A stretch of DNA of 61,468 bases, filler included, from Basidiobolus ranarum (Eukaryota), in assembly GCA_040143965.1 (NCBI GenBank). It is 9 parts of 9 records of this genome, joined end to end, with 100 filler letters (N's around TTAATTAATTAA, not from the genome) between each part and the next. Parts side by side here need not be neighbours in the genome. Positions count along the whole stretch, not along the records: positions 1 to 6,758 come from JASJQH010001252.1; 8 more parts are not named here. The stretch is one strand, 5' to 3'. The notes beneath the pieces were generated by a model. The model searched no databases. It worked only from the letters and a program-made list of their open reading frames with translations, and was not told where the DNA came from. The translations under genes and the position numbers were made by a program. Positions 1 to 61,468 of this stretch are shown in pieces; positions within the stretch are counted from its first letter, which is position 1, and every line of letters begins with the position of its first letter.

Positions 1-4
1 TCAA

Positions 5-118
5 CTAAATATTCATATATCTTAATCCTAACTTAAATCTTAATTCTTCAAATTTTGGTTTTGGTAATGGTTTGGTAAGGATGTCAGCAATCATGTCCTC
101 AGTTGGACAGTACTCCAG
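5..118 (-). mobile_element. Ty1/copia RNase H C-terminal remnant (family B)
   Basis: Minus strand reads LEYCPTEDMIADILTKPLPKPKFEELRFKLGLRYMNI*, the copia ADxLTKPL terminus; similar to 29990-30110. Confidence 0.85.
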
Positions 119-1625
119 CAAGCTATCGTATGACCTTCGCAGGATCTTTCGCTGTAATTGATTGAAGTTATATAGGGATTATCCTTACTTGCATTAGTGG
201 AGGGGAAGTAGCCATGTTGGTGAAATATTTATTTGGAATGACAACCATTCTAAAAACAAAAAAAAGAAGCCAGCTGAGATGCTTAGAACTCAAGTAAATA
301 ATCTAGTTCGTTTTCTGTTTTGTGTCTGATATTAGTTTCAACTACATAAAGCGTATTTTTGGAAAACAGAAACTTAAACCGTTAAGGAGAATTTAACGTC
401 GTAGATGGCAATGGCTCATGTAGTCCATGACTGGAACCAAACAAAAAGGTAATTCCATGAGGAAGATGTGAAGCTTAAGCTTGAATACTGTGATCGAAAA
501 GTTTGTCGAGTCAATTAAGTCCTTCAGTGGTCAAGGGGGGTGTGGTATTCACGGGAAAAATATAAAAATCCTTGAAATTGTGGACCGCACCAAAGCAACA
601 GCCAGGTGCAGAATCTTTGACTGCTAAAGCTTGAAAGAAGAATACTAGCAGATAGGATCCAGAATAATATATGATCTTGCATTTAGCCGGGATATACTAT
701 TGCGCTTATAGGGGTTACGTAGACTTAGGTATTTAGAGATTTAATTTTGAATCGCACATAAAGTGTAGTTTATTTAAATATTCTTTTAAATAGATAATTA
801 ATATGTTTGAAGCACTCCGTTGTAATATTTAGAATGATACTACCAAGTCAAATAAAAAGCAAATTTTTCAGAGACGAGGGTTAGGGAGGAAGACAGTAAC
901 CCATACACTAGCGCTCATAACTGATTCACTTTTTTGCATACTTTTTTAGAATGACAGTGTCTTTATTCAATGTATTAACGTGATACTTGTCACACTGCCT
1001 AACCTGAGCCAAAATAACAGCCTTTCATGTTATGAAGGTGATTCTACCAATGGGGATACATAGAGTACTTTAAATTTTTATAATTACATTTATACCACAT
1101 GCTTGTGTGCTGCAATACAAACATATTTATTGGGCTTTTTCCACTTTAGTATTCAATGTTGGTAATAATATTTTAACGCTTTGTTTGATATAAAAATGGC
1201 ATGGGTTATTGATGGGTGATAATAAAGAGTAATAATAGATGTACTTCGCTTAGTCGTATTTCGCTTACTTGCTAGCTGAATTATATATAACGTCGCAGCC
1301 TACTCTATTGCAGATCATAAGCAAATCCCATAATTTAGAATATTACACTAATTCTCCATTTCTAGTAATACACTTGATTGAATGGTTCATTTTGGTAAGG
1401 CTGTGCTAAGGCTGTCATTGATATTGACATATTTATAACCCAAATACTCGGTAAGCTACATTAGAACAGTCGATAATTTAACAGATGATTAATCGTTTAT
1501 CACCAGCTCAGTATTACGCGCTTGATATAATCCTTTATGCTAGTATATATACTCTTGAGTGTCCGCATAGAAGCTTCACAACTATATATCGAGCACTTGA
1601 CTTACTTTTCACCTGGGTTGTGACT

Positions 1626-2291
1626 ATGAAATTGTGAATTGCAATTCCTTCGAGTATACTCTAGTTGTCGCAGAAGTGGAATGCAATCAGAACAATCAAT
1701 AGGTTACAGCCAAGATCAAACCTCTTCTGTTGAACAGCCAGTAAGCGTTGAGGCTCAATCTAAGCCAGTTCCCCTGCTCAAGTAATTATTTACTACCGTT
1801 ACCAGAAACCATGATAACTTGTACAATGCGAATATTCATAGGCAAGATAATTCTGACGTAAAGTATGAGTCCGATGCCAGCTTCGAAGTTGAAGGCAGTG
1901 GCGTAAATTCAAACCAGGTAGAAGTTGTGGATTTTGGGTCTAATGGTGATATCGATATTACACCAGGAGTGTACGAAATGTCATAGGGTTGTGAGGGTGG
2001 CATGGAAGTTTTTCCAACACCACTAGTAGCTGATTCTAACTCAGAAGACGCTTTACCGCCTCAAGCACCAGATTCAGAGTTAAATAATGAGATGCACAAG
2101 GAATAACTGATACAGGTCCTGCAGATGCTATACCTTTCAATCTACCTTCACAGTTAGCAAATACTCTTGGCCAGTCTTTACCCCAGCAAGCGTTACGTGT
2201 TCAGGTCCAAGGGAATTCGGCACAAGTAGGCTATGCTCTGTTAGATTTGAATCAGTTAGATCCAACTTTATATCAGCCCACAGCTTACTGA
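1626..2291 (+). pseudogene. Probable decayed gene for an acidic, low-complexity protein
   Basis: Coding-like stretches (MQSEQSIGYSQDQ...; QDNSDVKYESDASFEVEG...; TDTGPADAIPFNLPSQL...) are joined in frame across a GT..AG intron at 1782-1841, but carry in-frame stops and a frameshift. No family recognised. Confidence 0.35.
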
Positions 2292-2754
2292 AACAGAACG
2301 GCCTGTATTCAAAATATATCAATTATATAGTCTATCATTGAATATATAGTTAACGAATACGTAGGTTGTTGTTGATTATCGATCGGTCTAATAATCACAA
2401 AGCCAATGGTGAAAGAACTTAAAAAAGGGATGACAAAATGCGTTTATCTATTTGCTTGGTGGTAAGAAGAGTACCTATTAAATGGAGGATTTCATGACTC
2501 AAACCAATAATTAATTGGCTAAGGTAGAATATTCCATTTTGGGAATTCAGATATTTATCCATGCTGATCATCGGATAAATCTACCATATTTCTTGAATTA
2601 ATCCGCTCGAAGAATAAACGACAAGTACGTTATGATCAGAAACTGGAAAAACCAAGTATACGTAAGACTAGAGAAGCCTTTCCTGGTTGGTACTTTTATA
2701 GTCTTAGTCACGGAATGTGAAGACTCACGTAGTCACAACATTCAGTGCAGAAAG

Positions 2755-2761
2755 TATAAAT
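2755..2761 (+). promoter_or_regulatory. TATA box upstream of the ycaC-like gene
   Basis: TATAAAT 50 nt before the ATG at 2805; an AATAAA follows the stop near 3502. Confidence 0.5.
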
Positions 2762-2804
2762 ACCAGCCTTGTGTCCGGATATTCTGCAGATCAACTTCCC
2801 CATT

Positions 2805-3440
2805 ATGAGCAACCAACAAAGTTATAAGCGCCTTTCCGTAGACGATGCCATAGTCCTTCTTGTGGATCACCAGTCAGGCTTGATATCCCTAGTTCAAGAT
2901 TTCAGTCCTGATGAATTCAGAAACAATGTACTTGCACTAGCGGATGCTGCTAAGTTCTTCAAGTTGCCCACCATCCTTACGACTAGCTTTGAAAATGGTC
3001 CAAATGGTCTCATCATGCCAGAGTTGACAGAAATCTTCCCAGATGCTCCTTTCATCGCCAGACCGGGGCAGATCAATGCATGGGATAATGAAGACTTCGT
3101 CCAAGCCATCAAAAAAACTGGTCGTAAGCAGTTAATCATAGCCGGTGTGGTTACTGATGTATGCGTAGCATTCCCCACTCTCTCAGCGTTGAAGGAGGGC
3201 TATGAGGTATTTGTGGTAACCGACGCGTCAGGAACTTTTAACAAGACAGCTCGGGATGCTGCTTGGTCAAGAATGGAACAGGCTGGTGCTCAGTTGATGA
3301 ACTGGTTTGCAGTTTGCTGTGAACTACACCGTGACTGGAGAAATGATGCCGAAGGCTTAGCAGCAATCCTATCCAATCATCTGCCCGCTTACAAAAATCT
3401 TATTACCAGCTACAATGCAGTCCAATCCAAAAATAAATAG
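2805..3440 (+). CDS. ycaC: YcaC-like isochorismatase-family cysteine hydrolase, intronless
   Basis: VLLVDHQSGL, LPTILTTSFENGPNG, RPGQINAWDNEDF, IAGVVTDVCVAFP and CELHRDWRND follow E. coli YcaC along its length. The likely start is the ATG at 2805, not the TTG at 2769. Confidence 0.93.
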   Translation: MSNQQSYKRLSVDDAIVLLVDHQSGLISLVQDFSPDEFRNNVLALADAAKFFKLPTILTTSFENGPNGLIMPELTEIFPDAPFIARPGQINAWDNEDFVQAIKKTGRKQLIIAGVVTDVCVAFPTLSALKEGYEVFVVTDASGTFNKTARDAAWSRMEQAGAQLMNWFAVCCELHRDWRNDAEGLAAILSNHLPAYKNLITSYNAVQSKNK

Positions 3441-3574
3441 GGCCTGTACATCAAAATGGTTAAGTTTCAGCATCTTGTTTAACTTTTCCTTGTTTGTTTG
3501 GAATAAAAAAGTGCAATTCAACCATGATTTGATATTTTTACTTTTCTTCAAGCTAAGCTTAAGTACAGTGTGTA

Positions 3575-3598
3575 CTAACCTAACCCTAACCCTAACCC
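3575..3598 (+). repeat. Interstitial telomeric tract (CCCTAA)n
   Basis: CTAACC TAACCC TAACCC TAACCC read directly. Confidence 0.85.
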
Positions 3599-3767
3599 GC
3601 AGACCTCATTCCGAGTACTAGTGAAATATTCAGTTCAATGCTAGAGAACACCTACGAGTCAAATAATGGTATAATTTGATGTGGCATAAATGACGAGATA
3701 AAATTCCTAAGTGTACAGAAATACTCATACACCTACCGAGACTCACAATTCACTACGATTCATGACT

Positions 3768-3821
3768 CTGCTAAGATTTACGACTCTCATAAATCTACTG
3801 AGATTCACGATTCTCACAAGT
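3768..3821 (+). repeat. Degenerate 27-bp tandem repeat (2 copies, plus partial copies near 3733 and 3886)
   Basis: CTGCTAAGATTTACGACTCTCATAAAT / CTACTGAGATTCACGATTCTCACAAGT; GAGACTCAC recurs. Confidence 0.65.
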
Positions 3822-3911
3822 CTTCCATCACTCACATATCCGCCAAGTCTTTGGAAATTCCCAGAATATCAGGCCTACAGAGACTCACGTCCGGTAAGAG
3901 TGTACTTTTCC

Positions 3912-3929
3912 TTAGGGTTACGGTTAGGG
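3912..3929 (+). repeat. Interstitial telomeric tract (TTAGGG)n, inverted relative to 3575-3598
   Basis: TTAGGG TTACGG TTAGGG read directly. Confidence 0.75.
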
Positions 3930-5511
3930 ATATTGCTTGATAAATATCTCAATATTGTCTAGCAGTTAGTGTAGCCACACCAGTACAGGTTGTCTATCGT
4001 CAAGCATCGATTACAATCGCCGAATTTACTTTTTGTCTGTATCTGGGATATTTTGTAACTTTAAGTTGCGGCGCAAATTTACTTTTTTGATTTATTCTTC
4101 CCAACCGATATTACTCGTCAAGATCACGAAGAACTTTACAAGCATTTGGAGAGAAACTATTTGTCGAGAAATGGGATAACTCACGCGATATTACTACCTT
4201 CAGAATGGGGTTAATTTACCAGGCTTAAGTAAACCAAGATCATTGATGGAGGCACCCAATTCAACATCACTTCAAAATATGTTACTTCAGAATACTTGGA
4301 CATTTCAAAGAGTTTGATATCAACCCGGTTACTGGAAGCTAAAGTAGGAAATTCTGTATACTACCGAAAATATTACACAGTACCAAGTACAAAGGTTGTA
4401 TGAAGCTTCGGGTAGCAGTAAAGCTTTGGCTCACATGGAAGATCTAGCAATAGTTGAACTGACTTTAAGTAGAAGACTAGCATTGGGGTATTTACAAGAA
4501 GATGAACCCTGAGAAAGGAGGTTTCCAAGCGATAATCTAACGACTAATAGAATCATACCGAAAGTCAAAAATGCTCTCTAGAGTAACATGGTTCGATGCA
4601 GATACAGGGTTAGTATATATCAGATATTCCCCTCCGAATTTCGACAAGAATTTAAGCTACTCGATGGAAAAAGCGAAAAATAGCAAAAGGAAAAGGTGGA
4701 CTCAAAGTGGGTATATGTCGTGTGAAGCCATAGATATTGAGCGTTTATGATCAACAATTCATGGACAGTTCCTCCAAATAAATGTAGTTCAGCTTTTTTT
4801 CATTTACTGTTACTATCCCAATATCAACCTCACTTCGTGGTAGCTTACACATCAGACAGGAACATGTCGACCAAATTACACATGCTTCCTCATCAAGAGA
4901 GCATGTGTCGAATATCGCAGGCAAAAGGAAACCATTTGAGCTAGATTCCTCTTGATTGATTATAATCACTAATTGCATTGGTTAAGGTTAAATTATCTGC
5001 CATTACTCCCAAATTTTATGCCACTATTCCCTGAACAGATAGTCAGCAATTTATTAACCTCGAGTTACTGATTGATTAGGATATGAAGTCATGTCATCCT
5101 CATCCGAAGCAAAATTTTCTTAGTCAACGAGCCTCTCTCCCTTATAACCAAATTTAAATCTCGATAAACATCTGGTTTGGTTGCTAAGCCACTTTACTGC
5201 AGATTTCCATTCAACATTTGCCTCCTTGATTGTAGCATCTCCTAGTGATATGTATACACGAATGTCTAAAAGATGACTCTCACTGTAATTCTTATTTTCT
5301 CCGTAGTGAATGTTCCTCATTGTAGCACTCTTAAAGCATTTATCCAGAGTTTGTTGCAAATGGAGTTCTATCCAATAACCAACAGATCTTTTCAGCAACA
5401 CTTTACAATCAAAACCATCTATAGGTAAGAATGCCATAGCTCCTTGGCATTGTGGCAATATTGGCAATCATGTAAAGAGTCAATAGCAGAGTGTGTGCTT
5501 CATCACACGCA

Positions 5512-5910
5512 TCAAGGAGCTGCAGGCTGTGGAGCGATTTCCGAAAGGTCGACACGACGCCAGAGGTTTGTGGTGATCGTGCCTGGATGTAAGCTGTAGG
5601 CAGTCAATCCTTGACTCTTGTATCTATTGCTTAGCTCCTTGGCGAACAAGGTGCTAGCGGCCTTAGACTGACCGTAAGCGAGCCACTTCTTGTATGTCTT
5701 GCCATTGGAGAAATCTGGGTCCTCAAATAGCATTGGGGAAAGATAATGGCCAGCGCTGGATACGTTGACAACTCGCGGTTCTTTCGATGAAAGCAGCTTG
5801 GGTAAAATAAGTTGGGTAAAGTAGAATGGCCCGAGGTGATTGGTTCCAAATTGGCCTTCAAACCTATCTTTGGTTGTGAAGTATGGAGATGCCATCACAT
5901 TGGCATTGTT
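5512..5910 (-). pseudogene. Fragment of a WWOX/retinol-dehydrogenase-like short-chain dehydrogenase
   Basis: NNAxVMASP, FGTNHLGPF, RVVNVSS, YGQSK (YxxxK) and SLHPG are present. I found no N-terminal TGxxxGxG exon, and the usual C-terminal segment is missing. Confidence 0.75.
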
Positions 5911-6455
5911 GTCGGTGCTATATCATTAGATCATTGGCTGCGGATCCGGAAACGAATAGTCCGAAATGCCACTTGCTTAAGGACTTTGCTGATATGAAGT
6001 TTGCACTGTGCTTTAGTCAATGTTTATATCAAAATACGATATGACATGCACAACTATAACATTCAGATCTGCTAACTATATCACATAATCAAAGTCTTCA
6101 GCCTTAGGTAACCGATATTGTTACTACCCTTCAACATCGTGTTTTGCTGTGCAGATTTATAAATATACTATACTCTAACCACATTAGTACTAAATTACCA
6201 GGTGTCGTATCGCGGGTATAATATTATCCTTACTGGTATGGATTAAGGTTATGTAATAATTATTGGATACAAGTTGATGTGAGACAAGCACAGCATGTTT
6301 CTATGAATTTTGAATGCTCAGTTAACCCTTCGTATGCGGGCTCGACTTGATATTATGGTGGATATAAGTCTAGATTTATTGAGCAATTAATATGGTTTTG
6401 GATACAACACGTTCTCAACATTGTTGCAAGTGATGTAATACAGTCAGCATGTCAT

Positions 6456-6758
6456 CTAGCAGTCAATATCCTCAAAAGGATTCATGGTAAACGGAGCCTT
6501 GTAGCCATTTGCTGGCTTCATGGGAAGCGCCACACTACTGCGAAGTCCATTCTTAATCATATTTTCGGTAGCAGGGATGATTGTGTTATATTCAGATCCA
6601 GGGCCATATGGGATCATACATACGCGCTCTCCAACACATTTGGGTGCGCTATAAAAGCAGTAGATATCCTCAGTTGGCCAGTCAAGGGCAACGCCGCCAT
6701 TGTGCTCAACAGGGTCAATATTGGCACACTGATTAAACTCTGGATACATGATAGGGTA
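6456..6758 (-). CDS. 3' part of an unknown Cys/Pro-containing protein, cut by the contig end
   Basis: Frame is open from the contig edge (YPIMYPEFNQC...) to the stop at 6456; higher GC than the flanks; no family recognised. Confidence 0.5.
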   Translation of the reverse strand, partial: YPIMYPEFNQCANIDPVEHNGGVALDWPTEDIYCFYSAPKCVGERVCMIPYGPGSEYNTIIPATENMIKNGLRSSVALPMKPANGYKAPFTMNPFEDIDC

Positions 6759-6858
6759 NNNNNNNNNNNNNNNNNNNNNNNNNNNNNNNNNNNNNNNNNN
6801 NNTTAATTAATTAANNNNNNNNNNNNNNNNNNNNNNNNNNNNNNNNNNNNNNNNNNNN
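6759..6858. other. Artificial contig spacer N44-TTAATTAATTAA-N44 (also at 13609-13708, 20453-20552, 27297-27396, 34140-34239, 40982-41081, 47818-47917, 54645-54744)
   Basis: Identical 100-nt linker with stops in all six frames occurs eight times, separating contigs of decreasing length. Confidence 0.99.
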
Positions 6859-7272
<414 letters not shown>

Positions 7273-9021
7273 TTAGCTCTCATCAATAATAATCAGTACC
7301 CAACATGGATATTTGGGGATAGAAATGAAAATCTTGAATATAAACACGATCTAGACTTGAAAGTCTGGAATTAATTCGTCGACATAAACAAAATGCTCGG
7401 CACGTCTCGAATTTACTAAATTTCCTATTGTAATCAAGCCAATCGAGTTGGTTATCGTAAACTTATTCGGCTATATCCTTATTGTAACCATTAAATTGAA
7501 ATTGGATTCTTAGATATAGAGCAAGTAAGGGTGCGTGAATATTAGTATAAGATATGTATCATTTGTCTGTAGGCACTCTAACTAATGGCATATTTAGATT
7601 AACAGTGGATATACTACTATCTAAGAGATACCAATCAATGAAATATAGTTCTTGATATTTGTAACATAAACGGATTCAAATAACCGAATATAAATTATAA
7701 ATTAATCAACTTCAAAGAATCGATTAATCTTCAAGAGATTGTTTCTAGAAATTCGTCAAATAGAATGATAAGTTAACCTTGGGTAAATTTTGAATGTTGC
7801 GGAAAGGCGTTAAAAGTGATTGTTGTGATCATTGGTGTTGTAAACGGTTATACCTTCACGGAGATTGTATTCTAACCGGAACATCGAAGTCAGATACTTC
7901 TTTCCTTTGGAAGGAGTAGAAATATATGTATTAACGCTTTTACTCGCACTAAACTATAGACATAGACCAAGGAATAAATTCGATAGAAAAGTGACCAAAG
8001 CTTTATCTACAGCAACTTATGTAGATGAATCCGGCGTACAACTTCTTGATATTGAGGTTGAGAACGAGCAATCTCGACTCTCTAGCTAGTGAGCATAATA
8101 CAATATGTGAATATTTAGTAAAAAACTACTCATAAACAGATAATTTTTAACCGCTATATACACTCACTTTATGCAAAGAAGCGGGCTAATAGCTTATGAC
8201 TAAATCAATCACTTATCCAATGTCTAAAGGCAAAGGTTGTCATTTCCAGATATTAATATCAGAGATCTACAACTCTGCCAGATCTATGAGAGAAGCTTAA
8301 ACCTAACTTGGATCAAGTACTTCAATGCACATTATTGGCCGGCATTAAGCAAAAGAAAGTAATAATTATAGGCACCAATTCAACAATTTACAATACCTGA
8401 ATTAAATTAAACTGTGGCGCTATATCGTTCATCCCCTTTAGTGTGACAAATATGGTCAAAGTGATCGGCCTCAGCCCAATCAAATCTTTGAATCGTATAA
8501 ATAGATGAAATACGAAGTCACATCATTGGCGCAAGATAGTCAAGTAACCGTTACCTTTTTAACTTACTCACCATACTATATTGGCACCTTGAGAACAGTG
8601 CTAAATTTTCATCGTAGATATATGAATAACACTGCCATTCCTATGTAATATGAGGAGGTTGTTCCGCTTGCATTTTAACAGGTAGTATAGCTACTTATCA
8701 GCAGCGATCAGATGTCTCATATTAATAATTCTCGCGTACTAATGATTTGACATCTTGTCTAGTGGTTTGGAAAGAGTGGGCGTCAAATATGTCAGGTAAT
8801 TAAATACTCAAGAAAATGATTTGGCAATCATCACATCATATTCGCTATCCAATTGTTGACAGATGAAACTTACAGTTGGCGATCATATATGCCCTTCATA
8901 AACAATCTCCTTCGAAGCTGTCCGCTTGGTACCTCAGGAAGCATATAAATAAGTTTGAATATCTTCTCCTACAAAACAGACCAGTATCTACAACACTCCT
9001 ATACTCAGTTTACAACTCAAG

Positions 9022-9285
9022 ATGTTCCAAATTACCAACCTTTGCACTGCCCTCGTCGGTCTTCTTCTTTGGAGCCCAGTTAAGGGGCAAAGCAGCATCA
9101 CTATTGGTGTGCTTCCTACCGGAAATCCTGCAACCAATACTGTCACAGCAATATTTACGACAGTGTTCTCTCCAGTCACTTCCTACACCTACACTACGTC
9201 TTTTACCACTCTTCCGCCTTCTGTGGTGACCAGCACTAGAGTTATTCCCGCTACTACCATGGTTGACCCTCCTCATTCTGGCTAG
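9022..9285 (+). CDS. Small secreted Thr/Ser/Pro-rich protein (87 aa)
   Basis: Signal-peptide-like N-terminus (MFQITNLCTALVGLLLWSPVKG) and a Thr-rich body; TATAAAT near 8944, AATAAA near 9335. Confidence 0.65.
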   Translation: MFQITNLCTALVGLLLWSPVKGQSSITIGVLPTGNPATNTVTAIFTTVFSPVTSYTYTTSFTTLPPSVVTSTRVIPATTMVDPPHSG

Positions 9286-9810
9286 TTGTTATGGATGATT
9301 AGTATCTGTTGGCCATTATGGTATGATTATTCAAAATAAAGTTTTCAACGTTCAATCTACATCCAGTATTTTCCAAAATTGGCAAGTATTTCGGAGGATT
9401 ATTATGTTTTACCTATTTTATCAAGTGTGATGGTATCTGGTTTAAATAATCAAGGACTGATTTTCTTATCAGAATGCATTCTGAAATACTGGATATGAGT
9501 GTAAATAATTGTTACTCCCAGTATGGACTTCACCACTATGATTGCACTCCTCAAAGTTAACCAGTTTCTGGTTTTATTGATCTGCCACACTAACAGTGAA
9601 TGGGTATACTTCTTAAACTGATATTTTACAAATTAGGATGATTTTCATCTACATTATATATAATATATCTTATATATCTATAAAGATCGATGTATTGAGA
9701 TATTCCTCACAACCATTTTTCTGGTAATTTTGATATTCCAGAAGTGTTTTATAGTTACTTCAAAAAGCTCTTAATATTACAAGTAATGCGAAATTTCTGA
9801 ATTCAGCAAA

Positions 9811-9883
9811 GGCCCTGTAGCTCAGTGGAAAGAGTGTCTCCCTCCGGAGGAGAAAGTCGTGGGTTCGACCCCCACCCGGGTCG
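9811..9883 (+). tRNA. tRNA-Arg(CCG), intronless
   Basis: 73-nt cloverleaf: acceptor GGCCCTG/CCGGGTC, D stem GCTC/GAGT, anticodon stem TCTCC/GGAGA with loop CT-CCG-GA (anticodon 9844-9846), T arm GTGGG-TTCGACC-CCCAC. A T5 Pol III terminator follows at 9890-9894. Confidence 0.93.
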
Positions 9884-10850
9884 AAATAGTTTTTCATCTG
9901 AAAACATTTGGTTTAGATATTGACTCAAAATAGCTTTTTAAATTGATTTCAGATCTATTATGATGTTGAGAATGAGCCGGATCAATTATTCATATGATGA
10001 GTGAAGAACTATTGTATTTTTCATATTTACAGATTGGTGACGTGAATTCTAATGCTTCCAGTCTAGCCTATTCCAACTCAAGATAATGTAAATACAAATT
10101 CCGAAATTGGGTATTTTAGTATGATCCCTCCCTTCTCTAACATTCAAGGATTTTTCTTGCATATCAGCTGATTCTGTTTACGTGTCTTGGCTAACAGTAG
10201 GGGTTGGAGGTAACACCAATGGCGCGTATTATTTATTTAGCCAACGTTTTTCTAAGCTACGTAAGTTGATGAAAAAACCCCATAGAATATGGCTAATGTT
10301 GGACAAGGATTGAAATTACGAACCACAGGTAAGAGCACAGATGTAGCTTAGGTCCGGCACCAAATCTGATCCATACGAGTAGAAGTCCCACGTTCCACCA
10401 AAGCTACCAAAACTAGCCAATTCATACAATGGAAATCAGACCAATTGATTTCATATTAGAGTCCATAAGAAACCAAGCAGAAGAAAGGAATTAGTTGCGG
10501 GAACATCAAATCAAAAATCTTCCATTTAAATTTACAAAGAGTTTCCATTGGATAGGCAGAAAAGGATGCTTCATTACCGATAATTAGTCAATTTTCCAAT
10601 GGCCACCGTTGAAATATAAAGTTTGAATAGAATAGTCTTTAAAAGTATTTATATAGTGTACAATCAATGTTAAATTAAAACTACGCGTGTATATTGTAGA
10701 AGCCTCATGCTGAAGGAATTGTTGAGGTAGTTGCTTTAAAAGAAATAGCTCTAATGCTCAATGAGATTAAGAAAAGAAAGTCTATTGATGTTTAACTTGC
10801 TTAATGAAGCCAATATGGTATAAGAGGATAAGGATATGGATATGGACTCT

Positions 10851-12290
10851 TTATACACTACCGACTTCTTCCCATTTCAAATGAGTGTTACGACGAGATT
10901 GTAGGAATCTAGGATATGTATTTCTAAACATCAGCTCTCCCACCTCTTCCAAAGCTCTTTCAAAGATATCCACACTGAATTCTCTTCGCTTTAAGGAATC
11001 TTGGATTAACCTACGAGTTTTTCCATTCAAGTTTACCATGAATCTTGCGTTTGGAGCTACGAATGTATTATACACATCTTGAATCTCCATTTCCATAGAG
11101 CTCATTTCTGGCTCTGTACCATCTTCGGTGATCCAATCAAACTTTAGTTTGCGACATCTTTCATAGAATAATACATTCTCAACGGTAAAGTCTTGGACGG
11201 CAAAGAGTTTGAATTGCTCCCACAGATTGTAACTTTCTACCACTTTTTCAAAGGATAATTTGGTGGCGGTAAGTGGATGCGAGTTAAATCCAAAGTCGGA
11301 AGAGCCCCTATTCTGTCGCAGGAATATGGATGTAAGGGTAGGATAGCCACGTGTAGCTAGCACCGGTCTAATTATCATATGGTAGTGGAAGGTGAGCAGA
11401 GGAATGAATGTTAGGTTTACGGCGTAGTCATGAGGGTCAATATTACGGAAAATCGGAGTTTGGAAATAAATTATAAAGAATATATCAAAGAACATATTGA
11501 CGGCACTCATATGCAACAGTTCCCCTCGAATTCCGTAAGCATCAGCTACATTACGTAACAAGATAACAAGGATAAAGAGTACTGCATTATAGCAGACGAT
11601 GAATATCTGATGAGGAACCCACTCCCAGCCATCGAAGCAATTATCCACCGCAACCTGTGGGATAATGGCAATCTTATCACTGAATACCTGGATGATAATC
11701 AAAACCATTATATGGAAAGCCAAAGCAATACCAATCGATGTGTTTAAGAAATTGGTGCTTAAAAGGTATCGATGTTTATGATACCAGCTTCGTTCGAGTG
11801 GAACAATGGGGTATGTGATGTTGTTGTTAACAGTAGAGGGATCCGCTGAATATGTCAGGTTCCTCATCTCCATCCCAGAATCATCACTGGATCTTTTCTT
11901 TAAATTCGGTAGATCGGATCTTCTTTTCTTGAACTTCTTGGTCCCATCACCAATATCATGAGTTATGGCAGTTGCCAGCTTTGCTTCACTCAATCTATAC
12001 AAGAACAATAAGCGTACTGAGCGTGCAATGATGGCAAGATATATCACTGGATAGCCAAACTCGGTTACCCATACGATGAGAAAGCAAGGAAGTTTCCCAG
12101 TCAAACTCCATCGAAGCATATAGAGTGAACCCAAGATGCAAACGAATAGCTCCACCACCAGGCTGAGCTTGGGCGAGCGATACTTGATATAGTCGGTATC
12201 TTTATGCCTCCAGAACATTATAGAGCAGGCGATGCATTGAAGGACCCAGAGTGGTGTTATAACGCAAGTTAATATTAAACTTGTATTCAT
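10851..12290 (-). CDS. 7TM receptor-like protein with a C-terminal RGS domain (GprK/AtRGS1-type architecture)
   Basis: About seven hydrophobic segments with IKYRSP, LPCFLIVW and DAYGIRGEL, then an RGS box (FKLFAVQDFTVENVLFYE; IQDVYNTFVAPNARFMVNL; IFERALEEVGELMFRNTYPRFL). Intronless, 479 aa. Confidence 0.9.
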   Translation of the reverse strand: MNTSLILTCVITPLWVLQCIACSIMFWRHKDTDYIKYRSPKLSLVVELFVCILGSLYMLRWSLTGKLPCFLIVWVTEFGYPVIYLAIIARSVRLLFLYRLSEAKLATAITHDIGDGTKKFKKRRSDLPNLKKRSSDDSGMEMRNLTYSADPSTVNNNITYPIVPLERSWYHKHRYLLSTNFLNTSIGIALAFHIMVLIIIQVFSDKIAIIPQVAVDNCFDGWEWVPHQIFIVCYNAVLFILVILLRNVADAYGIRGELLHMSAVNMFFDIFFIIYFQTPIFRNIDPHDYAVNLTFIPLLTFHYHMIIRPVLATRGYPTLTSIFLRQNRGSSDFGFNSHPLTATKLSFEKVVESYNLWEQFKLFAVQDFTVENVLFYERCRKLKFDWITEDGTEPEMSSMEMEIQDVYNTFVAPNARFMVNLNGKTRRLIQDSLKRREFSVDIFERALEEVGELMFRNTYPRFLQSRRNTHLKWEEVGSV

Positions 12291-13708
12291 GTTTTGGATG
12301 ATTTCTCAGCTGCAAATTATATAGATGACTTTTGCACACACTGATGGGAGATGTCTCTTCGAGCAAAAGGGCGTGCAAAGATAGTCAAGGAATTGGAAAG
12401 GAATTCAAGGAAGCAGAAGTTTGCTTTAAACAGGCTTAAAAACCTTGAGAGGAGGTGTATGAAAATCCCGAACAATAGCCACTACACTGAGGGAGGGAAT
12501 CGGCTCAATATATATCGGTTTCATCCCCACACACCAATCAGGTAGCTTTTGATTTCACACTTTAGGTATTTGCCATAAACGTTCCAACACTAATTCAACT
12601 ACTTGCAAAAGAAAATCCGCCTCCATATGGAAGCATATTCGGTCAATTGAACCCAACAACTATGATTGATGGTGCAGTTTTGTACGGCTCTGGTCATACA
12701 GATTCGACCCATTTAAAACCACCAAGATTGATGGCCCAATATGAGTAAGTGATGCATACTAATTAACTCGTCCCACCCATCATGCTTGCACTGAGAATAT
12801 ATCTCACTTATACCTCACTTCACTGACAACTTGTTTGATCAACAGTACCACTACGAAAAACTTCATAAGCTTTAGAGTTCCCTCCGTCTCTCTATTCATT
12901 TGATCGATCAATTGTGGACAATTGTGCGACAAATTTAGCTATTGAAGTGAGAAAAAAATTGGAAAAATATATTGTGTACACGCTATGGTTTGGCCACTTT
13001 TTTCACCAAGATTTGATCCTTTGAATGGCAAGAAAATTCTCGGTTTAGCCACAAATAGATCAAAGTGTGACCACTTCTAGTTATATTTGGTTTCATTATG
13101 TTGAATTATAAGGACGATTTGAATATACACTGTTATCACTATTTATATTGAACACGAGTAGTAATGTTGTACAAAGGTCGTGCTGATGAGAACTGGACCT
13201 GAAATATGTTTCCTCTATGTTACAGGTGATTCTTGATGCAAACACATCGGGAATTTTGTTTCTGTTAGGTGTAGTTCCGTGAAATGTATCAAAAGACAGC
13301 GTTTATTGGAATTAATCGACGATAGATGACAGTACAGTGGTGATTCCAAGCATTCGGCTATTATTGTTACGATGTTGCTAGTGGCATTACTTGGACAAAC
13401 ATAAAAGATTATTTCAGAGAAATTATTTTCGAGAAATAAGCCGCTTAGCATCCGTGGCTAACGGTGATGAGAAGCGGGAGTGAGTATATCTTGTATCAAA
13501 TGAATATTGATCAGAGCACTTGGAAAATAACCAGCCTTCATACATTAGATTCGATTCCCCTAAATTTAGCATTCCAGAATAGGATAATTCAGTTGGGCAA
13601 CGGCATTGNNNNNNNNNNNNNNNNNNNNNNNNNNNNNNNNNNNNNNNNNNNNTTAATTAATTAANNNNNNNNNNNNNNNNNNNNNNNNNNNNNNNNNNNN
13701 NNNNNNNN

Positions 13709-16700
13709 ATATCAGTTAGACACTTACAACCTTTCTCACTATTCTCTCAAAACTTCTCCAAATCACCTCAAATTTTCACCCATGCTTAACAGGTATGTTT
13801 GTTATGACCTAAGCACAACCAATAGTCATATTGCATGGTAAACTATAAATAAGACATACTAAACTCAATAAAACTTGAGTGTCTAGTACACATATCTAAA
13901 TCATGTCAAAAACACTCGTAGGTCCTCTCAACACTTTTATCAGATCATATACCACAGGGTAGATGTTAAAGGGATGTCCACCAAGTCTACTACCACATAT
14001 TTTCATCCTCAGAGAAGTCTGTTGGTGAGGATTTTCACCTTTGGAAGTTTGTGGTGAAAATGATGCTAGAAGCTATGAATCTTAGGTGGGCTGTAATAGA
14101 AGAAGAAATAAAACCCCAGAAGCTATCCTTGCCTTTTACAAGATGTAGAGGAAAGCACTCTCTACACTTTGTCTTCATCTCAGGGACTCTTAATTGAGGC
14201 ACATACATTAAGCAGAGATGTCTAAGCTGCTTGGGAAACACTCAAGGGACTCAATGAGCCTTAACATCTGGCTAATAGGTTAAGTCTTGGACAACATTAT
14301 TTGCATTTCAGACAAGTTCTGATGATTCAATGGCTAATCAATTAAACAAGATTAAAACTATGGCAGACCAGCCATCATCTGCTGGAGCACCTCTCAATGA
14401 AGATGACTTAGTCATGGCACTATTTGGGAGCCTACCAGACAAGTTTGGAATCCTCATAATTGGCCTAGATTCAACACCAGAGCCATTCACAATTGAATAT
14501 GTGGGTGCCTGTCCTTTGAATGATGAAGTAATGATATCTAATGTTCAGAATAATAATGCATATCAGGCTTTTTTGGAGTTGTAAAATGTCCATTAGGCTA
14601 CAATAATGGTGCTTATAGTAGAAAATCAACCATCTACAAGTATTGCAAGAAACCATGCCATTTATTCAAAGATAGCAGAAAAAGGAATTTTACCCAAAAG
14701 CTTAAATAGGAACAAGAATATCAAGTTAGAACTGATAGAGATTGATTATTGGTGTCTGCCCTATCAATAACCACTAAGGAGGACTTAGATACAAATAATA
14801 TTGATTCAGGAGCTTTGCAGCATATGGCAAACAATAGGATTGGTTTTCCAACTTATAACCTGTCCACACAAGAAAAGTCTACTGAGGTGATGTTGATGCA
14901 CTTGATGCAGTTTCATATGGCACAGTTGTGCTCAGTTTAAACCAAAATTCAGCCACAACATCAGTCAATTTGGATAATGTACTCTATGCACTAAATACAT
15001 CCAAGAATCTGCTTGCAGATAGCTAGGCAACAGCTGAAGAACTAAAATTGTGCTCAGCAAGGTTTTGAGCAATTTTGTAAATCAGAATGATACCAAATTG
15101 ACTACTGGGATCAATACTCAAACATTATACCAGTGTGCAATCAAGAAATTGCATTCTGAGCATGCGAACTGAGCCAAAACCCATTCAATAGGCAGTAATT
15201 GTGGCATAGAAGATTAGGCCACATTGAGGAGCAAAAACTAACCCAAATTATCCAAGATCAGCTAGTTTCAAGCTTAGAAACTGATGATATTACCAAATTG
15301 GATCTGTATGAAGGTTGCATATTTGAAAAATATCACAGACAGCCACTTTCCAGCTCTACATAGATTAATTTTCCCAGAATTCTGGCCTGATTTGTTTGTA
15401 CCTGTGTAGGGCCATGAAAAACGTCTCACTACATGGCAAAAGGTACCTTATGGCATTGATGGATGACCAAATAGGATATACTTTGTTGCTCTTTCCAAAG
15501 TCACAGTCTGAAGCTTTAATCACAAGCAAGCAATATACAGCCATGGTAGAGAAAAAGTCAGCTCAAAAAAGAAGGGTAATTAGGAGTAAAAATGGTGGTA
15601 AACACTGCTCTAAATACTGCTTCTTTTTGTTTTAAACATGGTTTTAAAAACAAATTACTGTAATTTATACTCAATAGCAAAATGGAGTGGCAGAATATGC
15701 CAATAGGACAAAAGTGGATATGGAACAATTAATGTGCCTCATCAACAGTTAGATTACTAATATTTAGCTTAATCTATCCCCTCTGCAATCTAAATCAAAA
15801 CAGATGCCCTACAAGATGGCTACAAAATTTTACTCCATTTGAAGCCCTGTTAGTATCAAAACCAAGAGTGGATCATTTCAGGATCTTTGGTAGCATGGCA
15901 TATTGCCCAATTTCAGTTCAAAAATGCTCTAAATCAGAGCCCAAAAGTCGAAAATGCATACTATACTGGATGTCAGACCTACTGACTATTCATACCAAAA
16001 TACTAAACTTCATTTTGTGCAGAGATGTGCTGTTTGAACAGAAAGCAAACTTTCACCTCAAATTACAGTTCTGGATACAGAAAACACAATTGGCACTATT
16101 CAGGAAGTGTCTGACAAATTAACAGTTGTAACTGATCCCAATTCTATCAATGTTCAGCCCCATTTATATCAGATTATGATTCTGAACATGGGGAAGCATC
16201 CAGAAGGGGCTATAAACAAGGCAACTGGAGGAACACTTGCAATGATGATATCCAGGCTTATGCTGTATCCTGTGGCAAGCCAAAGACTCCAGTTTGTACT
16301 CTGGAGTGCCCATAATTAAAATCAGGGGAAAGACAATGTCTGACAGTCCGCTTATTTTGGGAATATAAGTTGTAGGTTTTAAGTCTTTTACCAATGTAAA
16401 GAAAGCTGATAGGTTGCACATAGATCTACAAAGTCAAAACTAAGCTGAGGGAACCATAGAAAGCTACATAGCAAGGTGAGTAACAAAAGGTTATTTCCAG
16501 ACTCCAGGAGTAAATTTAAACAAACCTCTGCTCCAGCAGCTAAATTCAGCTCCATCAAAGCAATCTTGAAACTCACAGCAGTCCATGCCCATGATTTACA
16601 TCATATGGACATAAAAACAGCCTTTCTGAATGAAAATCCAGGACAAGAGATCTATATGCACCAACCAGATGGATATGCTGAGCCAATGCACCCTGATATG

Positions 16701-17400
16701 GTGTGTAAATTGCACAATATGCTATATGAGCTGAGGTAAGCCACCAGGGCATGGTACAACAAGATAGAGAAGAATTTGGAATCACTGGAACTCCAAAAAT
16801 GCACACCAGAACACAATTCCACAACAAAAAGCCTGAAATTAGACCCTTATTGTGGTACTATATGTGGCTAACTAGATTAAAGAAACAACTACTCTTGAAG
16901 CACTTAATCAAAGAAAAAGCAGCTCATCAATCTAATTGCAGTTGACTGATAGGGGTGAACTAAGTTATTTCCTTGGAATGCATAAAAAGCAAGATAAACC
17001 AGGTTTGATAACCATGTTGAGTCAGTCCAGATACATCACAAACATCCTAAAATGCTTTGACCTAGAGAATAGCAAGCCTGTGGCAACACCAGTGGATACC
17101 TGGATGAAATTAATCAAAATTTCATCTGATTTGGCTAAAATAACCCAAATCACAGCTATGAGTTCCCTTATCAATCCATGGTGGGTAGTTTAATGTATAC
17201 AATGGTGGAACACCTGCAGACATTGCTGTGGCAGTGGGAACTGTCAGCCAATATCTCAAAAATCCAGGATCTGAGTGCAAAACTGCAGTAAAACAGACAC
17301 TGAGGTATTGGAGAGGGACTGTAGATCAATTTTGCAAATATTCTGACACTCTTGATGCACAAAATATGAAGGCTACAGTGATGTTAACTGGGGAAGAAAC
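13709..17400 (+). mobile_element. Degenerate Ty1/copia LTR retrotransposon, family A, copy 1 (partial 5' LTR 13709-13942; gag, PR, IN, RT, start of RH)
   Basis: gag FHLWKF and LFGSLPDKF, protease IDSGALQHM, integrase QNGVAE-like and DHFRIFGS, RT HHMDIKTAFLN and ELSYFLGM, RH GYSDVNW; many stops and frameshifts; copia domain order. Confidence 0.92.
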
Positions 17401-17751
17401 TGTTGAAATTAGATAAATAGCAACTCATTTTTAGTAGCTAGTTTAGTCATATTCTGATTATGTAGTACTGAATTCTGTCATTCCAAAATGTGGGTTTATA
17501 GCTCTATTTGATAAAAATATCAATCAGATCACTTTGACCAACTTTCACTATTTTCTCAAAACTTCTCCAAATCACCTCAATCTTTCACCCATGCTTTGTG
17601 GGCATGTTTGTTATGAACAAAGCATGTTCATTAGGTCAATTACATACTAAACTATAAATAAGACATATTCAATTCAGTAAAATTTAAGTGTCTAATTCAC
17701 AAGTTCCAATCTTGTCCACTGCACTTCCAAATCCCCTAAACACTTTTATCA
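17401..17751 (+). repeat. Family A LTR (about 350 bp, TG...CA)
   Basis: Starts TGTTGAAATTAG and ends CACTTTTATCA; followed by the degenerate PBS GGCTATGAACCCTG; similar to 43048, 43625 and 58304. Confidence 0.88.
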
Positions 17752-20452
17752 GGCTATGAACCCTGAGCTAGCTGTTAAAGGAATGTGTACCTGTACTTTT
17801 ACTAATATTTTGGCAACCACAGAGCTATTAGATGGTGAAGACTTTCACCTTTGGAAGTTCAAGACACATATGGTGCTAGAAGACAAGAACCAGTGGGGAT
17901 TTGTTACAGTAGAAGAAACAGAGCTAAAGGGACCACCATAAGCTATCCTTGCCTTACAGAAGAAGCAGAGGAAAGCACTCTCTGAACTTTGTCTACAGCT
18001 CAGAGACTTTCAAATTGAGGTATATACAATTGGCCAAAAATGTCCAAAATGCTTGAGAAACACTTGGAGACTGTGAGAGATTAAATGTCTGGATAATAGG
18101 CTATATTGTAGGTAAAAAATACTCTCAATTCCGATGATTTCTGATGATTCAATGCTTAACTATACAATTCTGATAAAAACTATGCCGGATCAGCTCTCAT
18201 CCATTGGAGCACCTCTAAATGAAGATGACCTAGTTATGACTCTACTTTAGAGCCTTCCAGTTGAGGGTGGAAATATCTTAATTGCCTTAGAATCAAGGTC
18301 AGAGCCTTTAATGATGGATGTGTTAGTGCTAGGCTTTTTAACAGGGAATTAAGAAGACCTAATTCTCAGCAAAATAATGGAGAACAGGCATTTTTTGGAG
18401 CTGTAAAGCATCCCACAGGCTTCAATAATGGTGCCCCAAGTAGGAAAGCCATTATCTGCAAGTATTGCAAGAAACCATGCCATTTAATCACAGATTGCAG
18501 AAAAAAATATATGCCTGAAAGCTAAAATTGGAGAAAGCAAAATAAGTAAGCACCGAGACAGATCATCTATTTGTGTTAGCCATATTGTTTGTCACTCAAG
18601 AAGACTCAGAAATGTTGTACATTGATTCAGAGGCTTCCCAGCATATATCTAACAAGAAAGAATGGTTTACCAGCTTAAAACCCATACAAACAAGAAAAAT
18701 CTACTTTGGTGATGACCATTCACTTGATGCAGTTGGTAAGGGCACAGTTGTGCTCAATTTAGACCAAAATTGAGCTACACCATCTGCAAAATTGGATTAA
18801 TTACTCTAAGTACCAAATCTAGCCAAAAATCTACTCTCAGTAAGCTAAGCAACAACTCAAGAACTATATTCAGTGTTCTGCAAGGCCGGATGCACTATTG
18901 CAGATCACAATAATACCACATTAGCAATTGGGATAAAAACTCAAAACTAAGACAAGCAAGAAATCAACAAGTTGCATTCCATGAATGCAAACTTGGCCAA
19001 AACAGGTTAAATAAGTGGTCAAACACAGCATAGAAGATTAGGCCATATTGGGGAACAAACACTGACCCAAATGATACATACTCAGCTTGTTTTAGGCTAA
19101 GAAATAAAAATATCACTAAATTGGATGTATGTGAAGATTGCATATATGGAGAACATCACAGACTGCCATTTTCAAGCTCTGGAGAGATCAAATCTACTCA
19201 GAATTTTGCCCTGTTTCATTCTGACTGATATAAGCACATGAAAATGTCTCATTAGATGGGAAAAGGTACTTTCTGGCTTTTACTGATGACAAAACACAAC
19301 ATACTTTGGTATTCTTTTTCAAATTCAAATATGAAGCCTTAGCTACATTCAAGAAATTACAAAACAAAGGTAGAGAAAATCAGTACAAAAAATATGTGTA
19401 CCAAGGAGTGCTAATGGTGGATAAAAATGCTGCTCTAAAGACTTTACTTGGTTTTGTTCTGAACAAGGAATTAAGCAACAAACTACTGTACCTTATACTC
19501 CACAGCAAAATGGAGTTACAGAACATGCTAATAGACTCATAGTAGAGAAAGTAAGATCAATGTTACATGATCCAAATTTAGATTACTAGTATTGGCCTGA
19601 ATCTGTCACCACTGCAGTCTATATTAAAACAGATGCCCAACAAGAATACCATGAAATTCTACTCCATTTGAAACCCTATATGTATCAAAACCAACTCTGG
19701 ATCATCTCAAGATCTTTGGTTGCATGGCAAATTGCCTAATTCCAGCTTGAAAACACTTTAAATTGGAACCTAAAAGCAGAAACTGCATATCTGTTGCTTA
19801 CTGTGATGGATCTTCGTTCCTAAAAACTGTTTGATACCAAATATCAGAAGTTGATTAAGTGCAGAGATGGGATTTTTGCTAAAAAGCAAATTTTTCACTT
19901 TAGATCCTGGTTGTTGATCAAGAGAACACTGTCAGCACTATTCAGGAAGTATCTGACAGATTTCCAGCTGTATCTGAGCCCTATTCAACTGAAACTCAAG
20001 TCCCAATTACATTAGAGGATGATTCAAGACCCAGAAGATCATCCAAAATAAGAAATAAGCCAGAAAACTGGTGGAACTCTTCCAATGATGATGTATAAGC
20101 TTATGCAGTATTTTTTTACCAGCCACAGCTTTAGATCAAGCTCTGGAATGTCCAGAGTCAAAGTTATGGGAAAAAGCAATGTCTGATGAGTTTTCTTCAC
20201 TTCGGGACAATAAAATGTGGATTTTAAGTCCTCTACAACCCAAGAGAAAGCCAATAGGTTGCAAATGGGTCTACAACATCAAAAACTAAGCTGATGGAAT
20301 TATAGAAAGGTACAAAGCAAGATTAGTTGCAAATGGTAGATCCCGGACTCTAGGAGTTGATTTCAAGGAAACTTGTACTCCAGTAGCTAAGTTTAGCTCC
20401 ATTAGATCCATCCTGGTACTCTCAGCTTACCATAAGCATGATTTAAATTAAA
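17401..20452 (+). mobile_element. Degenerate Ty1/copia, family A, copy 2 (5' LTR, PBS, gag, PR, IN, RT start; cut by contig end)
   Basis: LLDGEDFHLWKFK, CKYCKKPCHLITDC knuckle, YIDSEASQHIS, PYTPQQNGVTE, KPIGCKWVY..ERYKARLVANG. Confidence 0.93.
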
Positions 20453-21856
20453 NNNNNNNNNNNNNNNNNNNNNNNNNNNNNNNNNNNNNNNNNNNNTTAA
20501 TTAATTAANNNNNNNNNNNNNNNNNNNNNNNNNNNNNNNNNNNNNNNNNNNNTTTAACATTCTCTTATTGAACAAAGTAGAATACGCAATAAGGTTTAGC
20601 AGGTTTCTTAGAAGGACATTCATAAGGAAAATATAGATTTGATTTAGCAGAATGTATTGTTGAATCTGATTGATCAACACTGTTATTGCTTCAACTTGGT
20701 GGATAGCCGAGATACCATGATCCAATAGAATAAACTCTTCATATTAAAACCCAGAGAAGAAGTACTCCTGTGGATATAAAAAAAGAAATTAAGCATAAAT
20801 CAACGTCAAGAAGAATTGAATAAACAATTGTGGAATTTGCTTACTATTTTGATATCTATATACGTAGATCTTGTTCTATGTCCAATAGAAGATGATTGAA
20901 GAGAAGCACTAATATTAACTTTGATTTGTTGAGCATTAATAGGTAAAAAAAACTGGTCAATAGCAAGTGGTGGATAGAAAAAGAAACTGATCGATCACTT
21001 CGATACTGACCGAAAGCCGATCCAAAATCTCGGCTGAATCGTCAGTATACTTAAACTGCCAACATAGATAGCGTTGCCAAGCTTAAGGTAACATCTACAG
21101 AGCGATCCTTCATCAAGAAAAGAAAAAGCTAACATCATTTAGAGAACAAAGTATTTAGCCCAGTTAGGAATGAGCTAGATACATATTGGGAAGTCAATAG
21201 GTTAAACTCGCCTTAAGAAGTAATATGTTTTCGACAAATCATAGATACGCCCTAGATAACCTTCGTACATATGACAAGTGAACGTTTAGATCAAAAAGAT
21301 CTGTACGCCGCTTCAAATGTACTAGTTTGTGCGGTAAGAGAATCTGGGTATGCTCTGCTCTTAGGTGTCACTTTATTAGGATAACCTTCCAAAATTTCTA
21401 TGTGACTCTTCACTACTATTTGGTTGACATTCAAATCTACGCCAATCCAACAGCTTAATTCGTACATTTGATTTCAACTGAATATCAACACCTCTATATT
21501 GCTATGAACGGGAGAAGGAGCTTATTAGCAAACACCAACCACGAGTAGACGGAAATCCTCAACAACAAACACTAGTTGATGATCTAAATCGGTTAAAGAA
21601 AATACACTATTACGGAGCTAACAAATATAGATTGGTAGAAGCTGAATGGACTACCGAAATAGTTGATTTCACGATGGAGAGACAAATAATGGGGATATTA
21701 CCAAAATAAAAAATCAGATCGCCAACGCCGATAGATACAACTAATAGAGATTTGTAAGAGACACATCTGGAAAAAACCACCTCTCCTTCAAGGTTATAAA
21801 AGTAGAATGAATTGGCTTGGTTTCAACATCATCAGTTGATATCAGCTTTCTTAACA

Positions 21857-22771
21857 ATGTCTGAGCAAATCACCATCCCTGACAGCGCTGCTCCTACTAG
21901 AATCAAGGTTTCCCATGGTCATGTAAGCGAAGAGCTTTCCACCAAAGTCAGCAGCCCAGAGAGTTTGTCCAGTATGCAAAGAATGTTGAACAATGGTGCC
22001 TTAGGTAATTTCCGCTCCGCAAACCGTGAATATATTGCCGAGTTCTTTGGAACTTTTGTATTTGTGAGCTTTATCATCGGTGTTGTTCAGCAATGTAAAA
22101 TGGAGATCGGAGGCTACTCTGCAGCTGGGAACACTATCTGCTGGGGAGTGGGCTTTGGTTTTATGTTGGGATTGTACATGTGTGCTGGCATTTCTGGCGG
22201 CCACATCAACCCAGCCATCACTCTCACCATGGCTGTAAATCGTGGCTTCCCTTGGAAGAAGGTCCCATGGTATATAGTTGCTCAAGTTTTAGGTGCATTC
22301 TGCTCAGCCTTGTTGAACTACACCTATTTCCACGCACAAATTGTCAAGTTCGAAAATGGTCAGCGTGATATTCAATCCGCTGGTCTCTTTGCTGCCTTCC
22401 TTCCAGCCCATATGACCATCGGTACTGCTTTCTATGCCGAAGTCATTGATACCGCCTTTTTCGCCGCCAGTATATTTGCCATCACAGATAAGCTCAACGC
22501 TGGTGCAACTCACTATGCACCATTGGCCTTAGGTATGATGATCACCGGAATTGGACTCAGTTTCGGCTCTCTTACCGGATATTCCATGAACCCTGCACGT
22601 GATTTGGGACCTAGAATTTTCATGTCTATCGCAGGATGGGGAGATATTCCTTGGGTTGGTGGAGAACACTTTTTCTGGGTCCCTTGGATCGGACCGGCTC
22701 TGGGTGCGGTTATCGGCGGCTTTCTCTACGAGTTCTTTGCCTGCTCCAAACCAAAAAACATGTTTAACTAA
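21857..22771 (+). CDS. Aquaglyceroporin (MIP family), intronless
   Basis: AEFFGTF, ISGGHINPAIT and GYSMNPARDLGPR (NPARD is the glyceroporin signature), FWVPWIGP; ATG at 21857, TATAAAA near 21795. Confidence 0.95.
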   Translation: MSEQITIPDSAAPTRIKVSHGHVSEELSTKVSSPESLSSMQRMLNNGALGNFRSANREYIAEFFGTFVFVSFIIGVVQQCKMEIGGYSAAGNTICWGVGFGFMLGLYMCAGISGGHINPAITLTMAVNRGFPWKKVPWYIVAQVLGAFCSALLNYTYFHAQIVKFENGQRDIQSAGLFAAFLPAHMTIGTAFYAEVIDTAFFAASIFAITDKLNAGATHYAPLALGMMITGIGLSFGSLTGYSMNPARDLGPRIFMSIAGWGDIPWVGGEHFFWVPWIGPALGAVIGGFLYEFFACSKPKNMFN

Positions 22772-23500
22772 ACATCTAGGCATATTTTAGAGCCAAATTC
22801 ATCCCTCATCCCTCATCCCTCATCCATATTTAATGCACACCATATACTACCATCATAGGAAACCCATCTTCGCCTGTTTCCAATATATTAATTCAAAAGA
22901 ATATCTGTAATAAAACTATACTATCCAAACATTTGCTCAAGTACATGAAATGTTCGATTGATTTATGAAGGTCTAGAACAATCAAATGAAGAGAAGGAAG
23001 GTAGCACAACACTGAGGCGATGCGTATGTATTAGAGTCTAAAACACTAGTAATGCCGAGAGCGCTTTATGATGTCGATCTCTCCTAAGTAGTCCTTTTTC
23101 CCATTCCTTTTTCTCCGTAACCCTGGAGAACATACAGTATGTGTTTGTATTGACTCATTTGTTTCACCATTTAACCCTTGTAAACTAAAAAACACTCAAT
23201 ATTGACTACTAAGTATTTAGTTATTTAATCATTTGCAGTGAAAACTTTGAGTCAAGGAGATGAGATGAGAACCTCAAATTAGTGTCATGAGTACCCCTCA
23301 AACCATAATTCTTAATCAAGCTTTTAATCGCTATCTTATTGAACTCTAGTCCTCTATCCAGTTTCCACTTGACTTAAAGACTTGGGCAGGCCTTTTCATT
23401 CAGTCTTACGACCTTTCCTCTATTGTATTCCTGTTTGCATTCGAAATAATCTGTTCTCATTTCCTCCCTCCTCGACTTTTAAATATAACCTGAAGCATAA

Positions 23501-24293
<793 letters not shown>

Positions 24294-25795
24294 GCTTTCA
24301 TCTAAAATTTTCGATTCCTTTTTGATCATTTCAACTAACTCCAAAAAATACTATCCACTTGTCGCTTCCACCGAGATACACATTCGCATTAATTCTTTTC
24401 AAATTATCTTGATGGATACGTACTCTTTAAAAGGCCCAATTTCTTATTCACCCTATTTCATTTCATCTATTAGTAGAACTACATAGACAAAGCATTTAAA
24501 TGTAAACGTTTATCCTCACTCGGCAACTTATCTTCCATGTTCGTAATGCTAGATTTAACAGGAAATTGTGAAAGAAGCAAACCAACCGCCTGCTTCCTAG
24601 ATAATATGAGAGATAAATGCATAATTCAGTACACAAATCAAGATGGTGAACAAGTTTATAAGCAAAGTTTCAATGAGCATATATAGTAAATTGATAAAAT
24701 CAGCATTTATCCAAGCCATAAAATGTGTAAATATGAGTACCTTCAACGCATAATCGAAGTACCCAATCCCTTGTATGCTTGTGCTTTACTGTTCTGGGCA
24801 AGTGCAACTCTCACCATTTATTGCAAGATGGTGTGGCTATCAGTAGGATCTTTGATCTTATTTCCACTAGTTCTCTTGCGCCTTTCCTCTAATTTCTTGC
24901 ATTAGCATAGATATATATATATATGAATCTATGAAATAATCGAATGCAGGCGCTACAATTATATTCACCAAGTTTTTGATCTGTGCTCCACTAGGACCGC
25001 TTAGCCCAACTCCCACACTACCACATCAACATCGCCTTTTACCTATCCTGATAAAATGAAACCAAATAAATGTGAATGATCGAAGAATACTCACCAGTGC
25101 GCCTCCCCACAGTGTTTCGTCAGCTCATCGACTGCTTAAAGCTTTATATCAAACGATTGTAACGATCTATTTGACAGGAGGTTTATGAGGAGACCAGTCT
25201 AATAGTAAGGTATCTCTATTGTGAATCATTCCATATGCCCCTACAATCAAAATGTGCTCGCTGAATATTCCATATTCATACAAATTGTAATGTGCATTTG
25301 ATACGTTAGCCGATCAAATTAATCGTTTTCAACTGCTGGCAGGTGACAAGAAACACAGTCACAGTTATGGAATATACTGATGAAACAAGAACTTGTGTTA
25401 GAGTGAATTCTCGGCAAAAATCATTGGCTGGTCAGGTTATGTACTAATTTAGATAATTAATATTCTAATTGATCTCAGAGTCAATTGCGATTCTAGCCCT
25501 AAAAGAACCTGAACAACTAGATGAGTGATTCCAGATTTTTTCCTATATTAACACCATCTAGCACACTTGAAGTTGATTTGTTTCTGTTCACTCGTGCATT
25601 TTCTGGACTACAGACTTTAATCCTGCGCGCGCCAACCGCTACCACTCTAGCAAACACACTCGCTACGCTTTTGATTTTCCCCTGACCCGCCGCCCGCCCT
25701 ATAATCCTTAATTCCACTCTTATATATTAGATTAGTGTACATTCCCCTCCCCTCAGTTTTGTTGTAAAGCTTCTTGGTATAATATTTCTTCCAAA

Positions 25796-26563
25796 ATGGC
25801 TGTTAAAAGCGACGTTTTAGCAAAAACACCCCGAGTTACCGCTGATGTAAAGAAGCAAAACACTGTATATACTCGTACAGACGATATAAACACTCCTACT
25901 CAGAAAAAAATCAGATTCTCTCAAGATGTTCGTCAACCAATCTCTCAATCCATCTATAGTAGCTGTTCGACTGTATGTGCTGAAGACTCGCGAACTATGA
26001 CAGGCTTCGAGCGTATCATGGCAGCTGCTGGTTCTGATACGGAAATGAAACTTATGAGCTTCATCAATGACTATAGTGATTTTGTTCCTACACCTAGCTT
26101 AATGGCCGGTTCCAGCGATGATGAACCTTTTGAATTGAACTCGAAAACCGGCACACGAGCTCCAAAAGTGTATTTTAGTCCACCACCCAAGGGTTATGTC
26201 TCGCACAAAGATCCAAACTCAAGTAAACTGAAGCACCAGTATACACCAAAACTTAGCTCCTCTAAATCTGGTATATGTTTTGATAAGGTTTGCCCTGATA
26301 GTACACCTCACAAAAGGGTATCGTTACTTTCGAAGATGCTACAATCATCTGATAGTGAAGGAAATGAATCGGAGGATACTACATCGCCCAAACGCTCGGT
26401 TAAATCCGGACGTAAGTCTATCGGATTCTGTCTACCAAATGAGATACATTATGAACAAGCGTTAGCTGACAAAAAGAAACACCCTACTCTACCTGTACGC
26501 GGCACTCGCATACCTGGACAGAGGTACCAAGGATATTTCGACGAAACCGTTCAAATTTGGTAA
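25796..26563 (+). CDS. Orphan 255-aa Ser/Lys/Pro-rich, probably disordered protein
   Basis: Long intronless ORF, AAAATGG start context, CpG-rich upstream region; no domain recognised. Confidence 0.75.
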   Translation: MAVKSDVLAKTPRVTADVKKQNTVYTRTDDINTPTQKKIRFSQDVRQPISQSIYSSCSTVCAEDSRTMTGFERIMAAAGSDTEMKLMSFINDYSDFVPTPSLMAGSSDDEPFELNSKTGTRAPKVYFSPPPKGYVSHKDPNSSKLKHQYTPKLSSSKSGICFDKVCPDSTPHKRVSLLSKMLQSSDSEGNESEDTTSPKRSVKSGRKSIGFCLPNEIHYEQALADKKKHPTLPVRGTRIPGQRYQGYFDETVQIW

Positions 26564-27396
26564 CTTGATTCGAAGAAAATATGAATGAAGTAAACATTGT
26601 TGCCGCTCGGTCTTTAGCTATTTAAGTACATTTATTGTATCCATCCTCGTTCTTTATATTAGGGTTCCTGGTGAAGTCTATAGACAAATATTCCATCACA
26701 CTCTTTGTTCTTACTAGCACTTTTGAAGGTTCTTTCTTTAGACCATCCATTAGGATACTTATCTTTACATTGCTCATTAGCTCAAGTTGTACATTTTCTG
26801 AACAAACAATACTCATTTGCCTTAATCTCAGTGGGGATTCTATTAGAATAGTATTTGTATTCAACTAATAAATTCGACGCACTGTGCTTGCATTTAATCA
26901 ATGATAAATATATTGCTCGGGGATATTTATTAATGATGAGATTGTCTATTCCGTTATGAGGATCATAAAACTAACGGAAATCATCATTCGATGATGGGTT
27001 AAGCAGTAGAACTCGCATGATTACAGAATAATTTCATCATGCAATGGTTGTAAGTTACTCCATTTAGATGGTTTGTTTGGTGGAATGAGATTGACTTAGA
27101 GATTCTATTACTGATTACCAACCTCCCCAATCAAAATTCATTTTATTGTTTATCACATATTGATTTGAAAGATAGTTATTATTCTCCCCCAAATTCTTCC
27201 CCTTTGGAAAAATCCGATGATTTTAATGCTCTGGACTCTACTAATAATTGTTCAAAAAAATTATCGTAGTATTGGTATCCTGATTGATTCTTGAGGNNNN
27301 NNNNNNNNNNNNNNNNNNNNNNNNNNNNNNNNNNNNNNNNTTAATTAATTAANNNNNNNNNNNNNNNNNNNNNNNNNNNNNNNNNNNNNNNNNNNN

Positions 27397-27840
27397 CATT
27401 GTTAGAGGCTTTCCTGTTTTATTCGGCACCTTTAGCCCACCAAGGTATTTTTGTATATCCCGATGTAGATTGATTTTACCTCGATCCACAAGTTGCATAA
27501 CGGCCAGAGCAGTAAATGATTTCGTCACCGAGCCAATTTGAAAAGCTGTGTTTTTATCCACGGGGATTTGCCTCTCCCTATCTGCATAGCCATAACCTTT
27601 GCTTAAGATTACATTCCCATCTCGTACAACCACAAAGTTAGAGCCGACAACGTTAAATTTCTTCATCGTACGCGCGAATATGGTGTCAGCAAATGCTTCT
27701 ACCTCTTTGGCATCTTGTGGCCCTCCTAAGCTGACCTTTTCTGCCGATATCTCTGGGCCTTTCGAGGCTGTGCAAGGGATGATAAAGGATGTGGATAGTA
27801 ATAAAGCTGCAAAGCTGGTGTAGTAAACAATTTCTTTCAT
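27397..27840 (-). CDS. Secreted beta-lactamase-family (class C/AmpH-like) serine hydrolase, N-terminal part (cut by contig end)
   Basis: Signal-peptide-like start, FVVVRDG..KGYGYAD, FQIGSVTKSFTA (catalytic SxxK), LVDRGKINLHRDIQKYL. Confidence 0.92.
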
Positions 27841-29634
27841 TCTAACCCTGTCTTTTCCTTTAGCGTGTTGACTGGGTGTAGATTTTAAGTATTTTGAAGA
27901 AAATAGTACGAGCGTAGATTGCCTTTTATCCTAACTTTTCTTAGCCCGCAGTCATGTGATATGACATGTATATGTAGTAGTAAGATGATCACTTAAATAT
28001 ATTTTATCAGCCAAAAATACTTGAAATCGCCTCCTTTGTTTATTGAGTAATTTCACTATTTCGTATTCTTGGCTTAGATAATTTCTTTGACTCATCAATG
28101 ATGTAGCAAATATCTGAATCTATTGAGCATATTCGTCGTTCATTGTTTTCTTCTATTTCAAGGTGTATTTGAGATCTCTTATAATGTATAGATTCTGTCT
28201 TTCTGCTTACAAGTTTGGGAAACCTTCGGATATACCTTTGGATACAATTCCTTGAGTAAACGATTCGAACCAGTCCCATACGCGCTTTCTGAAGGTACCT
28301 GAGACCATGGAGGTAGGCTTGGAGATTAGGATTTGGGATTTTCCAGTTACCATTGTTAGAAATTCACCACTTTTTTGACGTGGATTATCATGTGAAAGAA
28401 ATTTAAGTTTTATATTAGCTTTTCAATAGAGTGCACTTCTATTTTCCTTTAGCAATCGTACGTCCCTTACTTTCTCATTTGAGCTTGGTTTTGGGATTGA
28501 TATTCACACGAACCCTTACTCGAACCCTCACACGAGCCCAGGATTGAACCCTTGGCATCATGTAAGGATTAAATTTAATTATTCCAAAACCAATCCTCCT
28601 GTATTAGACCTAATCACCGATTGCAATAGTATTCCCTCGAGTGATTATTCTGTATTTAAAAAAAGTGTTTCATCGGAAAAGAGGGACTGAAAAGAGAGAC
28701 TGAAATACCATTGTTGTCATTAGTGAATTTACCGCATGCATCTACCATTCAATATATGTCGAGTTAGGATTAGATGTTGAAATAAATCCGGATTTATAGT
28801 ACTACCAACATAGTATTCCCAGTAGAGTAAGCCTAATAGAGTACTCCTAATATCAAAATCATTTGATTATGGAAACTCCATTAATGTAAGATTCTGGTAA
28901 ATCTATTTGGTGGATGGTGGATTACATTTAGTGAATACTTGGCGTAGGATTGAAATTTCTTGGCAAATATGTAGAAATTTATTTGATCATCATTTATTAC
29001 CGCATCTATCAATATCTACATCTATCATGGGAAGTGAGCCTTGTATACAATTTTGGACAAACAAAAGTTCCCATGTTTTGTACGTGTTGGTATATTCCCC
29101 CTGAAGAGAGTCCACTTGAATATATCTAATTTCATATATAGCCAAATGATGGATTACATCGTCTCGCGTTATTACAATTACTAAGAACCATTTGTTGCTG
29201 GCGTATATGCAACACCCGTGTTTACATTACAATGATAAAGGATGGAAAAATCCAATATCAAACAAACCTCCTCCTGAAGAAGGAGCACTGCTAGATGACA
29301 TACCGAAGGCTTTGAGCCACATTACCATATGTACTGAAGCTTCGATTAGTTATAGTTTCTATAAAGCACTTTGTAGAGTCTATGGTAATTGTAAGTTGTA
29401 ACAATGTTGTAGGTGATACAGCAGCTATTTTTACACTGCTACAATCCTGCTGGGGAAAGGATTAACTTGCTGAATACCAGTGATTATACATTTGAAATAT
29501 AGGATATGACGGTAAACTTAACTAAACCTTACGCGCAGCATTGTTGGAATTCAAAAAACCCACTTATGTCACCGAGATTGTGTCTTGCATAGTCAGGTAA
29601 TTTATAGAAACTATTCCTATATATACGTAGATAT

Positions 29635-31475
29635 TGTTAAAGTATTTGGGAGCCTGTTGGAAGTGGTTTGGAGAATTAGGGAAATTGGTGTTTTTCACTT
29701 GTTGATTTATCGAGTAGAAAGTTGACATTTATAGTTTTGTCAAGATATAAGCAAACTAACGTGTAGAAAGTGCTAAGGAAGGTCCCAGGAACATGTGGGC
29801 AAAATTTGGGGCTTCTAGCACATGTTTGAAAAATCCAAACATTGGATAACTTCTGAGTTGGTAAAAATTTTTAAAGTAAACTCCAATTAAGAATAATAGG
29901 CTATATCTTAGTGAGATATAAGATAACTAAATACTAAGCTATATAAGACTCTGTAGATGTTTAGGAAATGCTATTTTCAACCATCTCCCTCAACTACATA
30001 GTCATATAAACCAATTCTAAGAATGGTCTAAATTTCTCAAATTACCACCTAGCTACTGGTTTGATTACTATATCTGCAATCATATATTTTGCAGATCAAT
30101 AATTAAATTCAATAAACTGATTTTCTATAGTCTCTCAAATAAAATGATGTATAGTACCTACATGATTGCTTCTATTATGAAATATGGGATTTCTAGCTAA
30201 TTTGATATAACTTTGATTGTCTTGAAATATTGTAGTTGGTTATTTTGAGCATAGTCCAGATCCATTACAAGTTTTCTTAATCATATTGCTTCTGTTGTTG
30301 CTTTATAGGCATTCTTGTATTCAGCTTCCATTGTTAAAGTGCCACAGTAGGTTATTTCTTTGAATTCCAAGACATAGTACTATTACAGCAAAGAGATAAG
30401 TATTCTTTTGTAGATCTCCTGCCTTTACTATCTCTTCCCCAATTTGCATCTTGTTAGATCAAATTTTGATCTAAAATATATATGTTTTAAACACAGATCC
30501 ATTGTACTTTTCAACTATCTGAAAATTAGCTTAACTACTATGACTTGGTCAGGCCCATAATTTTGAAGAAACTGGCACATGACTCCTGCAGAATGTACAA
30601 TATCTGGCCATGATCAACCATGATATACATATAACCAGAAGCTGTAGATTTATAAGGAGATTGCTGGGCTTTATTCAAGTTCAAGAACTACTGATTTGAG
30701 GCATTTTAAGTTAAGATTTTTCTTCATTGGGATAGATACTGGACTCCATTCTTCCATTTTCAGCTTCTTTTGTATATCTAAGATATATTTAGACTAGTTT
30801 AAAGTTATTGTTTTAGTAGTTCTATCTATCTCAACTTGGATTTCAAGATAGTACATCAGTTTACGAAGATCAGTAATTTAGAATTTGGGAGATAACCTGG
30901 ATTTGGTCTTCTCCAAAGTCTTCAAGTCATTGTTTGCTCTGATAAGGTCATCTACATATAAGGCTAATAAAACTGAGTTTGTCTTATCTGGCCTGAAGTA
31001 GATACTATAGTCAGTATTACTCTTTTGGAATTTGAGTGTTTCCATAACAGCATCTATGTTCCTATTCCAAGCTCTCAGAGATTGTTTTAAGCCATAGAGT
31101 GTTTTGTGAAGTCTGAACTTTTTTAGGGTTGTCTGGGTCCAAGAATCCATCTGGCTGGTCCATATAGATCTCCTCAGCAAGCTCACCATTCAAAAAGCAG
31201 TTTTAACATCCATTTGATATATAATAAACTGATATTTAGCTGAAATTGCCAAAATCAATCTGATTGAATTAAACTTTGCTACAGGAGCAAAAGTTTCTGT
31301 ATAATCTATTCCTAGTGTGTGGGAATAGCCTTTGGCAACTAATGTAGCCTTGTACCTTTCTATATTGCCATCAGAGTTATATTTAGCTTTAAACATCCAT
31401 TGGCAACCAATTGATTTTCTATCATCAGGTAAGTTGGTTAAAATCCAAGTTTGATTATCAATCAAAGCCCCAAGA
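29635..31475 (-). mobile_element. Degenerate Ty1/copia, family B: RT, RNase H, PPT and 3' LTR (LTR 29635-29982)
   Basis: [57 protein letters not shown]; purine tract GAGGGAGAT precedes the LTR on the minus strand; LTR matches 54013-54342. Confidence 0.92.
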
Positions 31476-31479
31476 TGCA

Positions 31480-34139
31480 TCCAGAAGCTCTTTCCGATTT
31501 CAGATATTTGCCAAGTATGATCGCAAAGACCCGCTCATCATGATCTATCCATGTATGACTTTGAAAATTAGCGCCCCTCTGGAAATCGAAAATCTGTTGC
31601 CGTACGATTTCAACTACAATATCATCGACAGATCGGACGATGTTTCGATCTCTGGCTTTCTTGGAAGAGGGGATATTCGCTCGATGCATACCTTTCAATT
31701 GGGACAACTGTTACATTTGAATATAGAGATCGGAGATGCTGGGTTTGCATATAGTGAGTTTGTGGTTATTGGCTCTAATGACCTAGTGCAAAATCCGATT
31801 CAAGACACCATTTCACTAGCCAACCCTGAGGGAACTAAGCTTAGTCTTTGTATCAATTACTTCGAAATTCCAGAGTCTGGGGGAGCCTGCCGGGTTTCGA
31901 TATATAGTCCCCTCTTAATAATCAACAAGACTGGACTAGACATTTATTTAAGAACAAATAACGATGAAGTGAACGCTATATATGCTGGTAGCGAGGACGC
32001 ACCATTGAATAATAGGCCTCTTCCGTATATGTACTCACCACATAACTCTCAGCCTAGAAATAAGGCCTCCATCAAAGTATCGGACTCCGAGTGGAGTAAG
32101 CCAATGAACTTCGAGGCCATAGGGAGTGAAACATCCGCCATTATACCAATGTCTGAACGCTCAGACGAAATTCATCTAGGCATGAGTGTAGATCAAGGCA
32201 GAGGAAAATACCGCCTTACAAGAGTCATAACCTTTACTCCCCGGTTTATTCTCAAAAACAACATGAGAGAAAAGATTCTTCTGAGAGAACCTGGCTCTGT
32301 TGTCAGTATTCCTCTGAAGTCTAAACACAAAGCGCCACTACATTTTGTGCGCCAAGGAGATGAGAAGCGGTTGATGATTAATTTCCCCGAAACCAATAAG
32401 GAATGGTCAGCTCCGTTTAACATTCAAGATGTTGGGAAAACTTTTATTAAAATACGCAAGTCTGGAATTCGACGTGATCTAGTCAGAGTAGACATTCATC
32501 TCGAAGGCCCTACCATTTTCATTCTTTTCAAAAAAGAAGAGGGAAAATGGCCATTCCGAATCGAAAACGAATCGGGTGTCACGGTCCTGCTCTCTCAACC
32601 AATTGCTCAGCCCCGCGAGGCATCTTCTACCCAGCCTAGCTCTGCGTTTGAAAAAACAAAACAGATCCGATACAAATTGAGTTCCGGAGACACGATGGCA
32701 TACTCCTGGGACTATCCTGCCAACAAGCAGAAATCCCTGGTGCTTCATGTCAATGGGTATGAGAGAGAGATTACGCTATGTGAAATCGGCCCTCTTATGC
32801 CTTTGAATTATAAAACTATCGATGGAGCCGGTATTATGGCGATAGATATAGTAGCTGAGGGACCTATAATAGTGGTGCACTTGTCTAAATATGATCAGTC
32901 AGAGAGTATCTACAAGCCTGCAACTTCGAGCTCGACGAACAATTCACTTCAGGATACCGATTTTGAAATCATTGATATGGATTCAGTAACTACTTTCTCT
33001 CTGAAAATTAAATTAGAGGGGATCGGGATATCGTTCGTAAATAGACACGTCCAGGAAATAATTTACTCAACTTTCCGTGGAATCGAACTGAACTACAATG
33101 ACTCCACATTCCAAACATCAATCAATTTCATGATCAAGTGGCTCCAGATAGACAATCAACTCTATGGAGGATTGAGACCGATCATTCTATACCCTACACT
33201 AAACTCGAAGCACGCTAAAGAAGTGGAAATTAAGCCTACTTTCCGAGCAGCAGTTGTGAAGGCCAAGGATACATCTCACGGTGTAGAGTGGTACAAATAT
33301 ATTACTGTTTGGCTACAGGAGGCTTCCCTTGATATTGACGAGGATTTCTTAATGACTCTGCTGGATTTCAGCAAATTCAATGTACCAGGATGGGGATTCG
33401 AAAACCAAGGGTAGTGTAGTCGTCTTTCGTTTATTTTATACATTTGTGAGGCTTTATTGAGATCTTATCCAGGTATATCGGTGATGAGAGCATGAACATT
33501 CCAGAGCCTGCTTTGACGGAAGGCGATACTCAGCTCTACTTCGAAGTGATTCATATTCAGCCTTTAAAAATCAACCTTTCTTTTTCCAGAACGGAAGTCA
33601 TCAATCAAGGAAAAAATACGTATCCTTTTACATATATTTTGTTCGAAGATATATCCACTCCTCTTATTCTTAACTCTTGCATCAAGTCCTCGATCCTATA
33701 ACCCATTAATGTACATAGTCAACGTACTCACAATGACTATTGGAAACATCAATGTATTCTCTCTGCAATATTTGACTTTGAAGATATTCTATTAACATTC
33801 TTTCTTAGGCTGCACCAATCAAGCTAAACGCACTAGTGATGCATAACGTGATGGTTACCTATCCTGTATTGATTGATCGCTTTAGTAAGCATTACTCGCA
33901 AGAAGTTTTCTATCAGGTTGCTTTTCATTTTCCTTCAACCACACCAATTGCACACTATGATCCTTTACTTACTGAAATGATGTTCTAGGTCCATAAAGTT
34001 GTAGGGTCTGCGGATTTCTTGGGGAATCCAGTGAAATTATTTAATACTGTGAGCTCTGGAGTTATTGATTTCTTTTACGAGCCTTATCAATGATTTATCA
34101 TGAACGATAGAGCACAAGATGTAGGAATTGGGCTCGCTA
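31480..34139 (+). pseudogene. VPS13: VPS13 (VAB/SHR-binding to C-terminal region), 5'-truncated, with an in-frame TGA; exons ~31480-33410, 33473-33619, 33687-33753, 33809-33916, 33989 to contig end
   Basis: [86 protein letters not shown]; four GT-AG introns keep frame; TGA at 34091-34093. Confidence 0.85.
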
Positions 34140-34240
34140 NNNNNNNNNNNNNNNNNNNNNNNNNNNNNNNNNNNNNNNNNNNNTTAATTAATTAANNNNN
34201 NNNNNNNNNNNNNNNNNNNNNNNNNNNNNNNNNNNNNNNC

Positions 34241-35131
34241 CTCCCCAAGTGTGGCGGTGATCCCGATGCTGCACCTTGGAGAAGAACTGTCCGCGTCCCT
34301 AGAAGTGAAAGCACTTCTAGCGAAGTTGTTTTGCAGGGTGACCAGGAACTTGTCGAGAAACTTCGTGATGAATTAGAAAGATTAGCAATTGACTTGAACG
34401 ATAAGACCACTATCAGCTTCAGTGTTCCCGCTAGCCAATACCCCAATATCATTGGACGTGGTGGTTCTGTCTTGAAGGAACTCCAGGCTCGTTATGAGGT
34501 TGACATTCAAATGCCAAACTCTCGTCGTAATGGTAATAGAGAGCAATTGGATTCTGATGATCAAGTCAGAATTACAGGAAAATATGAGAATTGCGAGAAG
34601 GCCAAGGCTGAAATCTTGTCTAAACTTCGAATTGAACGTCAAATTAACATTCCTGCCAAGCATCAATCCGCTTTGATCGATCGTGGTATCACTCTTCGTA
34701 GACTTCGTGGAGAATTCAACGTTCATGTTGATCTTCCTCCTTTGGGCAGCGCTGGACAATTCAAACGTATTGATGACGATGAAGAAAACACTGGCAAGAG
34801 ACAAGAACCTACTGGTGAGGTAGTTTGGACTTTGAAGGGAGAAGAGAAGAACATCGACGAGGCCGAGAAATATCTTTTGGGACTTTTAGAAGAGGCTCTT
34901 AAAAACTCACAAACTCTACTTGTCAAGGTTCATCCTTCCCTTCATCGCTACGTAATTGGTCGTGGTGGTGCCACTATTCGTAGAATTCGTAACCAAACTG
35001 GATGCCAAATCGATGTGCCCAAAAACCGTGAGGACGAGAATGTCGTCTTGACTGGTTCCCAAATTGGTGTTGAACAGGCCAGAGATATGATCTTGGAAGT
35101 GGTGGAAAACTCTGGAGATTTCGAAGAATGA
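34241..35131 (+). CDS. SCP160: Vigilin/Scp160-like multi-KH RNA-binding protein, C-terminal part
   Basis: Tandem KH domains (YPNIIGRGGSVLKELQ; HRYVIGRGGATIRRIRNQTGCQIDVP); frame open from the contig edge. Confidence 0.8.
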   Translation, partial: LPKCGGDPDAAPWRRTVRVPRSESTSSEVVLQGDQELVEKLRDELERLAIDLNDKTTISFSVPASQYPNIIGRGGSVLKELQARYEVDIQMPNSRRNGNREQLDSDDQVRITGKYENCEKAKAEILSKLRIERQINIPAKHQSALIDRGITLRRLRGEFNVHVDLPPLGSAGQFKRIDDDEENTGKRQEPTGEVVWTLKGEEKNIDEAEKYLLGLLEEALKNSQTLLVKVHPSLHRYVIGRGGATIRRIRNQTGCQIDVPKNREDENVVLTGSQIGVEQARDMILEVVENSGDFEE

Positions 35132-35356
35132 ACCATCTAAGCCAAGAGCAAAATTGAACATTTTATTATCATAAGAAGAAAAATAATCCTTTACATCCTT
35201 CAATACATACAATTCCGATCATTCCTTTTTACTCATCCTAGTTATTATGAAGTTGCTTCCGTAGCAAATTCCTATTCAGTCGATAGACTATAGATATTCT
35301 CAACCTTTGAAAAACAATAAATATCTATTCATTCTCATGAAACCCAACTGGAAGCT

Positions 35357-35423
35357 TATAAATAGCCATTGTTCATTGTATTGTTTAAATATATAAATAG
35401 CCATTCATTGTATTGTTTAAATA
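35357..35423 (+). repeat. Local tandem duplication of about 33 bp
   Basis: TATAAATAGCCATTGTTCATTGTATTGTTTAAATA is followed directly by TATAAATAGCCATTCATTGTATTGTTTAAATA. Confidence 0.8.
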
Positions 35424-37222
35424 TATAGTTAGGAGTGGTGATTATACAAGCAGCCGTAATTATATAGCATGTATTGTGCGATTGCCATGATTTGTATCTC
35501 ATTGAATCAAACAATTCATACATAATGTAATGAAGAATTCGAGATCAACATATGGTCTGGGCGATTGTTTTCTCTTGTTTCCCCTTGTTTCAGAATAACA
35601 TGCTGCATGTCCATAGATGTGACAAGCTTACACTTATAAATAACCTACATCTCTATCATAAGACCAGCCTGTCCATTCCCAGACTTTTACTTCTTTCAGC
35701 AAAGGTTGGACTGATACTAGGAGATATTCTATATAATATATATCTATTACCCTCTGGAAAATGAAATCTTTGACCCCATTACATCAGAAGAAAACTGGTG
35801 AATGTATGATAGGAACTGGACATACAGAGCAACCTCGCTCTGAATATCGTAAGAATATATGTACCTCATGTAGTAAACAAGGTTCCTACGAAGCAGCAAT
35901 ATATTGTCAAAATCCAACCCATTCAATATGGCAAAAATTCCGTCGATTTGAATCACTATGGAGGCTTCGTAGAGTGAATATATGAACCTTTACTGACACT
36001 ACATCCACAAATAACCACTCACAACTTATCCCTTTATAGTCAACTTTATTACTGATATCTTTAAACATTTAGATGATACTTTTCAAGTCAAGCTTATTAG
36101 AAGAACATCTGATTTCTTATATTTCTTATTAGAATAAATCTTATTCAATTCAATCTAGATTTTCTTCCAACCCCATTATTACATAATGAACTGGTCCGGA
36201 ATATTCTAAACTATATGGAATTTGATAAAAATTGGAGAACGTAGGGTTAAACTGTCCTTAAATTAGATAGGAAAGATTGGTGACGTGACGTGAGAAATAG
36301 AGGCTAAATTTATTTGTATTTTAGATATGTGAATCCCCATGGAAAAATCCCGAGGGGATTGACGTATGCTTGATCGATTTAAACGACACAACCTGATAAA
36401 ATGGGACTAAGATGTCATCATGTTTTGATCATCCACCGAATCAGATTCACACAGAAACCAATTTACTAGCTGACTTTGAAACCCTTCCAATGGTACTTCT
36501 AAAAATGGAAATATGAATCCTGGTCAATCATTTAATGCCAATTCGGAACTAAAGATATCGGAGGGAAATCCTCAACTGATTAGGTATTTTCACGTTAAAT
36601 TTGGTGAGATTTCTTGGCTTTAAGCTGTGCATTTTGGTGATACCAGATGAATATGGGCTTAATTTGCTCTAGGGTACTTACTGATAGATCTTTGTTGGCT
36701 TACGTAAAATACTGTACTACAGAGATGATAACATCGGGTAGATCTGGTGATAAAAAGAATATACTCGATAGTAATAGGAATATGCCGATGAAATGGTACG
36801 ACTAACCATCGCCATGGAATACAGTTACAATTCTCATCATTCCCACTTGAAAGTTTCTTATGATTATCAATTTTTATTTAGGGTCTATACAAAAATGATT
36901 CCAGTTGATCGCTTCATATATATATATATATATATACGAAAAGGGTATCCAAGATTTAAAGATAGTAGTGTCAAGTACTGATGCGAAGTAAGCAAAGGAG
37001 TCAAAAAGGTTTGTACAAATTAATCTCGCCATTTGATATGTGCGTGCTAAGTTAAAATATTCAATAACAAACTATTAAATTGGAATAAAGTATCAGGGGG
37101 GAATAGGAATGAAAAATGGGTAGATTACAGGCGAGTTTTTCTTAGAAACCAATGCAAGTTGAGGTTTAAAAATAGGATTTGTACTAGTTTCTGAATATCC
37201 CTTATCGAAGCGGTATCAAAAT

Positions 37223-38269
37223 TCAATACGAGAGGTCAAACATTGAGGTAGTATGGCGACGTTTCTTCAGAGGTGGCTGCTTTAGTTGAAAATCGGAGGA
37301 GTTTGAACGTAGCAAGCTGTTCCATGGACCACTTCCTGATTCCTTATCAGTGTATTCTTCCGAGTGGTGGAATGATTTTGAGCGAGGTTTTGCTTGAGCA
37401 CGGTACTTTTTGGCATTCATTTTAGTTGTATCTAAAGGCATACGGCAATTAGATAAGTTCAACTCTTCCGTAATGGTAGGTCTCTTTTTGTTGACAAAGG
37501 CGTTGTTAAGCGATTGCTGCTGAAGAAGGTCAATTTGAGTCGATAAATCTAACCCAAGTGATCCAAGTCCCGAGTAATCTGAGCTTTCAAATATATCTGA
37601 TACAGATAGGGTATGGATTTCTGTTGAATCAGTGGATGATGAAGCAGTCTCCTGAGGAAATGTGGCCATATTGAGGATATCTTGATTTTTTAAAGCGGTT
37701 GTATCACACGTGCTTAGTAGAGTTAAGGAATCATGAGAGGAAGTACTGGAAACCTCATTAAAATCAGAGCATAAGTAAGCAGCAGTGTTTGTGCTTAGAA
37801 GATCGCCCGATTCTATAAACGAATCTAGATCGAAAGTGTTGCTAGGGTTTTTCTGAAGATCAAACGAAGCGGTATTTGGAGATATCAAATACGAGTATTC
37901 AGGGTCAAGTAAATATGATGCGGAGGATCTTTGATCATAAAATGAGCCCGAGTGGGATAGAGTTAGCTTGGTAGCTTCAATAGGGTAAGCGGAATCAGAA
38001 GAATGATTCCCTTCATGGTTTTCTTTCTTTAGTTTTTGGCGGCGGTTTTGAAACCAAATTTGAACCGCACGAGGATGCATGTCAAGCTCCTCGGCTAATT
38101 TCACACGAATTTCGGTCTTTGGTTTGGTGGTTTGGTCAAAAACCTCCATAAGCCTATTGACTTGCCGGGCATTGAGACGGTTTCGTCGTTTGATTTCCTT
38201 CATATCGTAAGCCTTGTCATGTTCCGAATCCGTATCATATGATTTTTGAGAGTCTTCGAGTTTATTCAT
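37223..38269 (-). CDS. Homeodomain transcription factor, intronless
   Basis: KRRNRLNARQVNRLMEVF...KLAEELDMHPRAVQIWFQNRRQK near the N-terminus; Ser-rich acidic tail; NLS-like PLKKRR. Confidence 0.93.
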   Translation of the reverse strand: MNKLEDSQKSYDTDSEHDKAYDMKEIKRRNRLNARQVNRLMEVFDQTTKPKTEIRVKLAEELDMHPRAVQIWFQNRRQKLKKENHEGNHSSDSAYPIEATKLTLSHSGSFYDQRSSASYLLDPEYSYLISPNTASFDLQKNPSNTFDLDSFIESGDLLSTNTAAYLCSDFNEVSSTSSHDSLTLLSTCDTTALKNQDILNMATFPQETASSSTDSTEIHTLSVSDIFESSDYSGLGSLGLDLSTQIDLLQQQSLNNAFVNKKRPTITEELNLSNCRMPLDTTKMNAKKYRAQAKPRSKSFHHSEEYTDKESGSGPWNSLLRSNSSDFQLKQPPLKKRRHTTSMFDLSY

Positions 38270-41081
38270 TGGGGAAATAGACTATTGGTCGCACCTAGGA
38301 GTATCAGTCTTTGAAAAGTTGCTCGAGAGGGAAGTTGGAATTGAATAAATAGAAATCCAAACTGATATTCGATGAGAGGAAACCCTCAGCTTTTATAGAG
38401 ACAAAGATGACAACAAATAGCCATTATGATTCAGAATGGTTGGAGTGATTTTAAATCCAGGGGGTACAACGACCGGATCCCTTAATAAGTATTTTAGGTA
38501 ACATGAGCTGACAATTTTAGTGATTTTTTTGCTCTGCATGAGAACACTACTCAAGAAAACCGGATTCAAAACACAATGACGGAGTTGAAATGTTGATAAG
38601 TGCAGTGGTAGGTAACGCAGGTGTTCAATCCATTTGAATCATTAAGGATATAGAGAAGCCAGCAACGACGAAGTGCTTATGGAGAGGTCGACCTTTTCGC
38701 TAGTTTGAATGTCACTTTTGTTTTTCAGAGTTTCATTGCTTCTTAAACCGCGCTTGACTCGGGTAAGTCAAAAGCTCACTCCTATTGGATGCGGTCGCAG
38801 AAGTGAGTCACGATTGAATCGAAGTCAAAATCTTGTCTGTGCACGATTTTTTAGGTAAGCTGTGACGTTAACACTTGCATTACACTATGTACCATTGCAA
38901 CGGGGATGTCGTCATCACGCATGTCTTAGTTCAAAGACATCTAGACTTACAGTCGTAAATCGCTAGACATCAGCAGCATCGCTGATCTTTTCTTTTCATC
39001 ATTTTACTCCACAACCCAAAAAAAGTTTTCCAACTTCAATTCGGGTATTCTAGGATGTTCTGAGTTATATCTAACTAATTTAGGTCTACTATATATAGAA
39101 CTCGATTGGTGACGCTTAGGAGTCATTCTTTCAATTGGTTCACTTGTTGGCCAGATTTGTAGATGCTGTGACTATGTCCACTTTTCAGCAATTGCGACAA
39201 CCACGTTTATTATTGCTACGTTGACAATTATCCTATTCTGTTTGTACCTGACTTTTATGACCAACAGTGAGTGACTAAATTCTTTGAGCATACATCCGGC
39301 AACAATAGAATGATGAAATGTCAACTGCATGGCTTGAGTGATTTTATTGATGCTACCACTAGTATATTCCTCCCAATATATCCTACTATCAACCACCAGG
39401 CCACTGCTCACCAATTCAAATTTTGCCTTACAGCTGTGATCTCTATAGTTAGTAATGGTTCCACATCCACTGTTGATTTAACACTTTTTTACTATTTGCT
39501 ATATATGTACTCCATAATATCTGAGCTATTTCTGTGGGTTTAGAGTTAGTAAGACTAGATTGCTTGTTACTCATGATTGGCCATCCCATTCATTTCGTTT
39601 TCTAGAAAAAACTGTTCAACTTCTGTGTTTTGATGCATATATATATGTCGAATCTTTGAGCTTTCCTGCAAAGCCATTAAATATCATCTTTTCATATCCA
39701 TGACGAATTTCTAGTTTTCACTACTTCACTAAATGGACTATTCATACTAGTGGGAAAATGTTGACTTACTTAACTATAAACTCCTTACAGTCAATACTGA
39801 ATAAGACAAACAAAGGTATTATTCAAAGCTGATGAATAAGAAGCAGTGGTGAGAGGTGGGCATACTGTGATAAATTGAGAACTTTGATTTCATTGGAATA
39901 GCAGTATCAGCGATTTTTACTTTTACCGTATTCACTTTGGTGATTATAGTAGAGAAAATACTCAGAGTTAAAGATATTCGAGAAATCTATGGTAGTAATA
40001 GGATTAGTAGGTGTGGTAACATTTTGGGTACTTCTTGCATATATAATTAGTGCGAATGATTCTTACCCCATAAACTCTAATTGTTCATTACTGATATCAC
40101 CTTGACATTTAGTCAGGGGAATCACTAACAAACTATAAATTTGGTCACGTTTACGCCTAGCTGTCACCTTAGTTTCACAGTAGAAAACACACTAATACAC
40201 TAATAAAAATGACTATCAACTTAGTTTAAGGTGATTCCATTAATCTTGGCAATATTATACACACTTATATCCAGTGCAGTGAGCAAATTAGTTTCGAGCA
40301 TAACATACTTCAATACTAAATTATTCAATAGCAGCCATATTTCTAAATTCCACAATATATAAGAGTAAGGGAAAAAGTAGCTACTTGTACAAATTACTAA
40401 ATTTCAAATCTCCAATACTGCACTATTGAATATATAACCATCAGGCCCAACATATAATTTAGTATTCCTGTATATGCCAGATTCTTTGTTTTCAGTTTCA
40501 AAGCTCCCACTTGTATGAGTACAAAAATTTAGTTCCACAAACCTTTTCTCCAAATCTCAATGATTTTGGTGCCACCTCATTCCATTCAATCATCATATAT
40601 GCTATCTGTCAAGCTGTTAAATATAACCCATTGAATAGAGCTCATTTTGGTGCCTATATTTGCAGCTCTAAGGGGTACAGAACATGGCACCTTCAAGTTT
40701 TATTTCAGATACAGACATTTTTATTTACCAGCATTTAGTAAATTATGAAGATGTTAAGGGAAAAAATACTTCAAAAGAAACTTTTAGCACCTTGATGACT
40801 GAAAAGCAGCATCCTCTTTATATATATGAAGTTAAAATAGTTGTCAATGTGTAAAATATTAATGTATTGTACTTCTGAAATTTTGGAAAACTCTTTTCTG
40901 ACATTTATTGATTGTGAGGTATTTACTTGTTGCTAGTCAGGAAGGTTTATATGGAACATGTAATGACTATGGCTAAAGCTANNNNNNNNNNNNNNNNNNN
41001 NNNNNNNNNNNNNNNNNNNNNNNNNTTAATTAATTAANNNNNNNNNNNNNNNNNNNNNNNNNNNNNNNNNNNNNNNNNNNN

Positions 41082-43393
41082 ACACCAATTGTTAAATCTG
41101 AGGATCTTTGGTTGCACAGCATATATGATTAAATTACGGCTTAAAAATGCTCTAAGCTGGAACTTAAAAGCAGAAATGCATGTTTCTTAGTTACTGCAAT
41201 GAAACTTAGTCCTAAAACTGTTTGATACCAACTATTGGAAGTTAAATAAGTGCAGAAATGACATTTTTGATAAAAAAGCAAATTCTTCAGCTTAATTCAC
41301 AGTTCTTGATCCAGGAAACAAAATCAGCACTATTCAGGAAGTGTCTGGAAAATTAAAGTGTGGTTAGAGCCCAGTTGAACCAAAACTCTAATGCCAATTT
41401 CATCAGAGGATGATCAGGGCTTAGAATATAATCCACATGAAGAAATAAGCCAGGGTACTGGTGGAATACTTCCAATAATAATCTGTATGCTAATGCAGCA
41501 TTTCTGTCACAGGCCACAGACTTTAGACCAAGCTCAGGAGTCTCCAAAATTCAAATCATGCAAAGGCAGCAATTTCTGATATGTTTTCTTCAATTTAGGA
41601 CAACAAAACATGGATTTTAGGGCCTCTACCATCAGGGAGAAAGCCATTAGGTTGCAAATGGGTATTCACAATCAAAAGCCAAGCTGATGGAACAGTAGAA
41701 AGGTACAAAATAAGAATAGTTGAAAAAGCTCATTCCGAGACCCCAGGAGTTGTATTCAACTAAACTTAGGCCCCACTAGCCAAGTTTAGCATACTTGGAT
41801 CAATCTTCCCAATTTCAGCTATCCATAACTCCGATTTATAATAAATATATGTAAAAACAGCCTTTTGGAATGGTAAAGTAGAAGAAGAGATCTTCATGGA
41901 GCAACCAGATCCATTTGTGGACCCAAAACACCTTGTTATAATCTGTAAGCTCCACAAATCATTTTATGGACTCAATCCAGCACCCAGGGCATGGTACAAC
42001 CAGCTAAAAATCTATTTGGAATTACTTGAATTTCAAAGATGCTTAGCAGATCATAATATGTAGATCAACACAACCAAATTAGGACTCTTATCCTACTACT
42101 ATATGTGGCTGACTTGAGCATAGCCACAAATGATCTGCAAATACTAAATCAGATGAAAGGCAGCTTAATAAACCAATTTCACATGACTGATAGGGGTGAA
42201 TCAATGAATTTACTTAGAATATAAATCCAGAGAGGTAAACCCACACAGAAAATCATGCTAAATCAGTCTAGATTCATCTTTGAAATACTAAAATTCTTCA
42301 GCAAGATAACAAAATATCATTTGATTTGGCTCAAAATGACTCAAATCAGCATCAGGAGTTATCCTATCAATCCAAGGTGTGGAGTACAATGTATACAATA
42401 ACTGGAACACATCCAGACATTGCTATGGTAGTGGGAATGGTTGGCAAAGATCTCATAAAACCTGGTCTAAGCACAAAACTGCAGTGAAATGAATAAGCAG
42501 GTATTTGGGAGGAGCAATAGTTCTAGTTCTGGAATACACTTGCACTCATGATGAATAAGATATTCCAGCTGCAGTGATGCAGACAGGGAAAAAAACTTGA
42601 TGATGGATTAACAACTACTGGGTGCACTCTTCTCTTTGGTAGTGGAGCCATATCTTGGAAGAGTAAGAAGCAAATAACCATGGCATATTGCATTACAGAA
42701 GCAGAGTATAAGGCTGCCTCTACTACTACACAAGAAGCTTTGTGAGTAAGGAAGTTATATACAGACATAGGATGTATGCAAAAACATGCTATTACTGTGA
42801 TTCAAGATAATCAAAGTTGCTTTTCATTAGCTAAAAACCTTACATTTCATGCTGAAGCAAAACATAGAGATAATAGGCATCTTTTTGTTTGAGAAGCAAA
42901 AGAAAATGATATAATTGAACTTGTCTATTGCCCAAATGAAGAAATGATTGCCAACATCCTAACTAAACCTTGTGCTAAGGCCCAACTTGAGTTGCTCAGA
43001 TATATAACAGGTTTAAGAGAAATACAAAGTAACAAGTTAAGTGGTAATATTGAAATTAGGTAGGTAGCAACTCATTATATAGTAGTTAATCCATTCACAT
43101 TCTGATTATTTAGCACTCAATATGGCCAATTTACAAACATGCAATTATTGCTCCAAATGCCAGAAATTATAAACACCTTGACCAAATTTCACTATTATCT
43201 TGAAACTTCTCCAAATCACCTCAAATTTCACCCATGCTCTAGAAGCATGTTTGTTATGATCTAAGCAAGTCCAATGGTCGTATTTCATTGTAAACTACAA
43301 TTAGGACCTATTGTATGCAGTAAACTTCAGTGTCTAGTGTAAATACCCAAGTCTTGTGCAAAACAATTCTAAATCCTCTTAACCCTTTTATCA
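41082..43393 (+). mobile_element. Degenerate Ty1/copia, family A, copy 3: IN end, RT, RH and 3' LTR (43048-43393)
   Basis: GCKWVFTIK, VKTAFWNGKVEEEIFMEQP, GAISWKSKKQ..EAEYKA, QDNQSC, EMIANILTKP, then an LTR ending TTTTATCA. Confidence 0.92.
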
Positions 43394-43624
43394 AGGGTCA
43401 ATATTAGGAACTATGAGCTAAGGATGGCTACCATAGGGTTCCAATCTAAAATAGTTTGCATTGAGTTTAAATAACATATCACACTGCAACAGACCTTAAT
43501 ATGATTCACAATTATTTAAATTGATGTAGATCTTGATTCATGTATGGTTCTGTAGTAATAATACTAGGAATCTGTTTTTGATAATGACTCAGTTGAGTTA
43601 TCTTTAGCTGATTGTCAGCATTGT

Positions 43625-43976
43625 GGTTGAAATTAGGTAAATAGCAACTCATTATTTAGCAGCTAGTTTATTCATATTCTGATTATTTAGCAGTCAACTC
43701 TGCCATTAAAATATGTGTGTTTATTCCTCTAATTCAAATAAATATCAATTAGGTCACTTTCATCAATTTTCACCATGTTTTCAAAACTGGTCCAAATCAC
43801 CTTGAATTTTCATTCATGCTTAACAGGCATGTTTGTTATGATATAAGCACATCCGGTAATTCTATTTCATAGCAAACTATAAATAGGACATATTCAATTC
43901 AACACAACTTAAGTGTTTGATTTACAAATCCAAATTTTGTCCAACACACATCCAAATCCCCTAAACACTTTATTCA
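43625..43976 (+). repeat. Family A solo LTR (a further LTR 3' fragment lies at about 44341-44407)
   Basis: GTTGAAATTAGGTAAATAGCAACTC...CCCCTAAACACTTTATTCA is colinear with 17401-17751 and not followed by a PBS or gag. Confidence 0.85.
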
Positions 43977-45139
43977 AGTTTAAGTCAATCAGGTATGTGC
44001 TTGAAAATGTCAAGATACTATAATATTTCACCAGACTTGCAACAAGGTGTGTGTAGTTTTTATGTTAATAATGGTCCAAGAGTTGTTTTTGCAAGCCACA
44101 TAGCTATTTTCAAGGGTGCATATAAGCTGGTATAAGTCAGGGCCAAATTTCAAATTGTCCAATATCTACAAAGCACAAAAAAGGCTCTTGGTAATGATAA
44201 GCACAATGACATCTTCATTCAGATCAAATTTAACAATTTTTTAGTCCAAGTCCCAAACAAAACGGATCTGAGAGTATGTGAGTGGGTTTTGTTTTCAAAT
44301 GAAGCCAAAACTCTTGTAGCTTATTTGACAGCTTGTTTTATTTGTTTCTAATTGCAAACTCCAAATTTTGTCCAAAACACAACCAAATCCCCCAAACACT
44401 CTTATCAGCAACATAGGTCTTTCCACTAGAACAAGCCCCCCAATCTAATAGAGATTAAGATCCCAGTAACCTTGACTATGCAACCTCCTTTCTGTCTAAT
44501 ATAGCCATTTAGGGATCATATTCTTCAAAGACTAGAAACAACAAAAGTTACCTTAGCAGGCTAATGAAAGGAACTCCCATGGAGACAGATTCCATGAACC
44601 AAGTGCTCACTAGTGAGGTAGGTAATCAAAGATAATTGTCCTTTACATGTCCTGAGAAGGATTATTAGGATAGATACTTTCCCTAGAGAAAGCAAGCAGA
44701 AGGTAAGTAGAGCTTGAATTTGGTTGTGACTATGTTAAAGTCAGCCAAAAATCAGCAAGAAGAAGCTGAGGCCACTTTGCAACAGATTACCAAAAATCTT
44801 TGCAATGTGAATCCAAGCTCACAGAGACAACTTATATGAAACAAAAGGTTTAGCTCACACAGTATATCATACACAAATATTATTCTCAATTCAAATGAAT
44901 TTTGGTGCTACTATGACTGATCACAAAAGTTACTTCCTTGCTATGACAGATCAGCTAACATTGGAATGTGCAAACCAATTAAGCACTGATAGGGATCATT
45001 TTTCTGTGTAAGACTTATGATCATCAACCAACAAAGACTTAAAAATAGAACATAAAGCTACAGGACCTTCCCAGCACAAGTCACACAACAGGTATTGGTT
45101 TTCCAGCTTTGAGCCAATTCAAACTAAAGCAGTATAATG

Positions 45140-46490
45140 GACAGCTGCATATGCACCAGATGCAGTTTGTGAAGGCATGGCTATGGTAAGCTTGGATCAA
45201 AAATTAGCTAAATCATCAGCAAAACTGGGTTATATAATCTATATACTAAATTGTGTCCAAACAAGCCATCAGGCTATGTAATAGATAAAAGATTCAGATG
45301 TAGTGTTCAACAAGGCTGGATACACTTTGAGAGCTCAAACTAACTCCAATTTCACTTGTAGTATCAAGAGTCAACACTTCTATGAGCTGGAAATTAACTG
45401 AAACATACTAGCTTCTAAACCTGACCAAAACCAGTGAAACCAGCAGTCAAAAGTGGCATTGAAGATAAGATCATTTTGGGAAGCAATGATTGGCCCAAAT
45501 TTGCCAAAATCAGCTTATTTCAAATGAATAAGTTAAAATAGCAGCACATTTGAGCCATGTGAATGTTTTTTATATGTAACATCTTACATGGGGTCATTTT
45601 CAACCTATGGAGAGATTGATTTCAGCTAGAACATTGCCCTGATATATGGTGACCTATGTGTGCCAATGAAAAATGTCTCACCTGGTGGTTATACATACTT
45701 TATGACTTTACTTGATGACAAGTTGGGATATTCTTGGATATTCTATCTCAGAGCAAAAGCCGCTGCCTTAGCTTGATTCAAGCACAACAAAACAATTGTA
45801 GAGAACAAATTACCATGCAGTATAAGGTTTTTAAGGAGTTATGATGGAGGAGAATACTGCCCAAAAAAGCTAAGCTGATTTCTTCTCTAAACATTTACTT
45901 AAGTATCATTTTACAGAATCTTATACTCCTCTGCACGATGAAGCTACTGAATGTGCTGCTATGATCACAATGGAGATGTCACAAGCAGCAATACAGAATC
46001 AATAGCAAGATTACCAATTTTGAGCTGAATTTGTCACTTCTGTAGTCTAAGTAAAAACAGTTACCAAGCAGGATAAGAGAACCAAAAATTAGATTCTTAT
46101 CTTGGCACTTGGTGTACAAATGAAGTCATCATAACCATAAACAATATAGATATGGTAAAATTGAAAAATCAGCTTATCAAATTCACTTCAGATGACAGAT
46201 GGTGGTACATAAGTAATTTCTTTGGAATCCAAGTCAAGAGAGATAAACCTAATCAGAAAATGAAGTCAATTGGCATTGGCTCAATCTAAATATCCTAAAA
46301 CACTACAATATACAGAATAGCAACTATGTGTATGCATCAATGGATCCAAATGGTATATTTATTAGAGTTGTATCCAATCTGGCCTAAATGAATCTAATAT
46401 CAGGCCAGGAATTTCTTTCTCCGCCCATGTTTTGTAGTCAAATGCTTCAAGGGGTCAGAACATATCCAGACATTGCTGGAGCAGTAATAT
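45140..46490 (+). mobile_element. Heavily decayed copia PR-IN-RT fragments related to family A
   Basis: IYGDLCVPMKNVSPGGYTYFMTLLDD, LRSYDGGEY and FFGIQVKR-like motifs, with large deletions. Confidence 0.75.
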
Positions 46491-47059
46491 AAAATGGCTG
46501 ATATCAGTGAAACAAACCCCATGAGAAAACCATGTTTATTAACTTTCAATACAATCAAGATATGTGAAGATCCTTAACATGGAAAAGAAAAGCTTGTATA
46601 AACACACAAGGATCAATATAGGGTGTTAATCAAAAGATGTATTCCATTAGACCAGGCCAGATTGTGAAACTTGATGCAGCCTGCTAGGACACCATCTGGA
46701 GCAATCCATCAGTTACCATGGCTTGGTCATAAATTTGGTGTCATATGTTACAGCACCTGATGATGGCAGTTTTCCATGAATTATTTCTACCAGAACTGGA
46801 CTAGATTTCTTGATTATTAGGATGGAGTGTGATTTGACAAAATTGGAGTCAATAAAACAGAAGGAAGCACCTGAATCAAGAAGTGCAGTTGTTTTGATTG
46901 ACTTGGAGTTGGGTAGCAGGAGTATAATGGGCAGCTTTCATGACTGGTATGACTGCAGGGATTATGGTGTATTGTGAACACATTTATGAAAGTGGTTAGC
47001 CCAACTGCATGGCCACTAGTGCAGCTGGGCAATGAAGTATTCCAATGGTTGAGAAGAGT

Positions 47060-47795
47060 TCTCTTCTACTTGATTATTGTTAATCTTGAATCCAGGATTC
47101 TTTTTTGGACAATTTCTAGCTTCATGTCTGAGGGTTCCACAATGGAGGCATAGATTTTTCTTGTTAGCATCAATATTTCTCCCCAGGGCTAGGCTTTGTG
47201 AATTGAGTTCCATCAATTTGCATTGGGTCATTGGCTTGACTGGTATTTGTATTTGATGGGAGTGAGATCTGAAAGTAGTTCAAAAGGGAGGATATAAAGG
47301 AACTATATTTCTTTGTTGTTGTCTTTTAAACAACCGGTTGTCATGTTTTACTGCCTGATAGATAGCAGCCATCAAGGCTGCTAGGTCAGCCATAGTGAGT
47401 AAAACATCCTTAATATTTTCTTGAAATCAACATTAGAACTGGCTGATCAGGGCAGATTCTCCCAAATTGAGGTTACAGGCATGGGGGCAAAATTCTGAAG
47501 CATAAGTCAATGTGGGCTTTGACCATTGTTTAAGTGCACAAAGCTTGTTATCTGAGGTTTTTCCTTATCTGCTTCTCGAGATGTAACTTCCAGTTCAGCA
47601 AGAAAGGCAAAGAAGTTGGAAAGAGGTGCAGATTAACTCTGCATCAAAGGAGCAAACTCTGATAATAGTTTTCCAACTAGCCTCACTTTGGCTTGGTCAG
47701 AGGAGCATTAATGGGGATGTAGCTGGACTTGGCTGATAAAACCACAATAGTTTGATGACTGCCATTAAACTTATTTGGCAAGGAGATCTTTGTTT
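47060..47795 (-). mobile_element. Ty3/gypsy gag remnant
   Basis: KISLPNKFNG..SDQAKV, ESALISQF..IKDVL..AVKHDNRL and a CCHC knuckle LCLHCGTLRHEARNCPKK. Confidence 0.8.
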
Positions 47796-48248
47796 CAGCA
47801 GTTCAATTTGCAGGATANNNNNNNNNNNNNNNNNNNNNNNNNNNNNNNNNNNNNNNNNNNNTTAATTAATTAANNNNNNNNNNNNNNNNNNNNNNNNNNN
47901 NNNNNNNNNNNNNNNNNTTAGATGGTAGCTCAGTGCAACAGGAACTAATAACCTCAGATTGTTCCGCGGGGCTCAAAACACTGAACCTTCAATCCAAATC
48001 GGCACCTCTGAATTTGATACAATACACTACGATTAGTAGCATTCTAGATAATGAGTGTACTACAGAGAATGGGGTGATTCGACTCACGAAATATCCTGCC
48101 TAGTGATCAGGAAAGCATATATCTTAGATTTGAATCACTGCGCAAATATCCAAATTTGGATGTCCACTCATTAGCTAGATGCGATGGATTCGTATAAATA
48201 TGTGGATGATTCCCAACTAAACCATCAAATTCCCTATTCCTCTCAAGT

Positions 48249-48857
48249 ATGCTTGCATCGTACAATATTGTTAGTTTAGAACAAATGCTTGTAAAAGCCC
48301 AGTCCATCTCCAATTCTGCCTACCCGACCATTTCCTTTGTAAAGTCTCAAGTAAGTGAGAAATCATGCGAGGAATATATTCCCATCTCCGAGACAGAGGC
48401 GGTCTCAAAGACATACGTTCTTAATAACCTACGTAAAATGGGTCCCGTTTTATTCAACAACCCTCATTCTACAAACACCTGTTTAAACTTGAGCGATGAT
48501 GAAGGAAACGTTGCCAAATTTTGGGTTCACGACTTTTACTTCCTACACGATAGTTATGTTCTATATCAACTTTTACATTCGTCTTCCAAACCCAATACAC
48601 CTGAAATTGAAAAGAAACCATCCTTTGAACTCACCGAATCATCCTCAGTCGTCAATGAAATCACTCACGTACATCTCTCAGTTCCTTCAGTAATCGGTAT
48701 GGAGGATCTGCTTCGTTGGATATATCTTCGTGAAGATAACGAATGGCTCGCTTCAATGACTGAAGAAAACTTCGACTCCATTATGGAAAATGTTGCTTTT
48801 CTAAGATTAAGCCAGGAGGCTTACTATGTGATGGCTCAATTCTATGAAAATTTGTGA
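48249..48857 (+). CDS. BTB/POZ-like domain protein, paralogue 1
   Basis: LFNNPHSTNTCLNL..FWVHDFYFLHDS..VHLSVPS..EDLLRWIY..NFDSIMENVAFL resembles the BTB fold pattern; conserved with 50556-51161; TATAAAT near 48193. Confidence 0.75.
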   Translation: MLASYNIVSLEQMLVKAQSISNSAYPTISFVKSQVSEKSCEEYIPISETEAVSKTYVLNNLRKMGPVLFNNPHSTNTCLNLSDDEGNVAKFWVHDFYFLHDSYVLYQLLHSSSKPNTPEIEKKPSFELTESSSVVNEITHVHLSVPSVIGMEDLLRWIYLREDNEWLASMTEENFDSIMENVAFLRLSQEAYYVMAQFYENL

Positions 48858-50555
48858 AGTTTCTGGAAGCTTTAATTAGTTGTATATTTAATGAAAAGAA
48901 TACTCACATCATAATAGCATTCTATAAACATTGTACATTATAATTTATCATTGCATTAATAAAATCACTGAATCAACCACAGCTGAGTAGCTTTGTTCTT
49001 TAAGAATTGTACACGTTTCAATCCATATACATAAGCGTAGGGATTTGGATGCAGGGGACCTACTTATAAGATGAACCCATAACAAGCTACTGCCAAAATA
49101 AATTGTGTGCGCCAGATTAAATCTAGAATGCGATCATTATTGGCCAATGAAGAGTGGTAATCAAGCCAGGGCTACAGGGAATGTCCTAATTTAACTCTGG
49201 ATCGATATTTATAATTCTCTTAGCAAGAAGGGGAAGATGGAAACACTGGTCACGAGACACCAATCAACGGTCTATCAACATTAAATTAAAAGCATTAAGG
49301 ATTACATTCCCGCCTTCACACTGCTTCATTTAATGGCTGCTTTGATGTACGATAAGTTCAAGCATAGACCAGTCAATTAGTAAGGGTGAAATGTACAGCA
49401 TATGATAATCTCAACTGCAGTTATCAACTGTCTGGAGTATATTTTAGGATTATCTCACGTAACACGATTTCGATCATTTGACTTGGAGATGGTCAAACTT
49501 GGTGGGACTACTCTATATAAAATCCAGCTTTAAACCAGACATGAGCTAACCGTAAGGGGAAATTCACTGGCGCTGTGAAAGTCATGAGTTTAGAATTCAC
49601 TGACTGTGTCAAATGTTCCATGCAGTTATGGGTACTGTGCTGTGGACAGCTGCGGCTAATATGGGAATCTTGATGTCTAGCCTTAAATCAGCACCTGTAT
49701 CCAATGAAAATGACCACTACACTTGATAGACTAGCACTGCCCCAATATCGTAGGGGAATAATACCAGCTTTGATTATATAGATGGATTTTGAGGTTCGGA
49801 TCAAGTGGTTCCATGATATCTCTTCCAATAGGTCACTTGCACTTATACTTACACTCGTGTGTATTTGGTAGTGAGAAGCGTTATCACGGTGTCGATGTTG
49901 GGAACTCTCACAAATCCAGAGCCAAATATAGTAATATTAAACCTTGGACTCTACTTCAAGAGGAAATGTGATACACTACTATATTTAACAAGTACAGGTG
50001 ATCGATTATGTACTTTTACAGTGATGTGGCTTTCTAATGGGAGTTATCACGACTCGAACATGGAATATGGATTAATCTAGCTGAGCAGTCAAGTCCCAGC
50101 ACTTACTACAGTTACCCTTGATTTTAGGCACAACTTTGGCATTCGTTCAGATCATGCCCCAGCAAACCATATGCACTGGCCAGAGCCTAATGCGTGTTGT
50201 AGTGAGTATATATACATACACAGAATAAGGTAATATCTGTATAATGCTAATGTGTGGCTGATAATCTTAGGGCCATTAGTTGTACAGAGAAATGTTTGTT
50301 TTGATGATGGATAAGGTGGGAAGACTTACCTATTTTGTTATCAGAGGTACACGTGTAAACACGGCATTCAATATTCTGAGTAGACTACTTTCCATATAAT
50401 GCAATTTGAGCTTTAGCTAATTTATTGTTCACCGTTGAGATATCAGTAAATATATATATACATGGCTTTAAACAACTCTATCTACATTTGTTTCTATACA
50501 TGACTAAATCAAATTGTTCCATTCCCATATAAGGTCAGGTATAGGGATCGCTAAG

Positions 50556-51161
50556 TTAGATGTTCTCGTAGAACTCAGCCATCACATAATATGCATCTTG
50601 GCTAAGTCGAAGAAATGCTACATTCTCCATAACTGAGCCAAAATTGCATTCAGTCATGGTTTGTAGCCATCTGTGGTCATTACGAGTGTATATCCATAAA
50701 AGAAGCTCGTCAAATCCTTCTACGGATGGGACTGTAAGGTAGATGTGATGCTTCCCATTATGATCCGTGGTTGTTTGCTTATTTGTTCGGTGGAACTGTT
50801 CCAATTTCTCCATCGATGGACTTAGATTTGAGGTGCTACTAAGTGCTTTGTACAATGCGGGGCTATCGTGAAGAAAGTAAAAGTTATGCACCCAAAAGGC
50901 AGCGGTCGCACCCACCTTGTCTCTGATGTGAAGACAGGTGTCAGTAGAGTATGGGTTGTTAAACAGTATATGTCCCATTCGGTGTAAATTTTGGATTACA
51001 TGTGTTTTGCTGACCATCTCTTTCTCTGATATGTGAATATGGTCTTGGTTATCATCTGACTGAAACTCACTCTCTTGTGTCATGGAGTCAACCAGGTAAA
51101 CCGGTAGAGAGCTTCGAGTGCGGGCTGTATCAAGGATGTTAGTATTGGAAGAGATTTGCAT
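50556..51161 (-). CDS. BTB/POZ-like domain protein, paralogue 2
   Basis: LFNNPYSTDTCLHI..FWVHNFYFLHDS..LTVPSVEGFDELLLWIY..MENVAFLRLSQDAYYVMAEFYENI, an evident paralogue of 48249-48857. Confidence 0.75.
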   Translation of the reverse strand: MQISSNTNILDTARTRSSLPVYLVDSMTQESEFQSDDNQDHIHISEKEMVSKTHVIQNLHRMGHILFNNPYSTDTCLHIRDKVGATAAFWVHNFYFLHDSPALYKALSSTSNLSPSMEKLEQFHRTNKQTTTDHNGKHHIYLTVPSVEGFDELLLWIYTRNDHRWLQTMTECNFGSVMENVAFLRLSQDAYYVMAEFYENI

Positions 51162-54012
51162 GCTTGTAGGCTAACGTTAATGTTTGATTGGGAGGAGTAA
51201 CTATGAAGATACACGAAGAACTATGGATGTGTAATGAATTTATAGGAATTCCAACCTGCTCTACGGTTTTGAAGCTATACGTTTTTGACAAATTAGTGAT
51301 ACATTTGAGACTTGTCAGATTCGAATAGTCTTCAAAATAAATTCCGACTAGTGGATATTTTGGCGGATAAAATGGAAGGCTACTTTGATCGGAGTTGAGG
51401 AGGACCGAAAAGTTTAGGATTAGATCCGATCCGACCACGATCCTGAGTTTCGAGAGCATAGTGAAACTTATTCACAATACTCTCCATATTAAATATATAT
51501 TGTATTGGCGGGTTCCATCCATTTGTTGTTTTCATTCCAAGTATGCATTTGAGGGTGGAACGGCTATATTCCGAGGAGCCTATCTAGCTCAAATCAGTCT
51601 CTAGTCTGTTGACTTGGCATTTCCATTATGAAGCTGATCCAGAGCCTCTGCTGTCAGGTTAATTCTGAGTTTCTTCGGAAGGACGGAGTTTACGATACTG
51701 AAGAATCATAGTCTATCCACACTTGGATGGCTTAGGATTTGCCTAATCAATACAAAAGGCTAAAGTATCCATTCGATTTATCCAGGCGTGACAACAAGCC
51801 ATTCCCCATCTGGATATAGCCGCTCATTGTGATTCATTGGTATTAGTGTAAGTTGAACGGATATTCGGACAAAGCCGAGGTGGCTGTTTTTCCGAGACGT
51901 GTTTTACAAACTTTTCTAATCACCCTTTCACTCCTCGGCATGTGGCCATGTTAATGTTATAGCTTGGATTTGAGGACTAGGCGGACACACTGAATCAATA
52001 CGCCAAGTATCGAGATGGAAGATTCTTGCATAAATAAAGTCAGATTTAGAATATGCGGAAGATCTGGTGGTGAAAGATTTGCTTGAATGGATGTGTCGAA
52101 CATTCTTAATTTGCAGGATCGGGGTGGAAACTAGAAAATATTGATTCTTTAATATTTAAGCACTATTATGTCTGTTCATGGTTGATTCGAAATTAGCCTG
52201 CTGTTGAGTTTAAGGATCATTAAGGTTTTGTATTTGGAAGTATTGCAGGGGTTTGCCCTTGCAACCAATGTGACAATCGTTTTATTGAAAGCTGCGTATC
52301 AAGTGGAAAGTCTATCTGAGATTCGGAGTTGCAGTTGTAATGATACAGTTTTACCTACCCGTTTCTGAATCAACTCCCTACTTGGGATAACTCCTTTGAA
52401 TGTATAACCTGAATCATAGACGGACAATGTGCATTCCAAGTGTTCTTGCATTAACACACAATCCTAACTGGGACCTCCATGAGACTGGCCTTTTCAAGCC
52501 AAGATGTACTACCGCAATTTTCTAAAACTCCTGGCCTATGCTTAGTATTTTCTTAATCATCAAGTGTGGCGTGGCGCTTTAGACAGGATTTACTTTTTCT
52601 TTTGCTGTGGAATCCGTAACCGAATACTATACGTATTTGGTAATATCAGAGTCAGATAGCCTGAAGCTACTATTGGCTACGAGTTACCTATTTCGTATCT
52701 TCATCTACAGTAATAAAAAGGCTCGAATACTCCCGTGCTTACAAGGGCACTCGATTCATTACCAATATTGTAGCAGCAAGCCTTATTAACTCGTGCTGAA
52801 AAGCTATTGGTGGAATTGGAATGTTATTAAAATGAAATACTACATACTATCAATCTCACATAAATGAGTGTTGCTAACCAAACTTGAATGTTTTTAGTAT
52901 ACTTTTTGAGCATATTATTTATTGTTGGAATTAGCTTGGTTTTCCTTCAAAACTAGAATTCGAGGGAACCGGTTATCAGAGTGCGTCAAATGTTACAAAT
53001 GCAACTCAACTTCTTAAAAGAGATTTGCTTCCAATAAGAAATGATTCTAGATAGTTTCTTTTTGTTAAAAGAAGGTATGAGTAACTATTGTGATGGTCGA
53101 GGAATTGAATGTAGTAAAGGGAGAGTACCGTAACAACATGAAGTTAATTACTGTTACATCTGAATTATATTTACCTAGCCTTAAAATACTGAAAGTTAAC
53201 TTAATTGTACATAAGCTTACCAAATACGAATTGCCCGCTGCAATGTAAGCTTGCTTCGTTTTGAGATGTTAGAATTTAGCATCTACATATTTAAATGTCA
53301 TTTCTAATATGTTTGATGTTCATATACAGAATGTTTCATGTCAATATAGAATATATTTTGGATATATTTCAGAAATGTGGAGAAGGTTGAAAATTTCAAA
53401 CTCGTCCAAATATACATCCCTATTGTCATTTATCTTCAACTTCAACATATGTACCCAGCACTTATTTCTCAATGTAATAAGTGTAATTTCCGTACTTGTA
53501 GCTATTTGGGACGCATTCGTAGTATTCAGGGATGTTTTGAACACTTTGTATGTTAATTTATGGAAAGTCCCTCACATCAAGAGCAGTATAAATAAATTAC
53601 TATCTAACTTTTGTAAAGTGAATGTTGCACCTTAAAGGTAGTTCTATTGTGTCAAATTTAAGATAAAGAGCCGGAATAATGATTGATTCTATGGTCTTTT
53701 AATAAATTCTAATATATTCCACTTTTTGATGTAAGTATTCCTTTGACTTCTTTAAGGATCTTCTCCTGTTTAGATCTAATAAATATTCTCTTAGAGGTAT
53801 TCTTGAGATAGACTGCTCTTGAAATAGATGGAAAAATTGGGATAGACTGAGAGTTCTGGAATAAGTAAATCAGATATGTATGTAGTTTAAAGTATATATT
53901 TGGAGATTAGTAGAATATTGAAATTCATAATCTTGTGTTCTTGAGTATTTGGATACTACAAGATATTATAATTATCAGCTCTTAGTAGGCAGACAGATTC
54001 ATGGGTATTGAT

Positions 54013-54342
54013 TGTTGAAATTAGCATAGCCTAAACATCTATATAGTTATATATATCTTAGTATTTAGTTATTCTATATTGAACTAAGATATCACAAACT
54101 ATTCTCAAGAGGACTTTACTCAGAAGTTCTCAGATATATACACTTTTTATACTTGTCCTAGAAGACCCAAATTTTGCACACATATTTCTGGGACTTTCAT
54201 TAGCTCGCTCTATACATTTTTTTGTTTATCTCGTGATAAACCTATAAATGTCAACTTTCTACTCAATAAATCAATAAGTGAAAACCATCAAATCTTCTAG
54301 TTCTCTAAGCCACTTGCTACAAACTCCCTAAATACTTCAACA
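54013..54342 (+). repeat. Family B solo LTR (TGTTG...CAACA)
   Basis: Homologous to the reverse complement of 29635-29982; 5-bp inverted termini; no intact target-site duplication. Confidence 0.85.
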
Positions 54343-54537
54343 TCCTCTTCTTCCACATATGATGGGGCCCTTCAATCTAGAGAGGAAGTGCAGTATTTTG
54401 AGTTGTTCTAGTAGTTGAATAAATCCAAGAATTTTGAGTATTTCTAACTTTCAATATGTTATTTGTCTTGAATCAGCTGTTGGTACATGCAAAATCAACT
54501 TACATAAATATTAAATTAATTTTTCAATACTATATAT

Positions 54538-54644
54538 TGTTGAAATTAGCATTGCCTAAACACCTATATAGTCATATATAGCTTAGTACTTAGTTATCTT
54601 ATAATTCACTAAGATATTATCAATTATTCTCAATCGGAATTTAC
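54538..54644 (+). repeat. Family B LTR, 5' part (cut by contig end)
   Basis: TGTTGAAATTAGCATTGCCTAAACA... repeats the start of 54013. Confidence 0.85.
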
Positions 54645-54744
54645 NNNNNNNNNNNNNNNNNNNNNNNNNNNNNNNNNNNNNNNNNNNNTTAATTAATTAA
54701 NNNNNNNNNNNNNNNNNNNNNNNNNNNNNNNNNNNNNNNNNNNN

Positions 54745-54895
54745 TAATGAGAAATGGTAAAAGTGATCTAATTGATATTTTTATCAATTAGAGCAATAAA
54801 CACACATTTTTGAATGGCAAAATTGAGTGTCAAATAATCAGAAAATGAACAAACCAACTACTAAGTCATAAGTTGCTATTACCCTAATTTCAACA
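54745..54895 (-). repeat. Family A LTR, 5' part (cut by contig end)
   Basis: Reverse complement begins TGTTGAAATTAGGGTAATAGCAACT. Confidence 0.85.
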
Positions 54896-57249
54896 ATGTA
54901 TTTGGGCCAATATCTGACAATCCATTTACTTACTAAGGATAAAAATGTGTGCCAATATCTTACACTGATGTTAATATTTTTCATACTAGAAGTAAAGTTA
55001 TAGCTGTTGGAAGATCTTGACATAATGTGGGTAGACTGTGTATATTAGAGGCATTGTATTATCTAGTTTTAGTTACTTTTCTGCTACAAGAATATGGTGA
55101 CCATTGCAGTAGACCATTGAGTTATTTGTTTGAATTATTCACAAGTTTGTATAGTAAAATATAATTGGAAAGTGGGAGTAATAAGAAAGACTTGTTTTAT
55201 AGATATAGGGATATTCCTATCTAGAATATAGGGGCTATTGATACATTGCTTTCTGTATTTTGCATATGTATCATAACTAAAGTTACCTAAGATGTCAAAT
55301 GAATATTAATTTTCTAGCAATTGCATCAATATCTATTCAATGAAATCCTATAAATCTGCAGATCTTTTTGCTCTCAAGTAAATGTAAATGTTACATTATT
55401 TGATTAAGAAGCAAAACAAGCAATGGGCATGAGTGGGGCCTTAATGTTAGGATGTCTTCTTGTAGACTTGAACTTAATGTATTCTGCATTTACTGTAAGC
55501 AATGACTAGAATCATGGATGGATTACCTTGCCCTAAGGTTTTGTTTTCCTCAGTCAAACCAAACAGCAGTGTATAGGATAAACTTGAGCAATCCTTCTAT
55601 ATCTGGAATTTTGGCAGACATACATTATGAATGCCAGTACTCTAACTTGAGTATTATCAAAGGAGCAGTTTACCAAGTTGGTAAACTTGATGGGACTGGG
55701 AAGTTCTTGGTGATAATAATTAGGGAGAGAATTGGAATGAACTTATTTAATTCTTTAGTTAGTTATCTTGATTAGTATCACTAATCAGCCTATAATTATT
55801 ATTTGCTGAGTATTTGTACTCAATTAAATTAGAAGCCCTATGAGTGCAATATTAAGAATGATTGATTAATATATCTTGCCAAAAGACAAGTTAAAATATT
55901 AAATCTCAACCACAGTCTGTTTGTGATATATTGGTTGGTCATCAGCATATGAGCCATCTACACATCTGATCCAGGTATTTGGTGGATAAAGCACTTCCCC
56001 ATGCTTTTGAATTAAACAGGTCAATACACAAGGAAATTCTGTCTTGGTATCACCTTTCTTTTAACACTATTGCTCCTTCATCTGTCATTGAAAGATGTGA
56101 AACAGCAATAAAATCCTTAACATATTGGAGTGTATAAAAAAGTCACCCAATAATCAGCAAGAACAAGCACAGGCCAGCTTGCAACTAGCTTATCAATATC
56201 TTTGCAAGGTATATGAAAGCTTGGATATCATAAATTTTATCAATGAAGTGATACATGGAATTACTGCCAGACTTATGATTGACTTGAGAGCATTGCAGGA
56301 GTGCATGACATCTCAGTGTTCAATACAGCAGGAATCTATTCAGAGCCTGCTCCCACCACTAGTGTACTATGGCCAATGAAACAGTAATGGTTGCATGTCA
56401 AGTCACAAGCTCTAGCAGATCACTTTTACAAATTATGAGGATCATTAAGTTGTTGGATGGCAGGAAAGGCCCTAAATAATAATAGAACTGCAATGGCAGA
56501 AGTATTACTAATAATTGTTTGTGTTTTAACAGAGGAGTTAGCAGAGTTACAGCTTGGGGCAGGAGTAAGATGCAAAAAAAGCTGGTGACTGTGCATCTGT
56601 AAGAAAGCTTGCTGCTGTAAGCTTCCCTTGGAGCTGCTGGAGATCATGAAACTGAATGACAAACTCTTCAAGCCTACATACAATCAAACAATCCTTTAGC
56701 ATAAAGAATCCATTTTTCATTTCCAACAATCAAGTTGTAGATATTGGAGTATGTCCAAACAGTGAGCTTTGAGCTTTGGCTTTATCAAGATCAAATAAGG
56801 ATCTAACTGATTCAAGCTAAAATAATAAGCAAAATTACTGTCTTGTCATGCTTGTAGCAGATCTGATGCCTATTTTTAGGTAAATATCTATTTGAAGAAA
56901 TGGAGGTGTCTACTACTTTTCCTTGTCTCTAGATCTGAACATGCTATTAAGAAGGAAACAGAACTAATGCAAGGACTCACTCTCCAACCTGAAGTGCTTT
57001 AGCATCCAAAAAGTGCTGTTGACAAAAATGACATGATGGACCAAGCACTGGCAGTAGTTTCTCTCATATTGCAGCTGTAGTCACAAAAAATCCACATAAT
57101 AATAGATGCTTGAACTTTAAATAAGTAAGACAAAGAAATCATAGTCATTTTGATATTCAATTGGCCTATGCTACAACATACTTTTTGGAGAACCATCCAT
57201 TCTCAAAGCCTGCACAGGACAAAATATAAATTTAATCTGACAAGAGGCA

Positions 57250-57560
57250 GAATGCATGTTGGTTACATAAAGGCTATGGAGAATTGAAACTGAATGAACA
57301 CTCTTGTTAATGATGACTAGCTTTGGTTGCCTAAGTTGAGGAGGAATGTAGAAACACTAATCAAGGCTTGCCACAGATGGTAGATATATTGGGGCCAGAT
57401 CCTGAGACATGCAGAATTAATCCTGTTGGGGCCAGTAGGACCATTCAAATAGTTTGGTATTGACTACGTTTAAAAAGAACCCACACCCAGAGTAGAGAAA
57501 CAATGTATTCTAGTTGCTATTTTGCTAAAACTAAGTAGATTGCCAAAGTACTATTTGTTA
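57250..57560 (+). mobile_element. Decayed Ty3/gypsy integrase remnant
   Basis: LWLPKLRRNVETLIKACHR (HHCC zinc-finger region) followed by GPF..FGIDY (start of the core); CpG-depleted. Confidence 0.55.
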
Positions 57561-57734
57561 CCAATGAAGAAGACCAACAACTTTCAAAACATACACAGCT
57601 TTCATGAAGCTTTCATGCCTGGTTAAAGCTATACTCAACACAGGAGCTTACTCTACAGCCAAAACTAGCAAAACTTTTGCAAAAGCTCAAATCACAACAA
57701 CATACCAGGTATGCATGGGTGCACATTTGCAATG

Positions 57735-58070
57735 ATTAGGGGAAGTTTTGAAAAATAGTCCAAAACTGATAAATTAGTCTAGCTGCCATATTAATCACGT
57801 GGTGCAATAAAGATTTAAGTGTAAAACAATCAGAGCATGGTTAAACTAACTACTAATTAATGAATTTCTGTTTCATTAATGAAGACTTGACAACTGAACT
57901 TATTATTTTTTGTACTCTTTACTTGCATTTGTGCTCTCACCAACCAAACGTAGCATGTGCCAAATGCAGGGTTACAATATCAGCAATCATTTCTTGAATG
58001 GTTCAATGGATAAATGCAATTATATCATGCCTTATATGTGCTCTAAAAATGGTATAGACTTCAGAATATT
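57735..58070 (-). mobile_element. Decayed copia 3' end (RH terminus plus LTR fragment), family A-like
   Basis: Minus strand QEMIADIVT, followed by sequence similar to the family A LTR (TAGTAGTTAGTTTAACCATGCTCTGATT; CTATTTTTCAAAACTTCC). Confidence 0.6.
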
Positions 58071-58303
58071 TGTTGAAATTTGATTCATTGTAACTAGTGA
58101 TTTGGTAGTTTGTTGCTTTCATTGACAAACATAGCAGTTTGCTCACTTTTGAGCTTTTTGTTCAAACTTCTCTTGAAAATATCAACTTTCCATCAATACT
58201 TTACCAACATGTTTGCTATGGTCTAAGCAGATTCAAAGCTCTAACCCATACAAACATATAAATTGGACATGTTTAGTTCAGAAAGTATTCTCTGCCTGAA
58301 GAC

Positions 58304-59913
58304 TGTTGAAAATAGGTAAATAGCAACTCATAGTTTAGTAGTTAGTTTTTAACATTCTGATTATTTAGCACTCAATTCTGTCATTCAAAAATGTGTGTTT
58401 ATTGCCCTAATTGATACAAATAGCAATTGGATCAGTTTTACAACTTTCACTATTTCCTCAAAACCTCTGCAAATCATCTCATATTTTAACCCATGCTTAA
58501 CAGGCATGTTTGTTAAAATCTAAGCACATCTAATAGTCCCATCTCATAGTAATCTTTAAATAGGATATATTCAATTCAATAAAACTTCAGTGTCAAATTC
58601 ACCAATTCAAATCTTGTCTGTAACACTTCCAAGTGCCCTGAACACTTTAATCAGGTTATGAGCCCCAAGCTAGCTCTTAAAGGAATGTCTACCAGTACTA
58701 TTACCAATGTTTTTGCATGCACAGAGTAGTATAATGGTAAAAATATTCACCTTTGGAAGTTCAAGCTACAAATGGTGCTAGAAGACAAGCACCTATGGAG
58801 ACTTGTTAATGGCAAATAAATAGAGCCAATGGGACCATCAAAAGCTATCCTTGCCTTTCACAAGATGCAGAGGAAAGCACTCTCCACATTTTGTCTACAT
58901 CTCAGAGACTCCCAATTGAGGCACATACAATCAGCTAAAAATGAGCAAAATGCTTGGGAAACACTCAAGAGACTATGTTAGAGTAAAAGTCTGGCTAATA
59001 TGGTATCTCTTAGGCAAAAAATATTCTCAATGCGCAAGAATTCTGATAATTCCATATACATCAGATAGAAACTGTGGCAGATCAGCTCTCTACCATTGGG
59101 TTGCATCTAAATGAAGATGAATTAGTCATGACTCTACTAGGGAGCCTGCCAGATGAGTTTGGGAAACCCATCATTGGCCTGGATATATGATCAGAGCTAT
59201 TAGCAATGGAATATGTTGGTGCTAGGCTTTTAAATGAGGAATTAAGGAGATCTAATTCTCAGCAAAACTTTGCAGAACAGGTATCTTTTGGAGCTGCAAA
59301 ACATCTAACAGGCCTCAATAATGGTCCCCCTGACAAGAAATCAATCATCTGCAAGTATTGCCAGAAACCTGGCCATTTAATCAAAGATTGCTGAAAAAGA
59401 ATATTGGCCATAAGCTAAAATCAGAATACGTTAATCAACTAAGCACTGATAGGATTCATCAACATGTGTCTGCCCTATCAGTAACCACTAAAGAAGACTC
59501 ATAAATGTGATACATTGATTCAGGAGCTTCCCAGCATATGTCAAACAAGAATGATTGATTTTCCTGCCTAAAATTAACTCACACAAGAAAAGTCCACTCA
59601 GGTGATAACTACACACTAGATGCAGTTGGTAAAAGCACCTCTAAATGAAGAGGACTTAGTCATGACTCTACTACAGAGCCTGCCAGACAAGTTTGGTAAA
59701 TTCATAATTGGCCTAAAAGCAAGATCAGAGCCATCAATAATTAAATATGTTGATGTGAGGCTTTTGAATGAAGAATTAAGGAGATCTATCTGTAAACAAA
59801 ATAATGCAGAGTAGGCATTTTTTGGAGCTGTAAAATGTCCAACAGGCTTTGATAATGGCACACCTAACAGAAAATCAATCATCTGCAAGTATTGCAAGAC
59901 ACCAGGCTATTTA
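58304..59913 (+). mobile_element. Ty1/copia family A copy 4: 5' LTR 58304-58653, PBS, gag, PR, then a repeated gag end from about 59635
   Basis: TGTTG...TCA LTR, HLWKFKLQMVLEDKHLW, CKYCQKPGHLIKDC, IDSGASQHMS; NEEDLVMTLL..LPDKF appears a second time. Confidence 0.93.
58654..58665 (+). promoter_or_regulatory. Primer-binding site complementary to the anticodon arm of initiator tRNA-Met (half-tRNA priming)
   Basis: GGTTATGAGCCC directly after the LTR CA is the reverse complement of GGGCTCATAACC. Confidence 0.85.
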
Positions 59914-61047
59914 TAATTCCAGGCTTTCTTCACATTTAGTGGGGAGTATGATTTGTATGGGATGTATAGGTACTTATGAAATACTTTTAGATGTACATCT
60001 GTAGATATGTGATTATCAGTGGTTTTTGAAATGATTATGTCCATGAAGTCAAAGAGAAAGGTTGGACTACCTAATCCAGCTTAATAGTGTTGTTCTCCTC
60101 ATTGAAGTGTTGCATAAATGTACTTAGTTTGGTCATACCATGTTGCCAGATAAAGAAAATATCATCCAGATATGATTTGTAGATCTCTGGCCAGATGGGT
60201 GTTTTTTTCTTGATCCGGTCTTACAGAAAGTGCATGTAAAGGTTACATGAAGTGCCCATTGCTGTCCCTTCAATTTGCTCATATGTAAGACCTTCAAATT
60301 CAAAATAGGTATTATACATGATAATGCACAGACTTTCTGTTAAAGCTTCCAATATGTGTGGGAGATTTGTATAGTGTTTTCTAATATATGTGCTGACTTT
60401 GCTGACTCCTTTATTAGTTTTGATGTAGGTGTACAAGATTTGTACATTGGCTTTAACAGAGAGTTGTGTGTGTGCCATAGTTGTTGTTTCTTGGATTTTG
60501 ATTAATTCTGTGGAGTTATGTAATATAATAGGAAGCATGTTACAAATTGGTTGAAGCCAGTGGGAGTACCATATGGATATACCATTTGTTATCCAGCTTT
60601 AGGATGGTACTGTAGGTCTGCTTTTGATGGGTTGCTTATGTAATTTAGGTAAGAGGTAGAATGTGGGTAATCTCCATTCCATGAGTTTAGTGGTAATGAA
60701 TTTAGGCTCTTTGATTTTGAAGCTTTTTCTGTAATATCTTAGCAAATTGTGGATATTTTCAGTGATTTTGTCAAAGAGGCATATCTTTACAATATATGTG
60801 TTGGTATCCTGTAATTGACAAAGGACTTCATTAATGTACCGGCATTTGTCCATTATTGTTAGGCCTAGGTTTTCACCACTAGGTTAAATAATTACGTTTT
60901 TGCTTTTTATGAATTGTTTCAGATTAATCAATTCCAACACTTCATTATTATGTTTAATTGAAATTTTTATTGTATCCAACAAATTTATTACATTTGTTTC
61001 CAAGAATTATATGCCTTGTTCCAGTTGAGATGATCCAGTAATTAGTT
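59914..61047 (-). mobile_element. Penelope-like element (PLE) reverse transcriptase, degenerate and truncated at both ends
   Basis: Minus strand: NVII*PSGENLGLTIMDK (decayed DKNLG motif), PTFYLLPKLHK..SRPTV, YFEFEG..YEQIEGTAMGT, YLDDIFFIW (60161-60172), FMDIII..KYLYIPYKSYSP..VKKAW. Confidence 0.9.
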
Positions 61048-61063
61048 GGGTTAGGGTTAGGGT
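61048..61063 (+). repeat. Telomeric tract capping the PLE 5' truncation
   Basis: GGGTTAGGGTTAGGGT, a 16-nt perfect match preceded by TTAGTT. Confidence 0.8.
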
Positions 61064-61468
61064 GTTTTTTTCTGCGCTATCAGTAACCACTAAAAAAGAT
61101 TAACAAACATGGTACATTGCTTCAGGAGCTTCCCAGCATATGTCAAACAGGAAAAATTGGTTCTCCAGCTTAACACCAATTCAAACAAGGAAAGTCTACT
61201 TAGGTGATGACTACATACTAGATGCAGTTTGCAAAGGCCCAGTTGTACCTAATTTAGACCAAAGTTCAGAAATGCCATCTGCAACATTGGATGATGTACT
61301 CCATGTGCTAAATATAGCCATGAATCTACTCTCAGTAAGCCAAGCAACAACTCAAGGACTAAGTTTCATGGTCAGTAAGGCTGGATGCACTTTCACTGAT
61401 CAGAACAATAGCAATTTAGCTACAGGGATCAAAACTCAAAACTTGTGCAAGCTGGAAAGCAACAAATT
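61064..61468 (+). mobile_element. Family A copia resumes (protease region)
   Basis: SALSVTT..WYIASGASQHMSN..VYLGDD..LDDVLHVLNIAMNLLSVSQ; colinear with 59466-59635 and 18570-18970. Confidence 0.9.

Follow-up and report, generated by a model that had tools for sequence, protein, structure and literature searches.

A 313-bp sequence between two outward-facing telomere-type tracts in the genome of Basidiobolus ranarum

Gene context of the locus

We analysed a stretch of 61,468 nucleotides of Basidiobolus ranarum DNA, referred to below as the window. It contains a segment, 3575-3929, in which two short telomere-type tracts lie at the two ends of a non-coding interior. The segment is situated between convergent genes. 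Immediately upstream is an intronless isochorismatase gene, whose stop codon lies 134 bp before the left tract; an earlier note on this DNA had placed the segment just 3' of a ycaC-like gene, and the domain assignment agrees with that. The features discussed here are listed in Table 1. Between positions 6759 and 54744 the window also contains sixteen runs of 44 N, arranged in pairs approximately 6.84 kb apart, which are non-biological; one such pair cuts a GAPDH-like frame near 6811-6858.

Table 1. Positions of the segment, its gene neighbour and the comparator insert in the window
Feature	Position	Strand	Description
Isochorismatase (ycaC-like) gene	2769-3440	+	Intronless; Pfam Isochorismatase, E 3.6e-26
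Candidate direct repeat, left copy	3567-3576	+	AGTGTGTACT; 10 bp, next to the left tract and extending 2 nt into it
Left telomere-type tract	3575-3598	G-strand on minus strand	Reads C TAACC TAACCC TAACCC TAACCC
Interior	3599-3911		313 bp, non-coding, unique in the window, no homologue found
Degenerate 27-bp tandem repeat	3760-3823	+	2.4 copies, 78% matches (Tandem Repeats Finder)
Candidate direct repeat, right copy	3897-3906	+	AGAGTGTACT; 5 nt before the right tract
Right telomere-type tract	3912-3929	+ (G-strand on plus strand)	TTAGGG TTACGG TTAGGG; one substitution (TTACGG)
RT-like fragment	59914-61072	-	1.16 kb, frameshifted frames; pasted into a copia element
Third telomere-type tract	61048-61062	+	GGGTTAGGGTTAGGG; C-strand cap at the truncated 5' end of the RT fragment (its sense strand)

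The isochorismatase protein was compared with metagenome contigs, and 545 of the 599 candidate stretches encode a relative. The best 80 of these 545 have at most 80% identity. At the DNA level the gene is approximately 73-76% identical to genes on large, ORF-dense metagenome contigs with high GC content. Nine contigs were examined among the best 80; all are ORF-dense and of the prokaryote type, with GC content of 51-68%. No fungal orthologue of the locus was found among the best 80 metagenome relatives. Judging from these similarities, the fungus seems to have obtained the gene from a bacterium; the GC content of the gene is now 45.5%. A study on horizontal gene transfer (HGT) in Basidiobolus exists (PMC7466969). 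The similarity to the best 80 metagenome loci is confined to 2763-3464, and we therefore rejected the possibility that the interior of the segment is a bacterial flank transferred together with the gene.

Telomere-type tracts

The C-rich tract on the left and the G-rich tract on the right have the polarity of the ends of a linear chromosome. Approximately four CCCTAA units on the left and three TTAGGG units on the right had been claimed earlier, and the sequence agrees with this. The left tract has period 6 and 4.2 copies according to Tandem Repeats Finder. Alternatively, its first letters, CTAA, can be assigned to the flank as a possible microhomology, which leaves a perfect 20-nt tract at 3579-3598. 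The two tracts are alike in length and decay, with 20 perfect nucleotides on the left and one substitution in 18 nt on the right. This fits telomerase-mediated interstitial insertion, which places exact hexamers at the time of insertion.

The tracts form an imperfect inverted repeat. Its arms, 3579-3595 and 3912-3928, are 17 nt long and 94% complementary; counted from the boundaries 3583 and 3930, the inverted match covers 13 of 15 positions. The inverted repeat reported in the earlier note thus stands. Whether the irregular unit occupies the same register in both arms, as was also claimed, is a matter of choice between two alignments that fit equally well. Moreover, the inverted repeat arises trivially, because any two opposed telomere tracts form one.

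Sequences of this type are rare in the window. The pattern TTAGGGTTAGGG, with at most one mismatch allowed, has five matches at three places in the 61-kb window, namely the two tracts and 61048-61062, compared with 0.14 expected, and none of 100 shuffles reached five matches. The 15-mer GGGTTAGGGTTAGGG, again with at most one mismatch, is found at the same three places. Single hexamers occur at background frequency (TTAGGG, 14 observed and 13.0 expected; CCCTAA, 11 observed and 12.4 expected). Because the window has tracts at no more than three places and no excess of single hexamers, two of them separated by just 313 bp are unlikely to be unrelated. Given one other tract per 61 kb, the chance that a tract has an independent neighbour within 400 bp is approximately 1.3%. 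One pair in four would face outwards, which reduces this estimate, derived from the tract count in the window, to approximately 0.3% per tract. An isolated GGGTTAGGG of 1.5 units at 878-886 on the plus strand is not followed by any further repeat and is probably due to chance.

One possibility is that neither tract has any connection with the other or with an insertion, both having arisen by chance or serving as sites for a TTAGGG-binding factor, that is, as boundary or terminator motifs between convergent genes. The location between convergent genes is consistent with this. Over many windows some such pairs would be expected genome-wide if tracts are common; a few could exist in a large genome, and more if insertions cluster. 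Within the window, however, a chance outward-facing pair is unlikely, since the tracts are far above the shuffle expectation. Short telomeric tracts are thus not so common here that an inverted pair within 400 bp should be expected by chance, a concern raised in the earlier note. Furthermore, the third tract clearly belongs to a transposon insertion (see below), and no other gene boundary in the window has a tract of this kind. We consider an unrelated pair very improbable.

Flanking repeats and junctions

No clear target site duplication (TSD) surrounds the segment, as had been noted earlier: the only repeat around the whole segment is the 2-bp TA at 3581-82 and 3931-32. A longer candidate was also found. 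The direct repeat AGTGTGTACT / AGAGTGTACT has one mismatch in 10 bp and brackets 3577-3896, which is only a part of the segment. If it were a TSD, it would bracket an insert on the minus strand. Exact 7-mer repeats were observed in approximately 13% of shuffles with a search space of similar size, a figure that gives a rough background and not a p-value; the shuffle script scored the observed repeat as only 5, because the repeat overlaps the left tract by 2 nt. These repeats of 7-10 bp flank the sub-segment, and not the inverted repeats. We also considered the structure that remains when the putative nested insert is removed. A hairpin with a tail was rejected, as its folding energy has z of -0.56, 129 of 500 shuffles fold as well, and it ranks 679th among 3300 control joins.

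The inner junctions of the tracts read CTGC|GGG and TTCC|TTAGGG, and neither has clear homology to the repeat that could seed telomerase. The 23-nt pattern at the left junction has no exact match in viral contigs and none in metagenome contigs.

Another possibility is that the segment is a MITE of approximately 346-355 bp, with telomere-like terminal inverted repeats CCCTAACCSTAACCC, that was moved by a transposase encoded elsewhere. The size is typical, the inverted ends agree over 15-17 nt with one mismatch, and the third tract ends in the same 15-mer. However, terminal inverted repeats are mimicked by any pair of opposed telomere tracts, and the left tract extends 9 nt beyond the common 15-mer. 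The target duplication of PIF/Harbinger transposons is the 3-bp TWA; no such duplication is present here, since the 3-bp flanks of the shared 15-mer, TAA (3581-83) and ATA (3930-32), are unequal, and the third tract is followed by TGT. The best TSD is just the TA mentioned above. The whole segment folds in an ordinary way (z of -1.04 relative to shuffles), and a foldback or otherwise structured element was rejected for this reason. Nor does the 61-kb window contain a second copy. Thus, nothing in the window supports a non-autonomous element with telomere-like termini, and we regard it as unlikely. A precedent for the polarity is provided by the telomere-bearing elements (TBE) of ciliates, whose inverted repeats start with the C-strand telomere repeat of the host and face outwards in the same "mini-chromosome" fashion (Chen and Landweber 2016, PMC4724952).

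Interior of the segment

The interior consists of two parts. Positions 3599-3729 are A-rich with GC content of 35%, and positions 3730-3911 are C-rich with GC content of 43% and GC skew of -0.34. The skew of the right part is in the top 5% of windows of the same size, and the flanks are unlike it in this respect. The overall GC content is ordinary, as 25% of 313-bp windows have an equal or higher value. The right part contains the degenerate tandem repeat, in accordance with the 27-bp repeats mentioned in the earlier note, and the related motif CCTAC(C/A)GAGACTCAC has copies at 3732 and 3874 and a less exact one at 3794. A peptide that had been quoted from this region falls in a frame open over 3680-3937, which has 86 codons and lacks an ATG. 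Another frame is open over 3711-3962.

No second copy of the interior was found in the 61-kb window by blastn with word size 7, the only matches being those of the two tracts with each other and with the third tract. The 86-codon frame has no match among 1.84 billion protein representatives and belongs to no Pfam family, and tblastx of the interior against the window produced nothing significant (best E 0.037). A captured gene fragment is thus not supported by these searches. Comparison of the interior with plasmid and phage collections gave no match, and an origin from either is likewise unsupported.

The only match to an RNA family in Rfam was at chance level (SCARNA7, 14.8 bits compared with a gathering score of 65), and no tRNA, 5S or 7SL match was found at E up to 1. 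Hammerhead ribozymes from Rfam had no match at E up to 1 in 3000-4800 and none at the gathering score in the window; the hammerhead core pattern has four matches in the window, none of them within 3441-4100. Accordingly, these searches gave no support to an RNA gene, a telomerase RNA or a hammerhead. The single Rfam match at gathering score in the window is a tRNA gene at 9811-9883 on the plus strand. The three 100-mers adjacent to the left, right and third tracts fold no better than shuffles (z of +1.83, -0.57 and +0.48), and no shared module was observed when the sequences adjoining the three tracts were aligned.

These data bear on the possibility that the interior is native, and that two nearby breaks, simultaneous or separate in time, were each sealed after telomerase had added a few repeats, the two scars facing outwards by accident. 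For mammals, repair of this kind has been described (Nergadze et al. 2007, PMC2246262). The ordinary overall composition of the interior and the lack of a TSD are consistent with it. On the other hand, it needs two rare events within 313 bp, for which the estimate of 0.3% per tract applies, and the skewed right half of the interior does not resemble the flanks. Two independent scars are thus improbable.

A capped RT-like fragment in a copia element

The third tract belongs to a different insert at the end of the window. An RT-like fragment is pasted there into a copia element, in the minus orientation. When the second copia copy is aligned to the contiguous first one, the similarity is interrupted between about 59913 and 61073. 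Approximately 90 bp of copia were lost at the insertion, and a T-rich filler of 8-10 nt is present. The sense strand of the fragment starts with CCCTAACCCTAACCC, which lies within a truncated reading frame. Seen on the plus strand, 2.5 G-strand repeats are present at the 3' end of the fragment, and only this end is capped.

The frames of the fragment encode, on the minus strand, the motifs ..IMDK.., FYLLPKLHK....RPTVPS, AMGTS and YLDDIFFIW, from which we tentatively take it to be a Penelope-like reverse transcriptase; in these motifs it presumably resembles the Athena/Coprina class. Pfam searches of the fragment gave nothing at E up to 0.1, and there were no matches in word-index protein searches and none among PDB sequences. 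Its neighbours in the ESM Atlas are eukaryotic hypothetical proteins, which serve as leads only. In one comparison 2 of 30 clusters have RVT_1 on 19% of their members, and in another 27 of 30 have DUF8422, mostly in flatworms and rotifers.

The copia element itself is represented by two truncated copies arranged head to tail at 58820-61468 on the plus strand, with gag, zinc knuckle and Pol beta-barrel domains. The first copy covers gag through the Pol beta-barrel region and is cut short near 59625; from there the sequence continues with the middle part of the second gag. Decayed copia remnants with gag, SH3-like domain and RVT_2 were found at 14279-17190 (plus strand) and 30881-31534 (minus strand). 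The latter lies directly against the start of a long VPS13-type reading frame, 31393-33411.

As an RT fragment with a telomere-type end has been patched into copia, breaks in this genome are repaired with fragments that end in telomere-type repeats. At the same time, the tract on this fragment is the only other CCCTAAC-type end in the window, and it adjoins an RT-like fragment with a target deletion, and not a transposase or a clean TSD. This is a further argument against the MITE.

Origin of the segment

The segment may consist of two retroelement-derived ends in opposite orientation, which could stem from nested events, from neighbouring events, or from priming at the two sides of a single break. 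Two versions can be considered. In the first, 3577-3896 would be a 5'-truncated retro-insert of 320 bp on the minus strand, with a telomere-type tail and a 10-bp TSD, located 5 bp from an older 18-nt tract. In the second, reverse transcription would have started from both ends of a break, with RNAs that terminate in UUAGGG repeats as templates, and the resulting cDNAs would have met near 3730. Indeed, the character of the interior changes near this position, the candidate direct repeat abuts the left tract, and the outer left junction has CTAA in common with the repeat. Either tract could be the short-repeat 3' tail of an insert on its own strand. In Magnaporthe, interstitial tracts of at least three repeats are fragile according to Rahnama et al. 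2020 (PMC7367193), and a first tract could have attracted a second event.

However, no common module adjoins the two tracts or the third tract. The tract-adjacent sequences do not fold better than shuffles, and no hammerhead, Pol III head or other RNA family was found. The interior lacks coding for a reverse transcriptase or an endonuclease, and a direct repeat of this length is expected in approximately 13% of shuffles with a similar search space, as described above. A pair of retroelement ends, which the earlier note did not propose, is rather unlikely; its probability is comparable to that of a captured fragment and to that of a telomere-ended element.

We tentatively prefer, at less than even odds, the first alternative of the earlier note, a captured linear fragment, both 3' ends of which would have carried 3-4 telomerase-type repeats when it was joined into a break. 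A free linear fragment of approximately 313 bp, either DNA or a retroelement cDNA, would have existed. At each 3' end it would have received 3-4 G-strand telomere repeats, most simply by the action of telomerase; this number would be too small to act as a telomere. End joining would then have inserted the capped fragment at a break between the convergent genes, downstream of the isochorismatase gene. If both 3' ends of one fragment carry G-strand repeats, a left CCCTAA tract and a right TTAGGG tract necessarily result, which is the observed arrangement. We infer, accordingly with this scheme, that the segment is an insertion, that its tracts were made by telomerase, and that both stem from one event.

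Several observations argue for the capture. The tracts are rare, they lie only 313 bp apart, and they are similar in length and decay. The insert in copia offers an analogue within the same window, with one capped end, loss of copia sequence and filler. The lack of a TSD beyond TA, of a second copy in the window and of a homologue in the searches fits a one-off insert. Four observations argue against the capture. The inner junctions have no clear seed homology for telomerase, the 10-bp direct repeat 3567-3576 / 3897-3906 is left unexplained, the two-part interior better suits two joined pieces, and the comparator insert 59914-61072 has only one telomere-type end. On balance, the segment is most likely a one-off break-repair scar rather than a member of a mobile family.

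A special case of the captured fragment would be the relic of a free telomerase-capped linear DNA, that is, of a very small mini-chromosome or episome, integrated beside a bacterial-type gene. This is quite improbable. If true, the segment would be a footprint of the way in which an HGT-rich fungus stabilises and integrates loose or foreign DNA: its ends are capped, it persists, and it is joined into a break.

Implications

The meaning of the locus differs between the readings. If the segment is a capped fragment, the telomerase of an early-diverging fungus acts on loose DNA ends in the nucleus, and the capped pieces are pasted into chromosomes. Capping and re-joining have already been seen in transformation experiments and in scars of breaks in mammals. 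As the segment adjoins a bacterial-type gene, it could also be relevant to the entry of foreign DNA into Basidiobolus genomes. If the segment is an element with telomere-repeat ends and many copies, fungi would have an equivalent of the ciliate telomere-bearing elements. If it consists of two opposed retroelement tails, it is ordinary. A limited search of the literature on Basidiobolus telomeres, fungal interstitial telomeric sequences and telomere addition to transforming DNA yielded no natural fungal locus with the two-ended geometry.

Comparison with known systems

The TBE elements, as described by Chen and Landweber 2016 (PMC4724952), are multi-copy Tc1/mariner elements with three ORFs, inverted repeats of at least 78 bp and an ANT target duplication. 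In contrast, the segment has an 86-codon frame without a homologue, similarity of its ends over 15-17 nt, flanks other than ANT, and one known copy.

Telomere addition to foreign linear DNA with formation of mini-chromosomes has been described in Acanthamoeba, and Histoplasma and Fusarium are cited in the same report (10.1101/2024.10.29.620921). In the Acanthamoeba molecules described there, a non-telomeric fragment gains repeats at both ends and can also integrate. However, these molecules are tens of kb long and have functional telomeres, whereas here 313 bp are accompanied by 3-4 repeats per end.

The Penelope-like elements Athena and Coprina, which are EN-deficient, carry telomeric repeats in reverse complement at the 3' end and reside at the ends of chromosomes, according to Craig et al. 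2021 (PMC8557442) and to Gladyshev and Arkhipova 2007 as cited there. Coprina occurs in fungi, and in the EN-deficient elements a hammerhead ribozyme motif lies beside the 3' telomeric repeats (PMC8557442). Unlike in these elements, neither a hammerhead nor a reverse transcriptase was found in or next to 3575-3929, and a single element of this class does not fit the opposed orientation of the tracts.

The MoTeR relics of Magnaporthe oryzae (Rahnama et al. 2020, PMC7367193) are truncated pieces of telomere-associated retroelements which bear short telomere tracts and were brought into internal positions by end joining. In two relics of that account TTAGGG is present both at the 3' end and at the 5' truncation boundary, and the relics resemble the RT-like fragment of the window with its capped 5' end. 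Given the mechanism of attachment, MoTeR-type tracts presumably have the same orientation at both ends, whereas the tracts of the segment are opposed. In addition, the relics are retroelement pieces, and the interior of the segment has no homology to retroelements.

Short mammalian interstitial telomeric sequences arise by insertion of telomeric repeats at double-strand breaks, with participation of telomerase, in the data of Nergadze et al. 2007 with target deletion in 50% of cases and with added sequence in 17% (PMC2246262). As here, a few exact or nearly exact hexamers are found at an internal site. Deletions of the target and extra sequences are frequent at the loci in that study, similarly to the comparator 59914-61072, which corresponds to the classes "insertion with deletion" and "insertion with added sequence". 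The mammalian loci described there have one tract in one orientation, and the segment has two outward-facing tracts around 313 bp. Among these systems, the segment behaves most like a break-repair scar of the kind represented by interstitial telomeric sequences or MoTeR relics, but it is set apart from them by a pair of tracts that face outwards on either side of unique DNA.

Follow-up and report, generated by a model that had tools for sequence, protein, structure and literature searches.

Near the end of the window, by which we mean the whole 61,468-nt stretch of Basidiobolus ranarum DNA that was analyzed, a decayed fragment of a Penelope-like element (PLE) reverse transcriptase (RT) was found inside a copia copy, with a short telomere-type repeat capping its truncated 5' end. 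The fragment lies antisense to copia, copia bases are lost at the site, target duplication is absent, the RT appears closer to endonuclease-less PLEs than to other PLEs, and the same cap occurs in relatives. The locus looks like a fossil of chromosome-break repair. Our leading reading, held tentatively, is synthesis in place, in which a PLE RT would have been primed at a break in copia, a short repeat would have been added, and the ends would have been rejoined.

The window consists of nine pieces of about 6.75 kb with linkers between them. Features on separate pieces are not genomic neighbors, and the genuine context of the PLE locus is 54745-61468 only, with about 5 kb of real sequence to the left of the locus and 0.4 kb to the right. 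This last piece is decayed transposon sequence throughout, with 0 ORFs of at least 150 aa, and it also holds an inverted pair of 139-bp copia LTR-like segments (54757-54895 and 58304-58441, 85% identity). The linkers and the features of the locus are as follows.

6759-6858, 13609-13708, 20453-20552 and 27297-27396: linkers, N44-TTAATTAATTAA-N44
34140-34239, 40982-41081, 47818-47917 and 54645-54744: linkers, N44-TTAATTAATTAA-N44
58302-59638, plus strand: copia copy X, with an LTR fragment, gag, the zinc knuckle and the start of the protease (BLAST, translation)
59634-59913, plus strand: left part of copia copy Y, from the gag C-terminus to the zinc knuckle, ..CKYCKTPGYL (BLAST, alignment)
59914-61045, minus strand: decayed Penelope-like RT fragment (translation, motifs, tblastn of 14 database PLEs)
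60863-60877, minus strand: GENLG, a decayed DKNLG, in the PLE frame
60635-60652, minus strand: LPKLHK, in the PLE frame
60587-60598, minus strand: SWIT, in the PLE frame
60254-60268, minus strand: GTAMG, in the PLE frame
60161-60172, minus strand: YLDD, in the PLE frame
61048-61063, plus strand: telomere-type repeat GGGTTAGGGTTAGGGT, adjoining the PLE 5' truncation, with its C-rich strand on the PLE sense strand
61064-61070, no strand assigned: a G and a T-run at the junction of repeat and copia (alignment with copia copies)
61071-61468 (end of the window), plus strand: right part of copia copy Y, protease onward, WYIASGASQHM... (BLAST)

Translation gave a single minus-strand frame from 61045 to 60074, which reads, in order, LITGSSQLEQG, PSGENLGLTIMD, YLLPKLHKQP, SWIT, EGTAMGTS and SYLDDIFFIW. 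In-frame stops occur at 61009, 60886, 60601 and 60223 (TAA) and at 60073 (TAG), and a single frameshift lies near 60075, after which reading resumes to HKYLYIPYKSYSPLNVKKAW / ...YLYIPYKSYSPLNVKKAW. With five stops and no frameshift over about 1 kb (60071-61045), the decay was mostly by substitution. The fragment begins about 50 residues ahead of the DK(N) motif, takes in the RT motifs and ends where the thumb starts (YLYIP..KKAW), and its 3' boundary is uncertain by about 5 nt. All signatures of the PLE class, DK(G/N), LPKxHK, GTAMG and YxDD, were present, and the best 150 homologues aligned over the RT. The 14 database PLEs used in tblastn covered 61036-59931 and no other place in the window, and a Pfam search of six ORF pieces and the read-through gave no meaningful family. 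The initial annotation had read a minus-strand PLE RT from the decayed DKNLG, LPKLHK, GTAMG and YLDD, with a frame extending to ...ITGSSQLEQG and telomeric repeat thereafter, and both translation and homologues agree with it. An addition to that description is that the fragment is 3'-truncated as well, ending inside the RT thumb, before the position where the endonuclease (EN) would lie. At the 5' truncation, relatives carry 60-165 more ORF residues.

Two other sources of the stops were considered, and neither was supported. Since all five are TAA or TAG, an alternative genetic code with TAA and TAG as sense was weighed and rejected; the host ORFs had clear bounds when read in the standard code, and reading in code 6 brought no coherent gain. 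The polarized differences between copia copies X and Y showed no one-directional C-to-T excess of the kind that a RIP-like process would leave.

The sequence CACCCTAACCCTAACCCAA stands on the minus strand directly ahead of the frame start LITGSSQLEQG at 61045 and abuts the 5' truncation. Read on the plus strand, GGGTTAGGGTTAGGGT is 16 nt long and in perfect TTAGGG register. It is preceded by a degenerate TTAGTT at 61042-61047, and the first repeat unit is imperfect (TTAG-TTGGG), the start of the repeat reading TTAGTTGGG. The 12-mer TTAGGGTTAGGG, with at most one mismatch, occurred 5 times in the window in comparison with 0.14 expected occurrences, and 5 was reached in 0 of 100 shuffles. A perfect 16-nt tract exactly at the junction is not chance. 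The exact hexamers stand where three paralogous copia copies, taken as a stand-in for the empty site, are continuous, as in interstitial telomeric sequences; the telomeric repeat sits on a truncated 5' end with its C-rich strand on the sense strand, as in terminal PLEs. The G and T-run at 61064-61070 may be copia's own TTTGTGT changed by substitutions, and the point at which copia resumes may thus lie anywhere in 61064-61071.

The PLE fragment is not demonstrably at a chromosome end, and parts of a single copia copy lie to its left and right. The left part of Y (59634-59914) matched two copia copies on the third piece by BLAST, at 14386-14665 and 18208-18486, and the right part matched 14755-15150, 18593-18973 and 59469-59636. 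The alignment showed that about 85-89 bp of copia are absent at the PLE site and are present, in continuous sequence, in three other copies. No flanking direct repeat or target duplication was found at the insertion, and the element's 3' end is missing, in contrast to a canonical insertion by an EN-bearing (EN+) PLE. These BLAST and alignment data match what the initial annotation had described, namely that copia stops at the zinc knuckle (about 59913) and resumes further along without target duplication. It had missed a second junction, between X and Y, which lies 280 bp upstream of the PLE at 59634-59640, with a few bases overlapping. Copy X matched 13789-14912, 17601-18745 and 17399-17698, and its end corresponds to position 14912 in the copy on the third piece; Y restarts at a point corresponding to 14386, which is 527 bp back in gag. 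X was the nearest copy to both Y left (79.6%) and Y right (82.7%), with fewer transversions, and other pairs were 70-78% identical; the segments compared were short (274 and 168 bp). Since X is nearest to both halves of Y, the 527-bp overlap may be a local duplication, or else a template switch, on what is a small margin of identity.

The kind of PLE was investigated by a homologue scan of 1.84 billion representatives, in which 6357 matches passed E<=1e-3 and 33 of them also passed E<=1e-30; the top match was 40% identical. A near-length search for closer sister copies returned just 4 proteins, 32-34% identical and all of the DKG type. When a GIY-YIG profile built from the scan matches was applied to 164 database proteins, 21 matched and 143 did not, the latter including all of the best 55. 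The GIY-less proteins end about 175-250 residues past the end of the query, and many of them stop just past the NLxxxLVRAK linker, which precedes the endonuclease in EN+ elements. Among the best 80 of 523 confirmed metagenome loci, 31 encode GIY-YIG downstream of the RT, and 20 have at least 700 nt downstream and no GIY-YIG.

The alignment showed that the window copy shares DKNLG, to which its GENLG aligned, and HSWIT with the GIY-less set. The variant DKN[LMIV]G was present in 106 of the 143 GIY-less proteins and 10 of the 20 EN-minus loci and in only 1 of 51 EN+ sequences, 48 of which carry DKG. Against profiles that were both built without it, the window copy scored 268.1 bits for the EN-less kind and 207.5 bits for the EN+ kind. 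In a likelihood tree of 73 rows, which are without named Athena and Coprina references, the EN+ label needed 2 changes, and the 34-row EN+ group (SH-aLRT 91) left the window copy outside, on an EN-less backbone of low resolution near relatives P0016, P0018, P0017 and P0023; placing the window copy with the EN+ group was not rejected by the AU test (p 0.169). This tree replaced a first FastTree of 161 rows, in which the EN+ label was scattered (15 changes) because many proteins had C-termini of uncertain content. These data support the view that the window PLE is probably more like the endonuclease-less, telomere-associated PLEs than like those with GIY-YIG. Judged by its relatives at 30-40% identity, the window element would itself have been without EN.

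Four metagenome loci (L017, L020, L023 and L037) hold PLEs with about 400 residues before the RT and no C-terminal GIY-YIG detected. This group is nested in the EN+ cluster and scored higher on the EN+ profile, and it may represent secondary loss or an N-terminal endonuclease missed by the profile.

Among retroelements, endonuclease-deficient PLEs stand closest to telomerase, and they are thought to use any free 3' end. Coprina and Athena are the endonuclease-deficient terminal PLEs reportedly described by Gladyshev and Arkhipova in 2007, and, to our knowledge, documented endonuclease-deficient copies sit at chromosome ends. According to passages of PMC8557442, reverse-complement repeats and hammerhead motifs mediate the attachment of such elements to G-rich overhangs, and DKG is the canonical PLE form. 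Their priming can take place at double-strand breaks as well as at deprotected telomeres, whereupon the truncated 5' end gains telomeric repeats, as stated in the relevant part of PMC3846280. In the sections of a 2026 paper that deal with Coprina, its ORFs are oriented toward the centromere, and a DKN motif is reported for Coprina-1_Alen (PMC13159263).

Telomeric repeats beside EN-less relatives were found on metagenome contigs in two separate lineages. In L012, (CCCTAAA)n / (ACCCTAA)n lies 37 nt past the ORF stop. L038 and L042 contain head-to-tail arrays that are 85-91% identical, with homology ending at (CTAACC)n about 200 nt past the stop. In L032 (1-909), one copy breaks off within its ORF and carries a (CTAACC)4 cap whose C-rich strand lies on the sense strand; the cap adjoins sequence found at 2553 in the 99.5% identical sister L034, within the ORF (739-2868). 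The cap structure of L032 is that of the window fragment, in the same polarity. The initial annotation had likened the polarity, with a 5' cap and a C-rich sense strand, to that of terminal PLEs, and this accords with L032 and with what is stated of Coprina in PMC13159263. The relatives' repeat tracts are short (17-25 nt), comparable to the 16 nt of the window, and where they stand between elements the next element begins at once. Across the best 80 loci, 11 telomere-type tracts were C-rich and 0 were G-rich on the sense strand, a bias that is weaker than it looks, the convincing cases being only L012, L032 and L038; the other tracts were 11-17 nt long with mixed units, several of them inside ORFs or EN+ loci. 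Because the same anatomy is present in endonuclease-less relatives, a probable link of the window fragment to terminal, endonuclease-deficient PLEs is supported. The fragment also suggests a terminal PLE family, present or past, in this genome.

Hammerhead-like cores of the form CTGATGAG..CGAAAC were seen by eye near the ends of relatives, and conserved ones were located as follows.

L032 1239, L038 411 and L042 3805: conserved hammerhead-like cores, GATACCTGATGAGTATAC....GTATACGAAAC, by eye

Rfam gave no hammerhead in 12 relatives' loci at the gathering score and none in 5 loci at E<=1, and an Rfam scan of the window gave tRNA alone, with no hammerhead. The look-alike clusters of relative P0018 have few labelled members, mostly Rotifera; we regard this as no more than a lead. 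For rotifers, a passage of PMC7943196 reports the use of TGTGGG, and a search of the window for a tract of the TGTGGG type found none.

The window fragment was compared with known systems. It shares with Coprina and Athena the PLE-type RT, the DKN-type motif (reported for a Coprina element in PMC13159263), nearest relatives without GIY-YIG, and an ORF that points away from a telomeric repeat placed on the truncated 5' end. It differs from them in that it is interstitial in copia, not demonstrably at a chromosome end, and in that it is without its 3' end, hence without visible reverse-complement repeats or hammerhead motif. Canonical EN+ PLEs (Penelope/Poseidon, Neptune and Nematis) have a homologous RT with LPKxHK, GTAMG and YxDD, whereas they differ in their DKG in place of DKN and in having GIY-YIG, target duplications and terminal repeats, and no tie to telomeric repeats.

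The absence of target duplication, the loss of target bases and the missing 3' end of the element are hallmarks of endonuclease-independent insertion. Such insertion was reportedly described for LINE-1 by Morrish et al. in 2002, and capture of retrotransposon cDNA at breaks is said to have been described in 1996 by Teng and by Moore and Haber. The likeness to these cases lies in the absent target duplication, the target deletion and the truncation of the element including its 3' end; the window locus differs in its class of element and in the telomeric repeat, which in those cases is not known to be added afterwards. In mammals, short telomeric tracts are inserted at repaired breaks, and the primate and rodent interstitial telomeric sequences treated in the relevant sections of PMC2246262 likewise combine a short exact TTAGGG tract with lost target bases and no duplication. 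At some of the rodent loci in that paper a reverse-transcribed RNA fragment accompanies the tract. The co-inserted fragment there is telomerase RNA (PMC2246262, same sections), in contrast to the 1.13 kb of retroelement RT gene at the window locus, where the repeat would extend a cDNA and not a broken chromosomal end.

From this anatomy we infer synthesis at the break itself, and likewise the source of the repeat. An old copia copy would have suffered a double-strand break just past the gag zinc knuckle, and the RT of an endonuclease-deficient, terminal-type PLE would have started from the plus-strand 3' end left of the break (about 59913) as its primer. PLE RNA would have been copied from an internal start in the thumb region, and the cDNA, being plus strand, would give an antisense PLE, with an early stop of synthesis about 50 residues ahead of DK(N). 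The new 3' end would then have gained 16-23 nt of TTAGGG repeat, either from telomerase or by a jump of the RT to a 3'-terminal (CCCUAA)n tract on another PLE RNA. This end would have been joined to the other side of the break, with the loss of about 85-89 bp of copia and without formation of a new chromosome end, and the whole locus would then have decayed neutrally. The strands are arranged accordingly in the sequence: the antisense PLE runs on from the left copia without interruption in the 5' to 3' direction, and the G-rich repeat stands at the 3' end of the presumed cDNA on the same strand.

The sequence does not separate synthesis in place from the capture or copying of an existing telomeric junction of PLE and repeat. 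Such a capture, which we consider unlikely but the most serious of the rivals, would mean that a PLE was added, 5'-truncated and telomerase-capped at a real chromosome end, and that the junction fragment later became filler in a copia break. Terminal PLE arrays have this polarity and this cap, as in L032 and in the Coprina sections of PMC13159263; truncation at both ends would fit a random DNA fragment; and the capture of telomeric fragments at breaks is one of the two routes proposed for interstitial telomeric repeats in the corresponding part of PMC2246262. However, the donor would have had to break merely 16-23 nt into the repeat tract, and both a longer telomere and the 3' end of a following element are absent from the captured fragment; in relatives the tracts of 17-25 nt between elements are directly followed by another element. 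The initial annotation had proposed that a telomere-healed piece was captured at an internal break; its link to a terminal EN-less PLE, the 5' cap and the polarity stand, whereas capture equals synthesis in place in the structure that it predicts. Synthesis in place is slightly preferred because the donor would need a break within 16-23 nt of repeat, and short tracts are the natural product of addition. Both junctions are A/T-rich and decayed, so microhomology could not be scored.

The imperfect first unit, TTAG-TTGGG, is a point against the preferred reading, not being the clean in-register extension expected of telomerase. If the repeat came instead from an RT jump to the telomere-like 3' tail of a further PLE RNA, this jump would correspond to the initial step in forming head-to-tail arrays such as those of the relatives. 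The junction between X and Y, 280 bp away, hints at a more complex rearrangement than a single simple break.

Such a rearrangement could be replication-based, with serial template switches from copia 14912 to 14386, on to the junction of PLE and repeat, and back to copia 14755. This would account for four junctions in 1.5 kb (X|Y, Y|PLE, PLE|repeat and repeat|Y), and X and Y are mutual nearest copies (79.6% and 82.7% in comparison with 70-78%), which would fit one local duplication in the same event. However, the identity margin is small over segments of 274 and 168 bp, X and Y are possibly sister copies joined by an unrelated event, and a telomeric PLE donor would still be required; we regard this route as improbable.

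An assembly chimera, with subtelomeric PLE reads misjoined into a repeated copia, is very improbable: the surroundings are indeed repeats, but both flanks belong to the same copia copy in the same orientation and lie 85-89 bp apart, which would be a rare outcome of a misjoin, and the insert is as decayed as its flanks. Least credible of all, and close to negligible, is ordinary insertion by the GIY-YIG nuclease of an EN-bearing PLE with the 16-nt repeat as chance or element sequence. The AU test and the similar-length named proteins closest to it, which are DKG-type animal PLEs, would permit it. Against it, target duplication is absent, target bases and the 3' end of the element have been lost, and chance falls far short of explaining the repeat, which is followed by copia and not by PLE. 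Relatives carry 60-165 more ORF residues at the position of the repeat, and both signature and profile favor the EN-less kind.

The preferred synthesis in place may be viewed more broadly as aborted chromosome healing, a proposal that we put forward with reserve: an internal break would have primed a terminal-type PLE RT, the cDNA end would have been partly made into a telomere, and the two halves would have been rejoined. The phenomenon was already foreseen in the literature for this class of PLEs. An endonuclease-less PLE at an internal break, with its cap and both sides of the break kept, would be a natural example of the predicted use at internal breaks, and one in which a retroelement RT, telomeric repeat addition and end joining are linked in one repair event. 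If this is true, endonuclease-less PLEs would serve, in an organism with TTAGGG telomeres, as material for patching internal breaks as well as for additions to telomeres. Because it is one decayed locus without genome-wide support, the locus is a supporting case and not a new principle. A limited full-text search found no description of an interstitial telomere-capped PLE fragment, which does not imply that none exists; its matches were PMC2246262 and an unrelated catfish satellite-DNA study only.

Short TTAGGG tracts also mark junctions at a second place in the window. A 314-bp segment there lies between (CCCTAA)n on the left (3568-3598) and TTAGGGTTACGGTTAGGG on the right (3912-3931), and these repeats face outward, like those of a small linear DNA capped at both ends. 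The segment gave no match in the remainder of the window or in the relatives' loci, and it starts 130 bp past the stop of an intronless isochorismatase-family ORF (2760-3440). This ORF and a beta-lactamase ORF (27349-27930) are long, intronless and of bacterial-looking families, which may reflect gene transfer or contamination, and beside them the window holds clearly eukaryotic ORFs, which encode VPS13 (31393-33414), a homeodomain protein (37223-38281) and a 7tm_3-RGS fusion (10851-12305).
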